Below are positions 1-64,000 of a DNA stretch of 64,000 nt, piece by piece; positions within the stretch are counted from its first letter, which is position 1; the number at the start of each line of letters is the position of its first letter. Location of the stretch: NCBI GenBank assembly GCA_964456855.1, contig CAYWCU010000001.1, forward strand, positions 8,442 through 72,441, written 5' to 3'. Position numbers and translations under genes: made by a program. Source of the stretch: an uncultured Candidatus Saccharibacteria bacterium. GTDB lineage: Bacteria > Patescibacteriota > Minisyncoccia > UBA9983. Below the pieces are notes generated by a model. The model did no database searches and was not told where the DNA came from. It worked only from the letters and a program-made list of their open reading frames with translations.

Positions 1-102
1 GTAACTGCAAAGAGCCTCGCCGTTAAGTCAGCGGGCTCTCTTCCGGTGCCTTTATTATACACTAAATTCGTTTTTTAAGGAAAAGTGAGATGTGGAAAAG
101 GA

Positions 103-345
103 CTATTCCCCTGTCTTTATCATATATGTATCCTTGAGCCGGTAGCCGAGTTTTTTGTAATAGCCGCGAACTCCGACTCCTGAAATGACCGCCATTTTTT
201 TAAATCCCGCTTTTCGGGCGATTTTCTCCGCCTCGCCGACAAGTGATTTGCCCATCCCCATGTGCTGGCTCTGTTCTCCTTTTTGAGAGATAGACGCCAA
301 GCGACCGTAGGTGTGAAGCTCTCTTATTAAGGCGCTGTTTTTCAA
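103..345 (-). pseudogene. Elp3-like GNAT acetyltransferase C-terminal fragment (80 aa remnant, no radical-SAM part)
   Basis: Translation IRELHTYG...QHMGMGKSLVGEAEKIARKAGFKKMAVISGVGVRGYYKKLGYRL matches the conserved C-terminus of Elp3-family radical-SAM/GNAT proteins. Only 140 nt separate it from the next gene, so the ~400 aa N-terminal part cannot be present. Confidence 0.5.
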
Positions 346-485
346 AAGATTTCAAAACAAATTCTGATGGAATTTAAGGAGTACTGCCCGATTCAAAAAT
401 TATCGGAATGACGCGATTACTCGCTGTTCCGCCTAAACTAAAAAGGCTCTGGTGAATTTAATTCTCCGGAGCCTTTGTTTTGGAT

Positions 486-1199
486 TTATCCACTCTGTTT
501 CTGTTCTGTTGAATAGAACAGAATTTTTTTCATAATTTCTCCGTTTGAAGCGAACAACTCGGTAACCGTTTCCCAGTATACCGATTCTTCATCCGTGCCT
601 CGCTCTTTCACTTTTTTGTATAATTTGGAAATGCGCCGACCCAAACCGTCAACAATTTCCATGGAACTTTCCAGTCGGCAATCGACCATAATTTTGATGG
701 CTGAAAAGATATAGCCATCATCAAAATACGGACCCTGCACCAATTCTGCCATGAAATGAAAGAGTTCATCGCATGGCTTAATCGCCTGGATATTCGCCAT
801 ACAGGCATACAAGAGCTCGGGGTGTTCCCCCGCCAAAAGCTCCAACAACCCGTCCAATGCCTCAACGGCACCGATATAACCGAGCAAGTAAATCAAATCG
901 CCGGCGATTTGATTTACTTGCTCGGTGTTGGCTTCTTGGGCACATTTGCGAAGCGCGAGTCCTATCGCCTTGCGATATAACTCCTTTTCGCGTTCGCGGA
1001 CATAACGACGGTAACTGACCGCCAGCACCTCCACCGGTGACTCCATGCCGTTTGTTATCATAAAATGGTACAGTTCCCTTTGATTTTTCTTGCCGTTTGA
1101 CGGTCGCTGCCGATGTAAATCGCCAAGCGACTTCCATAACCATTCGGCAAATTGCTCCTTATTCTTTAATCCAGTTAACTCTTCAATGAATTCTGACAT
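486..1199 (-). CDS. hypothetical protein (237 aa, alpha-helical repeat-like)
   Basis: Long ORF with an ATG start; no recognisable motif. Confidence 0.45.
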   Translation of the reverse strand: MSEFIEELTGLKNKEQFAEWLWKSLGDLHRQRPSNGKKNQRELYHFMITNGMESPVEVLAVSYRRYVREREKELYRKAIGLALRKCAQEANTEQVNQIAGDLIYLLGYIGAVEALDGLLELLAGEHPELLYACMANIQAIKPCDELFHFMAELVQGPYFDDGYIFSAIKIMVDCRLESSMEIVDGLGRRISKLYKKVKERGTDEESVYWETVTELFASNGEIMKKILFYSTEQKQSG

Positions 1200-1291
1200 A
1201 ACAACCTCCCTCGCGCCTTATTTGGCGCGGTATATACATTGTAAAAGTGCCAAGTATGCTTAAAAACTAAAGGATAGCGGCGCGAAAGTCA

Positions 1292-2029
1292 ATGCGCGCT
1301 TTTGCTTTAAACATTTTTTCATATTATTATTTGAAGATGGACAAGGAACCAAACCATAAAATAATTGCTCGCGCGCAAACCGCGGATGAAGAATTTGACT
1401 ATCTTGCGCGGATTTTTGGAAGAATGGGTTTTTATAACGAGCATGGATACAAAGTTGCGATTCCGGAACATCCGTTCTTTGTAAATATTTCAAACAATCT
1501 TGATTTACTTAAATCACTGGACATGGGCGAGGCAAGAGAGATATTCAAGAGAGAAGTATATAATTTGAATTATTTTAAAAATGGATTGCGCGCCATAAAC
1601 GAAAATATTAGTTTGGCGAAAAACGCCCTAGAAAGAACGGTGGGGTGGGCAGATTGGGGTTTCAGACTTTTTCCTGATTACAAGGTCAGGTTAACTGCTT
1701 ATGGACCGGGTGGGTCATATGATTACATGAATGGCAATATCATTATGAAGACAACGCCGGGCTGTAAATTTAAACGCGCCCCCTTACACACCATGGTTCA
1801 CGAAATTATTCATATTGGGATTGAAGAATCCATTATAAAAAAGTCTAAACTAACTCATACCGAAAAGGAGGGACTTGTGGACGCAATTTGCGTAAATTGT
1901 TTTGGAGATATATTGACCGATTACCAAGTGCAAAAACGAGGAGATAAAAATGTCTTTAATCTCGCTTCCCAGAATAACATCATGAATCTCCCGCGAGTTA
2001 TCGCGGAATATAAAAAACAACAAGTTTAA
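1292..2029 (+). CDS. hypothetical protein with HExxH motif (HEIIH), possible zinc-metallopeptidase-like
   Basis: ORF contains TMVHEIIHIG; an alternative start at MDKEPNHK (1337) is possible. Confidence 0.45.
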   Translation: MRAFALNIFSYYYLKMDKEPNHKIIARAQTADEEFDYLARIFGRMGFYNEHGYKVAIPEHPFFVNISNNLDLLKSLDMGEAREIFKREVYNLNYFKNGLRAINENISLAKNALERTVGWADWGFRLFPDYKVRLTAYGPGGSYDYMNGNIIMKTTPGCKFKRAPLHTMVHEIIHIGIEESIIKKSKLTHTEKEGLVDAICVNCFGDILTDYQVQKRGDKNVFNLASQNNIMNLPRVIAEYKKQQV

Positions 2030-2045
2030 ATCACTATAGCCCTAT

Positions 2046-2522
2046 ATGAATATTAAAAACCTGAAACAGTTTCGCGAGTTGTTAATTGAAAATAAAAAAT
2101 CAATTTCCGGCTTGGAATACACAAAAAATAATTACGGCAATACTGGCAACTTGATTAAAGAAAGTTTGCCAACCATTACGACCGATTTTTGCGAAATTGG
2201 ATTATATAACGGCGAAATCTATTTTGTTTTTATAATAGATCCGAAAACATTCAACTTGGGGTTCTTTGATAAAATAAAAAACATACCTAATATGAAAATG
2301 TACGGATTCACGGATTTTAATAAAATTTTATATCCCGCGAATAATTTTGATTCTGACGCTTTTATTAAACAAATTCAAAAAGACAAGTATCTCCAAATTC
2401 AATTTGATTTCAAAAATATTGATGCGTTAGCTTTGTTTAAAGAATATTCCGGCTTGGTGAATATTTTTAAAAAAAGCAAAGTCGCGGTTGTTAACCAGTT
2501 GAAGATTGATTTAACTGGTTAA
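2046..2522 (+). CDS. hypothetical protein
   Basis: 158 aa ORF with an ATG start. Confidence 0.4.
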   Translation: MNIKNLKQFRELLIENKKSISGLEYTKNNYGNTGNLIKESLPTITTDFCEIGLYNGEIYFVFIIDPKTFNLGFFDKIKNIPNMKMYGFTDFNKILYPANNFDSDAFIKQIQKDKYLQIQFDFKNIDALALFKEYSGLVNIFKKSKVAVVNQLKIDLTG

Positions 2523-2718
2523 CAACAACCGGGTTACTGGGCCGTTTTTTTATTGCCGTAAAAACAATTACGCCTTCCTTTTTTTCAAATGGATACCCTT
2601 GCTCTAAATACTTTTTTGCATTATCCTTTAAGCAAGTCGATATTAAAAAATAATCCGTTTATTTCGCGTCCAATTGCTAATTGATTTGAACGGTTAACGC
2701 GAAAGAAATCAAAAAAAT

Positions 2719-3111
2719 ATGGAAGAAATGGGAAAATTTGAAAAAAAAGAACAACTTTCTCCTGTGGAGGAGCTGTTTAAAATAAGAAGATTTTTAATGG
2801 ATGAGGGTCCTTACCGCCTAATTAAGGAAGGTCACGAAATAAAAAATGATCTCAATTACTGCGAAGAAACACTGAAGGATTATTTGGATTCATTGGATTT
2901 GTCATGGATGACGGAAGCGGACATAAACTTGATTAGAAAGCCGGCGGATAAATGGAAAGAGATAATGGAAAAACGAGAAAAGGGAAACGGACACGGCGAA
3001 CAACCCAAAATGATGAAAAAACAAATTGATGACTTTTTGAGGGATCCTTATTACACGATAAACTTGCTTGAAAAATTAAAGCAGCTGAGAAACAGCGATT
3101 TGAGCAAATAA
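2719..3111 (+). CDS. hypothetical protein
   Basis: 130 aa ORF with an ATG start; charged and helical. Confidence 0.4.
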   Translation: MEEMGKFEKKEQLSPVEELFKIRRFLMDEGPYRLIKEGHEIKNDLNYCEETLKDYLDSLDLSWMTEADINLIRKPADKWKEIMEKREKGNGHGEQPKMMKKQIDDFLRDPYYTINLLEKLKQLRNSDLSK

Positions 3112-3537
3112 ACTTGCGCGCCCCCGAATGGCGCGCAAAGATTAAATAAGAAATTTTCACTCAGGCAAGGTCAATATAATTTACTGAATTTAACATAAAA
3201 ACATGGAAAATAATGCTGAGAAAAGGGAAGCAACAGAAGAAGAAAAAAGGAAGCCCTTGACGAACTAATGAGGGCAATGGATGATCAAGTAAATTTCTGA
3301 TTTTGGGCAAAAATGGCGGGTGAAATGCCGGAAAAGGAACGCGAGGAAAAACTTGAAGAAGCCCTTGACCGCACCGATAAAGCTACCGGTAAATGTTTAC
3401 GATTGGGCATAACAAAAAAAGATGCCGAAAAATACCGCAGTGAATGGGTGAAAAGAGAAGAAGAGGAAGAAGAAACAGAAGAATAATAAACCTCCTGCAT
3501 CATTCAGTTGGACGCAATATGCGCTTTAACCGGTATT

Positions 3538-4839
3538 TTATTGTAATTTTTTAATCAATCTTCTAAATTGGTCGCCCCGGTCAAATTCGTTTTTAAAAAG
3601 ATTAAAACTTGCCGCGCCCGGCGAAAGCAAAATAACATCTCCCCGCTTCGCCAAACTCTTCGCCTTCGCGACCGCGTCTTTCATGTCCCGCGCCATGTGC
3701 ATCACCGAGTCATGCACATTTTCTTTGAGAATTTTGTCCGTCGCGGTTCCGGGAAGCAGTATCAACGCTTTCGTAGCTTTACGCGCCTCTTTAATAAAAT
3801 TTTTGTAATCCAGTTTTTTATTAACTCCTCCGGCGATTAAAATTATTTTGCCCTTGTGCTGTCTTAATGAGTTCAAGGCGTAAACAGCCGCCTCGGGCAT
3901 CGTCGCCGCAGAATCGTTGATATATTTTACGCCGCCCTTCTCGCCGACAAGCTCCATCCGGTGCGGAACGCCTTTGAAATTTTTTAAAGTTTTTTCAATT
4001 GTCTTTTTTGAGACGCCAGCAAGTTTGGCAACCGCGACAGCGGCGGCGTATTTGCTTTCTTTCTCGGAAAACCAAGTTACCTTCGCTTTCGCCTTTTGGG
4101 CGAATTTTTTCAATCCCCTGTCATCCTTGTTAAGAATCAACGAGTCGCCTTCTTTTTGGAATCTGAAAATGTTTTTCTTGTCGCCGTAATATTCCCGCAA
4201 GTTCTTATATTTGTCCATATGCTCTGGCATCAAATTCGTAATAATGGCAATTTGCGGGCTCCTCCTTATTGTTTTGAATTCTTGCAGAAGCCAGCTGGAA
4301 AGTTCAGCGACGACTATCGTGTCTTTCTTAATCTTGTTTAAAATCGCAAGCGGGGATTTTCCGATGTTTCCGCACAACACCGCGTCTTTTCCGGCATTTT
4401 TCAAAATTTCATAAACAAGCGTGGCGGTGACGCTCTTCCCTTTCGTGCCGGTTATCCCGACGAGTAAATTGTCGGAGCGTTCCTCAAAAAAAATCGTCCA
4501 GTCGTTTATAATCGGAATTTTATTTTCGCGCGCAATTTTCAAATATGGCGAGTTTTTGGGCACGGCGGGGTTTTTGAATATGAAGTCCGCGTCTTTAAAA
4601 TCTTTTTTTCTGTGCCTGCCAAAGACATATTTAATTTGCCCCGGCGCGCGAAACTTGTCCAATCTTTTTAGCTGACCTTCAAGTTCGTTCCCCTTTCTTA
4701 GGTCGGTAATCAAAAGATTCGCGCCGTGGCGCAGAAAAAACAGAGCGGCAGAAATCCCGCTTCCATCGCTATAAGAACCAAGCCCCATAATGATGATTTT
4801 CTTGTTTTTAAAGGTTTCTGACATAAGAGCCAAACACAT
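3538..4839 (-). CDS. murD: UDP-N-acetylmuramoyl-L-alanine--D-glutamate ligase MurD
   Basis: N-terminal Rossmann motif IIIMGLGSYSDGSG and Mur-ligase P-loop GITGTKGKSVTATL; a second in-frame ATG at 4824 is an alternative start. Confidence 0.85.
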   Translation of the reverse strand: MCLALMSETFKNKKIIIMGLGSYSDGSGISAALFFLRHGANLLITDLRKGNELEGQLKRLDKFRAPGQIKYVFGRHRKKDFKDADFIFKNPAVPKNSPYLKIARENKIPIINDWTIFFEERSDNLLVGITGTKGKSVTATLVYEILKNAGKDAVLCGNIGKSPLAILNKIKKDTIVVAELSSWLLQEFKTIRRSPQIAIITNLMPEHMDKYKNLREYYGDKKNIFRFQKEGDSLILNKDDRGLKKFAQKAKAKVTWFSEKESKYAAAVAVAKLAGVSKKTIEKTLKNFKGVPHRMELVGEKGGVKYINDSAATMPEAAVYALNSLRQHKGKIILIAGGVNKKLDYKNFIKEARKATKALILLPGTATDKILKENVHDSVMHMARDMKDAVAKAKSLAKRGDVILLSPGAASFNLFKNEFDRGDQFRRLIKKLQ

Positions 4840-5683
4840 CCATCAATTTTTGGGTATTTTCGCCAACTTTGCCGTTGCTCACCTTTTTTCCGTCAATATC
4901 CACCACGGGAAGAATATCCTTATTGCTCGCGGTGATAAAAGCCTCGTCGGCGGAGCGCAATTCACTCTTCTTGATTTCTCTCTCCTGGACTTTAAAATCT
5001 TTCCGCGCCAGCTTGAGAACCAAATTTCTGGTGGTGCCGAGCAAAATATCTTTCTTCGGGGTGATTAAAGTCGCGCCCTTTCCGCCGGAGGCGGATCCGC
5101 CTCCTGCGGAGAAAATGAAAAAGTTGCTCGTTGAACATTCCAAAACGCGTCCACTGTCAGTGTAAAGAATTTCAAACGCTTTTTTCTTTCTTAGCTCTGA
5201 ATTGTAAAGCCGAACGGCGGAGATGTAATTCAATGTCTTCGCCCTCGGTATTTCCCGCCTGTGTTCAAGGGTAATAAGTTTGACCCCACCTTTATACAAT
5301 CTGGCCGGCGGTTTTTTTGACTCCTCAATTAAGATGAAAAAGGTGGGGGAAGAAGAATCAAAGCCCATGCCGTTTTTCATTTCTCCACCGGTCAAAACAA
5401 TCCGCGCGTTTGATTCATTGAAGCCATTTTTCGCAATAAGTTTGTCTATAATTTTTCTCAACTCCGTATCGCTGACGGACAATTTAAAATTGAAGAGTTT
5501 CGCAGAGTTCTTAAATCTTTCAATGTGCTCATCGTATAAAAACGGCTTTCCGTTAATCGTCCTGAAAAAATCAAAGACTCCATACCCGCGCAAAAGCCCT
5601 ATATCCCTCGGGCTGATACGCGCCCTCTCAAGAGGAATTATTTCCCCGTTAAAATAACAATATTGTTTTCGTGCTTTGTTCAT
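4808..5683 (-). CDS. class IV PLP-dependent aminotransferase (branched-chain or D-amino-acid aminotransferase)
   Basis: Typical fold-type IV sequence (RGYGVFDFFRT..., ...IVLTGGE...). The first ATG is at 5683 (cat at 5681-5683). The gene overlaps the murD start. Confidence 0.8.
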   Translation of the reverse strand: MNKARKQYCYFNGEIIPLERARISPRDIGLLRGYGVFDFFRTINGKPFLYDEHIERFKNSAKLFNFKLSVSDTELRKIIDKLIAKNGFNESNARIVLTGGEMKNGMGFDSSSPTFFILIEESKKPPARLYKGGVKLITLEHRREIPRAKTLNYISAVRLYNSELRKKKAFEILYTDSGRVLECSTSNFFIFSAGGGSASGGKGATLITPKKDILLGTTRNLVLKLARKDFKVQEREIKKSELRSADEAFITASNKDILPVVDIDGKKVSNGKVGENTQKLMDVFGSYVRNL

Positions 5684-5800
5684 TGTTCTAATTATACCAA
5701 AAAAAACCGGGGCGCGCACCCGTCGGAAGCGTGGATTGCAAAATATAACGGGACCTGATATGAATACAATAAGAGCACGGAGAAAAATCAAAAAAAGGGG

Positions 5801-6043
5801 GTGGCTATGGTCATAACCATAAACACTAAAAAAACACCGCGGGAATTTACAATAAACACCGAAACTCCCGTGCCGATTGAGGAAATTGAAAGGGAGATAA
5901 AGGGAATAGTCTTATCCATTGACGGCAAGGTGGATATACGCAAGGGAACAATGGTTCCTCCCGGAGCCACGATGACATTCTCATCAGATTATCTTGATAA
6001 TCTGATTGACGAATATTTCAAAACCTTGCCCGGATATGGGTGA
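5801..6043 (+). CDS. hypothetical small protein (80 aa)
   Basis: ORF preceded by a G-rich SD-like GGGGGTGG. Confidence 0.3.
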   Translation: MAMVITINTKKTPREFTINTETPVPIEEIEREIKGIVLSIDGKVDIRKGTMVPPGATMTFSSDYLDNLIDEYFKTLPGYG

Positions 6044-6407
6044 GGACCGAAATCTTGCCGGTCTGGCGAGGATGATAAAAAGGATTAAAAGACCAGCAAT
6101 GAAGAGTCAAGTCAAAACGCTTGACTCTTTTTTTCATCAAGTATATACTATGATAGTACTGAATTAACGACAGAACCTTAACAGGTGAATACAGCATTCA
6201 TCGCGCTCTGGCAGTCTATATTTATATTGGCTGTTAAGAGCACTTTAATTTTGATTTATGATCTGAATCAGAATATTATTTTTTCTTTTGTTCCGTTCTA
6301 GGCCGGATGTTCGTTTTAACGAGCACTGTAGGCCGAACGTAGATTTGATGGATTTTGAAACTTGCTCATTGAGCAATTTTCAAGAAACTCAATTCTTCGT
6401 TTTTTTG

Positions 6408-7957
<1,550 letters not shown>

Positions 7958-8457
7958 TAAATCCAAATCAATTTTTTCATCTTAGGATGAAAAGTGATTA
8001 GGTCGGTTCCGCCCTATGGCGGAATTAGGTATTGGTCTTGGAGCCTTAAATTAAGACCGGAAAAACTCGCTTAAATTTCGCTTTGCGAAACACTGGGCGG
8101 GAAGGACGGAACAAAAGAAAGAATAATGTTCAATGAATTTTTAACGAAATGCAAAAAACGGACAGCTTATGCTGTCCGTTTTGGGTTTTCATCTGCCCCG
8201 CCTTTTAATGCCATTCTCCGCATGAGCATGGCCCTTTGCCACCATTCACGCCGAACCGGCCCTCAAACTTATGGCACCCATTTTCTTTTTCATGCAAACA
8301 CCTTTTTTAATGCATAATCCAGACACATTAAATTCCTGTTTGCAAAATGGCGTTTTTTTGCTATGATAAAAAAAGTTTTGGAATTCAGAAAGGTTGCCTG
8401 CCGACGCGAAACACTCGCAATTCAGAGAAAACAGGCATTGATATTCAAACAATCCTT

Positions 8458-8532
8458 GCGCGTGTAGTTCAATGGTAGAACGCTATCCTGATAAGATAGA
8501 GGTCGTAGGTTCGATTCCTACCACGCGCACCA
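8458..8532 (+). tRNA. tRNA-Ile (anticodon GAT), CCA encoded
   Basis: Cloverleaf readable by eye: acceptor gcgcgtg/cacgcgc, anticodon loop ctGATaa, T-arm gtaggttcgattcctac, 3-prime ACCA. Confidence 0.85.
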
Positions 8533-9590
8533 TGAACTTTCAAGATTTATTACAATTTAAGATGTTTGGCAACACAGGCAAAGATTATCTTCTCGCTTTG
8601 GCTATTTTGATTGGCGCATTGATTCTTCTGAAAATTTTCCGCGAAATTATCTTAAGCCGACTCAAAAAAGTGGCGGAAAAAACAAAGACCGACTTGGACG
8701 ATATTTTAGTAAAAATCGTCCATGACATAACCCCTCCTTTTTACCTTATCATTTCCATATACGCCACGTTGAAGTTTTTAAAAATGCCCGGCCTGGCGGA
8801 GAGAATCGTGGACGGCATATTTGTTTTAGTGATTGTTTTTCAGGCGGTCGTGGCACTGCAAATTTTTATTGATTACTGGACGCAAAAACTGGTTGAGAAA
8901 AGAATACAAAAAGATGAAACCAAAAATAAAGCGGCGCTGAAAAGCATTGGTTCGGCGCTTAAATTTTTGCTCTGGTTATTAGCCACCCTTGTTGTGCTTT
9001 CCAGTTGGGGCATAAATATCACTTCTTTGATTGCGGGACTGGGCATTGGCGGAATAGCCGTGGCTTTCGCCTTGCAAAACATCTTGAGCGACATATTCAG
9101 CTCCTTTTCCATTTTCTTTGACAAACCTTTTCAAGTCGGGGATTTCATAATTGTCGGCTCGGACATGGGGACAGTGGAAAAAATAGGGCTTAAAAGCACC
9201 CGCTTGAGAACGCTTCAAGGGCAAGAAATGATTATTTCCAACAAAGAACTCACGGAGGCGCGTGTCAACAACTATAAGAAAATGGAGAGCCGAAGAATTG
9301 TTTTCGGTTTTGGGGTGCTTTACGAAACGCCCACGAAAAAACTGAAAAAAATTCCGGAAATGGTGACGGATATCATATCCAAAGAAGAACTGGCGAAACT
9401 GGACAGGATTCATTTCAAAGAATTTGGCGACTTCAGCCTGAATTTTGAAGTTGTTTATTATGTTTCCACGCCGGACTACAACGACTATATGAACACCCAG
9501 CAATCAATAAATTTCGCGATTAAGGAAGCATTTGAGAAGGAGGGCATAGAATTCGCCTACCCCACCCAAACGGTTTTCGTCAAAAAATAA
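8532..9590 (+). CDS. mechanosensitive ion channel, MscS family
   Basis: N-terminal TM helices, then the MscS signature ...FDKPFQVGDFIIVGSDMGTVEKIGLKSTRLRTLQGQEMIISNKEL. The ATG overlaps the tRNA CCA end. Confidence 0.8.
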   Translation: MNFQDLLQFKMFGNTGKDYLLALAILIGALILLKIFREIILSRLKKVAEKTKTDLDDILVKIVHDITPPFYLIISIYATLKFLKMPGLAERIVDGIFVLVIVFQAVVALQIFIDYWTQKLVEKRIQKDETKNKAALKSIGSALKFLLWLLATLVVLSSWGINITSLIAGLGIGGIAVAFALQNILSDIFSSFSIFFDKPFQVGDFIIVGSDMGTVEKIGLKSTRLRTLQGQEMIISNKELTEARVNNYKKMESRRIVFGFGVLYETPTKKLKKIPEMVTDIISKEELAKLDRIHFKEFGDFSLNFEVVYYVSTPDYNDYMNTQQSINFAIKEAFEKEGIEFAYPTQTVFVKK

Positions 9591-9619
9591 AGTTTCTTCT
9601 CTTTTCATAAAAACTAAAA

Positions 9620-9646
9620 AACCACCAAAGGAGGCCTTTGGTGGTT
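9620..9646. terminator. bidirectional rho-independent terminator hairpin
   Basis: aaccaccaaagg-aggc-cctttggtggtt followed by a T-run; lies between the convergent MscS and HAD genes. Confidence 0.5.
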
Positions 9647-9659
9647 TGTTCTTTATTTG

Positions 9660-10289
9660 TTACAGGAGGAAAAGTTTCCCCGGATTTTTGAACTTATAAT
9701 CCGGATTAAGCGAGAGCAGTTTCTCCCACTTATAAATCCCCCATCCAACAATCCCCGTCTTGATACCGGCATTTTTTCCGGCCATCACATCGGCGTCCGA
9801 GTCGCCAATTATGACTGCATCGGCGTAATTGGCGTCCATTTTTCTGATAATCAAATGGATGCCTTCCGGATCCGGCTTTATCCTCTTACCAATATCGTCA
9901 GAACCGAAAATCGGTCCGGAAAAATATCTCCTCAAGCCGCCAAGGGATTCATATATGGAATCATGACTGCTTGAAGATAAGAGCGCCAGCTCATGCCTTC
10001 CCGACAGCTCCTTTAAGAGCTTCGGCACCCACGGGAAAATCCGCGTGTGCTTGTCGTAGTGGGCGTGGAAAATCTCGTCCACTACACCATATTCCTCCCT
10101 GGTGAAAACCCCGATGGCCTCAAGATTTTTCATAAAATCCAGGTTATACCACTCCCTGAATTCCTTGAGGTTTTTAAAAAAATCATCCGGGCCTTTCCCT
10201 TTATAGGCGATTAGGGCCCTGTACCCCTCCAACAGGCCTTTCCACGGAATACTTCTCAGCACCCCGTCAAAATCAAGAATTATCAGCAT
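9660..10289 (-). CDS. HAD-superfamily hydrolase (phosphatase-like)
   Basis: Motif I ILDFDGVL and motif IV IGDSDADVMAGKNAGIKTGIV. Confidence 0.75.
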   Translation of the reverse strand: MLIILDFDGVLRSIPWKGLLEGYRALIAYKGKGPDDFFKNLKEFREWYNLDFMKNLEAIGVFTREEYGVVDEIFHAHYDKHTRIFPWVPKLLKELSGRHELALLSSSSHDSIYESLGGLRRYFSGPIFGSDDIGKRIKPDPEGIHLIIRKMDANYADAVIIGDSDADVMAGKNAGIKTGIVGWGIYKWEKLLSLNPDYKFKNPGKLFLL

Positions 10290-10434
10290 TCATCCCTCCT
10301 TATACTTATATATGTATTTTGTTAATTTACATCCTCTGTTTTTATACTACCCAACCCCAAAATAAAAGCAAGGCGGAAAGGCGTTTAAACCCCTTTCCGC
10401 CTTGCTAAAGTAAATCGGGTTGATTTCGCGAATA

Positions 10435-11427
10435 TCACCCGCGAATAAAGAGGCTTCCTATTCCCGCCAATATCCCCAACAATAAGACGAGCGTCAGCCA
10501 TTCGTTGGCGCCACGAACCGTATCGGAAACGGCGCTTACCACGCTTGCCGTTTGCTCCATTTCATAGCTTGAGGAGGGGTCAGTTTCAGCAATTTCTTCT
10601 TTGTCTACCGATTCGGGAACGACCGCCCCACCTGTTGAAACCTCATCATCGTATTTAACAACGGCTTCGTCTTTTTTCTCATCCACTTCCTTTTTAACAA
10701 CTTGTTTGGCTTTTGTTTCACTCTCTTTTTCCAATTCTCGCGCGACCGGTTTATTTTTCGCAAGGTCGAACTTTGTTTCAATGGGAACGGCCTTCGGCTC
10801 AGGTTCCGCCTTCGGCTTTTCCTGAATAATCGGCTTGTCAGAGACGGGCGTTTTAAGGATATCCTCATCTGTTTGATTCGGCTGTTTCAAATCTTCCGAG
10901 GCGGAATCGTTCTCTGTGACCAAAGAAAGTCCGGCGTTCAAAGCCTTCGGAGTGGGCGTCGCCGTAATCCACAAAACTCCGTTCCACTGCATTGTTTCTT
11001 TGCTTTCGTTATTTCCCGCCGGCCACCCGTTTTGGGCGTCTATTTTTTGAATTTCATTTCCCGACGCATTCTTCAATATCAATATTGACCCGGTGTTTTT
11101 CAGCCCCTTTCTCCCGAAAGACACCGCGACATCCGCGGCGACATTCGGAACGGAATCGTCATTGGTTCTTTCAATCAGATAATATCCGCCGGGAGATATC
11201 TCGCCTTTTAGGTCGATTTCCTTGCTCCCGACAATCTCCATAATCCAATCATCAAGGCTCACCGCCTGCGAAGAATTATTGTAAAGCTCCATCCATTCAT
11301 CATTGGCGTTTTGTCTCGCCGTCCCTCCGTTGTCGCTCCCCATCCAGGCGACTTCATTAATGATGACATTCGCGGAAGCGAAAAAGGGAGAAACGAGAAA
11401 AAGAAAAATTAAAAAAGCGGTTTTCAT
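10435..11427 (-). CDS. secreted lamin-tail-domain (LTD) protein with C-terminal TM anchor
   Basis: Signal peptide MKTAFLIFLFLVSPFFASA. LTD signature VIINEVAWMG...DEWMELYN. K/E/P-rich linker and a C-terminal hydrophobic helix LTLVLLLGILAGIGSLFIRG. ATG at 11427. Confidence 0.55.
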   Translation of the reverse strand: MKTAFLIFLFLVSPFFASANVIINEVAWMGSDNGGTARQNANDEWMELYNNSSQAVSLDDWIMEIVGSKEIDLKGEISPGGYYLIERTNDDSVPNVAADVAVSFGRKGLKNTGSILILKNASGNEIQKIDAQNGWPAGNNESKETMQWNGVLWITATPTPKALNAGLSLVTENDSASEDLKQPNQTDEDILKTPVSDKPIIQEKPKAEPEPKAVPIETKFDLAKNKPVARELEKESETKAKQVVKKEVDEKKDEAVVKYDDEVSTGGAVVPESVDKEEIAETDPSSSYEMEQTASVVSAVSDTVRGANEWLTLVLLLGILAGIGSLFIRG

Positions 11428-11518
11428 CTTATCTATAAGAATAACAGAATACCGCTTTATTCTCAAACAACCCGAAACAAAAAAACCGCCCCATTGATGC
11501 CGGGGCGGCGTTGGCTCT

Positions 11519-12355
11519 TTATTTCATTTTTCCCAATACTTCAACCGCCTTCATAAACTGGCGGTCCTTCGGGGTTGCGGTCAACCCCGGAAACATTTTC
11601 CGGTTGTCTCGGACATAATAGTCCGGTTCAATACCGACTTTATGCCACGCCAACCGGCCGTTGCCAGCGAAAATTTCGGAAATGGTCAGCCTTAAGCCTG
11701 ACCCATCCGACAAGGAGTGGCGCTTTTGCGACACCCCTTTGCCGTATGTTTTTTCGCCGACCACCGGGAAACCCCATTGTTGGAGAATCCCGGCGAACAA
11801 CTCGCTCGCCGAGGCTGACCATTCATTAACCAGAACGGCCAATTTCCCTGGCCGAGCCTTATTGAATATATTCTCGCCACAACCGCGAATATCACCCATT
11901 CGCGTTATTTTTTCCTCATCTTTGTATCTTTGCGTAAGGAGGATATCCTCCTTACGAATATTCTGGAAAAGGACCGCCGTTTCCAGACAGAGGTCAAGAA
12001 AGCCTCCTCCATTGTCTCTCAAGTCAAGGACAACAGAACTTTCTGAGCGAACCGCCAACTTAACGGCCGCCTTTACCTCGTTCAAGGCGAGGTAGGAGAG
12101 AAAATTTTTCAAAGAGATGTAGAAAATTCCCTCTCCAAAAGAAACTCTCACCTTTTGCTCCTCTGGCAAGGGATTAAATAAAGGGTCTTCGCCCTTAAAA
12201 AAATACATCCAGGGATCAAAGTTTCCTGAATCCCTGGTCCCCTTCTTTTTCTGGAGCATTGTTTTTAAATGCTCCCTATGTTTCTCGGGGCAGTATTCAT
12301 ACCACCCCTCATTTTTTATAATCTCTTCCACTTCCTCCAGAATTTTATCGTCCAT
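11519..12355 (-). CDS. S41-family peptidase (C-terminal processing protease-like)
   Basis: LDLRDNGGGFLDLC and SASASELFAGILQQWGFPVVGEKTYGKG motifs. Confidence 0.75.
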   Translation of the reverse strand: MDDKILEEVEEIIKNEGWYEYCPEKHREHLKTMLQKKKGTRDSGNFDPWMYFFKGEDPLFNPLPEEQKVRVSFGEGIFYISLKNFLSYLALNEVKAAVKLAVRSESSVVLDLRDNGGGFLDLCLETAVLFQNIRKEDILLTQRYKDEEKITRMGDIRGCGENIFNKARPGKLAVLVNEWSASASELFAGILQQWGFPVVGEKTYGKGVSQKRHSLSDGSGLRLTISEIFAGNGRLAWHKVGIEPDYYVRDNRKMFPGLTATPKDRQFMKAVEVLGKMK

Positions 12356-12412
12356 TTCGGACCTCCTTTATTTGTTTTAAATTTATTTAAATGTCAAAAA
12401 GCTCTGCTTTAA

Positions 12413-12440
12413 TGTGTAGCACAAAACACCGAAAAGTCAA
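12413..12440 (-). promoter_or_regulatory. conserved upstream motif (minus strand TTGACTTTT-N-TTTTGTGCYACAC), candidate promoter of the S41 peptidase gene
   Basis: 27 of 34 positions are identical to a motif at 18473-18499; both lie about 58-60 nt upstream of a minus-strand start codon. Confidence 0.3.
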
Positions 12441-14504
12441 CTAAAATTTGATTCTATCTCCCGGCTTGAGAACGCCCGACTTCAGAGGATTTTGCTCCCC
12501 ATTGGAAGTTTTGTCGGTTTTTTTTTCTTCCGTGGCACTAACGGAGTTGCTGTTTTTCATTTTTTCCTCAACGCCTTTTGCCTCCTCGTCCGAATCCGGC
12601 TTGCTTGGAAGCGGCTTCCCAAGAATGTCTTCCAAAGCGGAGCGTAAATCATTTACTCCAGGCTTCGCCTTTTTTTCATCTTGAAGGTCTTTAAGACTGA
12701 TTTTAGCGGGAGCGGAAACTGGAGACGGAACGGGTGTTTTCGCGAGGGTATCTTCGCGCGAGCGAGTTGATGGCTCCCAAACTTTCTTCTCTTCTCTTTG
12801 TCCTGCCACCCGTTCCGCGCGCTGACGAGTTGACGGCTCACGGACTTCCCCCTCTTCTCTCTGCTTCGCTGGTCGTCCCGCAGATTGCTCTACGCGTGGC
12901 GATGGTTTCCGCCACTTGCCGTCCACTCGTTCAAGGCGTCCCGAAGGTTTATTTCGTCCTCCGACAGTAAAAGAAGGTGTCTCGCGAACCGCGGGTGGCT
13001 TCTCTTGCTTTGAGATTTCAGACGCTGCGTCCCGATGGGCTTTGCAAAAAATCGGTCGCTTTTCATCCGGCTTGAACGGAACATACGTCTTTTTCTGGCA
13101 GACGGAACAAAAAGCTTCATACAGCTGCGGTTGCTGGGGTTTATCCTCGCTTTCTTCCCGAGAAGTTTGAGAAGAATTCCCTTCCTTTTTTTCCTCACCT
13201 CGAGAAGACCTCTCGGGGATAAAATCATTGCTGTGCCATTTGATAATTTCCTCTTCAATGGTCGCTTTCTCAGTGGCGTATTTTCCGCGAGAACTTGTTA
13301 TGATTTCTTCCCTGTGGGACATTTCTGAAATTTTTATCGGAGGAAGCGTGGTAGCTGAAAAAGGTCTGGACGCCACTCCATCTATCATCAATTTCAAATA
13401 AATACTGGCAAAACCCAAATTAACAATGTCCTGCACGTAAAATTGCGGAGCGAATTCTTTTTCCAAAAACTCAGCATCCGTCGCGCCGACCCTGAAACTA
13501 ACCATGGTTCCAACATTGCCGAAAACGGCGTCATTGACTCTTTCGTCCATCTGGGCGATGTATTGGTGAGCAAGTATCAGGTTGAGTCGGTATTTTCTGG
13601 CCTCAGACAAAATGTCGGCGAAAGATTCACTCGCGAAGTTTTGGAATTCATCAACATAAAGATAAAAATCCTCGCGCCGCTCTTCCGGAACATCAACGCG
13701 ACTCATTGCCGACAAGTAAATCTTGGTAATGAGCATCTGCCCAATGAGCCGCGAATTTTCTTCGCCAATTCTTCCTTTGGAAAGATTCATTATTAAAATT
13801 TTCTTCTTATCCATAACTTCGCGAATGTCAAAAGCGGATTTCGGCTGCCCGATAATGTTTCTGATAAGCGGATTGGAAACGAACTGACCAACTTTATTCT
13901 GGATGGCGGCGGTCGCCTCGGTGGCAAACTTGTCAGTGTATTTGGCGAATTCATCCGTCCAAAACGCTTTAACCACCGGGTCGGTAATTTTTGAAACCAC
14001 CTCCTTTCGGTAATTTTTGTCGGCAAACATTCGGTTAATTCCAAGAAGGGTTGAATTGGGATATTCAAGCAATGCCAAAATGGCATTGCTCAAAATATAC
14101 TCCATCCTCGCGGACCAAGCATCAACCCAAATCTTTTTGAAAACCCCAAGAAGTCCGGCGGAAACAAGATGCCGCTGGGTAGGGTCAACATTTTCCATCA
14201 CATTGAACGCGATGGGCCAATCAATATCATGCGGAGCGAAATAGACAACATCCTCAACGCGCTCTTTTGGAATAAAATCAAGCATTTTCTCAGCAAATTC
14301 GCCGTGCGGATCAATGATGGCAATTCCTTCCCCATTCTCAATATCCTGAATGGCCATATTTTCCAAGAGGGTTGTTTTTCCCATTCCAGTCTTACCGATG
14401 ATGTACATATGCTTGCTACGGTCCCTTCTTTTAATACCAAAACGCCTCCGCTCGTTGCGAAAATTAGTCTCGGCAAAATAAGTGATATTGTTCTCGTCCA
14501 TCAT
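12441..14504 (-). CDS. VirD4/TraG/TraD-like type IV secretion coupling-protein-family P-loop ATPase with C-terminal low-complexity tail and zinc ribbon
   Basis: Walker A IIGKTGMGKTT. Walker B/DE box FYLYVDEFQNF. Coupling-protein-like LILAHQYIAQM. The C-terminal 250 aa are K/E/R/P-rich with a 22-aa tandem repeat and a CSVCQK-x17-CKAH zinc ribbon. Confidence 0.6.
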   Translation of the reverse strand: MMDENNITYFAETNFRNERRRFGIKRRDRSKHMYIIGKTGMGKTTLLENMAIQDIENGEGIAIIDPHGEFAEKMLDFIPKERVEDVVYFAPHDIDWPIAFNVMENVDPTQRHLVSAGLLGVFKKIWVDAWSARMEYILSNAILALLEYPNSTLLGINRMFADKNYRKEVVSKITDPVVKAFWTDEFAKYTDKFATEATAAIQNKVGQFVSNPLIRNIIGQPKSAFDIREVMDKKKILIMNLSKGRIGEENSRLIGQMLITKIYLSAMSRVDVPEERREDFYLYVDEFQNFASESFADILSEARKYRLNLILAHQYIAQMDERVNDAVFGNVGTMVSFRVGATDAEFLEKEFAPQFYVQDIVNLGFASIYLKLMIDGVASRPFSATTLPPIKISEMSHREEIITSSRGKYATEKATIEEEIIKWHSNDFIPERSSRGEEKKEGNSSQTSREESEDKPQQPQLYEAFCSVCQKKTYVPFKPDEKRPIFCKAHRDAASEISKQEKPPAVRETPSFTVGGRNKPSGRLERVDGKWRKPSPRVEQSAGRPAKQREEGEVREPSTRQRAERVAGQREEKKVWEPSTRSREDTLAKTPVPSPVSAPAKISLKDLQDEKKAKPGVNDLRSALEDILGKPLPSKPDSDEEAKGVEEKMKNSNSVSATEEKKTDKTSNGEQNPLKSGVLKPGDRIKF

Positions 14505-14540
14505 TCTATAATACCCGACTTACCCAAAAAGAAAAAGGCT

Positions 14541-15737
14541 TTAACGGGCTTTTTCCAACGCATCCACACTGTATCTGTTGGAGGGGCTCCATAGCATCCA
14601 AGAATTCAGTCCGGCATCATAAACGGCCTTTTTCTGAGCGCGAACCATTGCCGGCGTGTATTCTACAGGGTAATTGAAATCCTGAAGCCACGGGCGCAAT
14701 TTAAGGGGACTGGAACTCGCAGCGACAAGACGTTTCACTCCCTCATCCATTGAAAACTTTACGATTTCGTAAGGATAAGCGTTGACATTTTTGTATCCGT
14801 GAAATCCTCTCGGGTAATGAGATGGGTAAACCATCGGGTCAATATAATCAAAGTAAGGAATCGCATATTCCAACAACTGCCCTATATTCAAATCGTCCTT
14901 GTTGGTCATTGACATACCGAACAGGTCGGCCGAAAGAACCACATTCGTGTCCTTGAGTCCTTTTTTAAGATAAGCGAAAAAATCCCTGAGAACTTTCGCT
15001 TTTCCAAACGCCGGATCAGCAACAAGTCTCTTGTTGCTGAAAGGAAAATAAATATTCCTCATATTTCCGTCGGAAGGAAAACGAATATAATCAAAATTCA
15101 ACTCATCAAAACCGAGGGAGTAAGAAGCCTTTGAAAGAGCAACGATGTATTTCCAGTAATCTTTCGCCCCGACATCTATAAAACTCAGCCCTTTGTAGTC
15201 CTTCCAAACTGAAATTTTATCCGCCTTCTTAACGGCAAGATCGGGACGCAACTTGGCATAATAAGGGTCCTGAAAAACGGTAATCCTTCCAATGGTGTAA
15301 ATACCCTCTTTATGTAATCGTCCTATAAAATCTCTCATACTGGAAGCGATACAGCCTTTGCCGTTCGTTCCTTTCAACGCCGGATTATCCGAAGGAAAAG
15401 AAATCGTCCCGGTATAGTCTTTGATATCAATGATGATTGAATTTATTTCTGTTTCATTGACCAGTTTAAGAAGCTTGGCTCGCAAACTGGGAGTGGCGGC
15501 CACACACGCCGTCATATAAATCGCTTTAACCTGTTTGGGGGTTTTAATATGTGTTACGACAAAAACCTTTTTTTTAGGAAGGTGAATCATTATCGCCGAT
15601 TCCGCATTGGCGGATTCCTTTGAATAATTAAAACCAGGAGAACTGAAAAACATGTTCATCCCCAAAAAAAGGAAACCGGCCACCAATACTGAAACGGCCG
15701 GCCAAAAAAACATTTTTTTAGCGAATAAGACTTTCAT
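14541..15737 (-). CDS. secreted putative glycoside-hydrolase-like TIM-barrel protein (DUF4015/GHL-like)
   Basis: N-terminal TM/signal; long conserved core (IIIDIKDYTG..., FDELNFDYIRFPSDG) reminiscent of GHL family proteins. Product assignment is tentative. Confidence 0.4.
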   Translation of the reverse strand: MKVLFAKKMFFWPAVSVLVAGFLFLGMNMFFSSPGFNYSKESANAESAIMIHLPKKKVFVVTHIKTPKQVKAIYMTACVAATPSLRAKLLKLVNETEINSIIIDIKDYTGTISFPSDNPALKGTNGKGCIASSMRDFIGRLHKEGIYTIGRITVFQDPYYAKLRPDLAVKKADKISVWKDYKGLSFIDVGAKDYWKYIVALSKASYSLGFDELNFDYIRFPSDGNMRNIYFPFSNKRLVADPAFGKAKVLRDFFAYLKKGLKDTNVVLSADLFGMSMTNKDDLNIGQLLEYAIPYFDYIDPMVYPSHYPRGFHGYKNVNAYPYEIVKFSMDEGVKRLVAASSSPLKLRPWLQDFNYPVEYTPAMVRAQKKAVYDAGLNSWMLWSPSNRYSVDALEKAR

Positions 15738-15738
15738 C

Positions 15739-16038
15739 TTAAATTATCCGCTCCCTCTCTTCAGTGGGAACAGAAAGCTTCTCTTTTTCTTTGGATACCC
15801 TTTTATCGGCCGCGCAACTCGCGCCTTTCCAAAAAGAAAGAAAAGCGATGAGAAGACCCGTGATAATCATCAATATAACCCTAGTGTTAAAAGGCAAACC
15901 CAAAAAAGCCAAGAATACTATCCAGATTCCCAATATTCCATTTATCCAATCTTTCCACATAGTCAATTGGCGCAAACTATGACTGCTCGCATTTTGAGTT
16001 GAATAAGCACAGAACGCGGATTCATCATAAACGCCCAT
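15739..16038 (-). CDS. small membrane protein (2 TM helices)
   Basis: The ORF's first codon is TTG at 16068; the first ATG is at 16038. It abuts the downstream GH-like gene by 1 nt. Confidence 0.35.
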   Translation of the reverse strand: MGVYDESAFCAYSTQNASSHSLRQLTMWKDWINGILGIWIVFLAFLGLPFNTRVILMIITGLLIAFLSFWKGASCAADKRVSKEKEKLSVPTEERERII

Positions 16039-16101
16039 TAGGTTTATAAACTTCGCAAGCTCTCGCAAAAATCATCATATTTTGTCTTGCCGAGCATATT
16101 T

Positions 16102-17028
16102 TTATTGTAGCACAATAATCTCCTCCTTCAAGTTTATACTGAATTTTTCACCAACCTTGCGTTTACAAATTTCAATCAATTCCAAAACATCGCCGGCTTT
16201 GGCGTCGCCAGTGTTGATAATAAAATTAGCGTGTTCTTCGGCTATCTTCGCCCCGCCGATTTGTTTGCCTTTTAATCCGCAGTCTTCTATTAAAAACCCG
16301 GTGGCAAGCTTTCCTCCCTTGATTTTTTCCGCCGGAATAAGCTCTAAAAAGTCTTTTTTGTTTTTTAACTCATCAATCTCAATATTTTTAAAAATACTCC
16401 CGGCGGAAGGATGTGCTGGAAGTTTTCCGCGCCGTTTTTTTAAAATATCGCTTATCGCTTCCCCGCTCTTTCGCTTCTCTCCTTTTTCAAGCGAGAACTC
16501 AACTTCCAGAATAATATCGTGATTGTCCTGATTCTTAAATTTGCTTCCACGGTAAACAAATTCGCAATCCTTGTTTGAGTATTTCTTCACCTCCCCGCTT
16601 TCGGTCAAAACTTCCACACTTTTCACAAACTCAGACATTGAATGACCATAAGCGCCGGCATTGCCCGTCACCGCCCCTCCGACGGTCCCGGGAATGCCCA
16701 CTCCCCATTCCAATCCGGACAGCCCGCAATCAATGGATCTTATTATCAACTGACCGAACAAAACACCCGCGCCCGCCAACATATTCAAGCCGTTCGCTTT
16801 AATCTTTATGTCTTTGATTTGAATAACCACTCCATTATATCCTTCGTCAGAAAATAATATATTGCTCCCTCCCCCAAGAATGAAAAATGGCAAGCCTTTT
16901 TCCTTGGCAAAATTTTTCGCTTCCAATAATTCCTCCCTTGATCCTGCAACGACAAAATACCTTGCCGCCCCGCCGATTCTAAAGGTGGAATGATTCGCCA
17001 ATATTTCATTTTCTTTTATTTCCAACAT
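16102..17028 (-). CDS. murB: UDP-N-acetylenolpyruvoylglucosamine reductase MurB
   Basis: FAD-binding N-terminus FRIGGAARYFVVAGSREELLEA...GLPFFILGGGSNILF; typical length. Confidence 0.85.
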   Translation of the reverse strand: MLEIKENEILANHSTFRIGGAARYFVVAGSREELLEAKNFAKEKGLPFFILGGGSNILFSDEGYNGVVIQIKDIKIKANGLNMLAGAGVLFGQLIIRSIDCGLSGLEWGVGIPGTVGGAVTGNAGAYGHSMSEFVKSVEVLTESGEVKKYSNKDCEFVYRGSKFKNQDNHDIILEVEFSLEKGEKRKSGEAISDILKKRRGKLPAHPSAGSIFKNIEIDELKNKKDFLELIPAEKIKGGKLATGFLIEDCGLKGKQIGGAKIAEEHANFIINTGDAKAGDVLELIEICKRKVGEKFSINLKEEIIVLQ

Positions 17029-17032
17029 CAGG

Positions 17033-17106
17033 TGGGCGTATCCCGACTCGAACGGGAGACCTCTACAATGTCAATGTAGCGCTCTAACCAACTGAGCTAT
17101 ACGCCC
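17033..17106 (-). tRNA. tRNA-Val (anticodon GAC)
   Basis: Minus-strand reading gggcgta...anticodon loop ttGACat...T-arm ggttcgagtcc...tacgccc. Confidence 0.8.
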
Positions 17107-17258
17107 TTCCTTTTTAAAAATTCAAACCCCTCCAGCCTCCGTAAATAATACCATTTTTTTTATTTTTTAGCACACCAAAGGGATATTCGGCAATCTTTTT
17201 CAATTCCCGAAATTGTGAATCGGCGGTGAGATTGTAACCTTTGCGCGAAAGTTTCATT

Positions 17259-17344
17259 TGGCGGAGGGTACAGGACTCGAACCTGTAAGGGATTGCTCCC
17301 GCCGGTTTTCGAAACCGGTGCCTTACCATTCGGCGCAACCCTCC
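17259..17344 (-). tRNA. tRNA-Ser (anticodon CGA), long variable arm, CCA encoded
   Basis: Minus-strand ggagggt...anticodon loop ttCGAaa...long variable arm...ggttcgagtcc...accctcc-g-cca. Confidence 0.8.
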
Positions 17345-17480
17345 AATTTTAGGCCCATTCGGCACAATACGCTGATTATATATCAAAAGAGCGGGTTTGA
17401 AAACCGAAAAACCCTTAACAAATGATTTTTTGGTGCTATAATGACGGCAGAAAAACAAGTCATCTTTAAGGAGGAATGAA

Positions 17481-17894
17481 ATGAAAAAAGAATTCAACGC
17501 CTGGGATTATGATGTGTACTCGGGCATTCTGGATGCGATAAAGACATTCAAGGTTTATGTGGGAATGTTGGATGCTCGCACTCAAGACGGAAAGGAAGGG
17601 TACCTTTGGATATTGAGAGAGTATGGAAAGCTCGGTCGCGCCGGAGAAATCTCCGTTTCCGAAGGAGACCACCTTGTCATTTATGGCAAGGACGGAAGCG
17701 TTATTTTCGACGAAACCATCCGCCCCGAACCGCCAATCGGCGCCGAAACTTACAGCTATATTTGCATCCACTGGACGCAGAAAGGGGTTTCCGCCGAGAA
17801 ATGGGCAGACTTCTTCATCCGCCCTGACGGAGAAACTCCCTACCGAGCGGTTCTTCTGAAAAGAAAAAAAGTAGGCGCAAAACAAGGGACGTGA
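17481..17894 (+). CDS. hypothetical protein (137 aa)
   Basis: Strong SD AAGGAGG 6 nt upstream of the ATG; TGA stop followed by a terminator. Confidence 0.5.
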   Translation: MKKEFNAWDYDVYSGILDAIKTFKVYVGMLDARTQDGKEGYLWILREYGKLGRAGEISVSEGDHLVIYGKDGSVIFDETIRPEPPIGAETYSYICIHWTQKGVSAEKWADFFIRPDGETPYRAVLLKRKKVGAKQGT

Positions 17895-17907
17895 AATTTC
17901 ACGTCCC
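17886..17907. terminator. rho-independent terminator (perfect 9-bp stem gggacgtga/tcacgtccc + T-run)
   Basis: gggacgtgaaatttcacgtccc ttttaac, between convergent genes. Confidence 0.6.
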
Positions 17908-17921
17908 TTTTAACTTCTTAC

Positions 17922-18413
17922 TTATCCTTTATCTTTGAGTTCTTGAGAGAGCTCAACGGACACAGCTATGTCCGTCTTGAGGCCTAACTCCTGCCTCAGG
18001 CCGTTCAAAACCATTATCACCTCAATAAAACGGTTTTGAATTTTCTCCCAGATGCCACCACGGGTGGCTAATCTGGCGATTATCAACTTTTCAATCGCCA
18101 GATAATCGCTCAGTCCGATTGCCCGGCGATTATAGAGGTTGGAGAGCCTCTCTGGGAAAAATCCCAAGAGAATAAGGAGGCTTCTAGCCGTTTCCTCCAA
18201 CCATTCTGGGTCTGTCTCAAAGACGGACATGACCATCAACTGATTCTCAAGCACAGTGGCCAGCTGTGCTTGATCCGAGCTCATATATAAAACCATGAGC
18301 TCGGCGAGGAATATTGCTACCCCCTCCTCATAAAATCCTATTTTTCCCATCTTCCGGGCGACCAGCCCAGAGAAAAATTTTTTCACTTCTTTTTCTTCAA
18401 TAATTTTTCCCAT
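17922..18413 (-). CDS. hypothetical protein (163 aa)
   Basis: ORF with an ATG start; alpha-helical. Confidence 0.45.
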   Translation of the reverse strand: MGKIIEEKEVKKFFSGLVARKMGKIGFYEEGVAIFLAELMVLYMSSDQAQLATVLENQLMVMSVFETDPEWLEETARSLLILLGFFPERLSNLYNRRAIGLSDYLAIEKLIIARLATRGGIWEKIQNRFIEVIMVLNGLRQELGLKTDIAVSVELSQELKDKG

Positions 18414-18472
18414 TTTGTCCTCCTTTTGGAAATTTGTTATTTAAAGATTTTTTAAATTGCGATTCTGATTTA

Positions 18473-18499
18473 AGTGTGGCACAAAAAAAGAAAAAGTCA
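18473..18499 (-). promoter_or_regulatory. second copy of the conserved TTGACTTTT...TTTTGTGCCACAC upstream motif
   Basis: Lies 60 nt upstream of the 17922-18413 gene start; see 12413-12440. Confidence 0.3.
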
Positions 18500-18568
18500 A
18501 GGTTTTTTCGCGCGGCAAACGCGCCCCCCGTGGATTTTTATAAGAAAATATGCTAAAAATAAAACATT

Positions 18569-18640
18569 GCCGGATCGTCTAATGGCAGGACACATGCCTC
18601 TGGAGCATGGTATCTAGGTTCGAGTCCTAGTCCGGCAGCA
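18569..18640 (+). tRNA. tRNA-Gln (anticodon CTG), putative
   Basis: gccggat...anticodon stem catgc / loop ctCTGga / gcatg...T-arm ctaggttcgagtcctag...tccggc-a. No CCA encoded and slightly irregular D-arm. Confidence 0.6.
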
Positions 18641-18756
18641 TTGAGCAAAGCGAGATGGTGGCGGGTTAGGACTTGAACCGTAGGCGCCTATTTTAAAAGA
18701 AGCGAAGCGATTATTAAAATAGCGCGTTTCGGAGCCCCGCCATGCGGGGAGAGAGG

Positions 18757-18776
18757 CGAGTCCTAGTCCGGCAGCA
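18757..18776 (+). repeat. exact 20-nt direct repeat of the tRNA-Gln 3-prime end (cgagtcctagtccggcagca), att-like
   Basis: Identical to 18621-18640; 136 nt separate the two copies. Confidence 0.7.
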
Positions 18777-18985
18777 AAATGGAGCGCGGTTATTGCGCAC
18801 GAGGGGCGTCAATGCCCGTGCGATTTGTTTTATCCAAAATAATATAGTCTACCGAGCGTAGCATCTAGAACAAAAAATCATCTGATTTGAGTTTTTTGAT
18901 TCTAGGTGCTAATATTGATAAACATCAAGATTAGTTAATGCTCTATGCGTGATAGTATCAAAACAATATAAGTTAAAGAAAAAAT

Positions 18986-19519
18986 ATGAGAATTACATAC
19001 ATACAAACGGGGGGCACAATTGATAAAGATTACCCCCGCGGGGAAACCAGTCATGGTTATGAATTTAAAATTACAGATCCGGCTGTAGAGGATATTATTC
19101 CAAAAATGAACGCGTTATTTGATTATGATATAATGTCGGTTCTCAAGAAAGACAGCTTGGACATTACTGATAATGATAGGGAAAAAATATACAAGGCGGT
19201 TAAAGGGGTAAATAATGATAAAATTATAATAACACACGGAACAGATACTATTTTAGAGACCGCAAAAAAATTATCTAAATTAAAAGATAAAGTGATTATT
19301 TTAACGGGAGCAATGTTACCGAACAAATTTACAACATCAGATGCTAGATTTAATATTGGCATGGCAACAGCTGCTGTGCAGATATTGGCCCCTGGAGTTT
19401 ACATCGCTCTTTATGGAAATGTGGTCCCATGGAATAAGTTTTCAAAAATACAAAAACAATTTAACGAAATGGACAAGATATCTATATTGCCAGGTTTCGG
19501 AACCGATAAGGAGGACTAA
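18986..19519 (+). CDS. L-asparaginase N-terminal-domain protein (truncated type-I asparaginase/GatD-like, 177 aa)
   Basis: Catalytic motifs TGGTI and HGTDT; lacks the C-terminal domain; sits in a conspicuously AT-rich stretch. Confidence 0.6.
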   Translation: MRITYIQTGGTIDKDYPRGETSHGYEFKITDPAVEDIIPKMNALFDYDIMSVLKKDSLDITDNDREKIYKAVKGVNNDKIIITHGTDTILETAKKLSKLKDKVIILTGAMLPNKFTTSDARFNIGMATAAVQILAPGVYIALYGNVVPWNKFSKIQKQFNEMDKISILPGFGTDKED

Positions 19520-19683
19520 AATTAAAAACGTTGCAGAACGATTGTATAATGCTATTGATTTAACGGCGCAATTTATTTTGAAAATTGACGAGAGAAGGCG
19601 CTTTTGCGCGCCTTAAATACAAGAATAGTTAAGCGGGAAAAACAACTTGCTGGCTTTGGTTCTGTATACTATAGTTAATATAT

Positions 19684-20190
19684 ATGGAGAACATTATTAT
19701 ATTAGGCATTATCCTCACTATCGCCGGATATATTATCCCATTATTTTTTAAAAAAGGCGGGAGAAGAAAAACTAAAAGAGAAAAAGAGGAATGGTTCCCG
19801 TACATGAAAAAGTCTTTTCTGCTTACCCGCGCAGAACATCAGTTTTTTAAAATTCTTGAACGAGCGGTGGGAGGTCAATATTATATTTTTCCCCAACTCG
19901 CTCCCGATAAAATAGTCCTCCTTAAAGGAAAGGGTTCTTTTAAGAGAGGGTATAGAAATAAGATTAGTAAAAAATCAGTGGATTTTGTTCTTTTTGACAA
20001 ACAAAACATCTCCCCCATTCTTGTTATTGAGCTGGATGACCCCACTCACCAAAGACCGGACAGAAAGGCGCGAGATAGCTTTTTAGATAAAGTATTGAAT
20101 CGTTGTGATATCCCAATTCTTCACACTCACTCAACCTTTAATGAGGAAGAGCTAAAAGCGCAGATTGAGGAAAAAATAAAAAATTTATAA
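19684..20190 (+). CDS. membrane-anchored DUF2726-like (restriction-endonuclease-fold) protein
   Basis: N-terminal TM helix; core EHQFFKILERA...YYIFPQ...VDFVLFD...ILVIELDD resembles DUF2726 / PD-(D/E)xK-like proteins. Tentative. Confidence 0.45.
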   Translation: MENIIILGIILTIAGYIIPLFFKKGGRRKTKREKEEWFPYMKKSFLLTRAEHQFFKILERAVGGQYYIFPQLAPDKIVLLKGKGSFKRGYRNKISKKSVDFVLFDKQNISPILVIELDDPTHQRPDRKARDSFLDKVLNRCDIPILHTHSTFNEEELKAQIEEKIKNL

Positions 20191-20432
20191 ATTTCCCAAA
20201 GTTTTTTAAATTTCAAATTTCCAGCCAACAACTCATCCAAAAAAGCGGAGTTGCCAAAACTTAATTGGTATCCAGAATGGATTAAATATAATTAAGAACC
20301 CTTACAAATAAGTAATCTTGATGGTTCTAATAAATCAAAAAAGAGTTTCCGGTCATGAGCCGAAGACCACTGTGCGGCATTTTTTCAAATTCGGCGCTAC
20401 CCAAAATCCGCTTATTAGGTTAAAATAAAGAA

Positions 20433-20963
20433 ATGAAATTTGAAGATGTAAATCAAAGGGAAATAAAAAATAAAATTGAAAATCTGCAATCGCGCGTGGA
20501 AGAAGCCACGGAGTTGGCGCCGAGCCAAGATGAATTTGAAGAAACAATGGAAAAGCAAAACGCCTTGGAAAAAAAATTCAAAAAGAAACAAATATCGTAT
20601 GAAGAACTCCAGCGAGGGTTATGTGAACTAGAAGACTCAACGGGCTCCGTCGAAACAAAGGAATTGACGGAACTGATGGATATTTTGAGAATTATCGGCC
20701 TTGATGAAAAAGAATTGAAGGAAATCGTCGCCCATGAAAACGACCATTGCGCGAAAGCGTTATCTTTCGGATTGGAAACTTTTTACAGAATACAATTCTT
20801 AAAGATAAAGAGAGATAACGGGGAGACCGATCTTGCCATCCTGCCGTCCGCTCATTTTCATTTGCCGGAAGACATGCCGGATGATGAAAAAATAAAAATT
20901 TTGGGAGAAATTGTGAGCGCCCCCGAAGAACTGAGTATCTATGACGAGAAAAAATTACAGTAA
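20433..20963 (+). CDS. hypothetical acidic coiled-coil protein with HENDH motif
   Basis: 176 aa ORF; AHENDH could be an HExxH site. Weak. Confidence 0.4.
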   Translation: MKFEDVNQREIKNKIENLQSRVEEATELAPSQDEFEETMEKQNALEKKFKKKQISYEELQRGLCELEDSTGSVETKELTELMDILRIIGLDEKELKEIVAHENDHCAKALSFGLETFYRIQFLKIKRDNGETDLAILPSAHFHLPEDMPDDEKIKILGEIVSAPEELSIYDEKKLQ

Positions 20964-21088
20964 GTTTTAAGTTCGCTCAAGTCCCCGCCTAACCGCAACC
21001 TCACCGTTCAATGAAAAATAAAAAATCGCCACCGCGCCGAAACCAACGAGCAAAAATGAATTGTTGAAATAAATAAAATGGAAAAATT

Positions 21089-21277
21089 ATGAATATATTT
21101 TCAATTTTAATGGGGCTGTTTATGGGACTAATCGGCGTATTGGTCTTCTTTCTGCTCATCAGGGAAATAGTTGTTTGGTATCTGAAAATCAATCAAATAA
21201 AAAAATTGCTGGAAAAAATAGAGGAAAATACGCGAAAAGTAAGCTTGGTGCAGGAAAAAAATAATGATAAACGGTAA
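21089..21277 (+). CDS. small single-TM protein (62 aa)
   Basis: Hydrophobic N-terminus followed by a charged tail. Confidence 0.3.
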   Translation: MNIFSILMGLFMGLIGVLVFFLLIREIVVWYLKINQIKKLLEKIEENTRKVSLVQEKNNDKR

Positions 21278-21313
21278 AAATTAAAAAAGTACCAAGAGGT
21301 ATTATTTGTATTT

Positions 21314-21508
21314 ATGGAATTTGAATCAGCCGAATTAAAAATGCATTCCGCTCTGCCAAAGGAGAAAAAAGAAATCTTTCTTCCTGAAAATGTTTGGGAG
21401 CAACTGCAAAATCTTGGCATTACGCCTAAAATGGTAAAAGGGTCTGTTCTTGATGTGGGAGCGGGAGATGCTGAATTCGCCAAGGTTTTTGCCGGCTTTA
21501 TTTTTTAG
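21314..21508 (+). pseudogene. SAM-dependent methyltransferase N-terminal fragment (64 aa)
   Basis: Ends with a motif-I-like VLDVGAGDAEFAKVFAG then a stop; no continuation downstream in any frame. Confidence 0.35.
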
Positions 21509-21698
21509 CGTTGTTTTGTCGGTTGTGAGTTATTTATTGAATGTATTGTTTAGAACGAAAAATCCTTGATTTCTTCTCCAAAAACCAAGAGAAGAAATCG
21601 GGCTAATGACCGAGGGCAAAACAACCGTAAAAAATAACTCGTGCCGGAAAAAATGGAGATAGAAATTAAAAAAACAGGGATAGTTGGGTGTTTTTATT

Positions 21699-22223
21699 AT
21701 GAAAATCTTATTTAAATTTTTGGAATTTGTGACTAAACTGCAGTATTTGGCGCAGCCGTCTTATGTCAAAGATGAGATTCGCCTGCAAAAAATGCTCCTG
21801 TGGAGCGCCAGGGTTTACTATTTTTATTCAGGACTTCTTTTTATTTTCATAAAGTCCGCTGATTATTTCAACATAAGCGTCCATTATTCGGTTTTCACCG
21901 CCCTTTTCGCGCTTCAGGCGGCGATACTATTCTACACACTGCAAACTTACAGAAGATTTTTTTTCGTTTCCGTCAGACTCAAGCGGAATTTTGCGTTGAA
22001 ATTATCCTTTTTCTTGTGGCTCCTGATTTTTTTTCTGATGAGCATTGAACAGATTATCGGCTACCCCATCTTCTCTGGAAGCATTCTGATTCTTATAGCA
22101 AGGGGAGGAGGCATCTTTTGGGGTAAATTACTGACGAACGGATTTTTTTGGGGCTTTTTCTTCGCCGTCATGGGAGTAATCGGAGAATTTTTATTGCGAA
22201 AAATCAACAATAATAAATTATGA
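21699..22223 (+). CDS. multi-pass membrane protein, hypothetical
   Basis: 4-5 hydrophobic helices; the track start is TTG at 21684; the first ATG is at 21699. Confidence 0.45.
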   Translation: MKILFKFLEFVTKLQYLAQPSYVKDEIRLQKMLLWSARVYYFYSGLLFIFIKSADYFNISVHYSVFTALFALQAAILFYTLQTYRRFFFVSVRLKRNFALKLSFFLWLLIFFLMSIEQIIGYPIFSGSILILIARGGGIFWGKLLTNGFFWGFFFAVMGVIGEFLLRKINNNKL

Positions 22224-23158
22224 AAAAACAAATTGTATTTATTCACGGGGGAGAAACTTTTGATTCGCATGAGGCCTATTTGGATTTTTTGAGGAATTGC
22301 GAATTTAACCCCGAAAAAGGGAAAGAAAAGAGATGGAAGGATTCCCTGCTGGAAAGTCTTGGAGATGATTTTGAGGTTATCGCGCCAACAATGCCGTGCA
22401 AGTTCAATGCCAAATATAAAGAATGGAAGATTTGGTTTGATAAGGTTGTCCCTTTTTTGAGAGATGGAGTGGTTTTAATCGGGCACTCTCTCGGAGGAAT
22501 TTTTCTCGCGAAATACTTGTCAGAAAACGATTTTCCCAAAAAAATCTCGGCGATATATTTGATTGCCGCCCCTTATGACGCCGAGGATTCGGAATATTCA
22601 CTGGCTGATTTCACACTTCCGAAAAGTTTGGAAAAACTGCGGAGACAGGGCGGAAAAATTTTTATTTATCATAGCGAAGACGATCCCGTGGTTCCGTTCT
22701 GGGATTCGGAAAAGTATCTCCGGGCGTTGCCGGACGCGGAAAAAACAATTTTCAAGGACAAGGGCCATTTCCTGCAAGAGGAGTTTCCGGAAATGGTTGA
22801 AAGTGTTAAGAAAATACCATCTGGATCGGCGCAAAAAACGCTAAAATTCAAAGAACATCTCGTGCCACTCATATTGTCTGGCGAAAAAACCGTCACTTGG
22901 CGGCTTTTTGACGATAAGGATTTGCGGGTCGGAGACAAGGTGAATCTGATAAATGCGGACTCAAGAGAAATATTCGGCAGCGCCAAGCTGACGGAAATCA
23001 AGGAAAAGCCTTTTGGTGAAATAACGGATGAAGATTTTGATGGGCACGAAAAATTTGAAAGCGAAAAAGAAATGTATGAAACATACAAAAAATACTACGG
23101 AGGCAAATTGAGCAAAGATACGACAGTCAAAATAATCAAGTTCAAGTTGGATGAATAA
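22220..23158 (+). CDS. alpha/beta-hydrolase (RBBP9/YdeN-like serine hydrolase) fused to C-terminal ASCH domain
   Basis: N-terminus IVFIHGG...VLIGHSLGG (GxSxG). C-terminus LVPLILSGEKTVTWRLFDD...VGDKV is typical ASCH. ATGA overlap with the upstream gene. Confidence 0.6.
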   Translation: MKKQIVFIHGGETFDSHEAYLDFLRNCEFNPEKGKEKRWKDSLLESLGDDFEVIAPTMPCKFNAKYKEWKIWFDKVVPFLRDGVVLIGHSLGGIFLAKYLSENDFPKKISAIYLIAAPYDAEDSEYSLADFTLPKSLEKLRRQGGKIFIYHSEDDPVVPFWDSEKYLRALPDAEKTIFKDKGHFLQEEFPEMVESVKKIPSGSAQKTLKFKEHLVPLILSGEKTVTWRLFDDKDLRVGDKVNLINADSREIFGSAKLTEIKEKPFGEITDEDFDGHEKFESEKEMYETYKKYYGGKLSKDTTVKIIKFKLDE

Positions 23159-23161
23159 GAT

Positions 23162-23755
23162 TTGGAAAATAACACTCATATGAAGAAAATTATTATCATC
23201 GGCACAATACATGGCGGTTCCACTCCAAAAGAAGAGTTGGAGGAGGTTTTGAATAATATAAATCCGGATCAAGTGTTGGTGGAACTTTCCTATGAAGAAT
23301 TGAATAACCGACCGAGAGAAAATTCCATCCGGGATGAAATGTTTGCCGCTTACGATTGGGCAGTTAGAAATAAAAAGAAGACGGATTGCTTTGACATTGA
23401 AAGCAACACGCTGAAAAAGGGTGTAACGGGAAAAGAACTGGAGTTTTTGAAACTTGAAATGAAAGTCAAGGAACTCCTTAAGGGTTATTCATGGAAAGAC
23501 TTGAACAAAGAGGAACCGTGGGAAATACCCGAGGTCGCTGAACTGGAAAATGAGATTATTGAAAAATACTTTAATGCCGAAAAACAAAAAGAAAGAGAAT
23601 ATAAGATACTGGAAATTGCCCGCGGAAAATTGATTGACGGCGTGAATGTAATCGTCACTGGCGCCGGGCACCTGTCCTTTTTCAAAAAAGAAATGCCGGA
23701 GGCGATATTTCCTCTCCGAGATTGGAGAGAAACGGGTAAGAGCGCAAAACAATGA
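23162..23755 (+). CDS. TraB/GumN-family-like protein
   Basis: N-terminus KIIIIGTIHGGS...PDQVLVELS resembles TraB/PrgY family starts. Tentative. Confidence 0.4.
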   Translation: MENNTHMKKIIIIGTIHGGSTPKEELEEVLNNINPDQVLVELSYEELNNRPRENSIRDEMFAAYDWAVRNKKKTDCFDIESNTLKKGVTGKELEFLKLEMKVKELLKGYSWKDLNKEEPWEIPEVAELENEIIEKYFNAEKQKEREYKILEIARGKLIDGVNVIVTGAGHLSFFKKEMPEAIFPLRDWRETGKSAKQ

Positions 23756-24144
23756 ACAATAAAGAAGATTATTTTGAAAAATTGGTTGATGAAGCCATTT
23801 TGGCGTTGCCGGAAAAAATAAAGAAAGCGATGGATAATGTGGCTTTTGTGGTTGAGGAGGAGGCGCGGTGGAAAAAGGCCGGAGAAATGGGGATTAAAAA
23901 GAATGAAGTGTTAATCGGATTATACGAGGGTATTCCGAAAATTAAGCGGGATGACGGATATTTTGGGGTGTTGCCGGACAAGATTACCATTTTTAAAAAA
24001 CCGATAGAGAAATTAAGTGGCGGAAGCGGAGAAAAATTGAAAAAACTTGTCAACGAAACTGTGTGGCATGAAGTCGGACACCACCTGGGGCTTGATGACG
24101 CGGAGATTAAAATTCTTGAAGCAAAAAGGCGGAGAAGGGGTTGA
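23752..24144 (+). CDS. minimal zincin-like metallopeptidase family protein (HEVGHHLG)
   Basis: HExxH at the C-terminus with a following D; ATGA overlap with the upstream gene. Confidence 0.55.
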   Translation: MNNKEDYFEKLVDEAILALPEKIKKAMDNVAFVVEEEARWKKAGEMGIKKNEVLIGLYEGIPKIKRDDGYFGVLPDKITIFKKPIEKLSGGSGEKLKKLVNETVWHEVGHHLGLDDAEIKILEAKRRRRG

Positions 24145-24224
24145 GGGAAATTCGTAAAAACAAAACCAATACCGAACTTTCGCGCCGGCTTTCTTTAAAA
24201 CTCCTGCGGGGGTAAAATAAACAA

Positions 24225-24551
24225 ATGAAACGAGAAATAATCACATTGTCGGGAAACACGAGATTCAGAGATCGATTTAAGGAAGTGGAAAGAAAACTGA
24301 CATTGGAAGGCAAAATCGTCCTCCCGCCGGCAATATACGGCAAAAGCGAAGGGATTGAACACTCCCCCACCACAATCAAACTTCTATACGAATTGCATCT
24401 CGCCAAAATAGACATTTCCGACGGCATTTTCGTGATTGATGTTGGCGGATACATAGGCGATTCCACCCGGAAAGAAATAAAATACGCGAAAAACAAAAGG
24501 AAATTCGTAAGATACTATTCAAGAGATTTTAAAGACACGAAAATGAACTAA
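24225..24551 (+). CDS. hypothetical protein (108 aa), possible Rossmann-like nucleoside 2-deoxyribosyltransferase-like fold
   Basis: ORF; IFVIDVGGYIGDSTRKEI is weakly suggestive only. Confidence 0.35.
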   Translation: MKREIITLSGNTRFRDRFKEVERKLTLEGKIVLPPAIYGKSEGIEHSPTTIKLLYELHLAKIDISDGIFVIDVGGYIGDSTRKEIKYAKNKRKFVRYYSRDFKDTKMN

Positions 24552-24605
24552 CACCCCTAAAACCTGTTATCGCGACAAAACAAAAATACCGAACATGCCA
24601 ATTCT

Positions 24606-24866
24606 ATGAAAAACATCTGTGTTTACATATTAAAGTGCGGTGACGGCACGCTTTACACCGGTTCAACCGTGGATTTGGCGAAACGGCTTCGGGAGCATAA
24701 TGAGCTGAAAAGCGGGGCGAAATACACAAAGGCGCGCCGCCCGGTGGCTCTCGCGTATCAAGAAAAATGCAAAACACTCGCGCTCGCCCGCGAACGCGAA
24801 GCGGAAATCAAACGAATGACCAGAAGCGAAAAACTCGCCCTCGTGAAAAAGCCCAAAAAGCCATAA
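24606..24866 (+). CDS. GIY-YIG nuclease-family protein (short standalone form, 86 aa)
   Basis: [27 protein letters not shown]...[10 protein letters not shown] matches the GIY-YIG core. Confidence 0.75.
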
Positions 24867-24935
24867 AATAAAAGGAAAAGATGGGCTTCCCTATCGGCGG
24901 AAGCCCTTGAATCACGCTGGAAAAAATCCTTTAAA
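24810..24935 (+). repeat. repeat copy R1 (3-prime end of GIY-YIG gene + downstream hairpin)
   Basis: Core aaacgaatgaccagaagcgaaaaactcgcNctcgtgaaaaa is shared with R2 and R3; the downstream segment ...gcttccctatcggcggaagcc...tgaatcNcgctgg is shared with R3. Confidence 0.7.
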
Positions 24936-24992
24936 TATGGGATAGTTAAAATATCAAAGGCAAAGACCGAAAAAGGATTTTGCAGAATAATT

Positions 24993-25703
24993 ATGGATAT
25001 TCCTCAAGACATTCTTAATAAATTTATAGTAAGAGAAGATTATTTGGAGTGGGTAAATAAAGAAACGTCCATTATCGCGTACTTGGATTTGACTAATATG
25101 TTCCACTGGCAAGATGTTTTGGGGTGGAAATTTCGCATAGAAGATTTAGCCGAGCAACTTTTTAGTTTTTCAAACATTAAGGAAATTAAAGTGTATTATG
25201 GCTTGAACGAAAGAGATATAAGGAACTCCGAGGCCTTTCATGCTCGCATAAGAAAAACAGGGGCAATTTTAAGAAAAAAGCCCATGAAATTTATTAAAAA
25301 AAACATTAATGAAGCCATGTTTTTCCAACGCCGCACAATGACATTATTTGACGGAGAGCAGTACATTAAAGAAAAAATTAATGAACTGATACAAGCGCTT
25401 AATGAGTCTGGAATAATCATTGAAGAGCCTAAATGTAATTTTGATGTTGAAATGGCAATGGATATGATTGATGATACAGAAAAAATGACAGCAGTGATGC
25501 TTTTTTCCGGAGATTCAGATTTAAAAGAACCCTTAGAGAGATTAAAGATAAAAGGAAAGAATATTGGTGTGGTGGGGGTGCGCGGAAAAGTGGCGGGAGA
25601 ATTGCACGAAATTAAGAACAAATATATTGATTTTGGTAAGTTTTATACAGGGAAAAGGGTCTATACAAAAAGCGAAAATCCCGCTTTGGGCGGGACCGCG
25701 TGA
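24993..25703 (+). CDS. NYN/LabA-like (PIN-related) nuclease-domain protein
   Basis: AYLDLTNMF...CNFDVEMAMDMIDD...AVMLFSGDSDLKEPLERLKIKGKNIGVVG, typical of NYN/LabA. Confidence 0.65.
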   Translation: MDIPQDILNKFIVREDYLEWVNKETSIIAYLDLTNMFHWQDVLGWKFRIEDLAEQLFSFSNIKEIKVYYGLNERDIRNSEAFHARIRKTGAILRKKPMKFIKKNINEAMFFQRRTMTLFDGEQYIKEKINELIQALNESGIIIEEPKCNFDVEMAMDMIDDTEKMTAVMLFSGDSDLKEPLERLKIKGKNIGVVGVRGKVAGELHEIKNKYIDFGKFYTGKRVYTKSENPALGGTA

Positions 25704-25725
25704 TTAGTAGGATTGCTCCTACGCC

Positions 25726-25835
25726 ATCAATATAGCATACCAAGTTGCTAGTATCAAGAGAATTGTGGATAAGTGAAAACGAATGACCAGAAGCGAAAAA
25801 CTCGCACTCGTGAAAAAAAACAAAAAGGCCGTTGG
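25726..25835 (+). repeat. repeat copy R2
   Basis: tcaatatagcatac...gtggataagtgaaaacgaatgaccagaagcgaaaaactcgcactcgtgaaaaaa; an in-frame TGA lies just before the shared core. Confidence 0.7.
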
Positions 25836-25866
25836 AAATTAAAGGTTTTGAGTATAACATAAGAAA

Positions 25867-26268
25867 ATGAAAAAGGATTATTTAGAATGGCATAAGAAAA
25901 AAGAGAAAATTGACTGTAAAAATAAGCATATTTTTTTTCATGAACGAGAAGTTTGGTGGTGTTCTCTTGGTGTGAATGTCGGTTATGAGCAAGACGGAAG
26001 AGGAGACAATTTTTCCCGCCCCGTGGTTATATTGAAAAAATTTAATCTTGATATTTGTTTGGTTGTTCCGCTTACGACAAGCAAGAAAACGGGAAAGTAT
26101 TATTTTTCAATTGGAGATGTTGAGGGGAAAAACGCGTCGGCTGTATTGTCTCAGATAAGACTTATTGACCAGAAAAGGTTTTTTAAGAAAGTGGAGATGA
26201 TTGATGAAGAGATTTTTGATTGCTTAATTGACGCTGTTGTTAGTGTTAATTTTAAAAAAGGGGCTTAA
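25867..26268 (+). CDS. PemK/MazF-family toxin-like protein (no adjacent antitoxin ORF seen)
   Basis: REVWWCSLGVNVGYEQDG...RPVVILKK...CLVVPLTTS...SAVLSQIRLID matches the MazF/PemK fold pattern. Confidence 0.65.
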   Translation: MKKDYLEWHKKKEKIDCKNKHIFFHEREVWWCSLGVNVGYEQDGRGDNFSRPVVILKKFNLDICLVVPLTTSKKTGKYYFSIGDVEGKNASAVLSQIRLIDQKRFFKKVEMIDEEIFDCLIDAVVSVNFKKGA

Positions 26269-26276
26269 AACAGTTT

Positions 26277-26302
26277 GCCCCCGCTCCTTGCGGAGCGGGG
26301 GC
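26277..26302 (+). terminator. GC-rich hairpin (gcccccgctcc-ttgc-ggagcgggggc)
   Basis: Perfect 11-bp stem immediately after the toxin gene stop. Confidence 0.55.
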
Positions 26303-26350
26303 GAGGCCGAGGCCGTTTGTATGTTCATATTATCAAATCCAACCCAAAAG

Positions 26351-26500
26351 TCAATAGAGCATATCAACAGGGTGTGGATAAGTGAAAACGAATGACCAGA
26401 AGCGAAAAACTCGCGTTCGTGAAAAAGGCCGTTAGGTAAGAAGGAAAGGACGAGCTTCTTTATCGGCGGAAGCCGGTGAATCGCGCTGGGAAAACCCCAT
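26351..26500 (+). repeat. repeat copy R3
   Basis: tcaatagagcatat...gtggataagtgaaaacgaatgaccagaagcgaaaaactcgcgttcgtgaaaaaggccgtt...agcttctttatcggcggaagccggtgaatcgcgctggg. Confidence 0.7.
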
Positions 26501-26622
26501 AAAATATGATATATTTAGGGAAATTATGGAAAAAGACGGGAAAACAAACCCGGCCTCGCGACAAGCGCAAAAATTAGCTAACGCTATCAGTGTATCAACC
26601 GATAAGCTTTTGAAATAGAAAT

Positions 26623-27786
26623 ATGGCAAACAAAAATCTTACAAATGCAAAACGGGCAAAGAACGATGAGTTTTATACCCAGTTCGGCGATATCCAAAAA
26701 GAGATTGAGGCGTATTTGGAATACGATCCCGATGTATTTCGGGGCAAGGTGGTGTATTGTAATTGTGATGATCCGTTTGAGAGCAACTTCTTTCGCTATT
26801 TCGTACTCAATTTCAACAAGCTTGGATTGAAACAGCTTATCACCACCAGCTATAAACCTTCACCTATAGCCAACACGCAACTGGGATTGTTTGGCGATGA
26901 CAAGACCCTTGCGAAATCAAAAGGCCGTCCTAAGGTAAATGCTAACAAATTTATTATCAACGAAGTGGGTGATATGGATGGCGACGGCGAGTTCAATTTG
27001 AAAGATGTTGCCATACAGTTAAGGGCAAATAAACACAACGAATGGGAGCCCCTAGAAAATAATGGCGATTTCCGTAGTGATGAATGTATAAATCTACTTA
27101 AACAATCCGATATCGTGGTAACCAATCCGCCGTTCAGCTTATTCCGAGAATATGTAAAACAACTTATGGAGTATAAGAAAAAATTTGTGATCATCGGAAA
27201 TATGAATGCGATCACTTATAAAGAAATATTTCCTTTAATTAAAGACAATAAAATATGGCTTGGGGCTGGTAAAAACGATGGACGAAATGTGTGGTATCAA
27301 GTTCCTAATAATTACGAAAATTTTCACAAAGAGGAAAATGGCAAGAAATACGCATTTGTTGCGGGAACAATCTGGTTTACCAATCTTGATCACGGACGAC
27401 GCCATCAACCGTTGCCACTAATGACTAAAGCAGAAGTGATTAAATTTGGTACAAAAAAACCGTTCGAAAAATATGACAACTATAATGCAATCGAGGTATC
27501 ATTCGTTAAATACATTCCAAGTGACTACAAAGGTGTGATGGGTGTGCCAATCAGTTTTCTTGGTAAATATTCCCCCGATCAATTTAAAATTGTTGGAATG
27601 TGTGAAAATGAAGATTTGTATAAATTAAAAACAAAAGTTTATACAACGGCGGAGTGTAAGCAGGCATATTTAGATAAATTTGGCAAAAACGGAACTTATG
27701 ATTTGAACGCAAGTGGGGTGGTTATTCGAAACGGTTTATTGGAAAAAGTTTACCAAAGGATACTTATTAAACATAAGAAAAAATAA
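26623..27786 (+). CDS. EcoRI-methylase-family N6-adenine DNA methyltransferase
   Basis: N-terminus [14 protein letters not shown]...VVYCNCDDP and catalytic VTNPPFSL (NPPF), the hallmark pattern of the M.EcoRI/M.RsrI family. Confidence 0.7.
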
Positions 27787-27787
27787 T

Positions 27788-28954
27788 ATGAAAACAAACT
27801 TAAAAACTACCATTACCGTTAAAGATATCTGCGAAGGGTTTGTCTATAATGAACTTGAAGGCAAGGGCCTGTTTGGCTTGTCTGGCACGCTTACTATTCA
27901 GCCGGAGTACCAACGAAACTATATCTATGCCTTAGACGGCGGTAAAAAAGAGGTCGCCGTCATTGAGTCATTGCTCAAAGGTTACCCGATAGGTTTGATT
28001 TATTTCAATAAAGTAAACGACAAGAATTTAGAGGTTTTGGACGGACAACAACGCATTACTAGCGTTGGGCGATTTGTTAATGGTAAGTTTGCAATCAAGG
28101 ATGAAAACGGAATGCAATATTTCAGTACTATGGCAGAAGACAAGAAGTCCAAGATTTTAAAAACAAAACTTCTCATTTACGAATGCGAAGGTACTGAAAG
28201 TCAGATTAAAGAATGGTTTAAGACAATCAACATTGCAGGTGTCCCACTTAAACCCCAAGAATTTCTCAACGCTATTTATTCCGGACCATTTGTAACACTC
28301 GCAAAGGAAGAGTTTAGCAATAGCCAAAACGCAAATACGCAAAAATGGAGCGCGTACATATCGGGTGTCGTTAATCGCCAAGATTTTCTGGAGCAAGCGC
28401 TTGATTGGGTAAGCAAGGGAAACATTGACGATTATATGAGCCGTCATCGCAAAGATACAAATATTAAAGAGCTAAAAAATTATTTCAACAGCGTAATTGA
28501 TTGGGTTTCTGGGGTGTTTATAGATGTTGAAAGTGAAATGCGTGGTCTTGAGTGGGGGCGAATGTATAAGGAATATCACAAAAACGCTTATGATCCAAAG
28601 AAAGTTTCAAGGGAAGTTCACAAACTTTACGCCGATTCATATATCAAAAACCGTAAAGGTGTTTTTGAGTATATTCTCGGCGGTTCAACTGATACGAAAT
28701 TACTAAATGTCAGAGTATTTGACGAGGCAACTAAAAAGTCGGTTTATGCAAAGCAGACAAAGAGCGCAAAAGCTGGTGGTAAATCAAATTGTTCGCATTG
28801 CGCAATGGGTCATGATGCTAACAAAGAAAAAATTTGGGATCTTTCTGAAATGGATGCAGACCATGTTAGTGCTTGGAGTAAAGGTGGCGCGACAGATATA
28901 AAAAATTGTGAGGTGTTGTGTAAGACGCATAATCGGGCGAAAGGAAATCGATAA
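27788..28954 (+). CDS. DUF262 (ParB/Srx-like, DGQQR) + C-terminal HNH nuclease protein, GmrSD-like architecture
   Basis: LDGQQRITS motif in the N-terminal domain. C-terminal CSHC...[12 protein letters not shown]...[15 protein letters not shown] is an HNH/His-Me finger. The ATG lies 1 nt after the methylase stop; the track ORF starts at an upstream GTG. Confidence 0.65.
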
Positions 28955-29009
28955 AAAATGTAAGATGTCATGCAAGAAGTGTAGTAGAAGGAAATTGGGG
29001 AATAAATTT

Positions 29010-30080
29010 ATGAAACAAGCAAATCAAAAATTAAAAGCAATTGATTTTTTCTGCTCAGGCGGAGGAATGAGTTTTGGTTTGCAACAAGCTGGAATAGATG
29101 TCATTGCTGGAATTGATTTTGATTCTGATTGTAAAGATACATACGAGGCAAATATAAAAGGAGCAGAATATATTCTTGCTGATGTTGAAGAATTAAATGC
29201 CGAGGATTTATCAAAAAAAATAGACATAAAAAAGAATGATGATGATCTTATTTTGGTTGGATGTAGTCCGTGCCAGTATTGGACAATTATTCGGACAAAT
29301 AAGAGTAAGTCTCAAAAATCAAAAAATTTGCTTCATGAATTTCATAGATTTGTTAAGTATTACAATCCTGGATATGTTGTTGTAGAAAATGTCCCGGGGA
29401 TTTTAAATAAACATAAAGAAAGCGGGCTAAATAAATTTGTAAAGGACTTAGAAAAGCAAGGGTATGCAGTTCGCTATGAAGTGGTGAATTTAAATGAGTA
29501 TGGAGTGCCAGAAACAAGAAAAAGATTTTCATTGATAGCTAATAGAGTAACTAAAGATGAATTATTTCCTAAAGCAAATAATTCTTGTCCAGTGGTCTCT
29601 GATTTTTTGGGCGAAAAAAACAGTTTTTATAAAATACCCGCTGGGCACAAGGATCCTACGGATTTAATGCATACAACAGCCAAATTAAGTAAAAAAAATA
29701 TAAAAAGGTTAAAATTGACACCTAAAAACGGTGGCACACGACAGGCATGGGCGGATACTGATCTACAAATTAATGCATATAAAAAGAAAAATTCCAATAT
29801 ATCATTCAGGGACACATATGGACGAATGTCTTGGGATAAACCAGCACCAACTATTACTACAAAATTTTTTAGCATATCAAACGGTAGATTTGCACATCCA
29901 AATGAAAATAGAGCAATTTCCATAAGAGAAGGAGCGACATTACAAACTTTTCCTAAAACATATAAATTTATCGGAGGTAGTATTGCTACAATCGCACGAA
30001 TGATTGGAAATGCTGTTCCTCCGCTTTTTGCTAAACAAATTGGAAAAACTATAATCAAAAATCATTATGACAAAAAATAA
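29010..30080 (+). CDS. DNA (cytosine-5)-methyltransferase
   Basis: Motif I FFCSGGGMSFG, motif IV GCSPCQYWT, motif VI ENVPGIL, motif X GNAVPP. An alternative start is at 28965. Confidence 0.85.
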   Translation: MKQANQKLKAIDFFCSGGGMSFGLQQAGIDVIAGIDFDSDCKDTYEANIKGAEYILADVEELNAEDLSKKIDIKKNDDDLILVGCSPCQYWTIIRTNKSKSQKSKNLLHEFHRFVKYYNPGYVVVENVPGILNKHKESGLNKFVKDLEKQGYAVRYEVVNLNEYGVPETRKRFSLIANRVTKDELFPKANNSCPVVSDFLGEKNSFYKIPAGHKDPTDLMHTTAKLSKKNIKRLKLTPKNGGTRQAWADTDLQINAYKKKNSNISFRDTYGRMSWDKPAPTITTKFFSISNGRFAHPNENRAISIREGATLQTFPKTYKFIGGSIATIARMIGNAVPPLFAKQIGKTIIKNHYDKK

Positions 30081-31725
30081 TAAAACAAAACTTCAGATGA
30101 CTTTTGACCCATTGGTTATAGATGACCTTGGTGCAAAACTTTATTCTACTTTACCGCCGATAATTTCTGAATTAATTGCAAATGGTTATGATGCTTGTGC
30201 AAAAAAAGTATTTATAGAGCTAACAGGGGCGGGTGAAGATAAAAAAATTATTATTACAGATGATGGTTTCGGTATGAGTTTCGATGAGATTGATGATAAA
30301 TATTTACGAATAGGTCGTAAAAGACGAGAAGTTGCCGATGAAAAAATTGAATGTGAAAGACTCCCAATTGGAAAAAAGGGGTTAGGTAAATTAGCTTTTT
30401 TTGGTATTGCAAAAAAAGCAGTTATAAAAACTGTAAACAATGGAGAAGAGATTATATTTGAAATGAATTGGGACAAAATTCAAGATACCCCAGAAGGGGA
30501 TGATTATGAGCCAGTTTTTAGCAGAAAAAAAACTACTGAAAATAATGGTACAGAGATTATTTTATCTGAGATAGACAGAAAATCTGATTTTAAAACAGAG
30601 AGTCTTAAAATTAGTATTTCAAACTATTTTATCTTTGATGAAGATTTTAAGGTTTTTATCAAAGATGATTCAATGGGAAACTTTGAGGAGATTGATAATG
30701 AAATTAGATACAAACAAGGTGACAGGGGGAAAGATTTTTCATGGTCGTTTCCAGAAGTTGTCAAAAAACTTGAATTGGAAAAAGAATTTCCGTTTGCCCT
30801 AGATATTAAGGGTAAAATTATTTTATTTAATTTACCAGTTAAAAATAAGCTAAGAGGTGTTACTTTATTTTCTAGAAAAAAATTAGTAAGTCTCCCAGAA
30901 TCATTTCCAGTTCAGGGATCGAGTCATTTCTATCAATATTTAACTGGTTGGCTAGAAATAGATTTTATAGATAATCTAAAGCCAGATGTTATTGCCACAA
31001 ATAGAAGTAGTCTTAATTGGAATGATGAAAATCTTGAACAATTACAATTATTTTTGGAAAAAATAATAAATTATATACACAGAGAATGGAGAGTTCTCAT
31101 AGAAAACAGAAAAGAGAAAAGAGTGAAAGAGAAATATGGCGTAGATATTCCAGTATGGAGAGAAACCAACAAAAATAATCCTACAATTGTTAAAAATATT
31201 GATAAACTTGCTAAAGTATTTAATGAACCAGAAAAAATTGGCGAAAGTGAGGCGATAGATGTTTTAGGAATTGTATATGGTCTTGCTCCAGAAAATGCCG
31301 ATTTTGTACTCTGGTCTGGATTACACCAAAAAATAACGGAAAATACTCTTATAAAAGAATCTTTTTTTGCTGGGAAATATTTAGCAGCATCACGTGAAGC
31401 GGTACAAATTTATAATGAAACTGTGCAAAGTGTGTCTGGTTACGATGAAGCCGATTATGCTTTAATGGAAAAATCATACGGAAAAGAAGGACATAAGAAA
31501 ATTTGGGTTACAAACAAGTCTAATGATAATGAGAAAAATATAGATGAAGGGCAAAAACTAATTTCACAAGGAATAATGGTTGGTTTTAAGAATCCTGGTG
31601 TTAGCCACACAAGTCTCACGAAAGGACTGCAAAATAATGACTTTTCTCCACGAAATTGTTTGGATATATTAAGTACAATATCTTATTTATTTGACAGACT
31701 AGAGAAACGAAAACAACCAAGATAG
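30067..31725 (+). CDS. GHKL-superfamily (MORC/MutL-like HATPase_c_3) ATPase, R-M-associated
   Basis: N-box ELIANGYDA and G1 box IIITDDGFGMS. Overlaps the Dcm stop by 14 nt. No nuclease motif recognised. Confidence 0.6.
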   Translation: MTKNNKTKLQMTFDPLVIDDLGAKLYSTLPPIISELIANGYDACAKKVFIELTGAGEDKKIIITDDGFGMSFDEIDDKYLRIGRKRREVADEKIECERLPIGKKGLGKLAFFGIAKKAVIKTVNNGEEIIFEMNWDKIQDTPEGDDYEPVFSRKKTTENNGTEIILSEIDRKSDFKTESLKISISNYFIFDEDFKVFIKDDSMGNFEEIDNEIRYKQGDRGKDFSWSFPEVVKKLELEKEFPFALDIKGKIILFNLPVKNKLRGVTLFSRKKLVSLPESFPVQGSSHFYQYLTGWLEIDFIDNLKPDVIATNRSSLNWNDENLEQLQLFLEKIINYIHREWRVLIENRKEKRVKEKYGVDIPVWRETNKNNPTIVKNIDKLAKVFNEPEKIGESEAIDVLGIVYGLAPENADFVLWSGLHQKITENTLIKESFFAGKYLAASREAVQIYNETVQSVSGYDEADYALMEKSYGKEGHKKIWVTNKSNDNEKNIDEGQKLISQGIMVGFKNPGVSHTSLTKGLQNNDFSPRNCLDILSTISYLFDRLEKRKQPR

Positions 31726-31726
31726 C

Positions 31727-32134
31727 ATGAATGATAAGCTAGTTTCAAAAATCATAGAAAGAGATCGTATTTTTGGAAAGTTGTGTTTTGAGGCACAGGA
31801 TTCTTATAAACAAGAAAATTATTTTTCTGCATTGGCTTGTTTATTTGTTTTAGCAGAGCAAATTATAAAATTTTCTGTTGATAGAGTTGATGGTAATTTT
31901 CATAAAGCAATTATAGAAGCAAGAGAAAAGAATTTAATTAATGACATAGAATTTCAATTTCTTAATTCTTTGAGAGAAGTAAGAAATAAAATATTTCATG
32001 AGAGTCATTATCCGACAGGTCTTGAAATTGAAGGCAAGTTTTGGTCATTTAGTGAGAACGAAACAAAAGAGTTAATTTATAGAGAATTTTCTCCAAAAGT
32101 ATTTAGATTAGTATTTAAGTTAGTTGCATTTTAA
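31727..32134 (+). CDS. hypothetical small helical protein translationally coupled to the GHKL ATPase
   Basis: The ATG lies 1 nt after the upstream TAG stop. Confidence 0.4.
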   Translation: MNDKLVSKIIERDRIFGKLCFEAQDSYKQENYFSALACLFVLAEQIIKFSVDRVDGNFHKAIIEAREKNLINDIEFQFLNSLREVRNKIFHESHYPTGLEIEGKFWSFSENETKELIYREFSPKVFRLVFKLVAF

Positions 32135-32194
32135 GAGAGCAACGCTTGCGTACACAAAACTTATCAATTATCAGTAAAACTTTAATAAAAATAT

Positions 32195-33478
32195 ATGAAC
32201 AAAATTATATGTCCGAATTGTAAAAAAGATTTTGAGATGGATGATGCCGGCTTTGCTGATATTTTAAAGCAAGTTAGAGATGAGGAATTTAACAAAGATC
32301 TAAAAGAACGGGAGCTGATATTCATTAAGGATAAAGAAAACGCTGTTAAGCTTGCCGAGGCTAATATCACAAAAACACTACAAGAAAATCTTGCGAAAAA
32401 AGACAAAGAATTGGCTGAACTGAAAGCTGAAAAAGAACTTGAACTTGTTGAGCTTTTGGCTAAGAAAGAATCTGAAATAGCTGATATGAAATCAAAAATG
32501 GATAGTGTAGAGATTGAGAAAAAACTCGCTGTAACTGAGGCGGTTAATTCTGTTGAAAAAGAGCGAGATGAACTGGCTGGTGAATTAAAAAGCAAAGATA
32601 CAGAGAAACAATTGCTTGAAACATCGTTAAAAGAAAAGTTTTCTGACGAACTTAAAATTAAAGACAATATCATTAAGATGAAAGACGAGGAAATTGCTCT
32701 TCGTAAAGATATGAAAATTAAACTCTCAACTAAAATGGTCGGGGAAACCTTAGAGCAGCATTGCGAAACCGAATTTAATAAACTTCGCGCCACTGGTTTC
32801 CAAGACGCGTATTTTGAAAAAGACAACGACGCAAAAACCGGTAGCAAGGGTGATTATATTTATCGCGAAACTGATAAGGTTGGAAATGAAATTATTTCTA
32901 TAATGTTTGAAATGAAAAATGAAGGCGATGAGACCGCTACCAAGAAAAAAAATGAAGACTTTTTACGCGAACTTGATAAAGACCGTAAAGAAAAGAAATG
33001 CGAGTATGCTGTCCTTGTTACGCTATTGGAAGCCGAAAATGAACTATACAATACTGGTATCGTTGATGTTTCTCATAAACATTCCAAAATGTATATAGTT
33101 CGCCCGCAATTTTTCATCCCCATAATAACTCTGTTGCGTAACGCATCAATGAACTCCCTTAAATATAAAGCCGAGCTTGCCTTGGTAAGAAATCAAAATA
33201 TTGATATTACAAACTTTGAAGATAATGTAAATAAATTTAAAGAAGGATTCGCAAAAAATTACGATTTGGCTAGTCGTAAATTCAAAAACGCCATTGAAGA
33301 AATAGACAAAACTATAAACCATCTCCAAAAAACTAAAGATGCGCTATTGTCGTCTGAAAATAACCTCCGGCTCGCTAAGAATAAAGCAGAAGATCTGACA
33401 ATTAAAAAACTAACGCGCGGGAATACTACAATGACAGCTAAATTTGAAGAAATTTCCAATCCCAATAAAACAACATAG
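32195..33478 (+). CDS. DUF2130-like protein (N-terminal zinc ribbon + long coiled coil)
   Basis: [32 protein letters not shown]... matches the characteristic DUF2130 start. Confidence 0.5.
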
Positions 33479-33482
33479 AAAA

Positions 33483-33776
33483 ATGAACTACATAATTTTA
33501 ATCATCGTTGGTATTGTTGGAATTGCGCTTGGGGCGTCTTTTGCGCGAAAACGGAAAAGTGGTTTGATTGCAAGGCAGGCAAGGAAAAAAACGGAGAGTA
33601 AGGAAAAGGTTTTGGAGTTTTTGCGGGAGAACGGGAAAATCAAAAATAACGATGTTGAGGGACTGGTTGGAGTTTCCAATGCCACGGCTGAGCGGTATTT
33701 GGACGAGCTGGAGAAAGAAGGAAAACTGACACAGTGTGGAAATATCGGACAAAATGTTTTTTATACGCTAAGGTAG
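33483..33776 (+). CDS. membrane-anchored winged-helix DNA-binding protein
   Basis: N-terminal TM helix, then VGVSNATAERYLDELEKEGKLTQCG, a wHTH of the kind found at Fic/RecG-like C-termini. Confidence 0.5.
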   Translation: MNYIILIIVGIVGIALGASFARKRKSGLIARQARKKTESKEKVLEFLRENGKIKNNDVEGLVGVSNATAERYLDELEKEGKLTQCGNIGQNVFYTLR

Positions 33777-33807
33777 CGATTAACTCAACGCCGTTGAGTT
33801 AATCGCT
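33775..33807. terminator. perfect 15-bp inverted repeat hairpin (agcgattaactcaac/gttgagttaatcgct)
   Basis: Overlaps the stop of the wHTH gene. Confidence 0.45.
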
Positions 33808-33904
33808 ATCAGATAAAAATAAATCGCAAAAGTGGCGGTATTTTGAAAAATAGAGGGCAGAAGCAACATTATGTTTTTTGTCAATTTTTTGGTATTATGT
33901 CTAT

Positions 33905-34921
33905 ATGAAATTTCCTCGCTCAAAAAAAGTCATTTTTTCAAACAATAAAGGCGGGGTTGGGAAAACTACCCTTGCTTTTAATTGCGCTGTTTCGTTTGCT
34001 CAAAAAGGATACAAAACCGTCTTGATAGACCTTGACCCGCAGTGCAATCTTAGCCGACTTGCCATGGGTGAAGATTATTACAGAAAACATCTTTTTTCTG
34101 AGAGTGAAAAAACCGTTGCCGATGTGTTGAAAGGAATTGTGCGTGGAGGGTCAGATATTGACCTGACTGCGCAGTTTTTGCCTGTCAATGCAAGCCCCAA
34201 TCTTTCTTTATTAAAAGGGGACATTAATCTTTCATTGTATGAAAGTCTTTTGATAACCGCATACGGTCAGGCCGCTTCCGGGCAACAGATAGGATATTTT
34301 CAGACAAGCGCGATAGATCGTTTTTTAAGAGAGAAAGGGTTAAGTGAAGAAATTGACATTTTTGTCATTGATACATCGCCGAGCCTCGGGCTTCTTAATC
34401 AAGTAATTTTACTCGGCGCGGATTATTTCATAGTGCCAGTTTTACCGGACGCTTTCAGTGTTCAAGGTATAGAAAATTTGGGAACAGTATATGAAAGATG
34501 GAAAATAAACTGGAAAAATAGCGCCAAGGCTCTTGCTGGAGACACAGAGACAAAATTTGTTTTACACGGAGACCCCCTTTTCGCAGGATATATAATTAAT
34601 TCATATAATGTATATGGTGAACAGCCAATATCTGATCATCGCGCTTGGATGAAAAAAATACCAAACAAAGTTAGAGAGTATCTCTCTGAAAAGCACTGCA
34701 GAAATGGACTAGTGGAGAGTAGTTGGAAAAACCCTTTGCAGATTGTGCAGGATTATGGAAGAATTCCCTCAAAATGCCAAGAATTGGGTGTCGCGATTTT
34801 TAACCTAAATCCTTCGCAAGTAGCGGATCATCACCAAGGCACTAAAGAAAATATTGAAAAATCAAAAGAAGAATTTAAAAGTCTTTCAGAAAATATTATA
34901 AATATCTTAAAGAGCTATTAG
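33905..34921 (+). CDS. ParA/MinD-family P-loop ATPase with C-terminal extension
   Basis: Deviant Walker A NNKGGVGKTT; the ATG at 33905 is within the longer track ORF. Confidence 0.75.
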   Translation: MKFPRSKKVIFSNNKGGVGKTTLAFNCAVSFAQKGYKTVLIDLDPQCNLSRLAMGEDYYRKHLFSESEKTVADVLKGIVRGGSDIDLTAQFLPVNASPNLSLLKGDINLSLYESLLITAYGQAASGQQIGYFQTSAIDRFLREKGLSEEIDIFVIDTSPSLGLLNQVILLGADYFIVPVLPDAFSVQGIENLGTVYERWKINWKNSAKALAGDTETKFVLHGDPLFAGYIINSYNVYGEQPISDHRAWMKKIPNKVREYLSEKHCRNGLVESSWKNPLQIVQDYGRIPSKCQELGVAIFNLNPSQVADHHQGTKENIEKSKEEFKSLSENIINILKSY

Positions 34922-35015
34922 AATTCAACTGTTTTTTTGGTTGCGGGGATGAAGTGTTTGTGGTATTGTTATTGCAATCAAAAGTCCTGCGGGGCTTTTT
35001 TTATGAATAAGCATT

Positions 35016-36497
35016 ATGTCAAAAGGAGAAACAATAGTTCGGTTTAATGATGTGTCTTTCGGATACAGCGCCAAGAAGCCCATTTTGGATGAGGTTAATT
35101 TTAATGTCCGCCGTGGCGCCAAAGTCGCGCTTATGGGGCAGAACGGCGCCGGGAAAAGCACTCTCTTTCACCTCATAACAAAAAGCATCCTCCCTGAGGA
35201 CGGCGCTATTCATCTTGCCCCCAACCTCTCTATCGCGATGGCGCGCCAGGTTATCCCTCGGGAAGACTTGAACCTCACCACGCGGGAATTTTTTGAAAAG
35301 TGTTTTAACGAAAAGGTGTATGACATAGATCCCAAAATAGACAAGGTTTTGGGGGCGGTAAATCTCTCCGCACCGAAAGAACGGCTTATCAAAGATTTTT
35401 CCGGAGGACAGCAGGCGCGAATCCTTTTGGCGTCCGCCTTGATACAAAATCCGGATTTGCTTCTGCTTGACGAGCCGACCAATAATCTTGACAAAGAGGG
35501 TATCGCCCACCTGACGAAGTTTTTGGTTGATTACAAAAAAACGGTTATTGTCATTTCCCATGACGCGGACTTTTTAAACGCCTTCACGCAGGGGGTGCTG
35601 TATCTGGATATTTTCACATTGAAGATGGAGCAATACACGGGAAACTACAAAGACGTGGTGAGAGAAATTTCCATCCGCGTGGAGAAAGAGATAAGAAAAA
35701 ACGCCCAATTTGAAAAACATATTCAAGAGAAAAAGGACAAGGCGAATTTTTTCGCCAACAAGGGAGGAAGAATGAGGGTCTTGGCGAAGCGGATGCGCGA
35801 AAGCGCCACGGAGGCGGAAGAGTCAAAGGTGGAGGTGCGGCGGGAAGACAAAACAATCCGGAAATTTATCATAGGCGTGAAAGAACACCATGTCGGAGAA
35901 ATCTTGCGTATTGATTCCCTCTCAATAATGAAAGGCGATAAAATCGTTGAGTGCGAGGCGCGCGTTTCATTGCTTAAAAACAGGCATCTGCTTTTAAGCG
36001 GACCGAACGGAATCGGAAAAACGACATTGCTGGAGCATTTGGCGCGTGGCGGCTCGGACGGAACGAAAATATCGGAGGGTGTGAGGGTGGGATATTATCG
36101 GCAGGACTTTTCAACGCTTGATTTCGGTAAAACGGTGTACGATACATTGGAATCGGTTATGGACAAGCCGGATGAACAGGATATGCGAAGCGTCGCGGCG
36201 GGATTTCTGATTGACGGCGACCTTATGTACGCGAAAGTGGGAAACCTGTCCGAGGGACAAAAAGGGCTTGTCGCGTTCGCCCAGCTCGCCTTGCTGCGTC
36301 CCAACCTTTTAATACTTGACGAACCCACCAACCACATAAATTTCCGCCACCTGCCCGTTATCGCGAAAGCGTTGGATCAATACGAAGGGGCGATGGTGCT
36401 TGTTTCCCATGTTCCGGAGTTTGTGAAAAAAATCCGCATTGACGACACGCTTGACCTTGATAAACTTGAACCGCTCAAAAAGGCGAAGGCGAAATAG
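35016..36497 (+). CDS. ABC-F family ATPase (tandem NBDs, no TMD)
   Basis: Two Walker A sites (GQNGAGKST, GPNGIGKTT) and two signature/Walker B pairs (LSGGQQ...LLLLDEPTNNLD, LSEGQKG...LLILDEPTNHIN). Confidence 0.8.
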   Translation: MSKGETIVRFNDVSFGYSAKKPILDEVNFNVRRGAKVALMGQNGAGKSTLFHLITKSILPEDGAIHLAPNLSIAMARQVIPREDLNLTTREFFEKCFNEKVYDIDPKIDKVLGAVNLSAPKERLIKDFSGGQQARILLASALIQNPDLLLLDEPTNNLDKEGIAHLTKFLVDYKKTVIVISHDADFLNAFTQGVLYLDIFTLKMEQYTGNYKDVVREISIRVEKEIRKNAQFEKHIQEKKDKANFFANKGGRMRVLAKRMRESATEAEESKVEVRREDKTIRKFIIGVKEHHVGEILRIDSLSIMKGDKIVECEARVSLLKNRHLLLSGPNGIGKTTLLEHLARGGSDGTKISEGVRVGYYRQDFSTLDFGKTVYDTLESVMDKPDEQDMRSVAAGFLIDGDLMYAKVGNLSEGQKGLVAFAQLALLRPNLLILDEPTNHINFRHLPVIAKALDQYEGAMVLVSHVPEFVKKIRIDDTLDLDKLEPLKKAKAK

Positions 36498-36596
36498 AAG
36501 CACGGTTGCCCAGCATGAATCCTTAATGCACGTTTCCGGCGTCGCACGTTTTATTGCATTGTAATGCGTCGTTCCTTCATATAGAATTAAGTTATC

Positions 36597-38021
36597 ATGG
36601 AAAACAGAAATTTGGGAAATTGGATCCGCTATTCGGTTACCTTTCGGATTGCTGTCGTCGGGATACTGGCGCTGCTCCTTTTGATTCCGGTCGGAATGGT
36701 AAGAAACCTTATCAATCAACGGGAGTTCACGAAGAAAACCGCGGAATCGGAAATAAGCCAAAAATGGGGCGGGCAACAGACAATCGCCGGACCCATACTT
36801 TCGGTGCCCTATAAAAAATTCATGATAAACGGCAGAGGGGAACGCGTCGCGATAACTCAATACGCTCATTTTTTGCCGGAAAAACTCTCAATCAACACCG
36901 CTATAAAACCGCAGATAAGGTCGCGGGGAATTTTTGACGCGGTTGTTTACTCCTCTGAAATAAATTTCTCCGGAAAATTCACTCGCCCGAATATTAAAGA
37001 TTTGGGAATAAAAGAAGGAGAAGCGGACTGGAGCAAGGCATTCGTTTCCGTGGGCATTTCCGATACGAGGGGTATTGAAGATAACATAAAACTTGATTGG
37101 AACGGCTCCGCCGTTGAATTCAAGCCCGGAGTTCCGACCAATGATGTGATACGCGGTGGCGTTCAAAACTATGATATGGAGCCGTATTACGGAAAAATGG
37201 AAAGACAGCAGAGATTGATTGTCCCCTCACCCACCCGAAACGCCGGGCAAAATTCCGGAATCAGCGCGCGACTGCCGTTGAATGAAAGTGTCGGAGAATA
37301 CCAATTTTCTTTCAAATTGAATCTTGCGGGAAGCCGGGACATCCAATTCGTTCCCGTCGGTAGAACAACGGAAATAACAATGAAATCGGACTGGAACGCT
37401 CCCAGTTTCAGCGGAGCGTTCCTGCCGGACAAACGGACGGTTTCGGAAAAAGGATTTGAGGCGTCTTGGAAAATTCTTGATCTGAACAGAGGGTATCCGC
37501 AGGCATGGCTCGGTGGCGCCTACAATGTGTATTCGTCCGCCTCCGGCGTGAAGCTTTTGATAACCGTTGACGATTACAAAAAGGCTCAGCGCAGTGTTAA
37601 ATACTCCCTGCTCATAATCGCCCTCACCTTTCTCATCTTCTTCTTCAGTGAGATTTTCAATAAAAAAAGAATACACCCCGTGCAATATATTTTGGTCGGG
37701 CTGGCAATAGTTTTGTTTTACGCCCTTCTTGTTTCAATTTCCGAGGTTGCTGGGTTCGGTTGGGCATATCTGGCATCAAGTGTCGCGACAATCGGCTTGA
37801 TTACGCTCTATTCAAAAAGCGTTTTGGCGAACAAAAAAATGGCGCTGTTGCAGGGAACCATTCTCTCTTTCCTTTATCTCTTTATATACATAATACTCCA
37901 GCTTGAGGACTACGCCCTGCTTATGGGGAGCATATTGCTATTTTTGATTTTAGCCGCTATTATGTATCTCTCAAGGAAAGTTGACTGGTACGCGGTCGGA
38001 GAAGACGCGCGAAACGATTGA
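36597..38021 (+). CDS. CreD-like inner-membrane (cell-envelope integrity) protein
   Basis: N-terminal TM, a large periplasmic domain, a C-terminal cluster of TM helices, and an N-terminus that resembles the CreD family. Confidence 0.6.
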   Translation: MENRNLGNWIRYSVTFRIAVVGILALLLLIPVGMVRNLINQREFTKKTAESEISQKWGGQQTIAGPILSVPYKKFMINGRGERVAITQYAHFLPEKLSINTAIKPQIRSRGIFDAVVYSSEINFSGKFTRPNIKDLGIKEGEADWSKAFVSVGISDTRGIEDNIKLDWNGSAVEFKPGVPTNDVIRGGVQNYDMEPYYGKMERQQRLIVPSPTRNAGQNSGISARLPLNESVGEYQFSFKLNLAGSRDIQFVPVGRTTEITMKSDWNAPSFSGAFLPDKRTVSEKGFEASWKILDLNRGYPQAWLGGAYNVYSSASGVKLLITVDDYKKAQRSVKYSLLIIALTFLIFFFSEIFNKKRIHPVQYILVGLAIVLFYALLVSISEVAGFGWAYLASSVATIGLITLYSKSVLANKKMALLQGTILSFLYLFIYIILQLEDYALLMGSILLFLILAAIMYLSRKVDWYAVGEDARND

Positions 38022-38070
38022 TTTTTGAATAACCCCTTTCTTTTGGGTAAAAAAAGAAAAATAATTTATC

Positions 38071-39045
38071 ATGGCATTCATTGACGAAATAACAATATTC
38101 GCGAAGGCGGGAGACGGCGGTGACGGCGTCGTCCGCTGGCTGCACGAAAAAAGAAAGGAATTCGGCGGCCCCGCCGGTGGCGACGGTGGACGTGGGGGCG
38201 ATGTTTACGCGCGCGCCACCCGCAACATCCACCTCTTGTCAAAATACAAAACAAAGAAGAAACTGGAGGCTGGGCGGGGCGATGACGGCCAGGGCAAGAC
38301 TTTCAGTGGCGCGAACGGCGAAGACCTTGAGATAGAGCTTCCCATCGGGTCTATAATAACAAACGTAAAAACGGAAGAAAAAATACGCCTCTCTGAAGAA
38401 GGGGAAAAAGTTCTTCTGCTTCGCGGAGGTTTCGGAGGAAGGGGAAACAAATCATTCAAAAGTTCAACAAACAGAAGCCCCAAGCAATTCACGAAAGGAA
38501 AACCTGGCGAGGAGGCGGAGTTTTTCGTTGAAGTTGAGTTAATCGCTGATATCGGACTAATCGGACTTCCCAACGCCGGGAAAACAACACTTCTCAACGA
38601 AATGACGAACGCTCAAGCGAAAATCGGCGACTATCCATTCACAACCCTTGAACCAAACCTGGGAGAGTTTTACGGATACATAATATCTGACATTCCGGGG
38701 CTCATTGAAGGCGCGGCGGAAGGAAAAGGGTTGGGGCATAAATTCCTCCGCCATATCAGGCGCACAAAGATTTTAGTTCATCTGATTTCGCTTGAAAATG
38801 AAGACCCGGCAAGCGCCTACGGCGCAATAAGAAAAGAACTTGGAAAGTTTGACGAGGAACTGGTAAAAAAAAAAGAAATAGTGGTCCTGACCAAAACAGA
38901 CCTCATAGACGACAAAGAAAAACTTGATAAAATAATCGCAAAGATGAAAAAAGTAACGCCCGAAGTCATTGCCATAACGATGTATGACAATACGCAAATT
39001 AAGGCGCTCCAAAACAAACTCATCGGAGAGCTTTCCGGCGAATAA
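38071..39045 (+). CDS. obg: GTPase Obg/CgtA (no C-terminal TGS extension)
   Basis: Glycine-rich Obg fold (GGDGGRGGDV), then the G domain ADIGLIGLPNAGKTTLL...DIPGLIEGA. Confidence 0.85.
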   Translation: MAFIDEITIFAKAGDGGDGVVRWLHEKRKEFGGPAGGDGGRGGDVYARATRNIHLLSKYKTKKKLEAGRGDDGQGKTFSGANGEDLEIELPIGSIITNVKTEEKIRLSEEGEKVLLLRGGFGGRGNKSFKSSTNRSPKQFTKGKPGEEAEFFVEVELIADIGLIGLPNAGKTTLLNEMTNAQAKIGDYPFTTLEPNLGEFYGYIISDIPGLIEGAAEGKGLGHKFLRHIRRTKILVHLISLENEDPASAYGAIRKELGKFDEELVKKKEIVVLTKTDLIDDKEKLDKIIAKMKKVTPEVIAITMYDNTQIKALQNKLIGELSGE

Positions 39046-39101
39046 AACGGCATGTTCCAAAGCTAGAACATACCGAATGGTAAATTATTTTCAACCCCTC
39101 T

Positions 39102-40025
39102 TTACGCTTTCAAATATCTTCTTACGGCTATGAGGCTTGAAACAACGCCGAGGCCGACCCCGACAGACAGAATAATAAAGAATATTTGCGCAAAATTTGA
39201 GATGTAATAATCATATATGTTAATTGTTCCAAAAAAACTTTCAGTCATCGGACCCAGCCACATGGTCAAAGGATAAAAAACTAGCATCGTTATCACGGTG
39301 GCGATTATGCCATACAAGAGACCTTCAACTACAAACGGACCGCTTATAAACCTGTTACTCGCCCCCACAAGGCGCATGACGCTTATTTCGTCCTTGGATG
39401 TGTAAATTGCCATACGAATGGTGTTAAAAACAACCAGAATGGAAATTATTATCAAAATAAGACTGATGGCAAAGCCGATTTTCTTTGAAGAATCCAAAAT
39501 CCTTGAAAGCCTCTCTATAATCATCTTGTTTTGCCGATAACTGATTTTATCTATTATTGAACCGACGCCCTCCATTTTGAGAGCGTCCTCAAGAAATTTG
39601 GCGATACTTGCGTATTGAGAAGTATTTTTCGCTTTAATATTAAGCGCCGCGCCGAGTGGATTGCTTCCAAGCTCTTCAAGTGATTGAGTAATCAAAGCGT
39701 TGTCTTTATGTCTTTCCTTGAAATCTTTCAGCTCCTGCTCGCGAGAAACATATTCAACATCCTTAACCTCGCTCAATTTCAGAAGGGAATTTTTCAAAAG
39801 AAAGATATCCGATTCAGCCGCGTCAGTTTTAAAATAGACGCTTATGTCAACTTTATTCTGAAGTTCGTCCAATGTTGAAAGAATTAACGCGCGCGAAAAA
39901 ATAATTGAACCGATTGTAAAGAGGGTCATTACCATTATCAAAACAGTCGCCAGGGAAACCCAGCCGTTCCTCCAAAAATTCACAAACCCCGCCTTCAACA
40001 CTCTTTTGATTTTTGTCGTTATCAT
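39102..40025 (-). CDS. ftsX: cell-division permease FtsX
   Basis: 4-TM permease topology with a large first extracellular loop, immediately downstream of ftsE. Confidence 0.75.
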   Translation of the reverse strand: MITTKIKRVLKAGFVNFWRNGWVSLATVLIMVMTLFTIGSIIFSRALILSTLDELQNKVDISVYFKTDAAESDIFLLKNSLLKLSEVKDVEYVSREQELKDFKERHKDNALITQSLEELGSNPLGAALNIKAKNTSQYASIAKFLEDALKMEGVGSIIDKISYRQNKMIIERLSRILDSSKKIGFAISLILIIISILVVFNTIRMAIYTSKDEISVMRLVGASNRFISGPFVVEGLLYGIIATVITMLVFYPLTMWLGPMTESFFGTINIYDYYISNFAQIFFIILSVGVGLGVVSSLIAVRRYLKA

Positions 40026-40048
40026 AAAATTTTCAAAAACAAATAATT

Positions 40049-40735
40049 TTAAAGCACATATCTTCCTTTTTTGTCATCGCGAATAATTTTTCCGTTCTCA
40101 AGGGTTATCACTCTCTTTCCCAAAGAATCTATAGCGGATTTATTGTGAGTCGCCATAAGAACCGTCGTCCCCAACTCGTTTATTTTTTTTAAAATCTGCA
40201 CAATTTCCCAACCGTTCAGCGGATCAAGATTACCGGTCGGTTCATCCGCTATGACGACATCGGGCTGATTGACAATGGCTCGCGCGATGGCGACTCTCTG
40301 CCTTTCCCCCCCGGAAAGCTGGCTCGGAAAATGAGTGGCTTTATCCATCAGATTAACCAATTCCAACACTTGCGGAATACTCTCGGAAATTTCTTTGTTC
40401 GTCTTCCCCGCCGCTTCCATCGCAAAAGATATGTTTTCATAGGCGGTCTTATTCGGAAGTAAACGAAAATCCTGGAAAACAACTCCTATCCTCCTTCTTA
40501 TGGCGGATAATTCATCTTGAGGAATGGAATGTATATTGACGGACCCGAAAAAAACCCTGCCCTTAGTGGGTTTGTCTTCGGCTATAAGAAGTTTCAGGAG
40601 TGTCGTTTTTCCGGCCCCGGACTGCCCGACAATAGAAATGAATTCTTGTGGCTCAACCGTAAAACTCACATCATCCAAAACCACCCCCGAGGGGTCTTTG
40701 GAATAAATTTTTGAAACTTTGTCAAAATAAATCAT
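40049..40735 (-). CDS. ftsE: cell-division ATP-binding protein FtsE
   Basis: GQSGAGKTTLL, LSGGERQRVAIARA, VVIADEPTGNLD. Confidence 0.85.
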   Translation of the reverse strand: MIYFDKVSKIYSKDPSGVVLDDVSFTVEPQEFISIVGQSGAGKTTLLKLLIAEDKPTKGRVFFGSVNIHSIPQDELSAIRRRIGVVFQDFRLLPNKTAYENISFAMEAAGKTNKEISESIPQVLELVNLMDKATHFPSQLSGGERQRVAIARAIVNQPDVVIADEPTGNLDPLNGWEIVQILKKINELGTTVLMATHNKSAIDSLGKRVITLENGKIIRDDKKGRYVL

Positions 40736-40785
40736 ATTTGTTAGCCAACAGTATCCAGTTTGTTGCCGATAGAATTAAAACTCCT

Positions 40786-41661
40786 CTATAAATTTTTCTC
40801 CGCTTCTATAAACTCATTCAATTCCCCATCCAAAATCGCATCCACATCCGATGTTTCAACTCTCGTCCGATGATCCTTCACCATTTGATATGGATGAAAA
40901 ACATAAGACCTTATCTGCCTCCCCCACTCCGCTTCGGTTGTTTTGCTCACCTTCATCGCCTCCTCTTTTTCTTTCTGAATTTCAAGATTTCGCCTGTATA
41001 ACTTCGCTTTTAAGAGTTCCATGGCGCGCTCTTTATTCTGCTGTTGAGAACGCTCCGAATCAACATGCACGGCGATATTGGTCGGCAAATGGACAACTCT
41101 CACGGCCGTTTCCCTTTTGTTGACGTTTTGTCCGCCAGGTCCGCCGGATTTGCTGAATTCAAGCCTTAGGTCCTTTTCCGGAATGTTAATTTCTTTTGAT
41201 TCCACGAAACGAGGTATAACTTCAACCATGGCAAAAGAAGTGTGGCGAAGTTTCTTGGAGGAGAATGGCGAGATTCTCACGAGCCGATGCACGCCGGATT
41301 CGTTTTTCAGAGTACCGTAAACCCTTTTTCCTTTCAGTTCAAATGTGATGTTCTTGTAGCCTCCCGATTCAGGCGCCTTGTGTTCATGCAAAATTTTTCT
41401 TTCCCATCCTTTTTTCTCAGCGAGTTTGGAATACATCTCAAAAAGGATTCTAACCCAATCCTCGGCGTCATCCCCTCCCGCTCCGGCAAATATTGTCAGC
41501 ACCGCGTCTCCTTTATCATATTTATGCTTGGCTTTCTCTTTCTCTTTCAAGACGCCAATTTCCTTTAAGACCTCCCGGGCGCGCTCTTTATTTCCCCAAA
41601 AATCAGGCTCTTGCATCTCATTTTCAAGCTCCTCCAGACTTTTTCCAATTTCATTCATCAT
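40786..41661 (-). CDS. prfB: peptide chain release factor 2 (short domain 1, no programmed frameshift site)
   Basis: SPF motif (RISPFSS) and GGQ (SGGPGGQNVN). The track ORF's first codon is TTG at 41688; the first ATG is at 41661. Only about 50 nt separate it from the tRNA genes upstream. Confidence 0.85.
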   Translation of the reverse strand: MMNEIGKSLEELENEMQEPDFWGNKERAREVLKEIGVLKEKEKAKHKYDKGDAVLTIFAGAGGDDAEDWVRILFEMYSKLAEKKGWERKILHEHKAPESGGYKNITFELKGKRVYGTLKNESGVHRLVRISPFSSKKLRHTSFAMVEVIPRFVESKEINIPEKDLRLEFSKSGGPGGQNVNKRETAVRVVHLPTNIAVHVDSERSQQQNKERAMELLKAKLYRRNLEIQKEKEEAMKVSKTTEAEWGRQIRSYVFHPYQMVKDHRTRVETSDVDAILDGELNEFIEAEKNL

Positions 41662-41737
41662 AAAGACATTATAAAGAAAAAAAGCCAATCTTGCAATTGA
41701 ACCGAAAAGTAAATATAATGTGAAAAGGTGAAAATAA

Positions 41738-41810
41738 GCCCGAGTAGCTCAGAGGCAGAGCAACTCCATGGTAAGGAGTAGGTCGGAGGTTCAACTCCTC
41801 TCTCGGGCTC
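41738..41810 (+). tRNA. tRNA-Thr (anticodon GGT)
   Basis: gcccgag...anticodon loop atGGTaa...ggttcaactcc...ctcgggc. Confidence 0.8.
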
Positions 41811-41816
41811 AAACAA

Positions 41817-41888
41817 GCCACCTTAGCTCAGTGGTAGAGCAACGCACTCGTAACGCGTAGGTCCTCGGTTCAAATCCGAGAGGTGGCT
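41817..41888 (+). tRNA. tRNA-Thr (anticodon CGT)
   Basis: gccacct...anticodon loop ctCGTaa...ggttcaaatcc...aggtggc. Confidence 0.8.
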
Positions 41889-41991
41889 CAAAATTAGAGG
41901 CGAAGGCGGACAAATTTACTTTACAGGCAAACGGATATATGCCAGTATATCAACAGTTTTTAGATAAAGAACTTTAAAAAGGAGGTAAGGG

Positions 41992-42402
41992 GTGAAGAGA
42001 AAAATACTGGGATGGATGTGGTTCGCCATTGTCGCCAGTTTTTTGTGGGCGACATGGAGCACGGACCCTGGCATACAAGTGCAGGGTATTATTGCCATTC
42101 TTATTGCCATAGAAGTGGCAATAGGGATGATTGTGTTTGCTGAAAATCTTTTTTCAAAGACCCTCGACCGGTCAGGACTGGTCTTTGAAAAAGGAAAAAG
42201 GGATTTCTTTTTATGTCAGACAATAGATGTCCGGCAAATCGGACATTTATTGTTGATTGTCCTGTCTGGGGGGGGAATAATGGCTCCTCTGACAGCGGTA
42301 ACGCTGATGGCGTTATTGTCCATAGGGGCATTAACGATGATTGTTTTTATCATCGTTAACCTAGATGATAAAATAGAGAAAGGAAAAAGAATAAGAAAAT
42401 AA
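41992..42402 (+). CDS. hypothetical membrane protein (GTG start)
   Basis: AAAGGAGG SD 8 nt upstream of the GTG; 3-4 hydrophobic helices; strong terminator follows. Confidence 0.5.
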   Translation: MKRKILGWMWFAIVASFLWATWSTDPGIQVQGIIAILIAIEVAIGMIVFAENLFSKTLDRSGLVFEKGKRDFFLCQTIDVRQIGHLLLIVLSGGGIMAPLTAVTLMALLSIGALTMIVFIIVNLDDKIEKGKRIRK

Positions 42403-42420
42403 AACGAAATAAAGAAACAG

Positions 42421-42452
42421 GGCTCTCCTCGCGAGAGCCTTTTTATTTTTTA
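42421..42452 (+). terminator. rho-independent terminator
   Basis: ggctctc-ctcgc-gagagcc + tttttatttttt. Confidence 0.6.
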
Positions 42453-42545
42453 TGCCGAAAATCATTGACAAAAAGGGATATATCTGCTAAAAAAGAATGA
42501 GAGGCAGAACCTTAACTTCATAATAAAAGATAAAAGGAGGCAGTG

Positions 42546-43793
42546 ATGAAAGAAAGGGTAAAAATGTCCACGCTCCCAAACGGGATTCGCGTGGTTACGC
42601 AGGAAAGGGTTTCAGGAAAGGTCGCGTTCGTGTTCATGGTCGGATGCGGATCCAGATACGACCCAGAAAAGGTGGTGGGTGTTTCTCACGCTCTGGAGCA
42701 CATGATGTTCAAGGGGACAAAAACAAGGAGCGCCTATGACCTCGCGAGGGGGATGAAGAACAATGGCGCTGGAACCAATGCCATGACAGGACTGGAAAGA
42801 ACAGCTTATTTCTTTGATTGCCCTGTTAGCAGGTTTGAAAAAGTTGTTGCGATTTATGCCGACTTTCTCAAAAACAGTGTCTTGGGAGAGGAGGAGTGGG
42901 AAAAAGAAAGAGGCGCTATACTGGAAGAAAGAAAAATGTGCGAAGAAAGCAACACAAACGCGGTTTTTAAACTGCTACAGGAAAAGATGTATAATCTTAA
43001 AATGGGTATTCTTGGGGATGAAGAGACCATAAGAAATATCAAAACCCATCATATGAGGGATATTATCCGCAAATATTACCTACCTAAAAACATTGTAATA
43101 TCAGTCGCCGGCGGAATCAAACACAAACGCGCTCTTGATATTATAAAACGGCTTTTCGGGAATTTTCAGGATTCATGGTCTTTCAATGAAAATCTCCCTT
43201 TTCCCCCTCCCATAGTAAGGAGTAAATGCCAATACGCCGAGAAAATATGCCAAGTTGAACAGACCGGCATGGCCATCGGCTTTCCCGGATATTCGCTTGG
43301 CGACAATCGCCGTTACGCATTGGCGGCGCTGTCCAACATTCTCGGGGGAGGGCTCTCTTCGCGGCTCTTTCAAGAGATACGCGAAAAAAGAGGTTTGGCT
43401 TATAGCATTGGTTCCACCGAGAGAAGTTTTAAGGATATAGGTATTTTATATATCTATATTTACACTACCAAACCAGTAGAGGCACTCGGAATAATGACAT
43501 CTGAGTTGAATAAAATACAAACCTTAATGGTTGCTGAAGAAGAATTGGGGCGGGCTAAATTCCAGTTAAAATCGGAATTGACTTGTCAGGAAAATTCTTC
43601 AAGTTTCGCCCTAAGCAACGCCCAATACCTACTCTTTCATGGAGGTGTAATTTCGGAAAGCGAGTACTGCGCCAAAATAGACGCGGTTACGGAGGATGAC
43701 ATAATTGAGGCGGCGAGAGATATTCTCAATCTCAATAAAGCGACAGTGGCCATAACCGGTCCAAAGTCGCTGAAAGAACGAATAGTAAAATAA
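42546..43793 (+). CDS. M16-family (pitrilysin/insulinase-like) zinc peptidase
   Basis: Inverted zincin motif HALEHMMFKGT; AAGGAGG SD 5 nt upstream of the ATG. Confidence 0.8.
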   Translation: MKERVKMSTLPNGIRVVTQERVSGKVAFVFMVGCGSRYDPEKVVGVSHALEHMMFKGTKTRSAYDLARGMKNNGAGTNAMTGLERTAYFFDCPVSRFEKVVAIYADFLKNSVLGEEEWEKERGAILEERKMCEESNTNAVFKLLQEKMYNLKMGILGDEETIRNIKTHHMRDIIRKYYLPKNIVISVAGGIKHKRALDIIKRLFGNFQDSWSFNENLPFPPPIVRSKCQYAEKICQVEQTGMAIGFPGYSLGDNRRYALAALSNILGGGLSSRLFQEIREKRGLAYSIGSTERSFKDIGILYIYIYTTKPVEALGIMTSELNKIQTLMVAEEELGRAKFQLKSELTCQENSSSFALSNAQYLLFHGGVISESEYCAKIDAVTEDDIIEAARDILNLNKATVAITGPKSLKERIVK

Positions 43794-43809
43794 GCGAACA
43801 AAAAACTCA

Positions 43810-43841
43810 AATGGGAATCCTCGCCGGATTCCCATTTTTTT
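43810..43841. terminator. bidirectional terminator hairpin (aatgggaatcc/ggattcccatt + T-run)
   Basis: Lies between the convergent M16 and MetY-like genes. Confidence 0.55.
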
Positions 43842-45018
43842 ATTTGAGAGAGTTTTCCAAATCTTCAATTATATCTTCAATATCCTCAATTCCGACCGAA
43901 ATTCTCACCATGCCGTCCGTGATGCCGGCCTTTTTTCTTTCCTCCTCCCCGAGCTGCTGATGTGTGGTTGAAGCCGGATGTATCGCCAATGTTTTCACGT
44001 CCCCGAGATTCGCCATATGTCCGATAATGTCCAGAGAGTTTATGAATTTTACGCCCGCTTCCATTCCGCCTTTCAACTCAAAAGAAAACAGCGAACTGGC
44101 GCCTCTCATCTGCTTCTTCCCTAATTCATATTGCGGATGCGACGGCAGTCCGACATAATTGACTTTCTCAACGGCGGGATGTTTTTCCAGATATTCTGCC
44201 ACCTTCAATGCGTTTTCGCTGTGCCTCTCCATCCTCATTTTCAAAGTCTTGATTCCCTGCAAAATAAACCACGCGTCAACCGCCTGCAGCGAAGGACCGA
44301 TATCACGGAAACCTTCCATGCGAATCTTGTCTATGAATTCTTTTTTCCCGAGCACCGCTCCACCGAGAGTCGTTCCCAATCCGCCAATGTATTTCGTAAG
44401 AGAATGAACAACGACATCCGCTCCGAGCTCAATGGGGTTCTGCAGAGCGGGCGTGCAGATGGTGTTGTCTATCACCAGAGGGATGCCGTGTTTCTTTGCC
44501 AATTTGGCGAGCTCGGCAATATCAACTATTTCATTCGTGGGGTTTCCAGGAGTCTCCGCGTAAAGAAATTTTGTTTTATCCGTTATCAATTCTTCCCACT
44601 TGCCTAAATCGCTCACATCATCCGCGAACTTAACTTGGATACCCAGTTTTTTGAGCGTCTCGCTGAACAGGTGGAATGTTCCGCCGTAAACCCTGTTGCC
44701 GGAAACAAACTCGTCGCCCGCCTGCGCCAGATGAATGACGGCCATAAAAATGGCGGACATTCCAGTAGAGGAACAGAGTCCCGCCTCGGCGCCTTCCAAG
44801 TCTGCCAGTTTCTTTTCCAAAACGTCAACTGTGGGATTGTTGATTCTGCTGTACACGAAACCCTCCGCCTCGCCACTGAAAATTTGGGCGGCGTTCTCGG
44901 TGTTCAGAAAATGATAAGCCGCCGTCTGAAAAATGGGCACGGCGCACGACTGCTTGTCCCCGCACGGATACCCCGAATGAATCGCCCTTGTATTGAAACC
45001 CACTTTCTTTTTTTTCAT
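43840..45018 (-). CDS. Cys/Met-metabolism PLP-dependent enzyme (O-acetylhomoserine sulfhydrylase MetY / cystathionine synthase-lyase family)
   Basis: GFNTRAIHSG..., HSLTKYIGG (PLP lysine region); ATG at 45018. Confidence 0.75.
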   Translation of the reverse strand: MKKKKVGFNTRAIHSGYPCGDKQSCAVPIFQTAAYHFLNTENAAQIFSGEAEGFVYSRINNPTVDVLEKKLADLEGAEAGLCSSTGMSAIFMAVIHLAQAGDEFVSGNRVYGGTFHLFSETLKKLGIQVKFADDVSDLGKWEELITDKTKFLYAETPGNPTNEIVDIAELAKLAKKHGIPLVIDNTICTPALQNPIELGADVVVHSLTKYIGGLGTTLGGAVLGKKEFIDKIRMEGFRDIGPSLQAVDAWFILQGIKTLKMRMERHSENALKVAEYLEKHPAVEKVNYVGLPSHPQYELGKKQMRGASSLFSFELKGGMEAGVKFINSLDIIGHMANLGDVKTLAIHPASTTHQQLGEEERKKAGITDGMVRISVGIEDIEDIIEDLENSLK

Positions 45019-45095
45019 GATTTTTATGCGTTGTTTATTATAATTTATCGCAGTTGTTATATTATAAAGAAAAACACGCCATTTATCAAAAAAGT

Positions 45096-45120
45096 GGCCC
45101 CAAACCGTCGGTTTGGGGCC
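45096..45120 (-). terminator. terminator hairpin ggccccaaacc-gtcg-gtttggggcc
   Basis: Directly downstream of the M42 peptidase stop on the minus strand, followed by a T-run on that strand. Confidence 0.55.
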
Positions 45121-45125
45121 TAATT

Positions 45126-46205
45126 TTACAAACAAGTATCTGTTATTTCTTTTATACTATTATCCTCCCTCAACCAGACACCCGCTATCAACTTGATAGC
45201 GGCCTCCACGTCCCCCTCGTGGACCATCTCCACGGGGGAATGCATATACCTGTTCGGTATAGAAATCAGCGCGGTCGGCACTCCCGCGCGGCTGACCTGC
45301 ATTTCCCGAGCGTCCGTTCCCGTCACTCCGGGAGCGGCTTCTATCTGGATTTTAATGTCCAGTTCTGCCGCCGTCCGCCTGATTTTTTCAAAAAGGCTGG
45401 GGTTGATATTCGGGCCCCGGGCGACAATCGGTCCGCCACCCATTTTCATAGATCCCAGCGCCTTAACATCCTCGCTGGAATCCGGCACGTCGGTAGCGAA
45501 ACCAACGTCCACGGCTATCCCGAAATCGGGATTGATGCCGTAGGCGGATGTTTTCGCGCCCCGGCAGCCGATTTCCTCTTGAACGGTCGCCACGGCGTAC
45601 ACCGCCGCTTTCGGCTTCATTTTGGAAATCAGGCTCAATGCCTCCAAAATGATAAAGGCGCCGATTTTGTCATCAAACCCGCGACCCGTGAGAAGTCCGT
45701 TTCTCAAACTTCTCATTCCCGGGCTGGAGATAACGGCCGAATCGCCAATGCTGACGACCGACACTGCCTCCTTATAATCTTTGAATCCGCAATCTATCCA
45801 AAGACTGCGGAATTCCGCCACCCTCTTACTCTCTTCCAGAGAGAGAAGATGAATCGGCTTCTTGCCGATTACCCCAATTACAGGGCCGGTCCCTGTCCTG
45901 ATCTCAACGCGCTGGCCGGGTAAAATCTGCCGGTCCCAGCCTCCTATTCCTCTGAAATAAAGGAACCCTTGCGGATTGATATATGTAATCATCAATCCGA
46001 TTTCATCAATGTGCCCCGCGAGCATTATGCGGGGGCTTCCTTCAGGGTTCACCACGGCGATTGAATTGCCGTGAGAATCCGTATAAACCTTGTCGGCGAA
46101 TCTCTTCGCTTTTTTCCGCCAAATGGCGGAAATCTCTTCTTCAAACCCTGATGGAGACGGTGTCTCCATCAAGAACTGTAAAAATTCATAACTGTCAGTT
46201 TTCAC
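45126..46205 (-). CDS. M42-family aminopeptidase (FrvX/YsdC-like)
   Basis: M42 core (HIDEIGLMI...); GTG start at 46205. Confidence 0.8.
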   Translation of the reverse strand: MKTDSYEFLQFLMETPSPSGFEEEISAIWRKKAKRFADKVYTDSHGNSIAVVNPEGSPRIMLAGHIDEIGLMITYINPQGFLYFRGIGGWDRQILPGQRVEIRTGTGPVIGVIGKKPIHLLSLEESKRVAEFRSLWIDCGFKDYKEAVSVVSIGDSAVISSPGMRSLRNGLLTGRGFDDKIGAFIILEALSLISKMKPKAAVYAVATVQEEIGCRGAKTSAYGINPDFGIAVDVGFATDVPDSSEDVKALGSMKMGGGPIVARGPNINPSLFEKIRRTAAELDIKIQIEAAPGVTGTDAREMQVSRAGVPTALISIPNRYMHSPVEMVHEGDVEAAIKLIAGVWLREDNSIKEITDTCL

Positions 46206-46315
46206 TTTCTTCCTCCTTGCTTAGAAAAAATTTGATTGTTAAACTGCTTAAACTGTTTCCAATACTACTGAAATAATACCGCTTTGTCAACGAAACTAAG
46301 TAAATTCAATGTGTT

Positions 46316-46352
46316 GATACTCACTTGGGTGCCTTGCACCTAAGTGAGTATC
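46316..46352. promoter_or_regulatory. 14-bp near-perfect inverted repeat (gatactcacttggg-N9-cctaagtgagtatc) upstream of the M42 peptidase gene
   Basis: 13 of 14 positions match between the arms; the spacer tgccttgca is itself palindromic. A candidate operator or 5-prime UTR hairpin. Confidence 0.3.
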
Positions 46353-46500
46353 ATTCAAGCGAGAGTTGCAAATTGTCCGATATTGTGCAAAAATAACAAC
46401 ACAAGGACATTAAAAAAGATTCAGCAACAGGAGCGAAGCGATGAAACTTGAAAAATATCTGAAGTCGCTGAAAAATAGAGAGCGTTTACTACAATGGATA

Positions 46501-46569
46501 GCGGGATGGAGGAGTAGTACCTCGGGAGGCTCATAACCTCCAGGCGCCGGTGCAATTCCGGCTCCCGCA
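46501..46569 (+). tRNA. putative tRNA with CAT anticodon (Met/fMet/Ile2), non-canonical short form
   Basis: Acceptor gcggga/tcccgc, anticodon stem ggagg/cctcc with loop ctCATaa, T-arm gccgg-tgcaatt-ccggc. Only about 69 nt, with atypical D-arm spacing. Confidence 0.45.
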
Positions 46570-46582
46570 ACAAGAAAAACAG

Positions 46583-46605
46583 AAAACCGCCATTACGGCG
46601 GTTTT
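46583..46605. terminator. bidirectional terminator (aaaaccgcc-attac-ggcggtttt)
   Basis: 9-bp stem flanked by A-run and T-run, between convergent tRNA genes. Confidence 0.5.
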
Positions 46606-46617
46606 CTGTTTTCTGTG

Positions 46618-46692
46618 CGCAGCCGACCGGATTTGAACCGGCGATCTCCTCCGTGACAGGGAGGCGTGTTAACCGGGCTACACCACGGCTGC
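46618..46692 (-). tRNA. tRNA-Asp (anticodon GTC)
   Basis: Minus strand gcagccg...anticodon stem cctcc / loop ctGTCac / ggagg...ggttcaaatcc...cggctgc. Confidence 0.8.
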
Positions 46693-46701
46693 ATTCCACT
46701 G

Positions 46702-46775
46702 TGCCGATGGGAGGATTTGAACCTCCGACCCCAGCTTTATGAGTGCTGTGCTCTAACCAACTGAGCTACACCGGC
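46702..46775 (-). tRNA. tRNA-Met or Ile2 (anticodon CAT)
   Basis: Minus strand gccggtg...anticodon loop ctCATaa...ggttcaaatcc...catcggc. Confidence 0.75.
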
Positions 46776-46851
46776 ATATGGCGCGACTGGTGTGAGGATA
46801 AGAATAAACTACGCCGGCAACTCCCCTCACCTAATAGAGTATAAATGAAAC

Positions 46852-47427
46852 TCAAAGGTATTTCAACTCCTTGAGCGCCTTTTCATATTTTTCAACCGCT
46901 CCTTGCGCCGTCGCTCTGTCAAGTTCCATTTTTCCAGGTTCGTGGACTATCCTATTTCTTATTTTGTGCGCCTCCCAAATATTTTGCAAATTTTCAAAAT
47001 CGCTTGACTCTATGGTTTTCAGCCGCTCGGCCAAAGTTTTTCCTTCATATCCGATTCTTTTCATTATATCGTCAATAAGGGAATCAGCTTCAATAATCGC
47101 CATTTTCCATTCAATGGGATTGTCGCCATCAAGATGGCGTTTGATTTCATTCCACCTCGCCACGCGTTTTTCGGGCAATTCCTCTTCAGAGAGAAAATCA
47201 AAATAAGCAATAATTTTCTTTTTGCGCAAACGAATTATTTTACAAACAACAATAATAATCGCGATAGCAAGAATAATGGAAACAACAATTGAAACGGTCT
47301 TCAGATGAAAACGCGACAACCAATTCAAAAATTCCAACAGTTTCTCCGGCAAGAGCCTTAAAAATTCAAAAAATCTGTTGAACCAATACTCAAGATTTAA
47401 ATATTCTGGTGTCGGGAGCTTATTCAT
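46852..47427 (-). CDS. hypothetical single-TM protein (191 aa)
   Basis: The first ATG after the gatA stop is at 47427. A TM helix IVVSIILAIAIIIVV precedes a conserved-looking C-terminal domain. Confidence 0.45.
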   Translation of the reverse strand: MNKLPTPEYLNLEYWFNRFFEFLRLLPEKLLEFLNWLSRFHLKTVSIVVSIILAIAIIIVVCKIIRLRKKKIIAYFDFLSEEELPEKRVARWNEIKRHLDGDNPIEWKMAIIEADSLIDDIMKRIGYEGKTLAERLKTIESSDFENLQNIWEAHKIRNRIVHEPGKMELDRATAQGAVEKYEKALKELKYL

Positions 47428-48838
47428 GTGATTCGTATTGTTTTCCCAATTTAAATAAAATGTCCTCGCGGAACCATGGAGCCATAAACTGAATCCCGGC
47501 GGGAAGGCTGTCACCGGTTTTCCCGGGAACGGATATTGCCGGAACACCTGCCAAATTCGCCGAAACGGTAAAGACATCCGAAAGATACATCTGGACGGGA
47601 TCGTCAGTTTTTTCTCCAAATTTGAATGCCACAGTCGGAGCGGTAGGCAGAATTATGGCGTCAACATCCTTAAAGAGTTTTTGAAATTGTCCTTTTATCA
47701 TGGCGCGAACCTTTCCGGCTTTTCCATAATAGGCGTCGTAATATCCGGCCGATAAAACATAAGCGCCGAGCATAACTCGCCTCCGCGCTTCTCTGCCAAA
47801 TCCAGCCGCTCTGGTTTCCATATAGTCTTCCAAAAGATTCTTTCCTTGTTTAAGAAAACCATATCTCACTCCATCAAAGCGAGCGAGGTTGGCGGAAACT
47901 TCCGCCGGCATAATTATGTAGTAACAAGGCAATGAATATTTAAGAAGTGGTAATTCCACCTCTTTAATTTCGTGTCCGAGTTTTTTCATTTTTGCAATCG
48001 CCTCTTTCATGGTTTCTGCCACTGTTTCGTCAATTCCGCTATCATCATATTTTAAGACCCCTATTCTTAAGGGTTTTTCCAAATTATCTCCCGCGACTCT
48101 CGCCGGACTTTCCACCGAGGTTGAGTCTTTCTCGTCGCGCCCTTTTATAACATTAAAAACAATCTCGGCATCCTCAACCGTCTTAGTCAAAGGTCCTATC
48201 TGATCCAAGGATGACGCCATGGCCATCAAACCGTACCGAGATACGGATCCGTAGGTGGGCTTTAACCCCACCACGCCGCAAAAACTTGCGGGTTGACGAA
48301 CGGAACCCCCTGTGTCAGAACCAATACCCACCAGAGCGCCATCCATCGCCACAGCCGCGGCAGATCCTCCAGAGGATCCCCCAGGAACCCTTTCAATATC
48401 AAGAGGATTTTTTGTAGGTCCGAAAGCGGATGTTTCCGTTGACGAACCCATGGCAAATTCATCCATATTCGTTCTGCCGAGAAAAATTGCCCCGGCGGAG
48501 CGTAATTTTTCAATGACTGAAGCGTCGTAGACGGCGGTGTAATTTTCCAAAATCTTTGATCCGGCTGAACAGGTTTTGCCTTTTATTAAAATATTGTCCT
48601 TAATCGCGAAAGGAATCCCCGACAACGCCTTAGGCTCGTCTCCCGCCAAAATTTGCTTATCAATTTCTTCGGCGCGCGCGAAAGCCTCTTCGTCAAAAGT
48701 TTCCAAATAGGCGTGAACTTCGCCGTTTTTTTTCTTGATATTTTCCTGGTAGGCAATCAAAATCTCCCGCGCCGAAATATCTCCGTCGTGTATCATGCCA
48801 ATAGCCTTCTTAATGCTGAGATTTTTTAAGTCAATCAT
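47420..48838 (-). CDS. gatA: Asp-tRNA(Asn)/Glu-tRNA(Gln) amidotransferase subunit A
   Basis: Amidase-signature family with GatA-typical sequence throughout (GGSSGGSAAAVA). Confidence 0.9.
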   Translation of the reverse strand: MIDLKNLSIKKAIGMIHDGDISAREILIAYQENIKKKNGEVHAYLETFDEEAFARAEEIDKQILAGDEPKALSGIPFAIKDNILIKGKTCSAGSKILENYTAVYDASVIEKLRSAGAIFLGRTNMDEFAMGSSTETSAFGPTKNPLDIERVPGGSSGGSAAAVAMDGALVGIGSDTGGSVRQPASFCGVVGLKPTYGSVSRYGLMAMASSLDQIGPLTKTVEDAEIVFNVIKGRDEKDSTSVESPARVAGDNLEKPLRIGVLKYDDSGIDETVAETMKEAIAKMKKLGHEIKEVELPLLKYSLPCYYIIMPAEVSANLARFDGVRYGFLKQGKNLLEDYMETRAAGFGREARRRVMLGAYVLSAGYYDAYYGKAGKVRAMIKGQFQKLFKDVDAIILPTAPTVAFKFGEKTDDPVQMYLSDVFTVSANLAGVPAISVPGKTGDSLPAGIQFMAPWFREDILFKLGKQYESHE

Positions 48839-48865
48839 TTTAATATAAAATTAAAAATCAATATT

Positions 48866-49153
48866 CTATTCAAGCGCGCGCTTTACCTTCACATATCCTC
48901 CTTCGGTAAAAGGAGCCTCTTCCAGCAAGGAATCAGAAAACTCTCCCGGTTCGTTTGTCGGTTTATCTTCACGCTCCACATTTTCCAAACCGCTCGCGCC
49001 AAAAACCCGTTTGTCATCCATTTCTTCAACATCCAGTTCCGTCAATTTGGAAATATAATTCAAAACATCCTCAAACTCGGTTTGAAGTTTCTCTTTTTCG
49101 TCTGATCCCAATTTGATTCTGGCCAATAAAGCTAATTTTTCAATATCTACCAT
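48866..49153 (-). CDS. gatC: Asp/Glu-tRNA amidotransferase subunit C
   Basis: IDIEKLALLARIKLGSDEKEKLQTEFEDVLNYISKL is the GatC pattern; ATG at 49153. Confidence 0.75.
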   Translation of the reverse strand: MVDIEKLALLARIKLGSDEKEKLQTEFEDVLNYISKLTELDVEEMDDKRVFGASGLENVEREDKPTNEPGEFSDSLLEEAPFTEGGYVKVKRALE

Positions 49154-49192
49154 TATTCTTAAATTATATACTAAATGTGCTAAAATTCCAGC

Positions 49193-50254
49193 ATGCGGGG
49201 ACATTTTAAAAGAGGCGCGAGATATGCCTTTTGGATAACAATCAGTATTTTGACTGGAGTTTTTTTAATGTCTTTATCCATAAAAGCGGTCCAATACGCT
49301 TACCGAGATTTGCCGGTCAGCCAGGCGCGCGTAAAAGAAAAACCCCGAGAAAGCGCCTTTGTTTTTAAAAATCGCGAACAAAAAAAAATAAAGCCCCGAA
49401 AAGACACTTTGCTTCTTTTTACAGGAGACATAATGCTTGACAGGGCGGTGCGAAAATCAGTGAAAAAAAATGCCAGTGGCGACTTTTCTTTTCTGTTCCA
49501 AAAAATAAAACCCGCCGTGCAGAAAGCGGACATCGCTTTCGGAAATCTTGAAGGACCTGTTTCCGATGTTGGAAGCGATATCGGAAATCTGTATTCTTTC
49601 AGGATGCCGCCGGAAGCACTGGAGGCGATAAAGGATGCCGGTTTTGACGCATTGTCGCTCGCGAACAATCACACCGGAGACTGGGGAAGGGTGGCATTTG
49701 AGGATACTCTTCTCAGACTGAACACTGCCGGCATTCTCCCCGTCGGCGGAGGATACAATGAAAACAACGCCGTCAATTCAAAGCCCATTTCCAAAAACGG
49801 ACTCCGTTTTTCATTTCTGGGGTTCAGCGACGTAGGTCCGAAATGGCTCAAGGCGTCCAAAAACAGATCCGGAATTTTAATCGCTGACGGCAGTTTCGCG
49901 AAGACAATCAAAAAGATGGCAAAAAAAACGGATGTTTTAATCATTTCAATTCATTTCGGGGAGGAGTATAAAAAATTCTCAAACAAAAGACAGCAGATGC
50001 TCGCGAAAAGTGCGATTGATAACGGAGCGAAAATAGTCATCGGACATCACCCGCATGTCACACAGGAGGTGGAAAAATATAAAGACGGAATAATCGCCTA
50101 CAGCCTGGGTAATTTTATATTTGATCAAAATTTTTCCAAAGAAACAATGCGAGGTTTGATGCTTGAAGTGGTAATTTCTCCCGACGGAAAAATAAAGTCC
50201 TTCAAAAAACGAATGGTAAAAATGAACGAGTTTTTCCAACCTGAGTTGCAATAA
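49193..50254 (+). CDS. CapA/PGA_cap-family metallophosphatase-fold protein
   Basis: N-terminal TM; FTGDIMLDR, AFGNLEGP, SLANNHTGDWG, GHHPHV. Confidence 0.7.
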   Translation: MRGHFKRGARYAFWITISILTGVFLMSLSIKAVQYAYRDLPVSQARVKEKPRESAFVFKNREQKKIKPRKDTLLLFTGDIMLDRAVRKSVKKNASGDFSFLFQKIKPAVQKADIAFGNLEGPVSDVGSDIGNLYSFRMPPEALEAIKDAGFDALSLANNHTGDWGRVAFEDTLLRLNTAGILPVGGGYNENNAVNSKPISKNGLRFSFLGFSDVGPKWLKASKNRSGILIADGSFAKTIKKMAKKTDVLIISIHFGEEYKKFSNKRQQMLAKSAIDNGAKIVIGHHPHVTQEVEKYKDGIIAYSLGNFIFDQNFSKETMRGLMLEVVISPDGKIKSFKKRMVKMNEFFQPELQ

Positions 50255-50274
50255 TCCCTCAGAGCATTAAGGCA

Positions 50275-50748
50275 TTAAGCGAGCAATTCCTTGACAATTT
50301 TGTTAACCAAAGCGCCATCCGCCTTGCCTTTTGTTTGAGGAGCCAAAATGGCCATTACTTTGCCTATTTCTTTTTGTTCAGAAACCCCAGCCTGCTCTAT
50401 CGCCCTTTTGGCCAATTCTCCAATTTCCTCCTCGGACATCTGCTCCGGGAGATAAGCGGACAAAATTTCAAGCTCTTTTTTTTCTTTTTCAGCCTGCTCC
50501 GCGCGCCCTCCTTTTTCGTAAAGTCCTATGGCATCCTTTCTTTTCTTGGCTTCTTTGAAAATGACCTGGATAATTTCTTCGTCAGAAAGCTCTTCAAACG
50601 GCTCTCCTTTTTTGGCCAATCTTGTCTTTTTTTCTATTTCCGCATTCTTGATGCCGGCCTGCAACATTTTTAAGACAAGCGTTCTGTCAGCGTCTTTGGC
50701 TTTAAAGGCCTCTATAAAATCTTTTTGTATTTTTTCCTTCAAATTCAT
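50275..50748 (-). CDS. GatB/YqeY domain protein
   Basis: ...LSAYLPEQMSEEEI...KADGALVNKIVKELL, typical YqeY. Confidence 0.75.
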   Translation of the reverse strand: MNLKEKIQKDFIEAFKAKDADRTLVLKMLQAGIKNAEIEKKTRLAKKGEPFEELSDEEIIQVIFKEAKKRKDAIGLYEKGGRAEQAEKEKKELEILSAYLPEQMSEEEIGELAKRAIEQAGVSEQKEIGKVMAILAPQTKGKADGALVNKIVKELLA

Positions 50749-50859
50749 TCTTTGATTTTAACATAAAACAAACTTCGCGCAAAATATGAAAGCTTTACTT
50801 CAAACAATCAACGCAACGGAGCGCGACTGTGATGACCTGCTGTCCTTTTTTATTTGTTT

Positions 50860-50893
50860 ATCGCCATTCTTGACGACCGTCAAGAATGGCGAT
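50860..50893. repeat. perfect palindrome A (atcgccattcttgacg-acc-cgtcaagaatggcgat)
   Basis: 16-bp arms; the same core recurs at 51525-51581. Confidence 0.7.
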
Positions 50894-50941
50894 AAAATGT
50901 TTAGCATAGGGTCATTTTTGGGTTAGCAAGGTGATAAGGAA

Positions 50942-51520
50942 ATGAAAAAAGGGAAAAGGTTGAAAATTTTAGAAGCATTGCGAACTGGCGTTGATATAGC
51001 CGGCGACCTGATTTTTATTTTTACCCTCCCTTATGGCACTACACTGCCACGATCTTTACGTCTTCTGGAAAAACGGAATCAGGAACGGGAAGTCAAAAAA
51101 TTAAACAGTCAAAAAAGAGAAGAATTAAAAAAGGAAAAGGCCAGATTTTCCGATTTAATCTACAAATTAAAAAAGGATGGCTTAGTGGAAGTCGGACAAA
51201 ATAAAATATTTTTAACCAAAAAAGGAGAGCTGTACCTAAAAAAGGAAAAGGGCAAGCCGAAAACCCGATACCCTGTCCTGGCCGGCGAAACAACAAACCT
51301 TATCGTGTTTGACATACCTGAGGAAAAAAGAAGAAAGAGACAATGGCTGAGAGAAGTGTTGAAAAATCTAGAATACAAGCAACTGCAAAAAAGCGTCTGG
51401 ATTGGAAAAAACAAATTTCCGGAAGAATTTTTACGGGAACTCTCAATATTAAACTTGCACAACTGCGTAGAGATTTTTTCCATAAGCAACAAGGGCACTT
51501 TGCGCAGAAGGAGGGTGTAA
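50942..51520 (+). CDS. PaaX-like putative transcriptional regulator (N-terminal wHTH, Cas2-like C-terminal domain)
   Basis: N-terminus KILEALRTGVDIAGDLI and C-terminus LIVFDIPEEKRRKRQWLREVLKNLEYKQLQKSVW resemble PaaX-family regulators. Tentative. Confidence 0.4.
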   Translation: MKKGKRLKILEALRTGVDIAGDLIFIFTLPYGTTLPRSLRLLEKRNQEREVKKLNSQKREELKKEKARFSDLIYKLKKDGLVEVGQNKIFLTKKGELYLKKEKGKPKTRYPVLAGETTNLIVFDIPEEKRRKRQWLREVLKNLEYKQLQKSVWIGKNKFPEEFLRELSILNLHNCVEIFSISNKGTLRRRRV

Positions 51521-51524
51521 AAAC

Positions 51525-54093
<2,569 letters not shown>

Positions 54094-54095
54094 TT

Positions 54096-54650
54096 TTATG
54101 AATCAATGGACCTTTGGGAAACCGTTGTCTGAATATTAAGCTGGGATTTGATTGTCTTTTTTTCCCCGGCATAACCGCTGATAATAATGGTAACAAGTGG
54201 CTGGAGTCCGTCCGGTCCATCCCCTCTTACCACAAAAAGAAGCTTCTCAACGACTACTTCGGAAGATGTCATTGGGAGAAAATCTCCTCCATCATAAGAA
54301 ACTTCAATTTTTTTATTGGCAAGCAAATATTCCACAACCACGCCCTCACTGTTCGTAAAGTTAAAGGATGAAGGAGAGGAGCAAGATTGAGCGCAATAAT
54401 CGCTTCCCGTTCTTATTTCCCTCGCCATTTTTTCAATGGCAAAATTCAAATTATCATTCACCGCCCTGAAGGTGGCGGTCTTTTTTTGAATATTGCTGAC
54501 ATTAAGAATAGAAGTGAGAGAAATGGTTATTATAACAATAAAAATTGAGACGGCAACCATCATTTCAATAAGGGTAAACCCTCCCTCGTTTCGCGAGCTT
54601 GATGCGGTCTTCGGTGTAAGGGTGGATTTAATTTTCAGCGATTGTTTCAT
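54096..54650 (-). CDS. type IV pilin-like / minor pilin (prepilin N-terminal methylation motif)
   Basis: GGFTLIEMMVAVSIFIVII. Confidence 0.7.
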   Translation of the reverse strand: MKQSLKIKSTLTPKTASSSRNEGGFTLIEMMVAVSIFIVIITISLTSILNVSNIQKKTATFRAVNDNLNFAIEKMAREIRTGSDYCAQSCSSPSSFNFTNSEGVVVEYLLANKKIEVSYDGGDFLPMTSSEVVVEKLLFVVRGDGPDGLQPLVTIIISGYAGEKKTIKSQLNIQTTVSQRSIDS

Positions 54651-54680
54651 TTTGCTTTTTTGTTTTTCCGAAGAAATAAA

Positions 54681-55253
54681 TTATCTCCAATTAAAAATAT
54701 CCTCCTCTAAAACGACTTTTTTCTCTCCTATATTGTCTTTCCAGGAAACGATGCTTCTCACATTCGCCTCATCCGAGTTGCCACCAACATTCGGAATTAT
54801 TTTGACAACGCGCTTGAAGATAGTCGGAACTCCTTTAATGTAATTATAATAATATCCATTCGTGGCATCGTATTTGATATCCGGACATTCTCCGGCACAA
54901 GCGACCATGCTCGCGTTGGGAACATCAATGACACACCCATCAGATCCGAAACATACATCAAGCCCGTCCAGCCAACCGTTGGGAGGATTTAAAAAATTAT
55001 TATCACGCGTATTTCTGGCATACTCAATTCCCTCCTGAGCCAGATAAAAAGCGACTATGCGGTTCTGGGATACCCTCGCCGAAGCTATCATCCGAGAGGC
55101 GAGTTGCATCGGACCCAAAGTCGCCATTGTTAAAATGGTAATGGCGACAAGGGTCTCCAAGAGTGTAAACCCTCCTCCGCTTCGCAAGACTGAGCCGGAG
55201 TTTGCTGCTCCGGAAAAACTTCTTTTTTTAAAAAATAAATGATTGTTTTTCAT
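54681..55253 (-). CDS. type IV minor pilin-like protein
   Basis: GGGFTLLETLVAITILTMA. Confidence 0.7.
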   Translation of the reverse strand: MKNNHLFFKKRSFSGAANSGSVLRSGGGFTLLETLVAITILTMATLGPMQLASRMIASARVSQNRIVAFYLAQEGIEYARNTRDNNFLNPPNGWLDGLDVCFGSDGCVIDVPNASMVACAGECPDIKYDATNGYYYNYIKGVPTIFKRVVKIIPNVGGNSDEANVRSIVSWKDNIGEKKVVLEEDIFNWR

Positions 55254-55256
55254 TTT

Positions 55257-55856
55257 TTAATCAACTTCTATTTGACCGGTCGGCCAAATTATCACCTGCT
55301 TTTCCGTTCCGTCAGGGGATCTGATTACAACCTCCAAATCATGATTTGAATAATCAACTCCTCCTCCTTTAAAAACAACTTTCGGTCCGGGACGATAATA
55401 GACAATATTAAGTTCGCTTAAACCGCAATCCGGCGTCGGAATCGTTTTCTCGCCAACACAAAGTTTGTAAATTATATCGGCCGTTTTTATCTTGATTTCT
55501 TTTTCCTTTTCAGCTCCCCCGCTGTATTCTCCATTACCGTCAAGATCAACAAACAAAATAAAAGAGTCGGGGGTGTTAACATTAAAATGAACTCCGTATC
55601 CGGGGAATTTTCCGTCAAATTCCTTGACGGAAATGGCGGAGACTTGAGCTTCTCTCACGGACAAGGCTATTTTCTGGGCGGTTCTTTTCAAAGAGACGCC
55701 TTCCCTGAATTTAGGGTAGTTGATAAAAAGGCCGATACTGATAATCGTAAAAATGCTTATGCTCACCATCAATTCCACCAAAGTGAAACCGGAACAGGAA
55801 ACCGGCAAAAAGCAGGAATGAGAATTTGATACTTTTCGTTTTAAACTTTTTTTCAT
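55257..55856 (-). CDS. type IV minor pilin-like protein
   Basis: SGFTLVELMVSISIFTIIS. Confidence 0.7.
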   Translation of the reverse strand: MKKSLKRKVSNSHSCFLPVSCSGFTLVELMVSISIFTIISIGLFINYPKFREGVSLKRTAQKIALSVREAQVSAISVKEFDGKFPGYGVHFNVNTPDSFILFVDLDGNGEYSGGAEKEKEIKIKTADIIYKLCVGEKTIPTPDCGLSELNIVYYRPGPKVVFKGGGVDYSNHDLEVVIRSPDGTEKQVIIWPTGQIEVD

Positions 55857-55922
55857 AAAAGAGAGTTGGGAAACCCCGTTTCAAACTCTCAAAACGAATT
55901 TAATCCGCATTGAGCGTTTCAA

Positions 55923-56309
55923 TTATTGGAAACGAAAAACCACTTTATCCGCCGGACCGGCGTAAACGTCATAAGGGGATATGTCCTGTTTAACGCCATT
56001 CAGATAAAAAACCCAATGTTTGCCTCCGCTCCCGTTTAAAAATTCTTTTATCTTAATTGGCGTAAAATTATTGTCGGCTTCAACTTCGGCGCCGGTCAGC
56101 AAAGCCACCTGCTGCAATAGATTCCAAACGCGTTTTTTCCCGGAAAGAGGAACCTGTAACGCCTGTTTCCCACTGTTCCCATAATCAATAATGAAAACCA
56201 ATTCATTTTTGTCCGCTTTCTTTCCTCCCCATCCTGAAATTAAAACAACGAAAATAACAGCCACCAGAAACGCCAACAAAATTATTTTTTCTTTTTTATT
56301 TTTTTTCAT
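55923..56309 (-). CDS. hypothetical membrane-anchored protein in pilus operon
   Basis: N-terminal TM helix and a small beta-rich domain. Confidence 0.4.
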   Translation of the reverse strand: MKKNKKEKIILLAFLVAVIFVVLISGWGGKKADKNELVFIIDYGNSGKQALQVPLSGKKRVWNLLQQVALLTGAEVEADNNFTPIKIKEFLNGSGGKHWVFYLNGVKQDISPYDVYAGPADKVVFRFQ

Positions 56310-56327
56310 AATTAAATTTTAAACATA

Positions 56328-57119
56328 TTAAATGTATAAGCGGATTATGGCGTTTCCGAACCAAAACGCAATCATCACTCCAAAAATTAAAAAAGGACCA
56401 AACGCCACCTTACTTTTCATATTATACCTTTTTTTCGCCAAAATTAACAAGAGAATGCCCACAATCGCTCCGGACCAAAAACCGACAAGTATGGCGATTA
56501 GCCCCTTGAGCGGACCTAACAAAAAACCGATTCCAAGCGCCAATTTGGCGTCTCCAAACCCCATTCCTTTTCCGTTTGATAAAAACCAAATGAGAGCGAA
56601 AAAGGAAAAAAAGGCGATTCCGGACAAAAGTCTGCCCGCCAGTCCGGACCATAACTGCCCATGTTCAAAAAAAATCGCCAAGAGCGACAGAAAGGCGAAT
56701 GAATAAACAAGCATATCCGGGATAATCTGATGTTTGAAATCATACAAGGCGATGACGATCAAAAGAGAAAAAATCGCCCAGTAATAAACAAGGCGTCCGA
56801 AAAACAAGTTTGAGAACTGTCCGCCGAATATCGCTCCGCTTCCTCCGAGGAAAAGAAAAACAAATAAAAAGAGCGACCCAGTTAAAGCTTCAATTATGGG
56901 ATACTGCCAAGAAATTTTGCTTCCACATTTTCCACACACCCCCCTTTGAGCGAAAAAACTGAAAATTGGAATCAATTGGCGCCAATTGAGAGGCGTTCCG
57001 CAGGTGAAACACTGAGAACGGCCACGGGCGATGGAGCGCCCGGTGTTGTAGCGCAAGGCGACCACATTCAAAAAACTGCCCACAATCGCCCCCAATGAAA
57101 AAACAAATAATTCAATCAT
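56328..57119 (-). CDS. pilD: prepilin peptidase (A24 family) PilD
   Basis: N-terminal zinc-binding CFTC...CGKCG. Catalytic region GKGMGFGDAKLALGIG. The first ATG is at 57119 (the track ORF begins at TTG 57158). Confidence 0.8.
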   Translation of the reverse strand: MIELFVFSLGAIVGSFLNVVALRYNTGRSIARGRSQCFTCGTPLNWRQLIPIFSFFAQRGVCGKCGSKISWQYPIIEALTGSLFLFVFLFLGGSGAIFGGQFSNLFFGRLVYYWAIFSLLIVIALYDFKHQIIPDMLVYSFAFLSLLAIFFEHGQLWSGLAGRLLSGIAFFSFFALIWFLSNGKGMGFGDAKLALGIGFLLGPLKGLIAILVGFWSGAIVGILLLILAKKRYNMKSKVAFGPFLIFGVMIAFWFGNAIIRLYI

Positions 57120-57144
57120 TGGTTTGATTATAGCATAAACAAGA

Positions 57145-57170
57145 AAACCCGCCGACAAGGGCGGGTTTTC
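57145..57170 (-). terminator. terminator hairpin after major pilin gene (aaaacccgcc-gacaag-ggcgggtttt)
   Basis: Perfect 10-bp stem with flanking A-run and T-run, directly downstream of the pilA stop. Confidence 0.6.
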
Positions 57171-57190
57171 AAAGAACAGGACAATCAGTC

Positions 57191-57724
57191 TTACGGAGTT
57201 ACATCATAGCATAGGTCGCCTGTAGGAGAATTAGCACCCAAATCATTTGTGGCTCCACAATCAGTGGACAACCCCGCAAAAGTACCCGAGGCACACCCGT
57301 CGCTAAGCTCGTCACTGTCCGATTGGAAGGCGGGACTATCGGGGCTTTCCATCACAGCTGCCAAATGATAGGACATTCCAGCGGTTGGGCTACAGTATTT
57401 GTAGTTCGATCCACTCGGATCCGTAGGAAGAGTGGGAAGAAATTTACTGGTCACAAGGGCTTGCAATCCGGTGTTGTTGCCAGGAAGGGCCGCTCCATCG
57501 GCTGTCGCCGGATATTTGTTACCATTGGAGTCAAAATACATCTCAAGCGCCAACTGCGCCTGTTTGATGTCTGACAAACGGCGAGCGTCCCTTGATTTCC
57601 TTCTGGCTGTGTTGAGCGATGCCAAAACAACGGAGGAAAGAATACCGATGATGGCGATAACCACCAAAAGTTCAATCAAGGTGAAACCGCGGTTACCTTC
57701 TCCTTTTTTAAATTTTTTAAACAT
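57191..57724 (-). CDS. type IVa major pilin (PilA-like)
   Basis: GNRGFTLIELLVVIAIIGILSSVVLASLNTARRKSRDARRLSDIKQAQLALEMY is the canonical class III signal peptide and alpha1 helix. Cysteines in the C-terminal domain. Confidence 0.8.
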   Translation of the reverse strand: MFKKFKKGEGNRGFTLIELLVVIAIIGILSSVVLASLNTARRKSRDARRLSDIKQAQLALEMYFDSNGNKYPATADGAALPGNNTGLQALVTSKFLPTLPTDPSGSNYKYCSPTAGMSYHLAAVMESPDSPAFQSDSDELSDGCASGTFAGLSTDCGATNDLGANSPTGDLCYDVTP

Positions 57725-57891
57725 TTTTAATTTTATCCATCGCGGTCCGGAACTCGCGGCTCAAAACAATTTCGCGCCGCAATCCGATGACCGCAATGTT
57801 ATATGATTATTTATCGACCTTAATTTATAATAACACTTCTTTTATTATACCTTATTAAAAGCAAAAGCCTAAAGCGGAATGTGGATAAAAC

Positions 57892-59100
57892 TTAAATTCC
57901 CGCCGTGATGCTGTAAATCGGACCAAGGATGGAAACGAGAAGAATCCCGACCGCCACACCCAAGGTTATAATCATAATCGGCTCAATCAAACTGACCAAA
58001 TTGCTCACAGCGGAGTCAACCTCGCGACTGTAAAACTTGGACAATGTTTTCAGAATAAAATTCAATTTTCCGGATTCTTCCCCGATTCTCATCATTCTTG
58101 ATATGAGCGGGGGGATGTCTTGATAACGAGAAAAAACTTCCGAGATGGAACTCCCTCCTCTGACAGACTCCACGGCTTCTTTTAAAATCCTCTCATAGAC
58201 TCTGTTTCCGACGACATCTGATGTTATTTCCAACGCCCTGACAACCGGTATTCCACTTGAAAGAAGCGTTTCAAGATTATCCGTTATTCTGGAAAGATAA
58301 AGCTTTTTGTAAAGCGTTCCGATATATGGAACTCTCAACTGCAAATGGGAAATAACTTCTTGCCCAGTCTCGCCACGGGTGTAACGCCACAAAAAGACTG
58401 TTCCTATGGCGATGGCGATTAAAATAAAAATTCCGTAATTGACCAAAAACTCGCTGATTCCGATGACCACTTTCGTGTAAACGGGAATGTTCTGCCCCAT
58501 CTCCTTTATAATCTCGCTCAACCGGGGAATGACGAAAACCATCATCAAAATCATCACCGCAAAAAAAGTGCCGATGACAAAAGCCGGGTAAAAAAGCGCG
58601 TTTTTCGCTTTGGAAGACAGTTCGTAATACCTTTCCAGATGATCCGCCAAATAAGAAAAAATTTCATCCAATTTTCCGGACTCTTCCCCTGAACGAATCA
58701 TACTTACATAAAACTTGGAAAAAACATTAGGGTGCTTCGCCATGGCGGCGGACATAGGCGACCCTCCCTGCATATCCTCCACCACTTCATTAAGTTTTTC
58801 CGCCAAAAGTTCGTTTTCCGTTTCCGAAGCAATCAGCTTGAAGGAATCTATGACGGGAACCTTCGCTTCAAAGAGGGTTGCAAGTTGTCGCGAAAGAATA
58901 ACTACGTCCCGCGGTTTAATTCTTTCAAAGAACTTTATCTTTATTTCCCAAAAAGCTTTTTTTTCTCCGGCGGGGTTGATGGAGACGATTATAAGATTTC
59001 TCCTCTGCAGAGAGGAGATGGCAATCTCAAGATTGGCGGCCTCTATGCTACCCGTTTTCTTCTCCCCCTCCAAAGTTGTCGCTTCATATTCGTAAAGCAT
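57892..59100 (-). CDS. pilC: type IV pilus inner-membrane platform protein PilC (GspF family)
   Basis: Two GspF repeats and three TM segments; typical about 400 aa. Confidence 0.85.
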   Translation of the reverse strand: MLYEYEATTLEGEKKTGSIEAANLEIAISSLQRRNLIIVSINPAGEKKAFWEIKIKFFERIKPRDVVILSRQLATLFEAKVPVIDSFKLIASETENELLAEKLNEVVEDMQGGSPMSAAMAKHPNVFSKFYVSMIRSGEESGKLDEIFSYLADHLERYYELSSKAKNALFYPAFVIGTFFAVMILMMVFVIPRLSEIIKEMGQNIPVYTKVVIGISEFLVNYGIFILIAIAIGTVFLWRYTRGETGQEVISHLQLRVPYIGTLYKKLYLSRITDNLETLLSSGIPVVRALEITSDVVGNRVYERILKEAVESVRGGSSISEVFSRYQDIPPLISRMMRIGEESGKLNFILKTLSKFYSREVDSAVSNLVSLIEPIMIITLGVAVGILLVSILGPIYSITAGI

Positions 59101-59101
59101 A

Positions 59102-60166
59102 TTAAATAAGTCCCTGCAATCCTCTCGGGTTTAGAGAAAATTTATAAGCGTTATCCGTTGAAATTTCTCCCGCCCGCACCAAGTCGGCGAGAGAACGGTT
59201 TAAACTGACCATTCCCAATTCCAAACTGGTGTCAATAATAAGATTTATCTCGTGAGTTCGGTTCTCGCGAATAAGGTTTCTCACCGCCGAGTTACTGATA
59301 AGAAGCTCATAAGCGGGAACAAGTCCTCCGGAAATTCTCGGAATCAGGCGTTGGGAAAAAACACCAACGAGAGCGTTTGAAAGCTGGAGGCGTATCTGAT
59401 TTTGCTGATTCGGCGGAAAACTGTCTATTATTCTGTCTATCGTTTGGGAAGCATTGTTTGTATGGAGCGAGGAAAATATCAAGTGCCCCGTTTCAGCCGC
59501 GGTAACGGCGGCGGACATCGTCTCCGTATCCCTCATTTCGCCTATCATGGCAATATTGGCATCCTGCCTGAACATTGACCTCAGCCCGCTCTTGAAATCA
59601 TTGGTATCTATTCTGACCTCTCTCTGATCAATGATTGATTTATCCTGAACAAAAAGATATTCAACTGGATCTTCAATGGTTACTATGTGCTCCGCCCGAG
59701 TGTGATTAATATGGTCAATCATTGAAGCCATAGTCGTGGATTTTCCATGTCCAATCGGTCCCACCACGAGGAAAAATCCCTGCTCTCTCCCGGTGAAATC
59801 CATTAAAACATCAGGCAAATTGAGTTCTTGAAGGGTTTTAATTTTAATGGGAATGAGCCGAAGCGCCGCTCCCAAGTAACCCTTCTGGTAAAAGACATTG
59901 ACCCTGAAACGCACCTTGTCCTCAAAAGCGTAGGAAATATCAAGTTCTTTTTCTCTGATTAAAACCTCTTCTTCATTGTCCTTGAGCATTGAAAAAATAA
60001 GTCCCTTTGTGTCTTCTGGAGAAAGCACTTCTTTTTTCAAAAGAGGAATGAGGGAACCCGCCACTCTCATAGTGGGGTGTCTGGCGACGGTCAAATGAAG
60101 ATCGGAAGCTCCCTCTTTGACGACCATCATAATCAAATCCGCCATTTCTTTTTTATAATCTTTCAT
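59102..60166 (-). CDS. pilT: type IV pilus retraction ATPase PilT
   Basis: GPIGHGKSTT Walker A, Asp/His boxes; about 354 aa, typical for PilT rather than PilB. Confidence 0.85.
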   Translation of the reverse strand: MKDYKKEMADLIMMVVKEGASDLHLTVARHPTMRVAGSLIPLLKKEVLSPEDTKGLIFSMLKDNEEEVLIREKELDISYAFEDKVRFRVNVFYQKGYLGAALRLIPIKIKTLQELNLPDVLMDFTGREQGFFLVVGPIGHGKSTTMASMIDHINHTRAEHIVTIEDPVEYLFVQDKSIIDQREVRIDTNDFKSGLRSMFRQDANIAMIGEMRDTETMSAAVTAAETGHLIFSSLHTNNASQTIDRIIDSFPPNQQNQIRLQLSNALVGVFSQRLIPRISGGLVPAYELLISNSAVRNLIRENRTHEINLIIDTSLELGMVSLNRSLADLVRAGEISTDNAYKFSLNPRGLQGLI

Positions 60167-60193
60167 AATTTATTTGATTGAAAAAACAATTTT

Positions 60194-60583
60194 TTAGGGC
60201 TTTTTCTCGTCCAGCAAAGAAGTCACTTTCGCCAAAACTTCCGACGGAGTAAAATAAGCTTTCACAATATAATCATTCGCCCCCAAAGAGAGACCTTTCT
60301 CAACATCTTCCTTTTGTCCCAAATTGGACAAAATAATCAATTTGCACTTCTCGGGCAGATTTTCTTTTTTAAGGCTTCGCAAAAACTCAAAGCCGTCCAT
60401 ATTCGGCATCACCAAATCAAACAAAACCGCATCTGGCTTGAAACCGCCGTGAATTTTTTCCAACGCCTCCTGTCCGCCAAAACACGGTTCCACATTGAAG
60501 CCCGACTGGCGAAACTTCAAAGAATACATGTCAAGCAAAAACTCATCGTCGTCAACTATTAAAATGGAATATTTATTCTCCAT
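60194..60583 (-). CDS. CheY-like single-domain response regulator embedded in pilus operon
   Basis: ILIVDDDEF...LFDLVMPNMDGFEFL...IILSN...K; standalone receiver domain. Confidence 0.8.
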   Translation of the reverse strand: MENKYSILIVDDDEFLLDMYSLKFRQSGFNVEPCFGGQEALEKIHGGFKPDAVLFDLVMPNMDGFEFLRSLKKENLPEKCKLIILSNLGQKEDVEKGLSLGANDYIVKAYFTPSEVLAKVTSLLDEKKP

Positions 60584-60590
60584 ATAATTA

Positions 60591-62294
60591 TTATAACCTA
60601 TTTATTTCCTCTAAGCCAACAATGCCTTTGAAAATTTTCATCAAGGCGTCCTCTTTCGTTGTCAGCATCCCTTGGCGACGCGCTTCCTTGAATATTTCCG
60701 GTTCAATTGCATTGGTTAAAATTATGTTTTCCAGTTCCGGTGTTTTTTTAAGCACTTCAAAAATTCCTATTCTGCCTCTCGCCCCTTGCGGACACGAGGC
60801 GGAAGGGACGCCTTGATAAACATTTTCCGGAATCTTCAAATCTTTTTTCGCTTTTTCGGGGAAACCGGCAAGCACATCGTCAATTCTCTTTTTAACCTCT
60901 CCTTTGACGGGCAACGCCTTGCGCGAATCGGGGCAAAGATCTCTGACCAAACGCTGGGCTATGGAAAGCTCAAGCGTGGAGGCGATTAGAAACGGGTCAA
61001 TGTCCATATCCACGAGTCTTGGAACGACACCAATGGCGTTGTTTGTGTGAAGGGTGGAAAAAACCAAATGCCCTGTCAATGCGGCCTGAATCGCCAATGC
61101 CGCCGTTTCTTTGTCTCTGATTTCACCCACCATTATCATATCCGGGTCCTGACGGAGAATGGATCGGAGTCCCGTGGCGAAAGTGTAGCCTATTTCCGGC
61201 ATAACCTGCGATTGGCTTACGCCGTCAATACTGTATTCCACCGGATCCTCCAAACTGATGACATTGTTTTTCTCTCTGTCCAGTTCTTGAAGCATAGCGT
61301 AAAGGGTTGTCGTTTTTCCACTCCCGGTCGGACCGGTGAGTAATATCAGCCCGTATGGCTTCCTGAGTGATTCTCGGATGGCGCTAAGGTTATATTCCGT
61401 AAAACCCAATTCATCAAGTTTTTTCACCCCTTTTTCCTTATCCAAAATACGGATAACCACTTTTTCTCCGAAATGAGTGGGGAAGGTGGAAACACGAAAA
61501 TCAATGGGTCTGTTGTCAATCACCACTCCGAATCTCCCGTCCTGAGGTTTTCTTTTTTCGTCAATCTTCATATTGGTAATAATCTTTATTCTTGAAACAA
61601 TTGCTTCATGAACACTCAAAGGCAATATCAAACTTGTGTGAAGTGCACCCTGCACGCGAAAGCGGACTTTCAATTTGTCCGACATCGGTTCTATATGGAT
61701 ATCGGAAGCGTTTCCCGCCACGGCGTGCTTCAAAATAACCCCCACCATTTTGGTAACCGGGGCTTCTTCCACAAATTTGTTCTCCGATTGGAATATCTCC
61801 TTCGGAATGCCCCCTTCGGTGTCCACTAACGCCGATTCAAGATCCCCCAGAACTTTTGAAACTTCCCCCGTCAACCCCTTGTAATTCTTGAGCCCCTCCC
61901 TGAAATCCCCATCTGAAATGGCGAAAATTTTGAACGGCATATTCAATTTGGAAACAATAAATTGCAACGCTTCTCTCGCTTCAATGTCTTGAGGATTTAC
62001 CATTCCCATTTCCAACACGCCCTCATTAACTTCCAAAGGAAGAAATTTGTAATGTCTGACAGCCTCCTCGGGAATCTGCTTTAAGATATTGAAAGCTATT
62101 TTTTTAGCTTTGATTTTTCTGAAAGGAACACCTCCGGCTTCTGATTTCGCCGCTTCAATTTGTTCTTGAGAAACTCCGCGCGCCTTCAACATACTTTCAA
62201 TGCTCACCCCTTTTTCTTCGGCAAGACTCCTCGCCTCGGAAAGAATTTCCGGGTCAATAATATTTTTTTTTACTAAAATGTCGGTAAATTGCAT
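60591..62294 (-). CDS. pilB: type IV pilus assembly ATPase PilB (GspE family)
   Basis: N-terminal GSPII-like domain; GPTGSGKTTTLYA Walker A. The first ATG is at 62294. Confidence 0.85.
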   Translation of the reverse strand: MQFTDILVKKNIIDPEILSEARSLAEEKGVSIESMLKARGVSQEQIEAAKSEAGGVPFRKIKAKKIAFNILKQIPEEAVRHYKFLPLEVNEGVLEMGMVNPQDIEAREALQFIVSKLNMPFKIFAISDGDFREGLKNYKGLTGEVSKVLGDLESALVDTEGGIPKEIFQSENKFVEEAPVTKMVGVILKHAVAGNASDIHIEPMSDKLKVRFRVQGALHTSLILPLSVHEAIVSRIKIITNMKIDEKRKPQDGRFGVVIDNRPIDFRVSTFPTHFGEKVVIRILDKEKGVKKLDELGFTEYNLSAIRESLRKPYGLILLTGPTGSGKTTTLYAMLQELDREKNNVISLEDPVEYSIDGVSQSQVMPEIGYTFATGLRSILRQDPDMIMVGEIRDKETAALAIQAALTGHLVFSTLHTNNAIGVVPRLVDMDIDPFLIASTLELSIAQRLVRDLCPDSRKALPVKGEVKKRIDDVLAGFPEKAKKDLKIPENVYQGVPSASCPQGARGRIGIFEVLKKTPELENIILTNAIEPEIFKEARRQGMLTTKEDALMKIFKGIVGLEEINRL

Positions 62295-62326
62295 ATTGAT
62301 TCCATTCGCGAACAATGTGGCGAGGT

Positions 62327-62659
62327 TTAGCTCTTGGGCAAAGTTTCTGTTTCAATTGGAGCGAAAGGATTTGATCTCCCGACTTCTTCGGGTTCCAATT
62401 GAACGGAAAAATCAATCAAACCTTGAAAGCTCTTGCTCTTGAAAAAAGAAGTGTCTATCTTTATTGATTTGAGATTTACGAGCGTTTGCAAAGATTCACC
62501 GGAAGGCGAAGATGTTCCCTGCGCCATCCCGCCGACAATTCCCCCCTGAGAAACCGTCAAATTTCCTTGCGTCTTTTCGCCCGGAGAATAAAGGCTGTAG
62601 ATAAAAATCAAAACCGCCGCAATTAGAACCCCTATTAAAAATTTTGTTTTTTTGCTCAT
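62327..62659 (-). CDS. small membrane-anchored protein, possible PilP-like pilus assembly component
   Basis: N-terminal TM KFLIGVLIAAVLIFIY; position in the operon after pilO. Weak. Confidence 0.35.
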   Translation of the reverse strand: MSKKTKFLIGVLIAAVLIFIYSLYSPGEKTQGNLTVSQGGIVGGMAQGTSSPSGESLQTLVNLKSIKIDTSFFKSKSFQGLIDFSVQLEPEEVGRSNPFAPIETETLPKS

Positions 62660-62666
62660 ATTGTTT

Positions 62667-63212
62667 TTAATTTCCCTTCCAATAAGTTGAAGCCTTGATG
62701 CTGAATTGATAAGAATCAATTTTGCCGGATTTGAAAGTAAGGTTTTCTATGTCAATAACGCTCAAACTTCTTTCCATATCGGAAAGAAACGAGACAAAAG
62801 AAGCGTAACTTCCGACGACGGATATATTCAACGGAATCTTCTCAAACGGTTTTTTCTTTTGCCCGAAAATAATTCTCTCTTTTTTTTTGTCCGGTTTTTG
62901 TATATCAACATTTTTAAGCAACAAGTTGTGCTTTTTGGTCATATTTTCCACCTCCATAACAAACTCAATGGCTTTCATTTTTGACGGAAGCAATTTGTTC
63001 AGTTTGTCCAAATCATCCTGAGATATGGAATTGTATTCGGATAATATCTGATCGCTTACGGAACGGACTTCTTTTAAATTATTTAAGGAAAGGTTGAGGT
63101 TGTTTTGCTCAACCCTGAGAGTTTTAACGGTTTTGAAGGCGGGATTGGTCCATGTGAAAAAAACCATTATTGCCGCCGCTAAAAGAAATATTGATGCGAT
63201 TATTCTTCCCAT
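62667..63212 (-). CDS. PilO-like pilus assembly protein
   Basis: Single N-terminal TM helix, then a coiled-coil/periplasmic domain. The ATG at 63212 avoids overlap with pilN. Confidence 0.55.
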   Translation of the reverse strand: MGRIIASIFLLAAAIMVFFTWTNPAFKTVKTLRVEQNNLNLSLNNLKEVRSVSDQILSEYNSISQDDLDKLNKLLPSKMKAIEFVMEVENMTKKHNLLLKNVDIQKPDKKKERIIFGQKKKPFEKIPLNISVVGSYASFVSFLSDMERSLSVIDIENLTFKSGKIDSYQFSIKASTYWKGN

Positions 63213-63216
63213 AAAA

Positions 63217-63780
63217 TCATTTTGCCTTATAACTGATAAACTCCGGATTAAAAACAAGCTCAAGATAAAAAGCAACGTTTCCATCATTCGTCAGAGAAAG
63301 CTTGGAAACTGAAATATCCTTCAAATCTTTGCTCTTTTGAAACTCTCCAATTTGAAGAGCGAGCGGTGCGTATCCTTTGGCGACACCTCTCATGGAAATA
63401 TCGGGTTCTCCTTCTTTGGAAAGCTTATAGGCAAAACTGGAAAATCTCACATTTTTCAGAGTGCTTTCCCTCAAAAAATCAAAAATCGGAGTAAGCTCCT
63501 TGTGCTCTTTCAGTAAAACCTTTGCCGCCTTCACTTTCATTGAGACGCTCGTCAATTCCTTCACAAGTTCCGGCTCAAAACCGGCGTGCGCCCTTTTTAA
63601 GGAAACCTCCAAGACGGTAATCTGCTTTTTAAGCACCTCTTTATAGAAAAAGATTCCTCCTAAAAATAATCCGGAAACAATAAATAAAATAAGGCTGGAT
63701 CCCAAAAGGAAACCGACGCCTTTCGCCTTGTAAACAGGTTTTTTAAATGATTTTTTTGGTATAAAAGATGTTCTATCCAT
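63217..63780 (-). CDS. PilN-like pilus assembly protein
   Basis: Short cytoplasmic N-terminus, TM helix GFLLGSSLILFIVSGLFLGGIFF, periplasmic coiled coil; directly downstream of pilM. Confidence 0.55.
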   Translation of the reverse strand: MDRTSFIPKKSFKKPVYKAKGVGFLLGSSLILFIVSGLFLGGIFFYKEVLKKQITVLEVSLKRAHAGFEPELVKELTSVSMKVKAAKVLLKEHKELTPIFDFLRESTLKNVRFSSFAYKLSKEGEPDISMRGVAKGYAPLALQIGEFQKSKDLKDISVSKLSLTNDGNVAFYLELVFNPEFISYKAK

Positions 63781-63789
63781 AATTGTTTT

Positions 63790-64000
63790 TTATTGCAACC
63801 CTCTTAAGGCGAGTCCCAAGGCTACGGAAAAGGCGGGACCCGCATCTTTTAAAACTTCGGCCAAAAAGGCGGGATATTCAGTCTTTGAAAAGGGTTCCGC
63901 CAATGCCGTTTCCAAACTTAACTTTTTGACCGCGAAGGCAACCATACCGTTTAACAAAGAACCTCCTCCTGTTAAAACAACTTTGCTGACGGCGCGACCC
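63790..64000 (-). CDS. pilM: PilM (actin-like ATPase) C-terminal part, truncated by window edge
   Basis: C-terminal ...KVVLTGGGSLLNGMVAFAVKKLSLETALAEPFSKT...GLALRGLQ*, typical of the PilM/FtsA-like C-terminus. Confidence 0.6.
   Translation of the reverse strand, partial: GRAVSKVVLTGGGSLLNGMVAFAVKKLSLETALAEPFSKTEYPAFLAEVLKDAGPAFSVALGLALRGLQ

What the first reader, a model, noticed from the sequence alone, without database searches (positions are those of the whole stretch)
10435..14504. VirD4/TraG-like coupling ATPase with a zinc-ribbon and repeat-rich tail, next to a secreted lamin-tail-domain protein and an S41 protease
The 687-aa protein has Walker A GKTGMGKTT and DE box LYVDEFQNF. It also has a coupling-protein-like LILAHQYIAQ motif. 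It has no obvious N-terminal TM helices. It ends in a 250-aa K/E/R/P-rich tail with a 66-nt tandem repeat and a C-x2-C-x17-C-x2-H ribbon (FCSVCQKKTYVPFKPDEKRPIFCKAHR). No VirB4, B6, B8, B9, B10 or B11 genes accompany it. Its neighbours, both on the same strand, are a signal-peptide LTD protein with a C-terminal membrane anchor and an S41 protease. The type IV pilus operon lies elsewhere in the window. This suggests a stand-alone DNA/protein translocation ATPase working with a surface protein, which is of interest if this organism is an episymbiont.
Basis: partly seen in the sequence, partly recalled or inferred. Interest (0 to 1): 0.5.

Follow-up and report, generated by a model that had tools for sequence, protein, structure and literature searches.

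The report
Orphan VirD4-like ATPase of Patescibacteria
This gene encodes the soluble, zinc-finger-tailed relative of conjugation "coupling" ATPases found in nearly all Patescibacteria; its conserved partners are a sigma-like DNA-binding protein and a VirB4-like membrane anchor encoded elsewhere, not the neighbouring protease or surface protein.

Summary
The three genes and nearly all the described motifs are real. The 687-aa protein is a VirD4/TrwB-type P-loop ATPase, not HerA or FtsK. It has no membrane helix, carries a CxxC-x17-CxxH zinc ribbon and ends in a disordered tail. The "66-nt repeat" is two imperfect copies spaced 63 nt apart.

It belongs to a very large Patescibacteria-only family whose core is 55-85% identical. 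Published work found VirD4-type homologues in 96% of Patescibacteria genomes, rarely near virB4, with unknown function.

The S41 protease is a neighbour only in the window's closest relatives. The LTD protein recurs downstream in about a third of one subclade; in the window the S41 gene and a strong terminator-like hairpin separate it from the ATPase.

In most lineages the ATPase sits directly after two other genes. One encodes a sigma-70-region-4 plus HARE-HTH protein. The other, DUF8128, is a single-pass membrane protein whose predicted fold best matches the N-terminal domain of VirB4. A close relative of the window's gene has the window's arrangement and also keeps this pair 3.6 kb away.

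Best reading: a motor docked to the membrane through DUF8128, as one part of a three-part module. Its substrate is unknown.

The parts
12441..14504 (-). Soluble VirD4/TrwB-like P-loop ATPase, 687 aa (coordinates include the stop codon)
14370..14396 (-). Walker A motif GKTGMGKTT (aa 37-45)
   Evidence: G37, T39, G40, G42, K43, T44 and T45 are invariant in the 22-sequence alignment A1.
13635..13661 (-). Walker B / DE box LYVDEFQNF (aa 282-290)
   Evidence: D285, E286, F287, Q288, N289 and F290 are invariant.
13551..13580 (-). LILAHQYIAQ strand and sensor-like motif (aa 309-318)
   Evidence: H313, Q314, Y315 and Q318 are invariant. It aligns with the matching strand of TrwB and TraG/TrsK.
13809..14183 (-). 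All-alpha insertion between Walker A and Walker B (about aa 108-232), the counterpart of the T4CP all-alpha domain
   Evidence: Seven helices with pLDDT 80-93 in the AF2 model. The region is covered by the Pfam TrwB_AAD_bind match, aa 26-335.
13032..13112 (-). Zinc ribbon / treble-clef CxxC-x17-CxxH (aa 465-491)
   Evidence: zf_Tbcl_2 36.3 bits (cut-off 27) and TIGR04272 37.4 bits (cut-off 36). AF2 gives a beta-hairpin plus helix with pLDDT about 83. The domain binds zinc in M. mazei small proteins (PMC12704099).
12444..13244 (-). Mostly disordered K/E/R/P/S-rich C-terminal tail (aa 421-687) containing the conserved islands below
   Evidence: Composition. pLDDT is below 50 outside the islands.
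12762..12863 (-). Two imperfect 13-aa repeats spaced 21 aa (63 nt) apart, specific to this lineage
   Evidence: TRF is negative. Among the 22 aligned homologues only the closest relative P0001 retains the repeats, and only partly.
12615..12701 (-). Conserved tail islands ISLKDLQ (aa 602-608) and helix VNDLRSALEDILGK (aa 617-630)
   Evidence: L620 is invariant and L624 nearly invariant. AF2 predicts a helix at 617-628. An LRxxL-type ending is also kept in relatives that lack the Zn ribbon.
12444..12476 (-). C-terminal motif GVLKPGDRIKF ending in Phe (aa 677-687)
   Evidence: P681 and G682 are nearly invariant in A1. The motif is present in part of the family.
14541..15737 (-). DUF4015 (TIM-barrel glycosidase-like) protein with an N-terminal TM anchor, 36 nt upstream of the ATPase
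   Evidence: Pfam 2e-90. TM segment at aa 9-27. At -1 or -2 in 22 of 27 loci of the same subclade.
11519..12355 (-). S41 serine peptidase without PDZ domain or signal peptide, 85 nt downstream of the ATPase
   Evidence: Pfam 1.8e-33. SASASE and TYGKG motifs. No hydrophobic segment. Adjacent only in the window and L005-L008.
11485..11509 (-). Terminator-like hairpin (9 bp stem, 7 GC pairs, then a T run) between S41 and LTD
10435..11427 (-). Lamin-tail-domain surface protein with signal peptide, LTD, a low-complexity linker and a C-terminal TM anchor (probable ATG start at 11427)
   Evidence: Pfam LTD 3e-11. Hydropathy, start codon. At +1 or +2 in 10 of 27 subclade loci, also in L011, L076 and L172.

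Best explanation
The 687-aa protein is this genome's copy of a soluble VirD4/TrwB-like ATPase conserved across Patescibacteria.

Shown here:
- It has an intact, strongly conserved nucleotide-binding core with a T4CP-type all-alpha insertion.
- It has no membrane domain.
- Its tail carries a zinc ribbon and short conserved motifs.
- Across the phylum its conserved gene partners are (i) a ~345-aa protein with an N-terminal sigma-70 region-4 HTH and an RNAP-delta-like HARE-HTH, and (ii) DUF8128. DUF8128 is a ~425-aa single-pass membrane protein whose predicted cytoplasmic domain best matches the N-terminal domain of VirB4.
- In the lineage that includes the window, the ATPase gene sits next to DUF4015/LTD cell-envelope genes instead. 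The sigma-like/DUF8128 pair is kept elsewhere in at least one close relative.

Inferred mechanism: the ATPase oligomerises and docks on the cytoplasmic face of the membrane through DUF8128. Together they would resemble a VirB4 split into two proteins, as with TrsD-TrsE of pGO1. The tail (zinc ribbon, LRxxL helix, C-terminal ...KPGxxIKF) and the sigma-like DNA-binding protein would recruit the substrate, most likely nucleic acid. ATP hydrolysis would then hand the substrate to a membrane channel, or pull it from one.

The channel and the direction of transport are unknown. The S41 protease and the LTD protein are neighbours by local synteny, not core parts.
For: Family and fold:
- Pfam TrwB_AAD_bind, T4SS-DNA_transf, TraG-D_C and DUF87 all score above their gathering cut-offs.
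- TrwB is the only PDB hit by sequence.
- No TM segment.

Conservation:
- More than 8,000 homologues. Every source name given is Patescibacteria/CPR, 'bacterium' or 'hypothetical protein'.
- The core is 55-86% identical, with catalytic residues invariant.

Context seen from the ATPase side (80 genome loci plus 8 others):
- DUF8128 is at -1 in 42 of 43 type-A loci. The gap is under 100 nt or an overlap in most, median about 15 nt.
- The sigma-like gene is at -2 in 37 of those 43.

Context seen from the DUF8128 side (80 metagenome loci):
- The sigma-like gene is directly upstream in 65 of 66.
- The ATPase is adjacent in 52 of 70.

DUF8128 fold (model pLDDT 78, pTM 0.74):
- The 13 best Foldseek hits are all TrwK chains.
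- The CTD-only VirB4 structure 4ag5 is absent from the listed hits, so the match is to the N-terminal domain.
- Basic residues follow the TM helix, which places the domain in the cytoplasm.

Rearranged lineage:
- The DUF4015/LTD-context ATPases form a clade nested among the DUF8128-context ones.
- L171, whose ATPase core is 80% identical to the window's, has DUF4015-ATPase and, 3.6 kb further on, sigma-like-DUF8128-YceG-MnmA on one contig.
- ATPase-less sigma-like/DUF8128 pairs have the same YceG-MnmA context and cluster next to the Niyogibacteria type.

Precedent and literature:
- In pGO1, trsD lies 15 nt upstream of the VirB4 gene trsE. PMC12102498 describes TrsD as homologous to the VirB4 N-terminus.
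- The same paper reports T4CP homologues in 2,918 of 3,035 genomes and VirB4 in 2,417.
Against: - Neither DUF8128 nor the sigma-like gene is in this 64-kb window. Their presence in this genome is inferred from relatives.
- The DUF8128-VirB4 similarity is structural only. hhalign against single VirB4 or TrsD sequences gave nothing.
- No physical interaction, oligomeric state, substrate or channel has been shown.
- The largest rearranged clade has lost the zinc ribbon, so the ribbon cannot be essential to the core activity.
- LTD adjacency with 3-40 nt gaps in about a third of the subclade, and in one Niyogibacteria locus, is unexplained. It may reflect a real link that this account does not cover.
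Confidence: 0.55

Rival explanations
1. It is the ordinary coupling protein (T4CP) of the chromosomal VirB4-type T4SS that most Patescibacteria carry. That T4SS would be encoded elsewhere in this genome, and the ATPase would recruit its DNA or protein substrates. DUF8128 would simply replace the missing transmembrane domain.
For: - The sequence family is VirD4/TrwB.
- T4CP genes are often encoded far from virB4, and 80% of Patescibacteria genomes have a VirB4 (PMC12102498).
- A VirB4-NTD-like anchor could plausibly dock onto a VirB-type inner-membrane complex.
Against: - T4CP homologues are more widespread (96% of genomes) than VirB4 (80%), and only 148 of 5,713 lie near virB4.
- The t4cp homologue of S. 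epibionticum was not essential although the T4SS was. It was not checked whether that homologue belongs to this subfamily.
- Wang et al. saw no recognisable coupling protein in that T4SS cluster.
- The genes conserved next to the ATPase are SecDF, a sigma-like protein and housekeeping genes, never VirB genes.
- No VirB gene was found among the ORFs annotated in the window.
Confidence: 0.2
2. One reading: a stand-alone translocation ATPase that works specifically with the neighbouring LTD surface protein and the S41 protease, for example by exporting or processing the surface protein.
For: - All three genes are on the same strand.
- An LTD(+PKD) gene lies 3-70 nt downstream of the ATPase in 10 of 27 subclade loci, in L172, and even in one DUF8128-context locus, L011.
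- 13 of the 16 LTD genes found across all loci sit directly downstream of the ATPase, at +1 or +2, so the adjacency is not random.
Against: - S41 is adjacent only in the window and four near relatives. It lacks a signal peptide and a PDZ domain.
- The LTD protein has a classical Sec signal.
- In the window a strong terminator-like hairpin precedes the LTD gene.
- LTD is absent from 38 of the 39 type-A loci that have enough downstream sequence.
- The whole block MurB...MscS is syntenic among close relatives, so adjacency there carries little information.
Confidence: 0.12
3. It is a HerA/FtsK-type helicase or a defence-system ATPase (HerA-nuclease, Dnd/Dpt or MADS-like), or a relic of an integrated conjugative element.
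For: - DUF87 Pfam hit.
- PADLOC hits: mad8 2e-14, HerA 9e-9 and DndH 6e-5.
- A restriction-modification/defence island lies 10-20 kb away in the window.
Against: - Only about 30 residues precede the P-loop, so there is no room for a HAS barrel.
- No nuclease, Sir2, Dnd, relaxase or integrase neighbour appears in any of about 170 loci.
- The orthologues are near-universal, and the gene-context types fall into coherent clades of the ATPase tree, as expected for vertical inheritance rather than a mobile or defence gene (PMC12102498).
Confidence: 0.04

Closest known systems
Type IV coupling proteins (VirD4 / TrwB of R388 / TraD / DotL; Pfam TrwB_AAD_bind, T4SS-DNA_transf, TraG-D_C)
   Same: - A RecA-like nucleotide-binding domain with Walker A and B motifs, plus an all-alpha domain inserted between them.
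- Best Pfam and PDB sequence matches.
- A long flexible C-terminal tail ending in a short conserved motif with a terminal Phe. From my own knowledge, unverified here, this resembles the TraD tail that docks TraM.
   Different: - No N-terminal transmembrane domain.
- A zinc ribbon in the tail.
- Not linked to a relaxase or T4SS genes.
- Near-universal and chromosomal, in a housekeeping gene context.
- The membrane anchor is apparently supplied by a separate VirB4-NTD-like protein.
- NCBIfam T4CP equivalog scores are far below their cut-offs (51 against 366; 42 against 250).
VirB4 (TrwK of R388) and the split pair TrsD + TrsE of Staphylococcus plasmid pGO1
   Same: - The gene order, NTD-like gene immediately upstream of the ATPase gene, matches trsD-trsE with its 15-nt gap.
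   Different: - There is no detectable sequence similarity of DUF8128 to VirB4 or TrsD.
- By sequence the ATPase is nearer to T4CP families, and no AAA_10 or CagE Pfam hit was found.
- Patescibacteria also carry a bona fide VirB4 elsewhere.
- In the window's lineage the two genes are no longer adjacent.
HerA / FtsK-type ring translocases
   Same: Same ASCE P-loop superfamily. There is a DUF87 Pfam hit, and a ring translocase mechanism is plausible.
   Different: - Lower structural scores: HerA 10.7, EssC/EccC below 7.
- No HAS barrel, no FtsK gamma domain and no nuclease partner.
CxxC-x17-CxxC (TIGR04272 / zf_Tbcl_2) zinc-binding small proteins of Methanosarcina
   Same: The spacing and the VPFxP core of the motif are the same. 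Both profile scores are above their cut-offs. Zinc binding was shown experimentally for the archaeal proteins.
   Different: Here the motif is one module in the tail of a large ATPase. The fourth ligand is His, not Cys. Some relatives have Asp in place of the second Cys. The function of the domain is unknown in either setting.

Membership tests
T4CP (VirD4/TrwB) | RecA-like NBD with Walker A and Walker B motifs | tested here: met
   GKTGMGKTT at aa 37-45 and VDEF at aa 284-287, both invariant in A1. Pfam T4SS-DNA_transf scores 34.4 (cut-off 20.1).
T4CP (VirD4/TrwB) | All-alpha domain inserted in the NBD | tested here: met
   [not shown]
T4CP (VirD4/TrwB) | N-terminal transmembrane domain anchoring the hexamer | tested here: not met
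   The maximum 19-residue Kyte-Doolittle score is 1.46, and Walker A starts at aa 37.
T4CP (VirD4/TrwB) | Genetic association with a relaxase or T4SS genes | tested here: not met
   No VirB or relaxase gene was found among the ORFs annotated in the 64 kb, or among the recurrent neighbour gene families in about 170 related loci. Published figure: 148 of 5,713 lie near virB4.
T4CP (VirD4/TrwB) | Passes curated equivalog models (TraD, CD1115 VirD4-like) | tested here: not met
   SXT_TraD scores 51 bits against a cut-off of 366. conju_CD1115 scores 42 against 250.
T4CP (VirD4/TrwB) | Hexameric ring; substrate (DNA or relaxase) binding | not testable with these tools
   Requires biochemistry or complex modelling.
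VirB4 | N-terminal domain and C-terminal ATPase domain in one polypeptide (about 800 aa) | tested here: not met
   Only about 30 residues precede the P-loop. An NTD-like fold is found instead in a separate protein (DUF8128) in relatives, and that protein is not encoded in this window.
VirB4 | Sequence match to VirB4 profiles (CagE_TrbE_VirB, AAA_10) | tested here: not met
   Neither profile appears among Pfam hits at E <= 0.01. NCBIfam VirB4_plasma matches the P-loop only: 25.5 bits against a cut-off of 590.
VirB4 | C-terminal domain fold | tested here: inconclusive
   [not shown]
HerA | N-terminal HAS barrel plus a RecA-like core, usually with a nuclease partner | tested here: not met
   [not shown]
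FtsK/SpoIIIE | FtsK alpha/beta motor and gamma domain | tested here: not met
   [not shown]
zf_Tbcl_2 / CxxC-x17-CxxC | Four zinc ligands with 2-17-2 spacing and a VPFxP core | tested here: met
   C466, C469, C487 and H490. Pfam 36.3 (cut-off 27) and TIGR04272 37.4 (cut-off 36). The fourth ligand is His. Zinc binding itself was not tested.
Peptidase S41 (C-terminal processing protease) | Ser/Lys catalytic dyad motifs | tested here: met
   SASASE at aa 180-185 and TYGKG at aa 203-207. Pfam scores 115.9 bits.
Peptidase S41 (C-terminal processing protease) | PDZ domain and export signal, typical of Ctp/Prc | tested here: not met
   No PDZ hit. No hydrophobic N-terminus. TIGR00225 scores 101.8 against a cut-off of 218.6.
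Lamin tail domain proteins | LTD Ig-like domain | tested here: met
   PF00932 scores 44 bits (cut-off 34.3) over aa 30-143.

The most novel reading that the evidence does not exclude
The sigma-70-r4/HARE-HTH protein, DUF8128 and the zinc-ribbon ATPase may together form a three-part membrane machine that is specific to Patescibacteria and independent of the T4SS. It would be a hybrid of a split VirB4 and a VirD4, with a DNA-binding adaptor. It would move or anchor nucleic acid at the cell membrane, for example in DNA import or export, or in chromosome handling in these tiny cells. It would be part of the phylum's core gene set rather than a conjugation relic.
Probability: 0.25. Interest if true: 0.75.

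Novelty: new variant of a known kind. Interest (0 to 1): 0.45.

Why it matters
VirD4-type homologues occur in about 96% of Patescibacteria genomes. That is more than carry the T4SS marker VirB4, and the published survey could only say that they may have been "exapted for other functions".

This work shows that one large family of such homologues lacks a membrane domain. It usually has a zinc-ribbon tail and is tightly linked to two uncharacterised genes, a sigma-like DNA-binding protein and a membrane protein with a VirB4-N-terminal-like fold. Whether this family accounts for all the surveyed T4CP homologues was not checked.

These partners give concrete hypotheses that can be tested genetically in Saccharibacteria, provided an orthologue of this family exists there, which was not checked. 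They bear on how ultrasmall, host-dependent bacteria move DNA or proteins across their envelope.

For this window specifically, the result is a caution.

Tried and rejected
- **Tandem repeat.** TRF on 10-15 kb found no tandem repeat. The claimed 66-nt repeat is a two-copy feature with 63-nt spacing.
- **Exact-sequence look-up.** The window's ATPase is not on record in the collection.
- **Partners in the window.** tblastn and relaxed HMM searches for DUF8128 and the sigma-like gene in the window and in type-B loci found nothing.
- **Sequence links to VirB4 and TrsD.** hhalign of the DUF8128 profile against A. tumefaciens VirB4 and pGO1 TrsD gave no significant match. The ATPase profile against VirB4, TraG, TrsE and TrsK matched only the P-loop or Walker-B segments and could not separate VirB4 from VirD4.
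- **Other profile libraries.** Pfam (the copy used lacks PF26449), NCBIfam and PDB sequence searches of DUF8128 gave no hits.
- **Unavailable resources.** The AFDB50 fold library was not available. R388 and pSK41 were not in the plasmid collection.
- **Literature.** Searches for DUF8128, for CPR plus DUF87, and for TrsD plus the VirB4 N-terminal domain returned nothing.
- **Defence reading.** PADLOC hits to mad8, HerA and DndH were considered. They were rejected because the gene is a near-universal core gene with no defence partners nearby.
- **ICE relic.** Rejected because no relaxase or integrase is nearby and the gene tree groups loci by gene-context type.

Full report

Yes. The three ORFs lie on the minus strand at the stated coordinates: a 687-aa ATPase (12441-14504), a 278-aa S41 peptidase (11519-12355) and an LTD protein (10435-11466, more likely starting at the ATG at 11427).

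All quoted motifs are present: Walker A at aa 37-45, LYVDEFQNF at 282-290, LILAHQYIAQ at 309-318, and the ribbon with ligands C466, C469, C487 and H490.

The hits are TrwB_AAD_bind 2e-12, DUF87 4e-9, T4SS-DNA_transf 1.5e-8, TraG-D_C 5e-6, zf_Tbcl_2 4e-9, TIGR04272 1.6e-9, Peptidase_S41 1.8e-33 and LTD 3e-11.

The ATPase has no TM-like segment. The LTD protein has a signal-like N-terminus and a C-terminal TM helix.

Three corrections are needed:
- The "66-nt tandem repeat" is two imperfect copies spaced 63 nt (21 aa) apart, with 76% nt identity over 46 nt. TRF reports nothing.
- The S41 protein lacks a signal peptide, a TM segment and a PDZ domain.
- The gene 36 nt upstream of the ATPase, a TM-anchored DUF4015 protein (2e-90), is a more widely conserved neighbour than S41 or LTD.

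**2. The organism and the rest of the window**

The window is a Patescibacteria (Parcubacteria-type) chromosome. It carries a 16S rRNA gene, several tRNAs, MurB, MurD, LigA, Obg, FtsEX, RF-2 and a type IV pilus cluster at about 56-62 kb. No VirB-type gene was found among the ORFs annotated in the 64 kb.

**3. Which kind of ATPase?**

By sequence, the only solved relative is TrwB (E 2.7e-6).

- DotL, 15.6
- DptH C-domain, 15.3
- TrwB, 14.9
- Cag-beta, 12.9
- HerA, 10.7
- EssC/EccC, below 7

An all-alpha block (aa 108-232) sits between Walker A and Walker B, as in coupling proteins.

The protein belongs to the VirD4/VirB4 branch, and by sequence it is nearer to VirD4. It fails two defining T4CP features: it has no transmembrane domain and no linkage to T4SS or relaxase genes. 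It is also far below the NCBIfam equivalog cut-offs.

**4. How widespread is it?**

Every source name given is Patescibacteria/CPR, "bacterium" or "hypothetical protein". Most carry the same domain set.

The core (aa 1-420) is 55-86% identical across candidate classes, and all catalytic residues are invariant.

A published survey (PMC12102498) covered 3,035 Patescibacteria genomes:
- It found 5,713 VirD4-type homologues in 2,918 genomes, only 148 of them near virB4.
- VirB4 itself was found in 2,417 genomes.
- The homologue in S. epibionticum was reported as not essential.
- The authors concluded that exaptation "cannot be ruled out".

The existence of orphan T4CP homologues in this phylum is therefore known. 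Their architecture and partners had not been described in any paper I could find.

**5. Are the neighbours conserved?**

I examined 88 loci found from the ATPase side: 80 species-representative genomes plus 8 from exact look-ups. Two mutually exclusive contexts appear.

Type A:
- Gene order is SecD/SecF, then a ~345-aa Sigma70_r4+HARE-HTH protein, then DUF8128 (~425 aa), then the ATPase.
- DUF8128 is at -1 in 42 of 43 loci with enough flank. The gap is under 100 nt or an overlap in most, median about 15 nt.
- The sigma-like gene is at -2 in 37 of those 43.

Type B, which includes the window:
- Gene order is MurB, a small ORF, DUF4015, the ATPase, often followed by an LTD(+PKD) protein and GT4 glycosyltransferases.
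- DUF4015 is at -1 or -2 in 22 of 27 loci.
- LTD is at +1 or +2 in 10 of 27.

S41 is adjacent only in the window and four near relatives (L005-L008). In those relatives the whole block from MurB to MscS is syntenic, so the adjacency says little.

The LTD adjacency is not random. Of the 16 LTD genes found across all loci, 13 sit directly downstream of the ATPase, at +1 or +2. It also occurs in one type-A locus (L011), in one unclassified locus (L076) and in L172.

Three points weaken it as a functional link. It is missing from nearly all type-A loci. The LTD protein has its own Sec signal. In the window it is separated from the ATPase by S41 and a strong terminator-like hairpin at 11485-11509.

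**6. Type B is a rearrangement, not a loss of the partners**

In a neighbour-joining tree of the ATPase cores, the type-B genes form a clade nested among type A, next to Giovannonibacteria and Niyogibacteria.

I then searched from the DUF8128 side, using 80 metagenome loci:
- The sigma-like gene lies directly upstream of DUF8128 in 65 of 66 loci.
- The ATPase is adjacent in 52 of 70.
- About 13 loci have the pair but no ATPase. There it is followed by YceG/MltG, MnmA and AlaRS.
- These ATPase-less DUF8128 genes cluster next to the Niyogibacteria type.

The decisive case is contig L171 (GCA_007376735.1). Its ATPase core is 80% identical to the window's. It carries DUF4015-ATPase and, 3.6 kb downstream, LeuRS, the sigma-like gene, DUF8128, YceG and MnmA.

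L116 is an ATPase-less pair from the same metagenome as the window-clade contig L006, and it has a similar GC content (0.459 against 0.467).

I therefore infer that this genome also encodes the pair outside the 64-kb window. tblastn and HMM searches of the window were negative, so this remains unproven.

**7. What is DUF8128?**

It has one N-terminal TM helix followed by basic residues, which places the rest of the protein in the cytoplasm. A conserved ~380-aa domain follows, ending in EELATIYHFPG.

Its AF2 model has pLDDT 78 and pTM 0.74. The fold searches gave:
- Foldseek: the 13 best hits are all TrwK chains.
- The VirB4 CTD-only structure 4ag5 is in the library but absent from the listed hits. 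DUF8128 also has no P-loop. The similarity is therefore to the VirB4 N-terminal domain.

No sequence-level link could be shown.

A split of this kind has a precedent. In pGO1, trsD lies 15 nt upstream of the VirB4 gene trsE. The literature describes TrsD as remotely homologous to the VirB4 N-terminus.

**8. The tail**

The zinc ribbon is present in 38 of 45 complete type-A proteins. Among the type-B loci from the genome scan and look-ups it occurs only in the window's small clade. L172, found later, is a further type-B case with a ribbon. The large type-B clade ends instead in ...EVPEExLRKIL.

The most widely conserved tail element is the LRxxL helix (aa 617-630 here). Part of the family, including the window, ends in G(V/I)LKPGxxIKF.

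The CxxC-x17-CxxC domain binds zinc in Methanosarcina small proteins (PMC12704099). Its function is unknown.

**9. Most likely mechanism**

Shown here:
- The catalytic core is intact.
- The protein is soluble.
- It is genetically coupled to a VirB4-NTD-like membrane protein and to a protein with two DNA/RNAP-type HTH modules. These are sigma region 4 and an RNAP-delta-like HARE-HTH.

Inferred:
- The ATPase ring docks on the membrane through DUF8128, which rebuilds a VirB4-like two-domain unit from two proteins.
- The tail and the sigma-like protein recruit a substrate, probably nucleic acid.
- ATP hydrolysis couples that substrate to a channel.

Whether the channel is the chromosomal VirB-type T4SS, which is the main rival explanation, or something else cannot be decided here.

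**10. Verdict**

The proposed functional trio is mostly local synteny, with LTD a recurrent but non-universal neighbour.

The gene is a member of a catalogued family of unknown function, near-universal in Patescibacteria, and is best described as a variant coupling ATPase without a transmembrane domain. The partner analysis (sigma-like protein plus VirB4-NTD-like DUF8128) is the useful new lead.

Interest is moderate. The window itself adds nothing beyond one more member in a rearranged context. The family, however, poses an open and now more testable question.

Noticed in passing
window 6401-7967 and 8458-8529: There is a 16S rRNA gene but no 23S or 5S anywhere in the 64 kb, so the rRNA genes are unlinked. 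A tRNA overlaps the 5' end of the MscS ORF (8472-9590), so MscS probably starts at an internal Met.
   Followed up: no
window ~24000-35000: A low-GC block (0.30-0.39) holds a NYN-domain protein, an EcoRI-type adenine methylase, GmrSD+HNH, a Dcm methylase, HATPase_c_3+Hypoth_Ymh, DUF2130 and a ParA-like ATPase. It looks like a restriction-modification/defence island.
   Followed up: partly
window 11519-12355: The S41 peptidase has intact Ser and Lys motifs but no PDZ domain, signal peptide or TM segment. That makes it an apparently cytoplasmic minimal S41, duplicated in close relatives L005 and L007.
   Followed up: partly
L171 9381-11580; L116 1144-3416; L091-L170: The Sigma70_r4+HARE-HTH gene lies directly upstream of DUF8128 in 65 of 66 metagenome loci. 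This link is tighter than the DUF8128-ATPase link. The pair persists without the ATPase next to YceG and MnmA.
   Followed up: partly
P0105, P0108, P0112, P0117 (alignment A1, columns ~501-530): In the four homologues P0105, P0108, P0112 and P0117 (P0105 and P0117 are labelled Sungbacteria-type) the second Cys of the zinc ribbon is Asp (CIVDGK...). The large type-B clade has lost the ribbon altogether.
   Followed up: partly
window 12441-14504: The PADLOC profile mad8 (MADS defence system) matches the ATPase core at 2e-14, and DndH matches at 6e-5. This shows that VirD4-like ATPase modules are shared with defence systems. No defence partners are adjacent here.
   Followed up: no
window 36597-38021: A full-length CreD-family inner-membrane protein (Pfam 1.9e-156) follows an ABC-F-type ATPase.
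   Followed up: no
window 15739-16068: A small two-TM protein with a weak SPW-repeat hit lies between MurB and DUF4015. A small ORF occupies the same position in relatives L005-L007 and L172.
   Followed up: no

Follow-up and report, generated by a model that had tools for sequence, protein, structure and literature searches.

With moderate confidence, we regard positions 18641-18776 of the window (the whole 64-kb stretch of DNA that was analysed) as a miniature site-specific insert, here called family A, which carries neither genes nor a recombinase, sits in the 3' end of a tRNA-Gln gene and forms a putative folded attachment site. The module is apparently a miniature and previously undescribed relative of tRNA-targeting mobile elements; no published description of such modules was found in the literature searched. 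It is conserved, folds in a strand-specific manner, is variably present, can be stacked and has arms that copy the neighbouring tRNA.

The tRNA-Gln(CUG) gene lies on the plus strand at 18568-18638 (Rfam tRNA model, 58.4 bits; ARAGORN gives 18568-18639). It is complete by itself, with a U1-A72 pair and discriminator G73, and is followed by 'CA' instead of an encoded CCA. The end of this gene is repeated. The 20-mer CGAGTCCTAGTCCGGCAGCA, spanning tRNA positions C56 to G73 plus CA, occurs in exactly two plus-strand copies in the window, one within the tRNA (18621-18640) and one downstream (18757-18776), which agree at 20/20 positions. This duplication had been claimed in the initial annotation and is confirmed by the window search and by shuffling, which produced no such repeat in 100 shuffles. 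No third site within three mismatches exists in the window, nor was a copy of a relative's variant of the 20-mer found elsewhere in it. Only tRNA-Gln, among the nine tRNAs of the window, has a duplicate of its 3' end.

The downstream copy might have belonged to a second functional tRNA. Neither ARAGORN nor the Rfam tRNA model (E up to 1) identifies a tRNA at 18641-18780 on either strand, and the copy is read as a displaced or duplicated tRNA-Gln 3' end. The tRNA 3' end is repeated directly in att-like fashion, as was proposed, with copy 1 inside an intact tRNA-Gln and copy 2 downstream. Judged from their sequence, the two copies (denoted X) form an att-type direct repeat of the T-loop-to-3'-end kind, in which the tRNA has been kept intact and the other copy appears to have been pushed 136 nt downstream. 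This class of att sites in tRNA-targeting integrative elements was reportedly described by Williams in 2002.

The insert comprises 136 nt, and the 116 nt that separate the two X copies hold no open reading frame. Its layout is the tRNA ending in X, a linker, X', a core (P2, P3 and GAGAGG) and X, where X is tRNA positions 56-75 and X' is an inverted copy. The linker (18641-18655, plus strand, TTGAGCAAAGCGAGA) contains a mini-hairpin, GCAAAGC (18645-18651), and is homologous to other family-A linkers. The left arm X' (18656-18679, plus strand) is the 5' strand of helix P1 and an inverted, diverged copy of tRNA-Gln positions 52-75; X, linker and X' together fold into a hairpin of -40 kcal/mol. 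The minus-strand string at this place, GGTTCAAGTCCTAACCCGCCACCA, which occurs once in the window, had been taken for a fragment of another tRNA. In-register comparison identifies it as an inverted copy of the end of tRNA-Gln itself, since 19/24 positions are identical, three of the five differences still permit G.U pairing and the homologous left arm in L006 (L numbers denote related loci) matches its own tRNA-Gln end at 21/24. The apparent 'CCA' of X' is the gene's 'GCA' with one substitution.

The core begins with P2 (18678-18732, plus strand), a long conserved hairpin with the invariant segments GAACCGTAGGCGCCTATT and AATAG(T/C)GCGTTTCG, delimited by alignment A1, RNAalifold and pair counts. 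P3 (18735-18749, plus strand; MFE fold) is a short variable hairpin with the stem CCCCGC/GCGGGG in the window. The conserved junction AGAGAGG (18750-18756) follows P3 directly and leads into the right arm, the second copy of X, which is the 3' strand of P1. A covariance model matches the whole module at 18653-18776 with 104 bits. Beyond the module, a terminator-like hairpin and T-run occupy 18796-18831 on the plus strand (RNAfold -14.3 kcal/mol, then ATTTGTTTT), the only good example in the window. A simple terminator scanner did not flag this hairpin.

The three-helix fold spans 18653-18776. P1 pairs X' with the downstream X over ~20 bp; this helix has the same duplex sequence as the tRNA gene at its 3' end, and the conserved two-hairpin core is closed by it. 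The discriminator position is mismatched in P1 of the window and of L049. Folding depends strongly on the strand: the window module reaches -56.6 kcal/mol (z = -6.0) on the plus (tRNA) strand and -39.2 kcal/mol (z = -2.8) on the minus strand, and 20/21 modules, drawn from five or more core families, fold better on the strand of the tRNA. The share of paired cells in alignment A1 is 94.8%, compared with 37-55% after sliding the partners, and the covariation score is 0.257, against 0.05-0.07. Six of the 12 P1 pairs in this alignment are altered on both sides, pair counting reveals two invariant G.U pairs in P2, and P3 occurs as three wholly different yet complementary stems (CCCCGC/GCGGGG, GCAAG/CTTGC in L006 and ACAAATC/GATTTGT). 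The junctions GAA and GAGAGG are conserved in family A. The general order X - loop - X' - core - X applies to every family, and in each a long, nearly unbroken hairpin is formed by the 3' part of the tRNA together with linker and left arm. The strand-biased folding and the conserved G.U pairs fit a role as RNA equally as well as one as single-stranded DNA. Rfam 15 run on 16500-20000 (E up to 1) returned tRNA-Gln only, the module matching no family, and at gathering score in 18 related loci it gave nothing besides tRNA and one LOOT RNA. A hammerhead-like motif on the minus strand (CGAAAC) was discarded, as a check by eye found no CUGANGA partner.

The same architecture recurs widely. Searching one genome of each species for the 20-mer yielded 43 loci, nearly all at Patescibacteria tRNA-Gln (CUG or UUG) and two labelled Bacteroidota. 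About 17 of the 43 have extra partial copies of the tRNA 3' end, direct and/or inverted and mostly no further than 250 nt downstream; usually an inverted T-arm/acceptor fragment comes first and a direct copy second. L006 has a tRNA-Gln 100% identical to that of the window and a homologous spacer with compensatory changes in two hairpins. Family A was sampled in JGI metagenomes with the exact 18-mer GAACCGTAGGCGCCTATT, which is common to the window and L006. This sample consists of 10 distinct sequences, and its cores are ~90% conserved among the metagenome modules, a value that overstates core conservation because the query was an exact 18-mer.

The family-A core is found behind tRNA-Gln (L053, L058/L061 and L006), tRNA-Arg(UCU) (L056), tRNA-Lys(CUU) (L062) and other tRNA 3' ends (L049, L064, L050/L054 and L051). 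In every case the right arm, after GAGAGG, is a direct copy of the neighbouring tRNA from C56 to N73+CA, and the left arm, which precedes the conserved GAACC, repeats the end of that tRNA in inverted form. The cores of L049 and L058 are ~92% identical; their arms are mutually unrelated, each matching its own tRNA over 19-20 nt. Four or more further core families (B to E) have the same layout of linker, inverted arm, hairpins and direct copy, and spacer sizes cluster at ~100-220 nt. One MAG has two copies (L035 and L042), and arrays of modules are present in L069, L032 and L047. A strong terminator hairpin lies between tRNA and module in L049, L062 and L064. A search with covariance model R1 found no further family-A copies in the window, nor in the tRNA-Gln loci beyond those already known.

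The 163-aa flank protein served to find near relatives of the window. In L066, whose flank protein is 82% identical, the promoter region, tRNA-Gln and flanks correspond to those of the window; behind its tRNA-Gln there is no module and no partial copy of at least 11 nt, making this an empty site. L069 (78% identical) has three tandem modules of different families, each ending in the tRNA 3' end, and its contig breaks within the fourth copy. The contig of L070, at 84% identity, stops precisely at the 3' end of its tRNA. Among loci labelled Saccharibacteria, a conserved trailer directly follows tRNA-Gln in L019, L021, L023 and L039 and follows the second copy in L047 and L031. Since the trailer of the last two sits after the second copy, the original tRNA-Gln 3' end and its flank were pushed rightward. 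There are hints in the sequences that incoming DNA supplies the new 3' end of the tRNA, as in att-type exchange. These are (i) A73 in the displaced copies of L069 and in the L066 tRNA, where the intact L069 tRNA has G73 (a single-base argument); (ii) the resemblance of module linkers to native tRNA-Gln trailers; (iii) the chimeric tRNA-Gln of the window and L006, which has the D loop of the nearest relatives' type (GGCAGG) and positions 27-75 identical to the L023/L045 type, these positions of the window tRNA differing from L066, L069 and L070. Classic duplications of ~45 nt from the anticodon arm also occur at tRNA-Gln (L011, L028, L031 and L041); this gene is a general hotspot.

To the right of the module a variable accessory region extends to CreD (18777-36596, plus strand), as defined by the GC profile, Pfam and synteny with L066. 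The GC check over 18-36 kb confirmed a drop, to 0.30-0.43 across 19-35 kb against 0.43-0.50 in the flanks. The asparaginase-domain-only and DUF2726 genes that had been described here are both seen by Pfam, the former as an N-terminal domain only (177 aa). They are followed in order by hydrolase-ASCH, zincin, NYN, MazF, an EcoRI-type methylase (full-length by Pfam), GmrSD-HNH and a C5 methylase, and finally by HATPase/Ymh, DUF2130, ParA-like and ABC-F genes. L066 and the window share the order and orientation of the 163-aa gene, tRNA-Gln and, further right, CreD-Obg-FtsX-FtsE-PrfB-tRNA-Thr. Between tRNA-Gln and CreD, L066 has ~2 kb with a 315-aa gene and a 210-aa serine hydrolase where the window has ~17.8 kb, and this comparison with a relative that has no island bears out the accessory character of the region. 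An inversion of 18.6-39 kb, suggested by PrfB-FtsE-FtsX lying beside tRNA-Gln in distant relatives, was rejected because L066 has the window's order and orientation.

The accessory DNA is not one insertion at the tRNA, because the extra DNA flanks a conserved hydrolase on both sides. This hydrolase-ASCH gene (22220-23158), the homologue of the serine hydrolase of L066, is conserved in relatives; ~3.4 kb of extra DNA precede it, including asparaginase-N and DUF2726, and ~13.4 kb follow, with zincin, NYN, MazF, the two methylases, GmrSD-HNH, HATPase/Ymh, DUF2130, ParA-like and ABC-F. L006 has yet another gene set ahead of the same hydrolase. Both 20-mer copies lie left of the accessory genes and the window holds no third, which contradicts the initial annotation's placing of the left edge of an island at the repeat pair. 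The pair is not an island boundary because it encloses a 116-nt module that is also found without the island and behind other tRNAs. What survives of the tRNA-targeting island scar proposed there is the att-like repeat with accessory DNA to its right, but the repeats bound just 116 nt. The region at 18777-36596 is a hypervariable, accessory and separate stretch beside the tRNA-Gln hotspot, not the content of the repeat pair.

Some loci have cargo between the repeats. In L030 these enclose a single DUF6309 gene together with a terminator and X'-core-X; the module of L018 is the same but lacks this gene. Repeats starting in the T loop bound 3.9 kb of cargo that includes a DGR-type reverse transcriptase in L021 and 2.6 kb of cargo in L035; no recombinase was found within either cargo. 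The earlier remark that no integrase is visible in the window agrees with Pfam, which identified no integrase or other recombinase, transposase or reverse transcriptase among 45 window ORFs that include nearly all of at least 170 aa. Six large serine recombinases taken from related loci had no tblastn match in the window. Genes for such recombinases lie 0-3 kb downstream of tRNA-Gln in L012, L020, L023, L031 and L039; they are not consistent neighbours of modules and are absent from the window, and were rejected as the module enzyme. No gene consistently neighbours the modules, as ORF clustering in 50 loci gave conserved housekeeping neighbours only. Scans of viral contigs with the 20-mer, the inverted 24-mer, the family-A 18-mer and the tRNA 3' half gave one chance hit and no true match. 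A viral origin was rejected on this basis, and these scans contained no free, circular or viral form of the module.

The main rival to a mobile insert is a resident, tRNA-linked non-coding RNA of ~125 nt, transcribed with or just after tRNA-Gln, with a closing helix that would mimic the minihelix of acceptor and T stem, and also the 3' end, of the neighbouring tRNA. RNase P, the 3' trimming enzymes and the CCA-adding enzyme would process or stabilise such an RNA, and the duplication would be a functional requirement rather than a scar. The far better folding on the tRNA's strand, the invariant G.U pairs in P2 and the conserved core and junctions are all consistent with it, as are the end of P1 at the discriminator plus CA, with the discriminator mismatched in the window and L049, and the location of the terminator-like hairpin after the module. 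Mobility would be compatible with this reading, as an RNA of this kind may be encoded by a mobile element. We nevertheless consider it rather unlikely. The module is absent in the close relative L066 and L069 has three of different families; strong terminators separate tRNA from module in L049, L062 and L064; several unrelated cores have the same architecture; and no Rfam family matches. Moreover, processing of a tRNA-mimic helix would not require it to match the neighbouring tRNA.

A decayed integrase-bearing island is a still weaker candidate and, in our view, an improbable one. It would make the 20-mers an attL/attR-type scar and the 116 nt random leftovers, with the AT-rich region as the island or its neighbour. 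Duplications of tRNA 3' ends are a hallmark of integrative elements (PMC9897764; bioRxiv 10.1101/2020.12.28.424599), tRNA-Gln has the classic 45-nt anticodon-arm duplications in L011, L028, L031 and L041, the adjoining region is accessory relative to L066, and large serine recombinase genes lie within 3 kb downstream of tRNA-Gln in the five loci named above. However, the 116 nt are not random, being conserved in sequence and structure across genomes and tRNAs, and this conservation of the spacer largely refutes the scar. The clustering of spacer sizes at ~100-220 nt, the lack of an integrase remnant or distal repeat in the window and the extra DNA on both sides of the conserved hydrolase gene also argue against it.

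It is very improbable that a local replication accident created the repeats, that is, fold-back priming or template switching at a terminator or mini-hairpin that, in the absence of any mobile element, yields X - X' - X as an inverted triplication. The near-continuous palindrome of tRNA 3' part, linker and left arm, whose centre in all families is the linker or terminator loop, is what such an event would leave, but the conserved ~77-nt core in unrelated genomes and behind different tRNAs, the arrays of different cores and the gene-carrying version in L030 are left unaccounted for. We dismiss the idea that copy 2 is part of a second unusual tRNA (split, permuted, intron-containing or minus-strand): the minus strand TGGCGGG...CCCGCCACCA could pair like an acceptor stem and the 5' acceptor strand of the tRNA can pair with copy 2 in the full-transcript fold, but neither strand has a tRNA there according to ARAGORN and Rfam, the upstream tRNA-Gln is already complete, and TGGCGGG belongs to hairpin P3, so that this 'acceptor' pairing is not conserved, since L006 replaces P3 with GCAAG/CTTGC.

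Several known devices were also set aside. A primer-binding site, in which the left arm would pair with mature tRNA and its CCA, was rejected because the register with 22/24 pairing is that of the gene's ...GCA, not ...GCCA. Classical transposase target duplication, IS200/IS605-type ends, TnpB/IscB guide RNAs, IS110 bridge RNAs and retron and DGR RNAs each have one feature in common with the module, but none accounts for both the arms that copy the target and the lack of an enzyme gene.

Our proposed reading of the module is that of a strand-specific, folded attachment site in its integrated form, comparable to those of CTXphi and integron attC. When single-stranded, its stem would mimic the chromosomal target, the tRNA gene's 3' end, and a recombinase encoded elsewhere would exchange strands between the folded module, alone or with a gene, and the tRNA gene. 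Successive insertions at the tRNA would push older modules downstream and give rise to arrays, and some copies would carry a gene, as cassettes do. Insertion may be a fixed 20-bp target duplication or the exchange of a homologous segment; the sequences are compatible with either. Re-setting of the arms at a new tRNA could, as a conjecture, proceed by exchange via X and then correction of the X-loop-X' quasi-palindrome. The mobile insert is weakened as an explanation because no recombinase was identified, no free form was found and the re-setting of the arms is conjectural. To our knowledge, 136 nt is also very small compared with any known integrative element, a further point against it. More tentatively, we raise the possibility of a cassette system of Patescibacteria, in which tRNA 3' ends would serve as docks for folded hairpin modules of 110-220 nt, strand-specific attachment sites that bring zero to a few genes, a recombinase would act in trans, arms would be re-matched to new tRNAs and arrays would seed hypervariable, defence-rich regions next to tRNA genes.

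The unit that emerges is a gene-less hairpin of ~120-200 nt whose stem copies its target, whose core is kept between tRNAs and which forms stacked arrays. Should it prove to be a genuine insertion system, it would offer integrase-poor, reduced Patescibacteria a route by which to gain and shuffle accessory genes beside tRNAs, would be the third natural case of folded single-strand recombination sites, after integron attC and CTXphi, and would account for many of the 'partial tRNA' calls made in such genomes. Should it instead be an RNA gene, it would represent a class of tRNA-end mimic that is new. In both cases the modules serve as ready markers of recombination hotspots in metagenome-assembled genomes, whose contigs frequently end at them (L069 and L070).

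tRNA genes are classic landing sites for mobile DNA, and the known elements bring their own integrase and kilobases of cargo. With such tRNA-targeting elements (tycheposons, bioRxiv 10.1101/2020.12.28.424599; tRNA gene fragments, PMC9897764) the module shares (i) an intact tRNA with a displaced direct 3' copy; (ii) a repeat that runs from the T loop to just past the discriminator; (iii) repeated insertions that push older ones downstream; (iv) a hypervariable, defence-rich region beside the tRNA; (v) an empty site in a relative (L066). It differs in that its segment is 116 nt without integrase or cargo, its repeats do not bound the accessory genes, and it has an inverted target copy and a conserved structured core that is found behind different tRNAs with re-matched arms.

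The structural fit to a MITE is ambiguous: the module has inverted arms (18656-18679 and 18757-18776), a 20-bp direct repeat and no ORF, but its right arm doubles as direct repeat, and we know of no classical MITE whose arms copy its target. As with MITEs, multiple related copies are found at different sites (Gln, Arg, Lys and other tRNAs). Cis-mobilisable elements of streptococcal ICEs and the pdif modules of Acinetobacter plasmids are short segments flanked by recombination sites, inverted in the case of pdif, with the enzyme provided in trans; they carry genes and measure hundreds to thousands of bp. The sites of the present module, unlike theirs, copy the end of a tRNA, and its core is conserved and folded.

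Integron attC sites are the second precedent. Both are imperfect palindromes with bulged bases and a strand bias that are read by structure, with the recombinase outside the cassettes (as we infer for the module), and both systems have units with zero or one gene arrayed beside a fixed docking site. Unlike in integrons, no IntI gene or attI was seen with the module; unlike attC, the stem copies the docking site (the tRNA end), there are no R/L boxes and the T-loop-like ends face the hairpin inside.

In CTXphi, the closest precedent, attP(+) has two inverted dif-like sites that imitate dif once folded as single-stranded DNA, and a single pair of strands is exchanged (PMC3442271). Integration is irreversible, as the double-stranded prophage cannot excise; arrays form, and the inverted attP2/attP1 sites stay at the junction (PMC3442271). 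The module likewise has inverted target-like sites ~80-90 nt apart, which can anneal on one strand into a target-mimicking stem with a strand bias, and it resembles the integrated phage in the succession of inverted copy, spacer and direct hybrid copy at the junction and in the tandem arrays. As in CTXphi, the site would be masked in double-stranded DNA, so insertions would persist. The target differs, being a tRNA 3' end rather than dif, and no phage genome or rolling-circle replication gene is attached to the module. CTXphi-type elements exploit Xer, and for the module single-stranded integration is a prediction from the analogy.

The tRNA-Gln of the window (18568-18638) looks chimeric when its sequence is set against the tRNA-Gln genes of five other loci (L066, L069, L070, L023 and L045). 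Its D loop, GGCAGG, is the same as that of its nearest relatives, L066, L069 and L070. Positions 27-75, which cover the anticodon arm and the T arm, differ from those relatives at approximately 12 sites but match the tRNA-Gln genes of distant genomes exactly. Of the nine tRNA genes in the window, six end in N73-CA (N73 being the discriminator position) with no encoded CCA, and the CA that follows N73 is always part of the direct repeats of the modules, the gene-less structured inserts whose arms copy the tRNA 3' end.

One MAG carries the same module on two contigs, at L035 4083-4276 and L042 50-243, the copies sharing 91% identity; one copy lies behind tRNA-Gln(UUG) and the other behind a decayed tRNA-like remnant ending GGCAGCA.

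Large serine recombinase genes are found at five tRNA-Gln loci (L012 1906-3537, L020 5363-6748, L023 2452-3803, L031 6688-7998 and L039 3093-4538), in each case 0-3 kb downstream and reading towards the tRNA. A further large serine recombinase gene abuts tRNA-Ser in the close relative L066 (10980-12713); none is present at the matching place in the window.

In L021 a 3.9-kb insert (1951-5805) separates tRNA-Gln from a displaced 3' copy, and the tRNA trailer has been duplicated together with it. A 348-aa reverse transcriptase of the DGR type, bearing LGNxxSQ and YADD motifs, is encoded in the insert together with a 615-aa gene product; no integrase is present. Seven loci labelled Saccharibacteria (L019, L021, L023, L031, L039, L046 and L047) share a conserved sequence approximately 150 nt after tRNA-Gln, which reads GTGAGAC..ACCGAGAC...GAGTCATGGGCNCGAAC...ATTGCATACCTGCTGAGAGCAGTA. 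It matched no Rfam family and may be an unannotated RNA.

The accessory region that follows the module of the window has internal repeats of its own. Direct repeats of two families lie between genes at 24797-26517 and flank the NYN and MazF-like genes: one family is of 54 nt (at 24797, 25764 and 26373; 80-96% identity) and the other of 77 nt (at 24872 and 26441; 79% identity). These repeats look like recurring cassette boundaries within the region.

At 41890-46499 the window has another variable site with tRNA genes on either side, where genes for an M16 peptidase, a Cys/Met PLP enzyme and an M42 peptidase lie between a tRNA-Thr pair and a tRNA-Met/Asp/Met cluster; the same tRNA groups are only about 0.7 kb apart in L066. 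The curve of cumulative GC skew is lowest near 18 kb and highest near 39 kb, and gene-strand switches coincide with both extremes; tRNA-Gln lies at a divergent switch. A 192-aa protein with a Cas2-like PaaX_M domain is encoded at 50942-51520, and no CRISPR array was noticed near it. In the locus L005, the stretch directly after tRNA-Gln (2025-2324) forms a large palindrome, in which telomere-like G-rich repeats of the TTAGGG/GGGGTT type are followed by their complement.

Follow-up and report, generated by a model that had tools for sequence, protein, structure and literature searches.

In tandem island accretion at gene 3′ ends (Campbell-type, duplicating the target segment) and in integration hotspots flanked by core genes, direct repeats of a conserved gene end separate accessory units that follow one another, the gene stays intact at the first copy while displaced copies are orphaned, and relatives carry an empty site. 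Integron arrays and CALINs are laid out as gene-repeat-gene-repeat, with small one-gene cassettes and toxin or defense cargo, and IntI next to the array is not required of a CALIN. Their cassettes are promoterless and bounded by attC sites, whose imperfect inverted repeats (R''/L''...L'/R') form a hairpin in single-stranded DNA. Type I toxin-antitoxin (TA) systems include txpA/RatA and bsrG/SR4, in which convergent antitoxin RNAs overlap the toxin 3′ end, as well as SymE/SymR and RalR/RalA, in which the toxins are nucleases. GIY-YIG is a nuclease fold used by homing endonucleases, and PF02452 is the toxin fold of type II MazEF/PemIK systems, whose adjacent MazE/PemI-type antitoxin ORF is mostly located upstream and co-transcribed. 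Earlier work has noted solo mazF genes and raised the possibility that solo toxins have RNA antitoxins (PMC2701414), and the antisense RNA aMEF modulates Escherichia coli mazEF alongside MazE and stimulates expression (PMC8749433).

The locus described here lies in a 64-kb stretch of DNA from an ultra-small bacterium of the CPR (Patescibacteria) that was analyzed as a whole (the window). The features needed below, including the 42-nt repeat blocks (R1 to R3), the tails that follow them, and the downstream flanks (D1 and D3), were as follows.

24606 to 24866, plus strand: intact GIY-YIG gene, 86 aa, catalytic domain alone (Pfam PF01541, E = 2e-15)
24810 to 24851, plus strand: R1, 42-nt block with the exact core at 24810 to 24838, encoding 14 residues of GIY-YIG
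After R1 to the stop codon at 24864 to 24866: tail 1; R1 and tail 1 are the last 57 nt of GIY-YIG
24872 to 24948: D1, the GIY-YIG 3′ flank; its hairpin (24883 to 24906) reads as a minus-strand terminator (24906 to 24883)
24993 to 25703, plus strand: NYN nuclease gene, 236 aa (Pfam PF01936, E = 5e-15)
25667 to 25722, minus strand: predicted NYN antisense small RNA, about 56 nt, overlapping the last 37 nt of the NYN ORF
25729 to 25757, minus strand: NYN RNA promoter, −35 TTGATA (25757 to 25752), 17-nt spacer, TG-extended −10 TATATT (25734 to 25729)
25764 to 25772, minus strand: perfect DnaA-box 9-mer (TTATCCACA), located 6 nt upstream of the −35 and separated from R2 by GTGA
25777 to 25842, plus strand: R2 and tail 2, an orphan GIY-YIG 3′ end with 21 codons open in the GIY-YIG frame
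25867 to 26268, plus strand: solo MazF/PemK-like gene, 133 aa (PF02452, E = 1.7e-10)
26267 to 26320, minus strand: predicted MazF convergent small RNA, about 54 nt, with terminator and promoter found by scan
26327 to 26354, minus strand: MazF RNA promoter, −35 TTGACT (26354 to 26349), 16-nt spacer, TG-extended −10 TAATAT (26332 to 26327)
26361 to 26369: degenerate box ATATCAACA at the usual MazF-module position
26373 to 26381, minus strand: perfect DnaA box, followed by GTGA (26382 to 26385) and then R3
26386 to 26439, plus strand: R3 and tail 3, a second orphan GIY-YIG 3′ end, 17 residues
26441 to 26517: D3, a second occurrence of the flank 3′ of GIY-YIG, in which the hairpin (26454 to 26474) is weakened (fold z = 0.0)
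26526 to 34921, plus strand: rest of the insert, with an EcoRI-like methylase, a GmrSD/HNH type II nuclease, a Dcm methylase, and a HATPase_c_3/Hypoth_Ymh protein
Within 26526 to 34921, plus strand: further genes of the insert (DUF4145, DUF2130, ParA-like ATPase)
35016 to 36497, plus strand: ABC-F gene, a core gene found directly after GIY-YIG in empty-site relatives

The locus has the directly repeated conserved gene end, intact first copy, orphaned displaced copies, and empty site of tandem islands. Unlike in such islands, its units are tiny (0.6 to 1.0 kb) and carry no integrase, no repeat is present at the far end of the 10-kb insert, and the repeat seems to be left over from entire additional copies of the gene, not to be a minimal att core. 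An integrative island would be expected to hold an integrase and to have its target directly repeated at either end; the genes found here encode methylases, nucleases, an ATPase, DUF proteins, and a ParA-like protein, and Pfam scans of 40 window ORFs (0.5 to 48.8 kb) returned no integrase, transposase, or recombinase. The layout, the small one-gene cassettes, and the toxin or defense cargo resemble integron arrays, but the cassettes in the window carry their own RNA gene and promoter and the repeats derive from protein-coding sequence. An integron reading was rejected on the grounds of no IntI among the scanned ORFs, no attC fold, and a coding origin of the repeats. Single-stranded DNA folds of both units of a repeat and its upstream stretch (U2-R2 and U3-R3), on both strands, gave z values of −0.3 to −1.4 with no long hairpin; the corresponding RNA folds gave z = +0.5 and −0.6. 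The motif GTTAGGT follows R3, with no complementary RYYYAAC box.

Three copies of the GIY-YIG 3′ end had been reported in the first-pass annotation, and these were recovered: the 29-nt core AAACGAATGACCAGAAGCGAAAAACTCGC occurs exactly at 24810, 25777, and 26386 on the plus strand, and a search allowing ≤3 mismatches gave 3 matches in 64 kb and 0 in 100 shuffles. The surrounding 42-nt blocks (24810 to 24851, 25777 to 25818, and 26386 to 26427) matched one another at 40/42, 40/42, and 39/42 positions (93 to 95%). An in-frame TGA precedes R2, and R2 with tail 2 has no significant fold (z = +0.5). The three gene calls (GIY-YIG, NYN, and PemK/MazF) held at the Pfam E values given above, as did the gene-repeat-gene-repeat layout, with R bracketing an NYN unit of 967 nt and a MazF unit of 609 nt that have only R and the box in common. 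There was no further R copy in the window, neither R nor D recurred at the right-hand boundary of the approximately 10-kb insert, and no repeat connected that boundary with the left region. An exact scan of genome, metagenome, and viral contig collections, from which the source genome and its near relatives are absent, gave 0 matches to a 22-nt part of R.

Sharing downstream of copies 1 and 3 was also borne out and covered 77 nt (24872 to 24948 versus 26441 to 26517; 61/77, or 79%), with the hairpin GCTTCnnTATCGGCGGAAGCC in both D1 (24885 to 24905) and D3 (26454 to 26474). D1 (fold z = −2.0) may be a weak candidate for a third convergent small RNA, and D3 is probably the resident flank. Sharing upstream of copies 2 and 3 was present but fell short of the approximately 45 nt claimed earlier. 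Thirteen nucleotides (TGTGGATAAGTGA) were identical, box and R together matched at 52/55 positions, and the next 12 nt of U2 and U3 were about 70% alike; the common part is largely the DnaA-box 9-mer. A further match between U2 and U3, tcaataNagcata, requires a 13-nt gap, has a chance expectation of 0.38 per window, and spans unlike elements, namely, the −10 of the NYN RNA promoter versus the −35 of the MazF RNA promoter. The notion that U3 is a deleted copy of U2 was dropped, as other MazF loci show GTCAAT to be the −35 of the MazF RNA and TATCAACA to be the MazF module's own box. A likeness between R and the NYN 3′ end (74 to 78% over 23 nt) is likely due to chance.

Across their 42 nt, the R copies show differences at 3 positions, two of which are third positions, in Ala (GCC/GCA/GCG) and Lys (AAG/AAA) codons of the GIY-YIG frame, and one of which is a Leu/Phe difference; the three tails all remain open to a stop after 17 to 21 codons and differ by 9-nt indels. 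Because the differences are mostly synonymous in this frame, the R copies appear to have evolved as coding sequence. The 2 to 3 changes per 42 nt equal the coding expectation at the neutral distance between D1 and D3 (21%), and thus no special att core is needed; the proposal that the exactness of the 29-nt core calls for an att site or for gene conversion was dropped, since the conservation of the core matches coding constraint at that distance. Between species, the core evolves no slower than the rest of the GIY-YIG gene, and the three copies must therefore come from close relatives. The R copies were closer to one another than to any sampled relative (GACCAG and CTCGCnnTCGTG in common), so either the donors were very close relatives or the copies arose in place. 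A peptide read in the +1 frame from the GTG after the box was rejected, as the substitutions are nonsynonymous in that frame.

A site without the insert, which the first-pass annotation had suggested seeking, was found in four relatives (L012, L147, L014, and L015), in which one GIY-YIG gene is followed directly by ABC-F (promoter/leader and gene). The two genes are separated by about 10 kb in the window and, in L002, by a different 1.85-kb insert of unrelated genes; homology to L002 resumes at 34941. With approximately 10 kb between genes that are adjacent in relatives, the locus is taken to be an insertion hotspot, at which exact junctions cannot be mapped, the tails and spacers having diverged in the empty-site relatives. 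No relative carried three repeats lacking genes between them, nor are there three intact paralogues of which the repeats could be the ends; these are the two findings that had been named as counting against insertion.

Homologues of the GIY-YIG protein numbered 231, mostly from Patescibacteria, and the window gene holds the same position as in L002, L012, and L147. GIY-YIG was single-copy at the 46 other loci where the 3′ end could be examined, and at these loci terminator hairpins but no extra gene-tail copies were seen. A peptide-pattern scan of all loci found no orphan tails, with a pattern that needed residues upstream of R and missed R2 and R3 of the window as well. The slot upstream of GIY-YIG is variable, holding DUF4406, an unrelated 140-aa ORF, or a 206-aa NYN gene. 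In L012 and L147, the nearest empty-site relatives, the 206-aa NYN gene, which differs from the NYN gene of the window but shares its arrangement of RNA and box, with a minus-strand promoter and terminator, lies directly upstream of the full GIY-YIG gene, and a box (TGTGGATAA or TGTGAATAA) is found 2 to 4 nt before the GIY-YIG ATG. Both orphans in the window occupy the place that GIY-YIG has in L012 and L147, directly after such a box.

The NYN family is 70 to 82% identical across many CPR lineages. In about 50 other genomes, DNA homology to the NYN module begins at the ATG and stops 20 to 75 nt past the stop codon. Its flanks cluster in groups of ≤3 among 42 genomes, and GIY-YIG was found within 4 kb of the 234-aa NYN family at 0 of 80 loci. 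NYN and MazF are autonomous units that occur elsewhere in unrelated contexts. The predicted NYN RNA consists of a 5′ hairpin (25722 to 25707), a single-stranded segment (UAAUCACGCGGU), and a terminator hairpin (25697 to 25677) followed by a U-run. An alignment of 50 genomes showed covariation, with 98.2% of cells paired and 8 pairs changed on both sides, a result equaled in 0 of 500 shuffles, and RNAalifold returned the same fold (z = −3.95). G·U pairs numbered 19 on the minus strand versus 3 on the plus strand. A covariance model scored 99.7 bits and found one copy in the window; a search of positions 24000 to 27000 against Rfam (E ≤ 1) matched no family. The promoter of this RNA, which forms the left part of U2, is the best promoter-like site of the region (10/12 matches, with TG). 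Across the 50 aligned genomes its −10 is conserved (TGnTATAcT), and the −35, which reads GTCAA on the plus strand, recurs downstream in those loci. A perfect DnaA box was present at the matching position in 25 of 48 NYN loci (15 forward and 10 reverse), with one mismatch in 11 more.

The MazF gene indeed has no upstream antitoxin ORF, as first noted: the interval from R2 to the MazF start holds no ORF of ≥30 aa, with only 24 nt from the in-frame stop of R2 to the MazF ATG. No such ORF was found at five other CPR MazF loci either (L136, L140, L141, L144, and L145), where the upstream neighbors differ. An antitoxin encoded in R2 had been suggested; the likely partner is instead a conserved convergent small RNA downstream of MazF. 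This predicted RNA (ACAAACGG-CCUC-GGCC) has an 11-bp hairpin at 26302 to 26277 and a U-run ending at the MazF stop codon. Its fold (z = −5.14) is conserved in the five other loci, with compensatory stem changes. Its −35 corresponds to the "tcaata" that had been counted as part of U3, and equivalent hexamers are visible in 5/5 of the other MazF loci.

Like known type I antitoxins, the predicted RNAs are short and structured, have their own strong promoter and terminator, and are convergent to the toxin gene, overlapping or abutting its 3′ end. Both NYN and MazF have, in silico, an antisense RNA gene with its own promoter, and both RNAs would act as antitoxins. Unlike typical type I toxins, which are hydrophobic membrane peptides of <60 aa, the putative toxins here are full-size nucleases (NYN, 234 to 236 aa and 236 aa in the window; MazF, 133 aa), and a DnaA-box 9-mer flanks the RNA promoter in the window. 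The MazF gene shares its toxin fold with type II MazEF/PemIK but has no upstream MazE/PemI ORF in the window or at the five other CPR loci.

Serial insertion had been put forward in the first-pass annotation. One part of that claim stands: NYN and MazF are accessory DNA, and the slot they occupy is empty in relatives. A site-specific mechanism dedicated to insertion and duplicating its target is not supported, with no recombinase among the scanned ORFs, no attC-like fold, and no R at the right end. The other suggestion of the first-pass annotation, decayed GIY-YIG-associated units, fits better, as a toxin module ending in a DnaA-like box abuts the start of full GIY-YIG in L012 and L147. We give about even odds to a relic origin, in which R2 and R3 descend from entire additional GIY-YIG genes that arrived with toxin units by GIY-YIG-anchored recombination and were later truncated. 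R2 and R3 would then be the last roughly 55 to 65 nt of two additional, formerly complete GIY-YIG genes, each of which would have come with a self-contained toxin unit directly upstream, in which a DnaA-type box and a convergent gene for an antisense small RNA accompany the nuclease gene (NYN or MazF). A segment carrying toxin, small RNA, box, GIY-YIG, and flank, of foreign or sister-strand origin, may have formed a circle and been integrated through one Campbell-type crossover inside GIY-YIG, using ordinary homologous recombination; every such crossover would add one toxin unit and one GIY-YIG copy. By this route, tail 1 and D1 would come from the donor, and tail 3 and D3 would be the resident flank. 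The redundant downstream copies would have been truncated from the start codon to codon 68 at an AAA microhomology, giving the junction box-GTGA|AAACGA. The repeats would be scars, likely active only in that recombination from one R copy to another could remove or swap the 967-nt and 609-nt units.

The identical truncation junction in both orphans, despite unlike downstream sequence, speaks against the relic origin and would require either a single deletion carried to the other copy by gene conversion or a microhomology deletion that happened twice. The mutual closeness of the three R copies and the 0 of 80 loci of the 234-aa NYN family with GIY-YIG within 4 kb also count against it. The restriction-modification part of the insert is found past R3-D3 with no R bounding its far side, and therefore a separate event is needed for it. 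No donor genome, intermediate with three full copies, or circular form was found, and the R 22-mer was absent from the genome, metagenome, and viral collections.

Site-specific capture, in which the 29- to 42-nt R core is an att-like site at the GIY-YIG 3′ end and small circles (R-tail, gene, U) are inserted serially by a recombinase encoded elsewhere, with R regenerated each time, is judged unlikely. It accounts for the layout of small, single-gene cassettes, for a core that is exact in all copies next to flanks no more than 80% alike, and for the in-frame stop supplied by each tail, as expected of elements targeting a gene 3′ end. Against it stand the lack of an integrase or recombinase among the scanned ORFs, U-R units with neither attC-like folds nor inverted repeats, and an R found nowhere else in the window or public collections. 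Past coding constraint explains the conservation of R quantitatively, the substitutions being synonymous, the adjacency of box and GIY-YIG in L012 and L147 explains the U|R junction with no att site, and tail duplications were seen at 0 of 45 other GIY-YIG loci. The box|R junction, identical at both places, would arise automatically if the segment from R to the DnaA box had been triplicated in place by unequal crossing-over or slippage, with NYN later giving way as the inner gene to MazF in unit 2 and to the restriction-modification block in unit 3. Such a tandem duplication would also suit three R copies that are mutually closest and D1/D3 and tails that have diverged similarly. It is nonetheless improbable: two later gene replacements with boundaries inside the units are needed, the covariance model found one copy and no NYN or NYN RNA sequence is left in units 2 or 3, the 967- and 609-nt units share just R and the box rather than homology over their whole length, and orphan R copies should drift as noncoding sequence, yet their changes are synonymous in the GIY-YIG frame.

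We regard as very unlikely a homing-type mobility in which the GIY-YIG protein cuts near its own gene and break repair copies in neighboring units, leaving GIY-YIG fragments as a by-product. The fold is one used by homing endonucleases, the DNA on both sides of GIY-YIG is variable, and three toxin types have all been found adjoining it; however, homing endonucleases combine catalytic and DNA-binding domains and have a patchy, mobile distribution, whereas this protein is an 86-aa catalytic domain alone, with no DNA-binding domain, and its gene is fixed beside ABC-F in relatives, single-copy at 46 other loci, and not found on viral contigs, a result shared by NYN and MazF. Chimeric joining of fragments from different strains at the repeats is hardly credible. 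The sequence comes from a metagenome assembly, assemblies made with short k stop at the repeat, the exact MazF protein was not in the contig index, and independent contig support ends at 25793, short of the part from 25794 to 26500. Over the stretch from GIY-YIG through D1 and NYN to U2 and into R2, however, five independent Logan contigs from five sequencing runs were 100% identical to the window, all ending within the repeat at 25793, as is unavoidable with k=31 assembly, and that stretch is therefore not an assembly artifact. Furthermore, the 42- to 55-nt repeat is shorter than normal reads, and the copies differ from one another and so are not collapsed duplicates.

The repeats show that stacking of accessory toxin and defense genes is still possible in very small genomes with few mobile-element enzymes. 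Under the relic origin, a short conserved housekeeping gene would serve as the recombination anchor, and its relics would record the history. A wider generalization, offered tentatively and judged unlikely, is that Patescibacteria have a widespread, so far undescribed class of one-protein nuclease toxins (234-aa NYN, 206-aa NYN, and solo MazF), each controlled by a convergent, 3′-overlapping small RNA that has a DnaA box beside its promoter. These could be type I-like TA or defense modules with antitoxin supply tied to DnaA or the replication state; in this clade, the modules would travel with GIY-YIG as a portable homology handle, building integron-like arrays at defense hotspots with no dedicated integrase. 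The NYN module lay directly upstream of restriction-modification or TA genes in 16 of 20 genomes checked and, because of this position, may be a useful marker of defense islands in these lineages. Predicted, conserved antisense small-RNA genes are newly exposed beside NYN, in about 50 genomes from many CPR lineages, and beside solo MazF; a limited literature search found no description of them. If the RNAs are antitoxins, they would explain the many "solo" toxins annotated in CPR genomes and would extend type I-like control to MazF and NYN nucleases.

The first-pass annotation had described three direct copies of the 3' end of a GIY-YIG gene (R1 to R3) bracketing two cassettes, and the copies were confirmed: exact matches to the 29-mer AAACGAATGACCAGAAGCGAAAAACTCGC lie on the plus strand at 24810, 25777, and 26386, with no further site in the 64 kb at ≤3 mismatches and no occurrence in 100 shuffles. 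Conservation extends over a block of 42 nt, in which pairwise identities are 40/42, 40/42, and 39/42. R1 belongs to an intact gene, and R2 and R3 are orphans without the rest of it. The features of the locus are as follows.

24606-24866: intact GIY-YIG gene (86 amino acids; PF01541, E = 2e-15), with R1 as its 3' end
24993-25703: NYN nuclease gene, between R1 and R2
25650-25775 (minus strand): predicted NYN small RNA module (~56 nt, ~50 genomes; downstream of each NYN gene in L056 to L125, homologous loci from other genomes)
25764-25772 and 26373-26381: perfect DnaA-box 9-mers beside the antisense-RNA promoters
25867-26268: MazF/PemK gene, between R2 and R3
downstream of D3, up to 34921: two type II restriction-modification systems, a HATPase/HEPN-like protein, DUF2130, and a ParA-like ATPase
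34941-35015: ABC-F upstream element (also L002, 9245-9327; L012, ~820-925; L147, 1502-1570; and L014 and L015)
35016-36497: ABC-F gene, ribosomal-protection type

The common stretch reported downstream of copies 1 and 3 was confirmed as 77 nt (D1, 24872-24948; D3, 26441-26517) that are 79% identical, hairpin included. The approximately 45 nt said to be common upstream of copies 2 and 3 (U2 and U3) held up in part: TGTGGATAAGTGA is identical ahead of both, resemblance is weak further upstream, and the 'tcaataNagcata' match requires a 13-nt gap, with a chance expectation of 0.38 per window.

Members of the NYN protein family, 70 to 82% identical, occur in numerous CPR lineages (Giovannoni-, Nealson-, Uhr-, Nomura-, Vogel-, Falkow-, Lipton-, and Wolfebacteria among them). 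Nucleotide homology to approximately 50 NYN loci runs from the ATG to 20 to 75 nt beyond the stop codon, where the elements follow a fixed order. A hairpin within the final codons (CCCGC...GCGGG) comes first; next are invariant ACCGCGTGA, another hairpin (GTAGGAnnnnTCCTAC), and AGTATAGCA, the complement of which (TGCTATACT) forms a TG-extended -10 element; after a spacer of ~17 nt, GTCAA (complement TTGAC, a -35 element) precedes a DnaA-box 9-mer. On the minus strand, the extension reads as a predicted canonical sigma-70 promoter directed into the NYN 3' end, followed by a predicted 5' hairpin, single-stranded UAAUCACGCGGU segment, and intrinsic terminator. A promoter/terminator scan ranked this promoter (25757->25729) highest in the region, with 10/12 matches and the TG, and placed the terminator at 25697->25677. 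In an alignment from 50 genomes, pairing holds for 98.2% of cells, and both sides have changed in 8 of 12 pairs; these values were reached by none of 500 shuffles, and slid controls were only 26 to 50% paired. RNAalifold independently yielded the same fold. The predicted RNA was assigned to the minus strand because G.U pairs number 19 there versus 3 on the plus strand. The window copy (fold z = -3.95) scored 99.7 bits against the covariance model, which found no second copy within the window, and the RNA had no Rfam match.

The MazF module is of the same design. Its predicted promoter lies on the minus strand at 26354->26327 (TTGACT, 16 nt, TG-TAATAT; scan), and the predicted RNA starts with ACAAACGGCCUCGGCC and continues through an 11-bp hairpin (26302->26277) to a U-run whose end coincides with the MazF stop codon (z = -5.14). 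Comparison covered six loci only, the window (26267-26354, minus strand) and five other CPR MazF loci (L136, L140, L141, L144, and L145), in which the promoter hexamers and the ACAAACGGCUUCGGCC segment are kept and the stems show compensatory changes. Conserved features of these solo MazF RNA genes are thus ACAAACGGCUUCGGCC, then a GC-rich hairpin, and a promoter of their own; a DnaA-like box lies upstream of the -35 element in four of the five other loci. None of the five has a MazE-like ORF upstream of MazF, and their neighbors differ. A second NYN family (206 amino acids; L147, 527-1246; L012, ~17-499) likewise has its own convergent promoter (minus strand; TTGACT, 16 nt, TG-TAGTAT), terminator, and DnaA-like box.

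Given this anatomy, U2 and U3 consist mostly of the promoters and boxes of the RNA genes: 'tcaata' is the -10 region of the NYN RNA in U2 and the -35 element of the MazF RNA in U3. Of 48 distinct loci, 25 have a perfect TTATCCACA or TGTGGATAA at 55 to 65 nt past the NYN stop codon (forward in 15, reverse in 10), and 11 more have a box with one mismatch; the whole 299 kb of NYN loci contains only 37 perfect boxes. Three toxin genes unrelated to one another have perfect or near-perfect boxes (TTATCCACA) just upstream of the -35 element of their antisense-RNA promoters, in either orientation (window, NYN loci, L145, L012, and L147). This placement and indifference to orientation suggest a candidate protein-binding site regulating the RNA promoter. 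The third perfect box of the window (57880-57888, minus strand) falls within the AT-rich spacer separating two minus-strand genes.

R itself showed no significant structure as an RNA or single-stranded DNA fold and is therefore not attC-like. The decisive comparison for its nature is with L012 and L147, the two nearest relatives with an empty site, in which the 206-amino-acid NYN gene is directly upstream of GIY-YIG and a TGTGGATAA or TGTGAATAA box stands 2 to 4 nt ahead of the full GIY-YIG ATG. The window orphans occupy the same place: box, GTGA, and then GIY-YIG from codon 69 on. The junction GTGAAAACGA would fit a deletion from the start (xTG AAA AAC) to ...ATC AAA CGA via AAA microhomology. 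Differences among the R copies fall at positions 30, 31, and 42, where the codons read GCC/GCA/GCG (all Ala), CTC/CTC/TTC (Leu/Phe), and AAG/AAA/AAG (Lys); the three tails are open in the GIY-YIG frame for 17 to 21 codons from the R start, with lengths differing by 9-nt indels. Taking the 21% divergence between D1 and D3 as the neutral distance, coding sequence would be expected to differ at ~5 to 7% of sites, or 2 to 3 changes per 42 nt, as observed. Conservation of R against diverged flanks is therefore explained by R having been coding until recently, and an att core is unnecessary. Between species, the R segment (79 to 86%) is not better conserved than the remainder of the gene (80 to 83%), so the three alleles must stem from close relatives. 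The repeats are probably scars, which at most permit loss or exchange of the 967-nt NYN and 609-nt MazF units by recombination between R copies.

A third convergent RNA at D1 is possible: the hairpin is better as a minus-strand terminator, with weak fold support (z = -2.0) and none for D3. D1 (24909-24920) also contains AATCACGC, with the same 8-mer as the single-stranded NYN-RNA segment (25698-25705), and this 8-mer is therefore complementary to NYN mRNA around the stop codon; the D3 counterpart is AATCGCGC, and the sharing may be chance.

Homologs assign the window to the Patescibacteria (CPR). The closest syntenic relative, L002 (~83% nucleotide identity), has the left flank, GIY-YIG, and ABC-F in common with the window, with 1.85 kb of unrelated genes between the last two. 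The empty site sought in related genomes is present in L012, L147, L014, and L015, where one GIY-YIG gene directly precedes the conserved ABC-F promoter/leader and gene, with junctions not mappable to the base, as tails and spacers have diverged. No second copy of the tail was found in 46 other GIY-YIG loci with an examinable 3' end. The slot upstream of GIY-YIG is also variable (DUF4406 in the window, an unrelated 140-amino-acid ORF in L002, and the NYN-type gene in L012 and L147). A Pfam scan of 40 window ORFs between 0.5 and 48.8 kb revealed no integrase, recombinase, or transposase.

Several other observations concern the surroundings. The restriction-modification pairs (26623-31725) comprise an EcoRI-like methylase with a GmrSD_N/HNH nuclease and Dcm with a HATPase_c_3/Hypoth_Ymh protein, their ORF ends overlapping at 27713-27786 and 28908-28954. 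The element upstream of ABC-F, a conserved promoter-like TTGCG...TATTGT with a short hairpin and U-run, looks like a leader or attenuator, an established feature of ABC-F resistance genes. A relative at 72% identity (L006 to L011) has the order reversed, with ABC-F immediately upstream of GIY-YIG and an IS200-like Y1 transposase gene 3.6 kb away. Distant GIY-YIG genes (39% identity) in L040 and L041 are flanked by inverted repeats of 34 to 45 nt, 93 to 97% complementary (L040, 7784-7828 and ~8100; L041, 2995-3028). A TrwB/TraG-like type IV coupling protein gene (12441-14504, minus strand) lies ~10 kb from the locus.

Under the best model, which we consider about evenly balanced between right and wrong, units of toxin, antisense RNA, box, GIY-YIG, and flank entered by single crossover within GIY-YIG. 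Such units are seen intact in L012 and L147; each event would add one toxin unit and one further GIY-YIG copy, the upstream copy being kept intact and the redundant downstream copies truncated. The model yields the order R1-D1/NYN-box-R2/MazF-box-R3-D3, the 79% identity of D1 and D3 if one is donor derived and the other resident, the coding-type substitutions, and the absence of an integrase. The model has three weak points: the restriction-modification block needs a separate origin; neither donors nor intermediates turned up; and the truncation junction is identical in both orphans, which would need a deletion that recurred or else gene conversion producing a stretch of 42 identical nt that runs from the box through R position 29.

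The serial insertion originally proposed is partly supported, in that relatives carry an empty site. A dedicated site-specific mechanism is not supported: no integrase was found in the 40 ORFs scanned, and R is not attC-like. A site of att type whose recombinase is encoded elsewhere is unlikely. Local triplication followed by gene replacement appears quite improbable, and homing-like repair driven by the GIY-YIG protein very improbable. That the array is an assembly artifact is scarcely credible: five Logan contigs from five sequencing runs match the window at 100% identity (leftmost reach, 18993), so the left half is not a chimera; all five stop at 25793, within the repeat, and a contig search found no independent copy of the right half.

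As a repeat structure, the array is a variant of target duplication at a conserved gene 3' end within an integration hotspot. Two known classes were rejected: an integron, with neither IntI nor an attC fold found, and a classical integrase island, with no integrase in the 40 ORFs scanned. NYN and MazF are probably toxin or defense nucleases, and, judging from architecture alone, the convergent RNAs would counter their mRNAs in the manner of type I systems whose RNAs overlap at the 3' end. The modules resemble type I loci such as txpA/RatA and bsrG/SR4, as well as SymE and RalR, the exceptions with nuclease toxins, but their toxins are not small peptides. MazF differs from type II systems in having no adjacent MazE. 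Solo toxins and possible RNA antitoxins for them have been discussed (PMC2701414), as has an antisense RNA modulating Escherichia coli mazEF (PMC8749433); limited literature searches found no description of the CPR NYN and MazF antisense RNA families.

NYN flanks are not syntenic between genomes (clusters of ≤3 of 42 genomes). In 16 of 20 genomes (L056 to L102), the co-oriented gene immediately downstream belongs to a restriction-modification, toxin-antitoxin, or other conflict system, including HsdS/M/R, ResIII, Type ISP, GmrSD, N6_N4 methylase, Phd, Fic, DUF3800, and Nmad3. The main interest of the locus is in the conserved modules of antisense RNA and DnaA box to which the repeats led, and the NYN module is a possible marker of defense island edges in CPR genomes.

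Follow-up and report, generated by a model that had tools for sequence, protein, structure and literature searches.

What does a DUF262-HNH nuclease do when its gene lies directly behind that of an adenine methylase? We met this arrangement in a stretch of 64,000 nucleotides from an uncultured Candidatus Saccharibacteria bacterium, which we refer to as the window. An initial annotation of the locus had described it as type IV-like and had offered two readings. Either the methylase shields the host's own DNA against this nuclease, or the nuclease targets foreign modified DNA while the methylase belongs with a different effector. Based on the comparisons described below, we consider it probable that the two genes constitute one restriction-modification (R-M) module, with the methylase protecting self and the DUF262-HNH protein restricting unmarked DNA. 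The EcoRI-family methylase would place N6-methyladenine on host DNA at its recognition sites, and the DUF262-HNH protein, made from the same transcript, would cut DNA without that mark. We infer the direction of protection, the NTP dependence and the dependence of the nuclease on the methylase.

The locus encodes an EcoRI-family methylase and a DUF262 protein with a zinc HNH

The features of the two genes are as follows.

26623..27786, + strand: EcoRI-family gamma-class N6-adenine DNA methyltransferase (387 aa), the probable modification subunit, assigned by Pfam, PADLOC and linkage to the nuclease
27124..27135, + strand: catalytic motif IV of the methylase, NPPF (aa 168-171), read from the sequence
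27784..27790, + strand: methylase-nuclease junction TAA-t-ATG, read from the sequence, with the same spacing in relatives
27788..28954, + strand: nuclease (388 aa) composed of DUF262 (ParB/Srx-fold NTPase-like), a helical middle domain and a zinc HNH, the probable restriction subunit
27893..28279, + strand: DUF262/GmrSD_N domain (aa 36-164), from Pfam, invariant residues and Foldseek matches to ParB
28040-28054, + strand: DGQQR (aa 85-89), a presumed nucleotide-binding motif; QR lies at aa 42-43
28790..28951, + strand: HNH nuclease domain (aa 335-388) with C335xxC338, D358-H359, N373, C374xxxC378 and H381-N382

Profile searches placed the first protein firmly in the EcoRI family. Pfam PF13651 (EcoRI_methylase) covered the whole 387-aa protein (E=5.4e-126) and the PADLOC MTase_II model PDLC03297 matched it as well (E=1.9e-104); a PDB sequence search with the methylase found no relative. 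Motif IV, TNPPF, is encoded at nt 27121-27135 (+), and the longer string TNPPFSLF was unchanged across 21 aligned, diverse members of the methylase family. Adjoining the nuclease there is hence a co-oriented DNA methyltransferase with an intact catalytic motif, the arrangement of a Type II system.

For the second protein, the initial annotation had called DUF262 and a C-terminal HNH and had quoted the motifs LDGQQRITS and CSHC...DADH...CKTHN. All of these motifs were found in the translation, and both domain calls held in profile searches, with Pfam PF03235 (GmrSD_N/DUF262) matching aa 36-164 (E=4.7e-21) and PF01844 (HNH) matching aa 353-388 (E=2.7e-6). The layout had moreover been likened to that of GmrSD and SspE. 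This was right for the DUF262 part with its DGQQR but not for the C-terminus, which is a classical CxxC...CxxxC zinc HNH of the McrA/Cas9-like kind. The only C-terminal Pfam matches were PF01844 and PF14279 (HNH_5), and DUF1524, sought there by Pfam, was absent. DUF1524 is the C-terminal domain that defines GmrSD, SspE and BrxU, enzymes that exceed the window protein in length by some 200 residues. NCBIfam had no model for either the methylase or the nuclease.

We compared 91 members of the nuclease family that were 31-90% identical to the window protein. Q42, R43, D85, G86, R89, E158, W239, R309, F311, C335 and H359 were invariant, and C338, D358, N373 and C378 were kept in at least 90% of the members. 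We take Q42, R43, D85, G86 and R89 to be the nucleotide-binding motifs of the ParB/Srx fold. A check of NTPase against nuclease residues, as had been proposed with the initial annotation, accordingly found both sets conserved, and the alignment indicates that the family has kept the nuclease site as well as the presumed NTP site.

An AlphaFold model of the nuclease computed from a diverse alignment (pLDDT 93.5, pTM 0.80) had BrxU and SspE as its best structural matches; EcoKMcrA and TagI matched too, and Foldseek also found ParB CTPase domains. The middle of the protein is a conserved, helical domain of some 170 aa in which E158, W239, R309 and F311 are invariant, and no SRA, YTH or DpnI-like winged-helix fold was among the structural matches for this region (~aa 165-330). 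The middle domain could act as an autonomous DNA reader. PDB searches with the nuclease sequence and with a profile of its close relatives returned chance TIM and L11 matches only. Within PADLOC, the nuclease matched the REase_II model PDLC03418 over its full length (E=2.6e-83), with protein aa 8-387 aligned to profile positions 7-371 of 372. The GmrSD-type models (HEC-05/06, Orf5) matched weakly over short stretches inside DUF262, and Menshen NsnA and PD-T4-2 matched the DUF262 part only and far more weakly than REase_II. The REase_II and MTase_II models derive from REBASE Type II enzymes.

The nuclease ATG does sit 1 nt behind the stop of the methylase, as first described: TAA occupies 27784-27786, a single t follows at 27787 and the ATG begins at 27788. 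Identical TAAnATG spacing was present in 21 of 71 related genome loci, and three viral loci had a gap of -1, which is consistent with an overlap of stop and start codons. Since the sequence has no purine run of the Shine-Dalgarno type 5' of the nuclease ATG, translational coupling from methylase to nuclease at this junction is plausible. A longer, GTG-started frame from 27713 is also open for the nuclease; the ATG at 27788 is the start conserved in relatives.

The nuclease is near-obligately paired with the methylase

We examined 80 genome loci carrying close relatives of the nuclease. Most were from Patescibacteria MAGs, and some carried the labels Elusimicrobiota, Actinomycetota, Chloroflexota or Armatimonadota. 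Eight loci were left out of the linkage count because their upstream DNA was too short, and in 71 of the other 72 the methylase was found upstream on the same strand. We also examined 80 viral contigs, on which identity to the nuclease fell from 81% to 37%. In about 68 of 70 viral loci the methylase again lay in front of the nuclease in the same orientation, and this held as far down as 37% nuclease identity; one viral locus (L165) had the reversed gene order. Overall, the methylase was upstream in ~98% of ~140 informative related loci, plasmids and phages included, and the pairing is consequently retained in relatives. Plasmids of Enterococcus faecium and of actinobacteria also carried the pair, as did small plasmids of Pediococcus, Moraxella and Leuconostoc and the Flavobacterium phage laban6-1. 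These plasmid and phage records are annotated 'adenine-specific methyltransferase EcoRI family protein' and then 'DUF262 domain-containing protein'. The window DNA that flanks the two genes had matches in 0 of 166 loci, and the conserved unit therefore consists of the methylase and the nuclease. Their pairing is not a matter of chance; co-occurrence is near-obligate.

The dependence is asymmetric, in that the methylase is commonly an orphan and the nuclease very rarely. Among the informative viral loci, 60 of 75 methylases had the nuclease beside them and 15 were orphans, and the orphans that we examined had as neighbours either small genes of phages or genes for replication (ribonucleotide reductase, DNA polymerase A). 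A nearby methylase was missing for three nucleases of ~140. In one of them (L032) the nuclease is inserted together with RhuM within a menaquinone operon, and in another (L128) Bro-N, nuclease and integrase stand together; in the third (L108) a methylase is encoded elsewhere on the nuclease's own 44-kb contig. A modification gene that is often alone and a nuclease that is almost never alone are the usual signature of an R-M pair.

We also came across a natural in-frame fusion of methylase and nuclease (P0186), 688 aa long, in an organism that reads TGA as Trp. We considered a gene-calling artefact and rejected it, as the frame is truly continuous with TGA read as Trp. Motif IV of the methylase part is degenerate (TFPSF), which makes the meaning of this single fusion ambiguous.

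In relatives, variable defence genes are often placed between the methylase and the nuclease on the same strand, among them RhuM, Fic, T5orf172, AAA_13, OLD-like, AIPR and AbiU2 genes. At the window locus the two genes are directly adjacent with no insert. The family comprises more than 8000 close proteins. Clustering at 50% identity gave 436 clusters with E below 1e-30, and of the 150 entries listed, those of full length mostly had 360-420 aa. Patescibacteria carry the family very often, and plasmids and phages of many phyla have it as well. The module in the window is a member of this family, which is very large, highly conserved and spread by horizontal transfer, and which is filed as Type II in databases.

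Downstream of the nuclease, two further genes bear on the question of which effector the methylase serves.

29010..30080, + strand: C5-cytosine methyltransferase (Dcm) of a separate system (Pfam PF00145, E=8e-59; TIGR00675)
30067..31725, + strand: GHKL-ATPase restriction-like protein with a BbrUII/HgiDII-like N-terminus and a Hypoth_Ymh C-terminus

The GHKL gene overlaps the Dcm gene by 14 nt, and its product matched NCBIfam NF050001 (E=1.4e-58, below cut-off), Pfam HATPase_c_3 and Hypoth_Ymh, and PADLOC REase_II. Dcm follows the identical nuclease in other samples and does not do so in relatives; the Dcm-GHKL pair is found with the nuclease in no lineage but that of the window. Further neighbours in the window are DUF2130, PemK and NYN. 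PADLOC gave no matches to ssp or dnd phosphorothioation genes, an Rfam scan of 20-36 kb had no matches, and a promoter scan returned sites no more numerous than in shuffles.

Of the two initial readings, the one in which the methylase protects self from this nuclease is hence supported by linkage, junction, fusion, asymmetry and the PADLOC Type II match. The other, in which the methylase serves a different effector, is rejected, as the next two genes, Dcm and the BbrUII/HgiDII-like GHKL gene, form a pair of their own. The description of the locus as type IV-like, and of either reading as unusual, was overstated: the family is already among the Type II enzymes (BanLI, see below) and the C-terminus is not DUF1524. 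It was overstated also because the DUF262 nucleases SspE and DndI are likewise partnered with self-modification modules (PMC12707154, PMC11662687).

Variable methylases are combined with a nearly uniform nuclease

Aligning the family revealed two hypervariable segments in the methylase.

27262..27372, + strand: VR1 (aa ~214-250), between WLG and WFTNLDHG, a presumed DNA-recognition loop
27598..27747, + strand: VR2 (aa ~326-375), between QFxIxG and YxRIxIK, a presumed target-recognition module

Column conservation was 0.43-0.55 in VR1 as compared with 0.8-0.95 in its flanks, and 0.43-0.60 in VR2, which also contains indels. At least 13 discrete VR1 types, obtained by single-linkage clustering with some types merged, and at least 38 VR2 types were distinguished, and 125 pairs contained 70 VR1 x VR2 combinations. 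One VR2 type can accompany many VR1 types, and it can recur in cassettes whose nucleases are only 39% identical. For 480 locus pairs with nucleases at least 85% identical, the VR2 type differed in 91% and the VR1 type in 72%. VR1 and VR2 look like discrete, recognition-like modules rather than drifting loops, and their place C-terminal to motif IV together with their discrete, reassorting types suggests that they presumably set specificity.

The nuclease behaves differently from the variable methylase. In 61 genome pairs, pairwise identity of the nuclease averaged 83% with a minimum of 76% (range 76-96%), and that of the methylase averaged 68% with a minimum of 46%. The dN/dS of the nuclease was ~0.05 with synonymous sites saturated (pS ~0.72), values that point to strong purifying constraint as the source of its similarity. 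Recent transfer as the cause of the high nuclease identity was rejected because of this saturation. Covariation with VR type above the permutation null was seen for columns of the methylase core but for none of the nuclease. The nuclease and the methylase core are co-inherited (Mantel r=0.68).

Palindrome avoidance gave no target for the methylase of the window. Depleted palindromes in the window are TCGA, ACGT, GATC, GGCC and, to a weak degree, ATTAAT, none of them attributable to this methylase, and there is no depletion of AATT or GAATTC.

BanLI appears to be a partly characterised member of the family

In BanLI of Bifidobacterium animalis subsp. lactis, the gene for a 41.7-kDa adenine methylase, which its authors aligned with M.EcoRI, precedes a 43.5-kDa R gene (PMC3990576). 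The REBASE Type II enzyme with the RTCAGG site is a gene annotated 'DUF262 domain-containing protein', and BanLI has been called 'a canonical Type II R-M system' (PMC13091528, 2026). It is like the window pair in gene order, methylase and then nuclease, and in sizes (here 387 and 388 aa). Its annotation, sizes and gene order as published suggest that BanLI belongs to the family and has been characterised in part. SMRT data gave RTC(m6A)GG with m6A on one strand only, which its authors explained by the loss of a second methylase; cloned BanLI lowered P1vir plating about ten-fold (EOP ~0.1) and methylation by M.BanLI raised transformation 1.8-fold (PMC3990576). Restriction by BanLI is weak. BanLI lies beside an integrase in DNA of atypical GC and is therefore mobile (PMC3990576, PMC13091528).

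Unlike BanLI, the window methylase has its own VR1 and VR2 types, so that its target is probably not RTCAGG, and its host genome is Patescibacteria-like. In a search for homologs of P0244, aimed at a named REBASE relative, all names were of the 'DUF262/HNH' kind and none came from Bifidobacterium, and no names were obtained for the GC-rich cluster representatives of ~43.5 kDa. The BanLI literature that we consulted contained no mechanism (cut position, cofactors), and the literature on DUF262, on ParB/HNH Type II enzymes and on PF13651 did not name the family. We therefore classify the locus as an R-M pair of the BanLI type, which databases file under Type II, and not as a GmrSD-family type IV enzyme.

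How the nuclease might be directed to its target

A classical Type II restriction enzyme must independently read the sequence of its methylase, and the pattern of variable methylases and a uniform nuclease is hard to reconcile with this. If VR1 and VR2 set specificity and the nuclease is near-invariant, its target would therefore have to come from the methylase, or the mark itself would have to be sensed. As a tentative reading, to which we give somewhat less than an even chance, DNA specificity would lie in the methylase, which would recruit or license the nuclease at unmethylated sites by a Type III-like logic. VR1 and VR2 would reassort as target-recognition domains and the near-invariant nuclease would read no sequence itself; the ParB-like DUF262 would serve as a nucleotide-dependent switch and the HNH as the cutter. 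A nuclease guided by its methylase fits because BanLI methylates one strand of an asymmetric site, because a second methylase is absent family-wide and the NTP-binding motifs are invariant, and because hosts evidently tolerate the few nucleases that have no methylase nearby. The variable methylase beside a uniform nuclease, the defence genes inserted between the two and the contrast of common orphan methylases with very rare orphan nucleases together hint at such a logic. With slightly more reserve still, we suggest that the family might not be classical Type II but represent a distinct and very widespread kind of R-M system, in which the methylase gives all specificity, marks one strand of asymmetric sites as BanLI does, and guides or licenses a near-invariant ParB/Srx NTPase-HNH protein. 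Its mechanism would be Type III-like and switched by nucleotide, assembled from unrelated parts, and its genes would also frame defence inserts.

A rival account is a classical Type II system, in which the nuclease uses its helical middle domain to recognise the methylase's sequence unaided. The VR segments would then be surface loops without a role in specificity, and one target site or a few would be common to all family members. PADLOC and REBASE place the family in Type II, the published view of BanLI as canonical agrees with them (PMC13091528), and the large conserved middle domain with its invariant residues would provide a reader. We nonetheless think this account unlikely. A nuclease that is 76-96% identical across deeply diverged lineages with saturated dS is unlike restriction enzymes that recognise their sites independently, and discrete, reassorting VR types resemble recognition modules, not drifting loops. 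The three nucleases without a nearby methylase should, moreover, be lethal to their hosts unless a methylase is encoded elsewhere, and BanLI methylates just one strand of its asymmetric site (PMC3990576).

We weighed two further accounts. The nuclease could be a low-specificity enzyme of the SspE or DndI kind, whose DUF262 NTPase senses m6A as 'self' and turns the HNH off or, alternatively, releases the protein from DNA, so that unmarked DNA is nicked or degraded and no complex of methylase and nuclease is needed. Sensing of a mark rather than a sequence has been proposed for both SspE and DndI (PMC12707154, PMC11662687). We regard this as rather improbable, because the model shows no domain for reading m6A in many sequence contexts and the C-terminal domain is unlike that of SspE and DndI. 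Much less credible to us is a modification-dependent nuclease of the GmrSD, BrxU or McrA kind acting against foreign modified DNA, with the methylase as an unrelated neighbour or mobile passenger. DUF262 and McrA-like HNH domains are both known in modification-dependent enzymes, the best structural matches were BrxU and SspE with EcoKMcrA and TagI matching as well, some relatives are annotated 'McrA' by JGI, and a constant nuclease beside a variable methylase would be compatible with it too. Such an enzyme needs no methylase, however, yet ~98% of loci have one, and the coupled junction, the reversed order and the fusion also speak against a passenger. Pfam gave no DUF1524 match, the model shows no modification reader of the SRA, YTH or winged-helix type, the PADLOC GmrSD-type models match weakly over short DUF262 stretches, and the BanLI data indicate protection by methylation (PMC3990576).

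Significance and comparison with known systems

Taken as filed, the locus itself is an unremarkable R-M module, and its annotation should say so and not name a type IV enzyme. Its interest lies more in the family-level pattern, a restriction subunit made of a ParB-like nucleotide-binding domain and an HNH nuclease that is under unusually strong constraint. No published mechanism for the family of DUF262-HNH nucleases with EcoRI-like methylases was found in the literature consulted. If the VR segments do dictate the target, with the nuclease guided by the methylase, the pair would be a compact, reprogrammable restriction system and a new use of the ParB/Srx switch. The one-strand methylation by BanLI would then be explained without a lost second methylase.

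The window nuclease shares DUF262 with DGQQR with GmrSD and BrxU. These are proteins of ~560-600 aa composed of DUF262 and DUF1524, whereas the window nuclease has ~390 aa and a zinc HNH (PF01844). Type IV enzymes of the GmrSD/BrxU kind have no cognate methyltransferase; the window nuclease, in contrast, is obligatorily paired with a methylase, and modification dependence is not indicated for it. SspE and DndI are partnered with a PT-synthesis operon, while the partner here is a single m6A methylase, and the window nuclease has another nuclease domain and is a much smaller protein.

With Type III Mod/Res systems the likeness is one of pattern only. It comprises seemingly exchangeable methylase segments next to an NTPase-nuclease subunit that is highly conserved, a single methylase for an asymmetric site methylated on one strand (in BanLI), and a nuclease that is rarely without its methylase beside a methylase that can be an orphan. 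In Type III systems, Res takes its target from Mod. The proteins themselves differ: Res is an SF2 helicase-like ATPase with PD-(D/E)xK, and the window nuclease has neither, only DUF262 and HNH. Mod is a beta-class enzyme, whereas the window methylase is gamma-class and EcoRI-like, and the genes here are half the size.

Type I hsd loci likewise hold accessory defence genes between the modification and restriction genes, as do the relatives of the window pair, and the kinds of cargo (RhuM, Fic and others) are those known from hsd loci. The presence of COG1479 inside a Type I locus has been mentioned (PMC3632139). As distinct from Type I, the frame here is the two-gene pair of an EcoRI-like methylase and a DUF262-HNH nuclease.

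Surroundings of the methylase-nuclease pair

We looked at the genes on either side of the EcoRI-family methylase and the DUF262-HNH nuclease. Upstream of the methylase, the window carries:

24993-25703, NYN-domain protein
25867-26268, PemK/MazF-like toxin
26277-26302, perfect 11-bp GC-rich hairpin following the toxin gene
26526-26618, 30-codon ORF (MEKDGKTNPASRQAQKLANAISVSTDKLLK) terminating 4 nt upstream of the methylase ATG

Among the called ORFs of 24993-26302 there was no obvious antitoxin for the PemK/MazF-like toxin. The 30-codon ORF lies within a GC-richer intergenic region of 320 nt before the methylase, for which neither a DNA match in any related locus nor an Rfam match was found.

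Downstream, a second R-M-like pair follows immediately, and a DUF2130 protein is encoded beyond it:

29010-32134, Dcm C5-methylase and 552-aa GHKL ATPase (genes overlapping by 14 nt), then an ORF of 135 aa that weakly matches DUF4145
32195-33478, DUF2130 protein of 427 aa

The N-terminal part of the GHKL ATPase is BbrUII/HgiDII-like, scoring 199 bits where the cut-off is 550 bits, and its C-terminus is Hypoth_Ymh, a domain combination unlike that of the BbrUII/HgiDII equivalog.

Across the whole 64 kb, four palindromic 4-mers are strongly depleted, with observed/expected ratios of 0.15 for TCGA, 0.26 for ACGT, 0.38 for GATC and 0.40 for GGCC; among 6-mers the ratio is 0.37 for ATTAAT. This depletion suggests that several other R-M specificities acted on the DNA of the window over long exposure. 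None of these five palindromes could be assigned to the EcoRI-family methylase.

Three other sequencing runs each yielded a contig (L232, L233 and L234) that encodes a nuclease identical to that of the window, accompanied by the same downstream genes. On each contig the sequence stops 700-920 nt before the nuclease, within the methylase gene. These ends possibly reflect an assembly break, arising either because genomes that occur together share the conserved 5' half of the methylase gene or because the variable segments differ between strains.

Variation of the pair among related loci

At L086:4001-6067 a natural fusion joins EcoRI-like methylase and DUF262-HNH nuclease in one reading frame, giving a protein of 688 aa. 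The organism translates TGA as Trp, and TGA codons within this frame occupy conserved W positions. Because the methylase part of the fusion has lost the hypervariable segment VR1 and carries TFPSF in place of the catalytic NPPF, this part may only bind DNA. In a Saganbacteria MAG (L032:3405-5623), RhuM and the nuclease lie within a menaquinone-biosynthesis gene cluster; the 4.4 kb upstream and the 3.6 kb downstream contain no methylase.

DUF2130 recurs beside or within the cassette in several relatives (L011:2582-4024, L066:7195-8448, L012, L025 and L040), where it either follows the nuclease directly or separates the nuclease from the methylase. Insertions of same-strand genes between the two cassette genes occur in 33 of the 71 genome loci that have the methylase upstream of the nuclease on the same strand, as well as in about a dozen viral loci (L100, L124, L131-L139). 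The inserts measure 0.6-4.2 kb (examples are L039:3852-5999, L044:4388-5999, L053:2268-5923 and L023:4307-5989) and their content differs between loci. RhuM was found in 13 loci, T5orf172 in six, and Fic and DUF2130 in three each; the inserted genes further include AAA_13, OLD/AAA_15-like proteins, AIPR, HEPN_AbiU2, Bro-N, a trypsin-like protease, and a Dam-like methylase together with a ParB-like protein. The inserted genes look defence-related, and the methylase and nuclease genes seem to form a frame that holds other defence genes, similar to the role of hsd genes in Type I loci.
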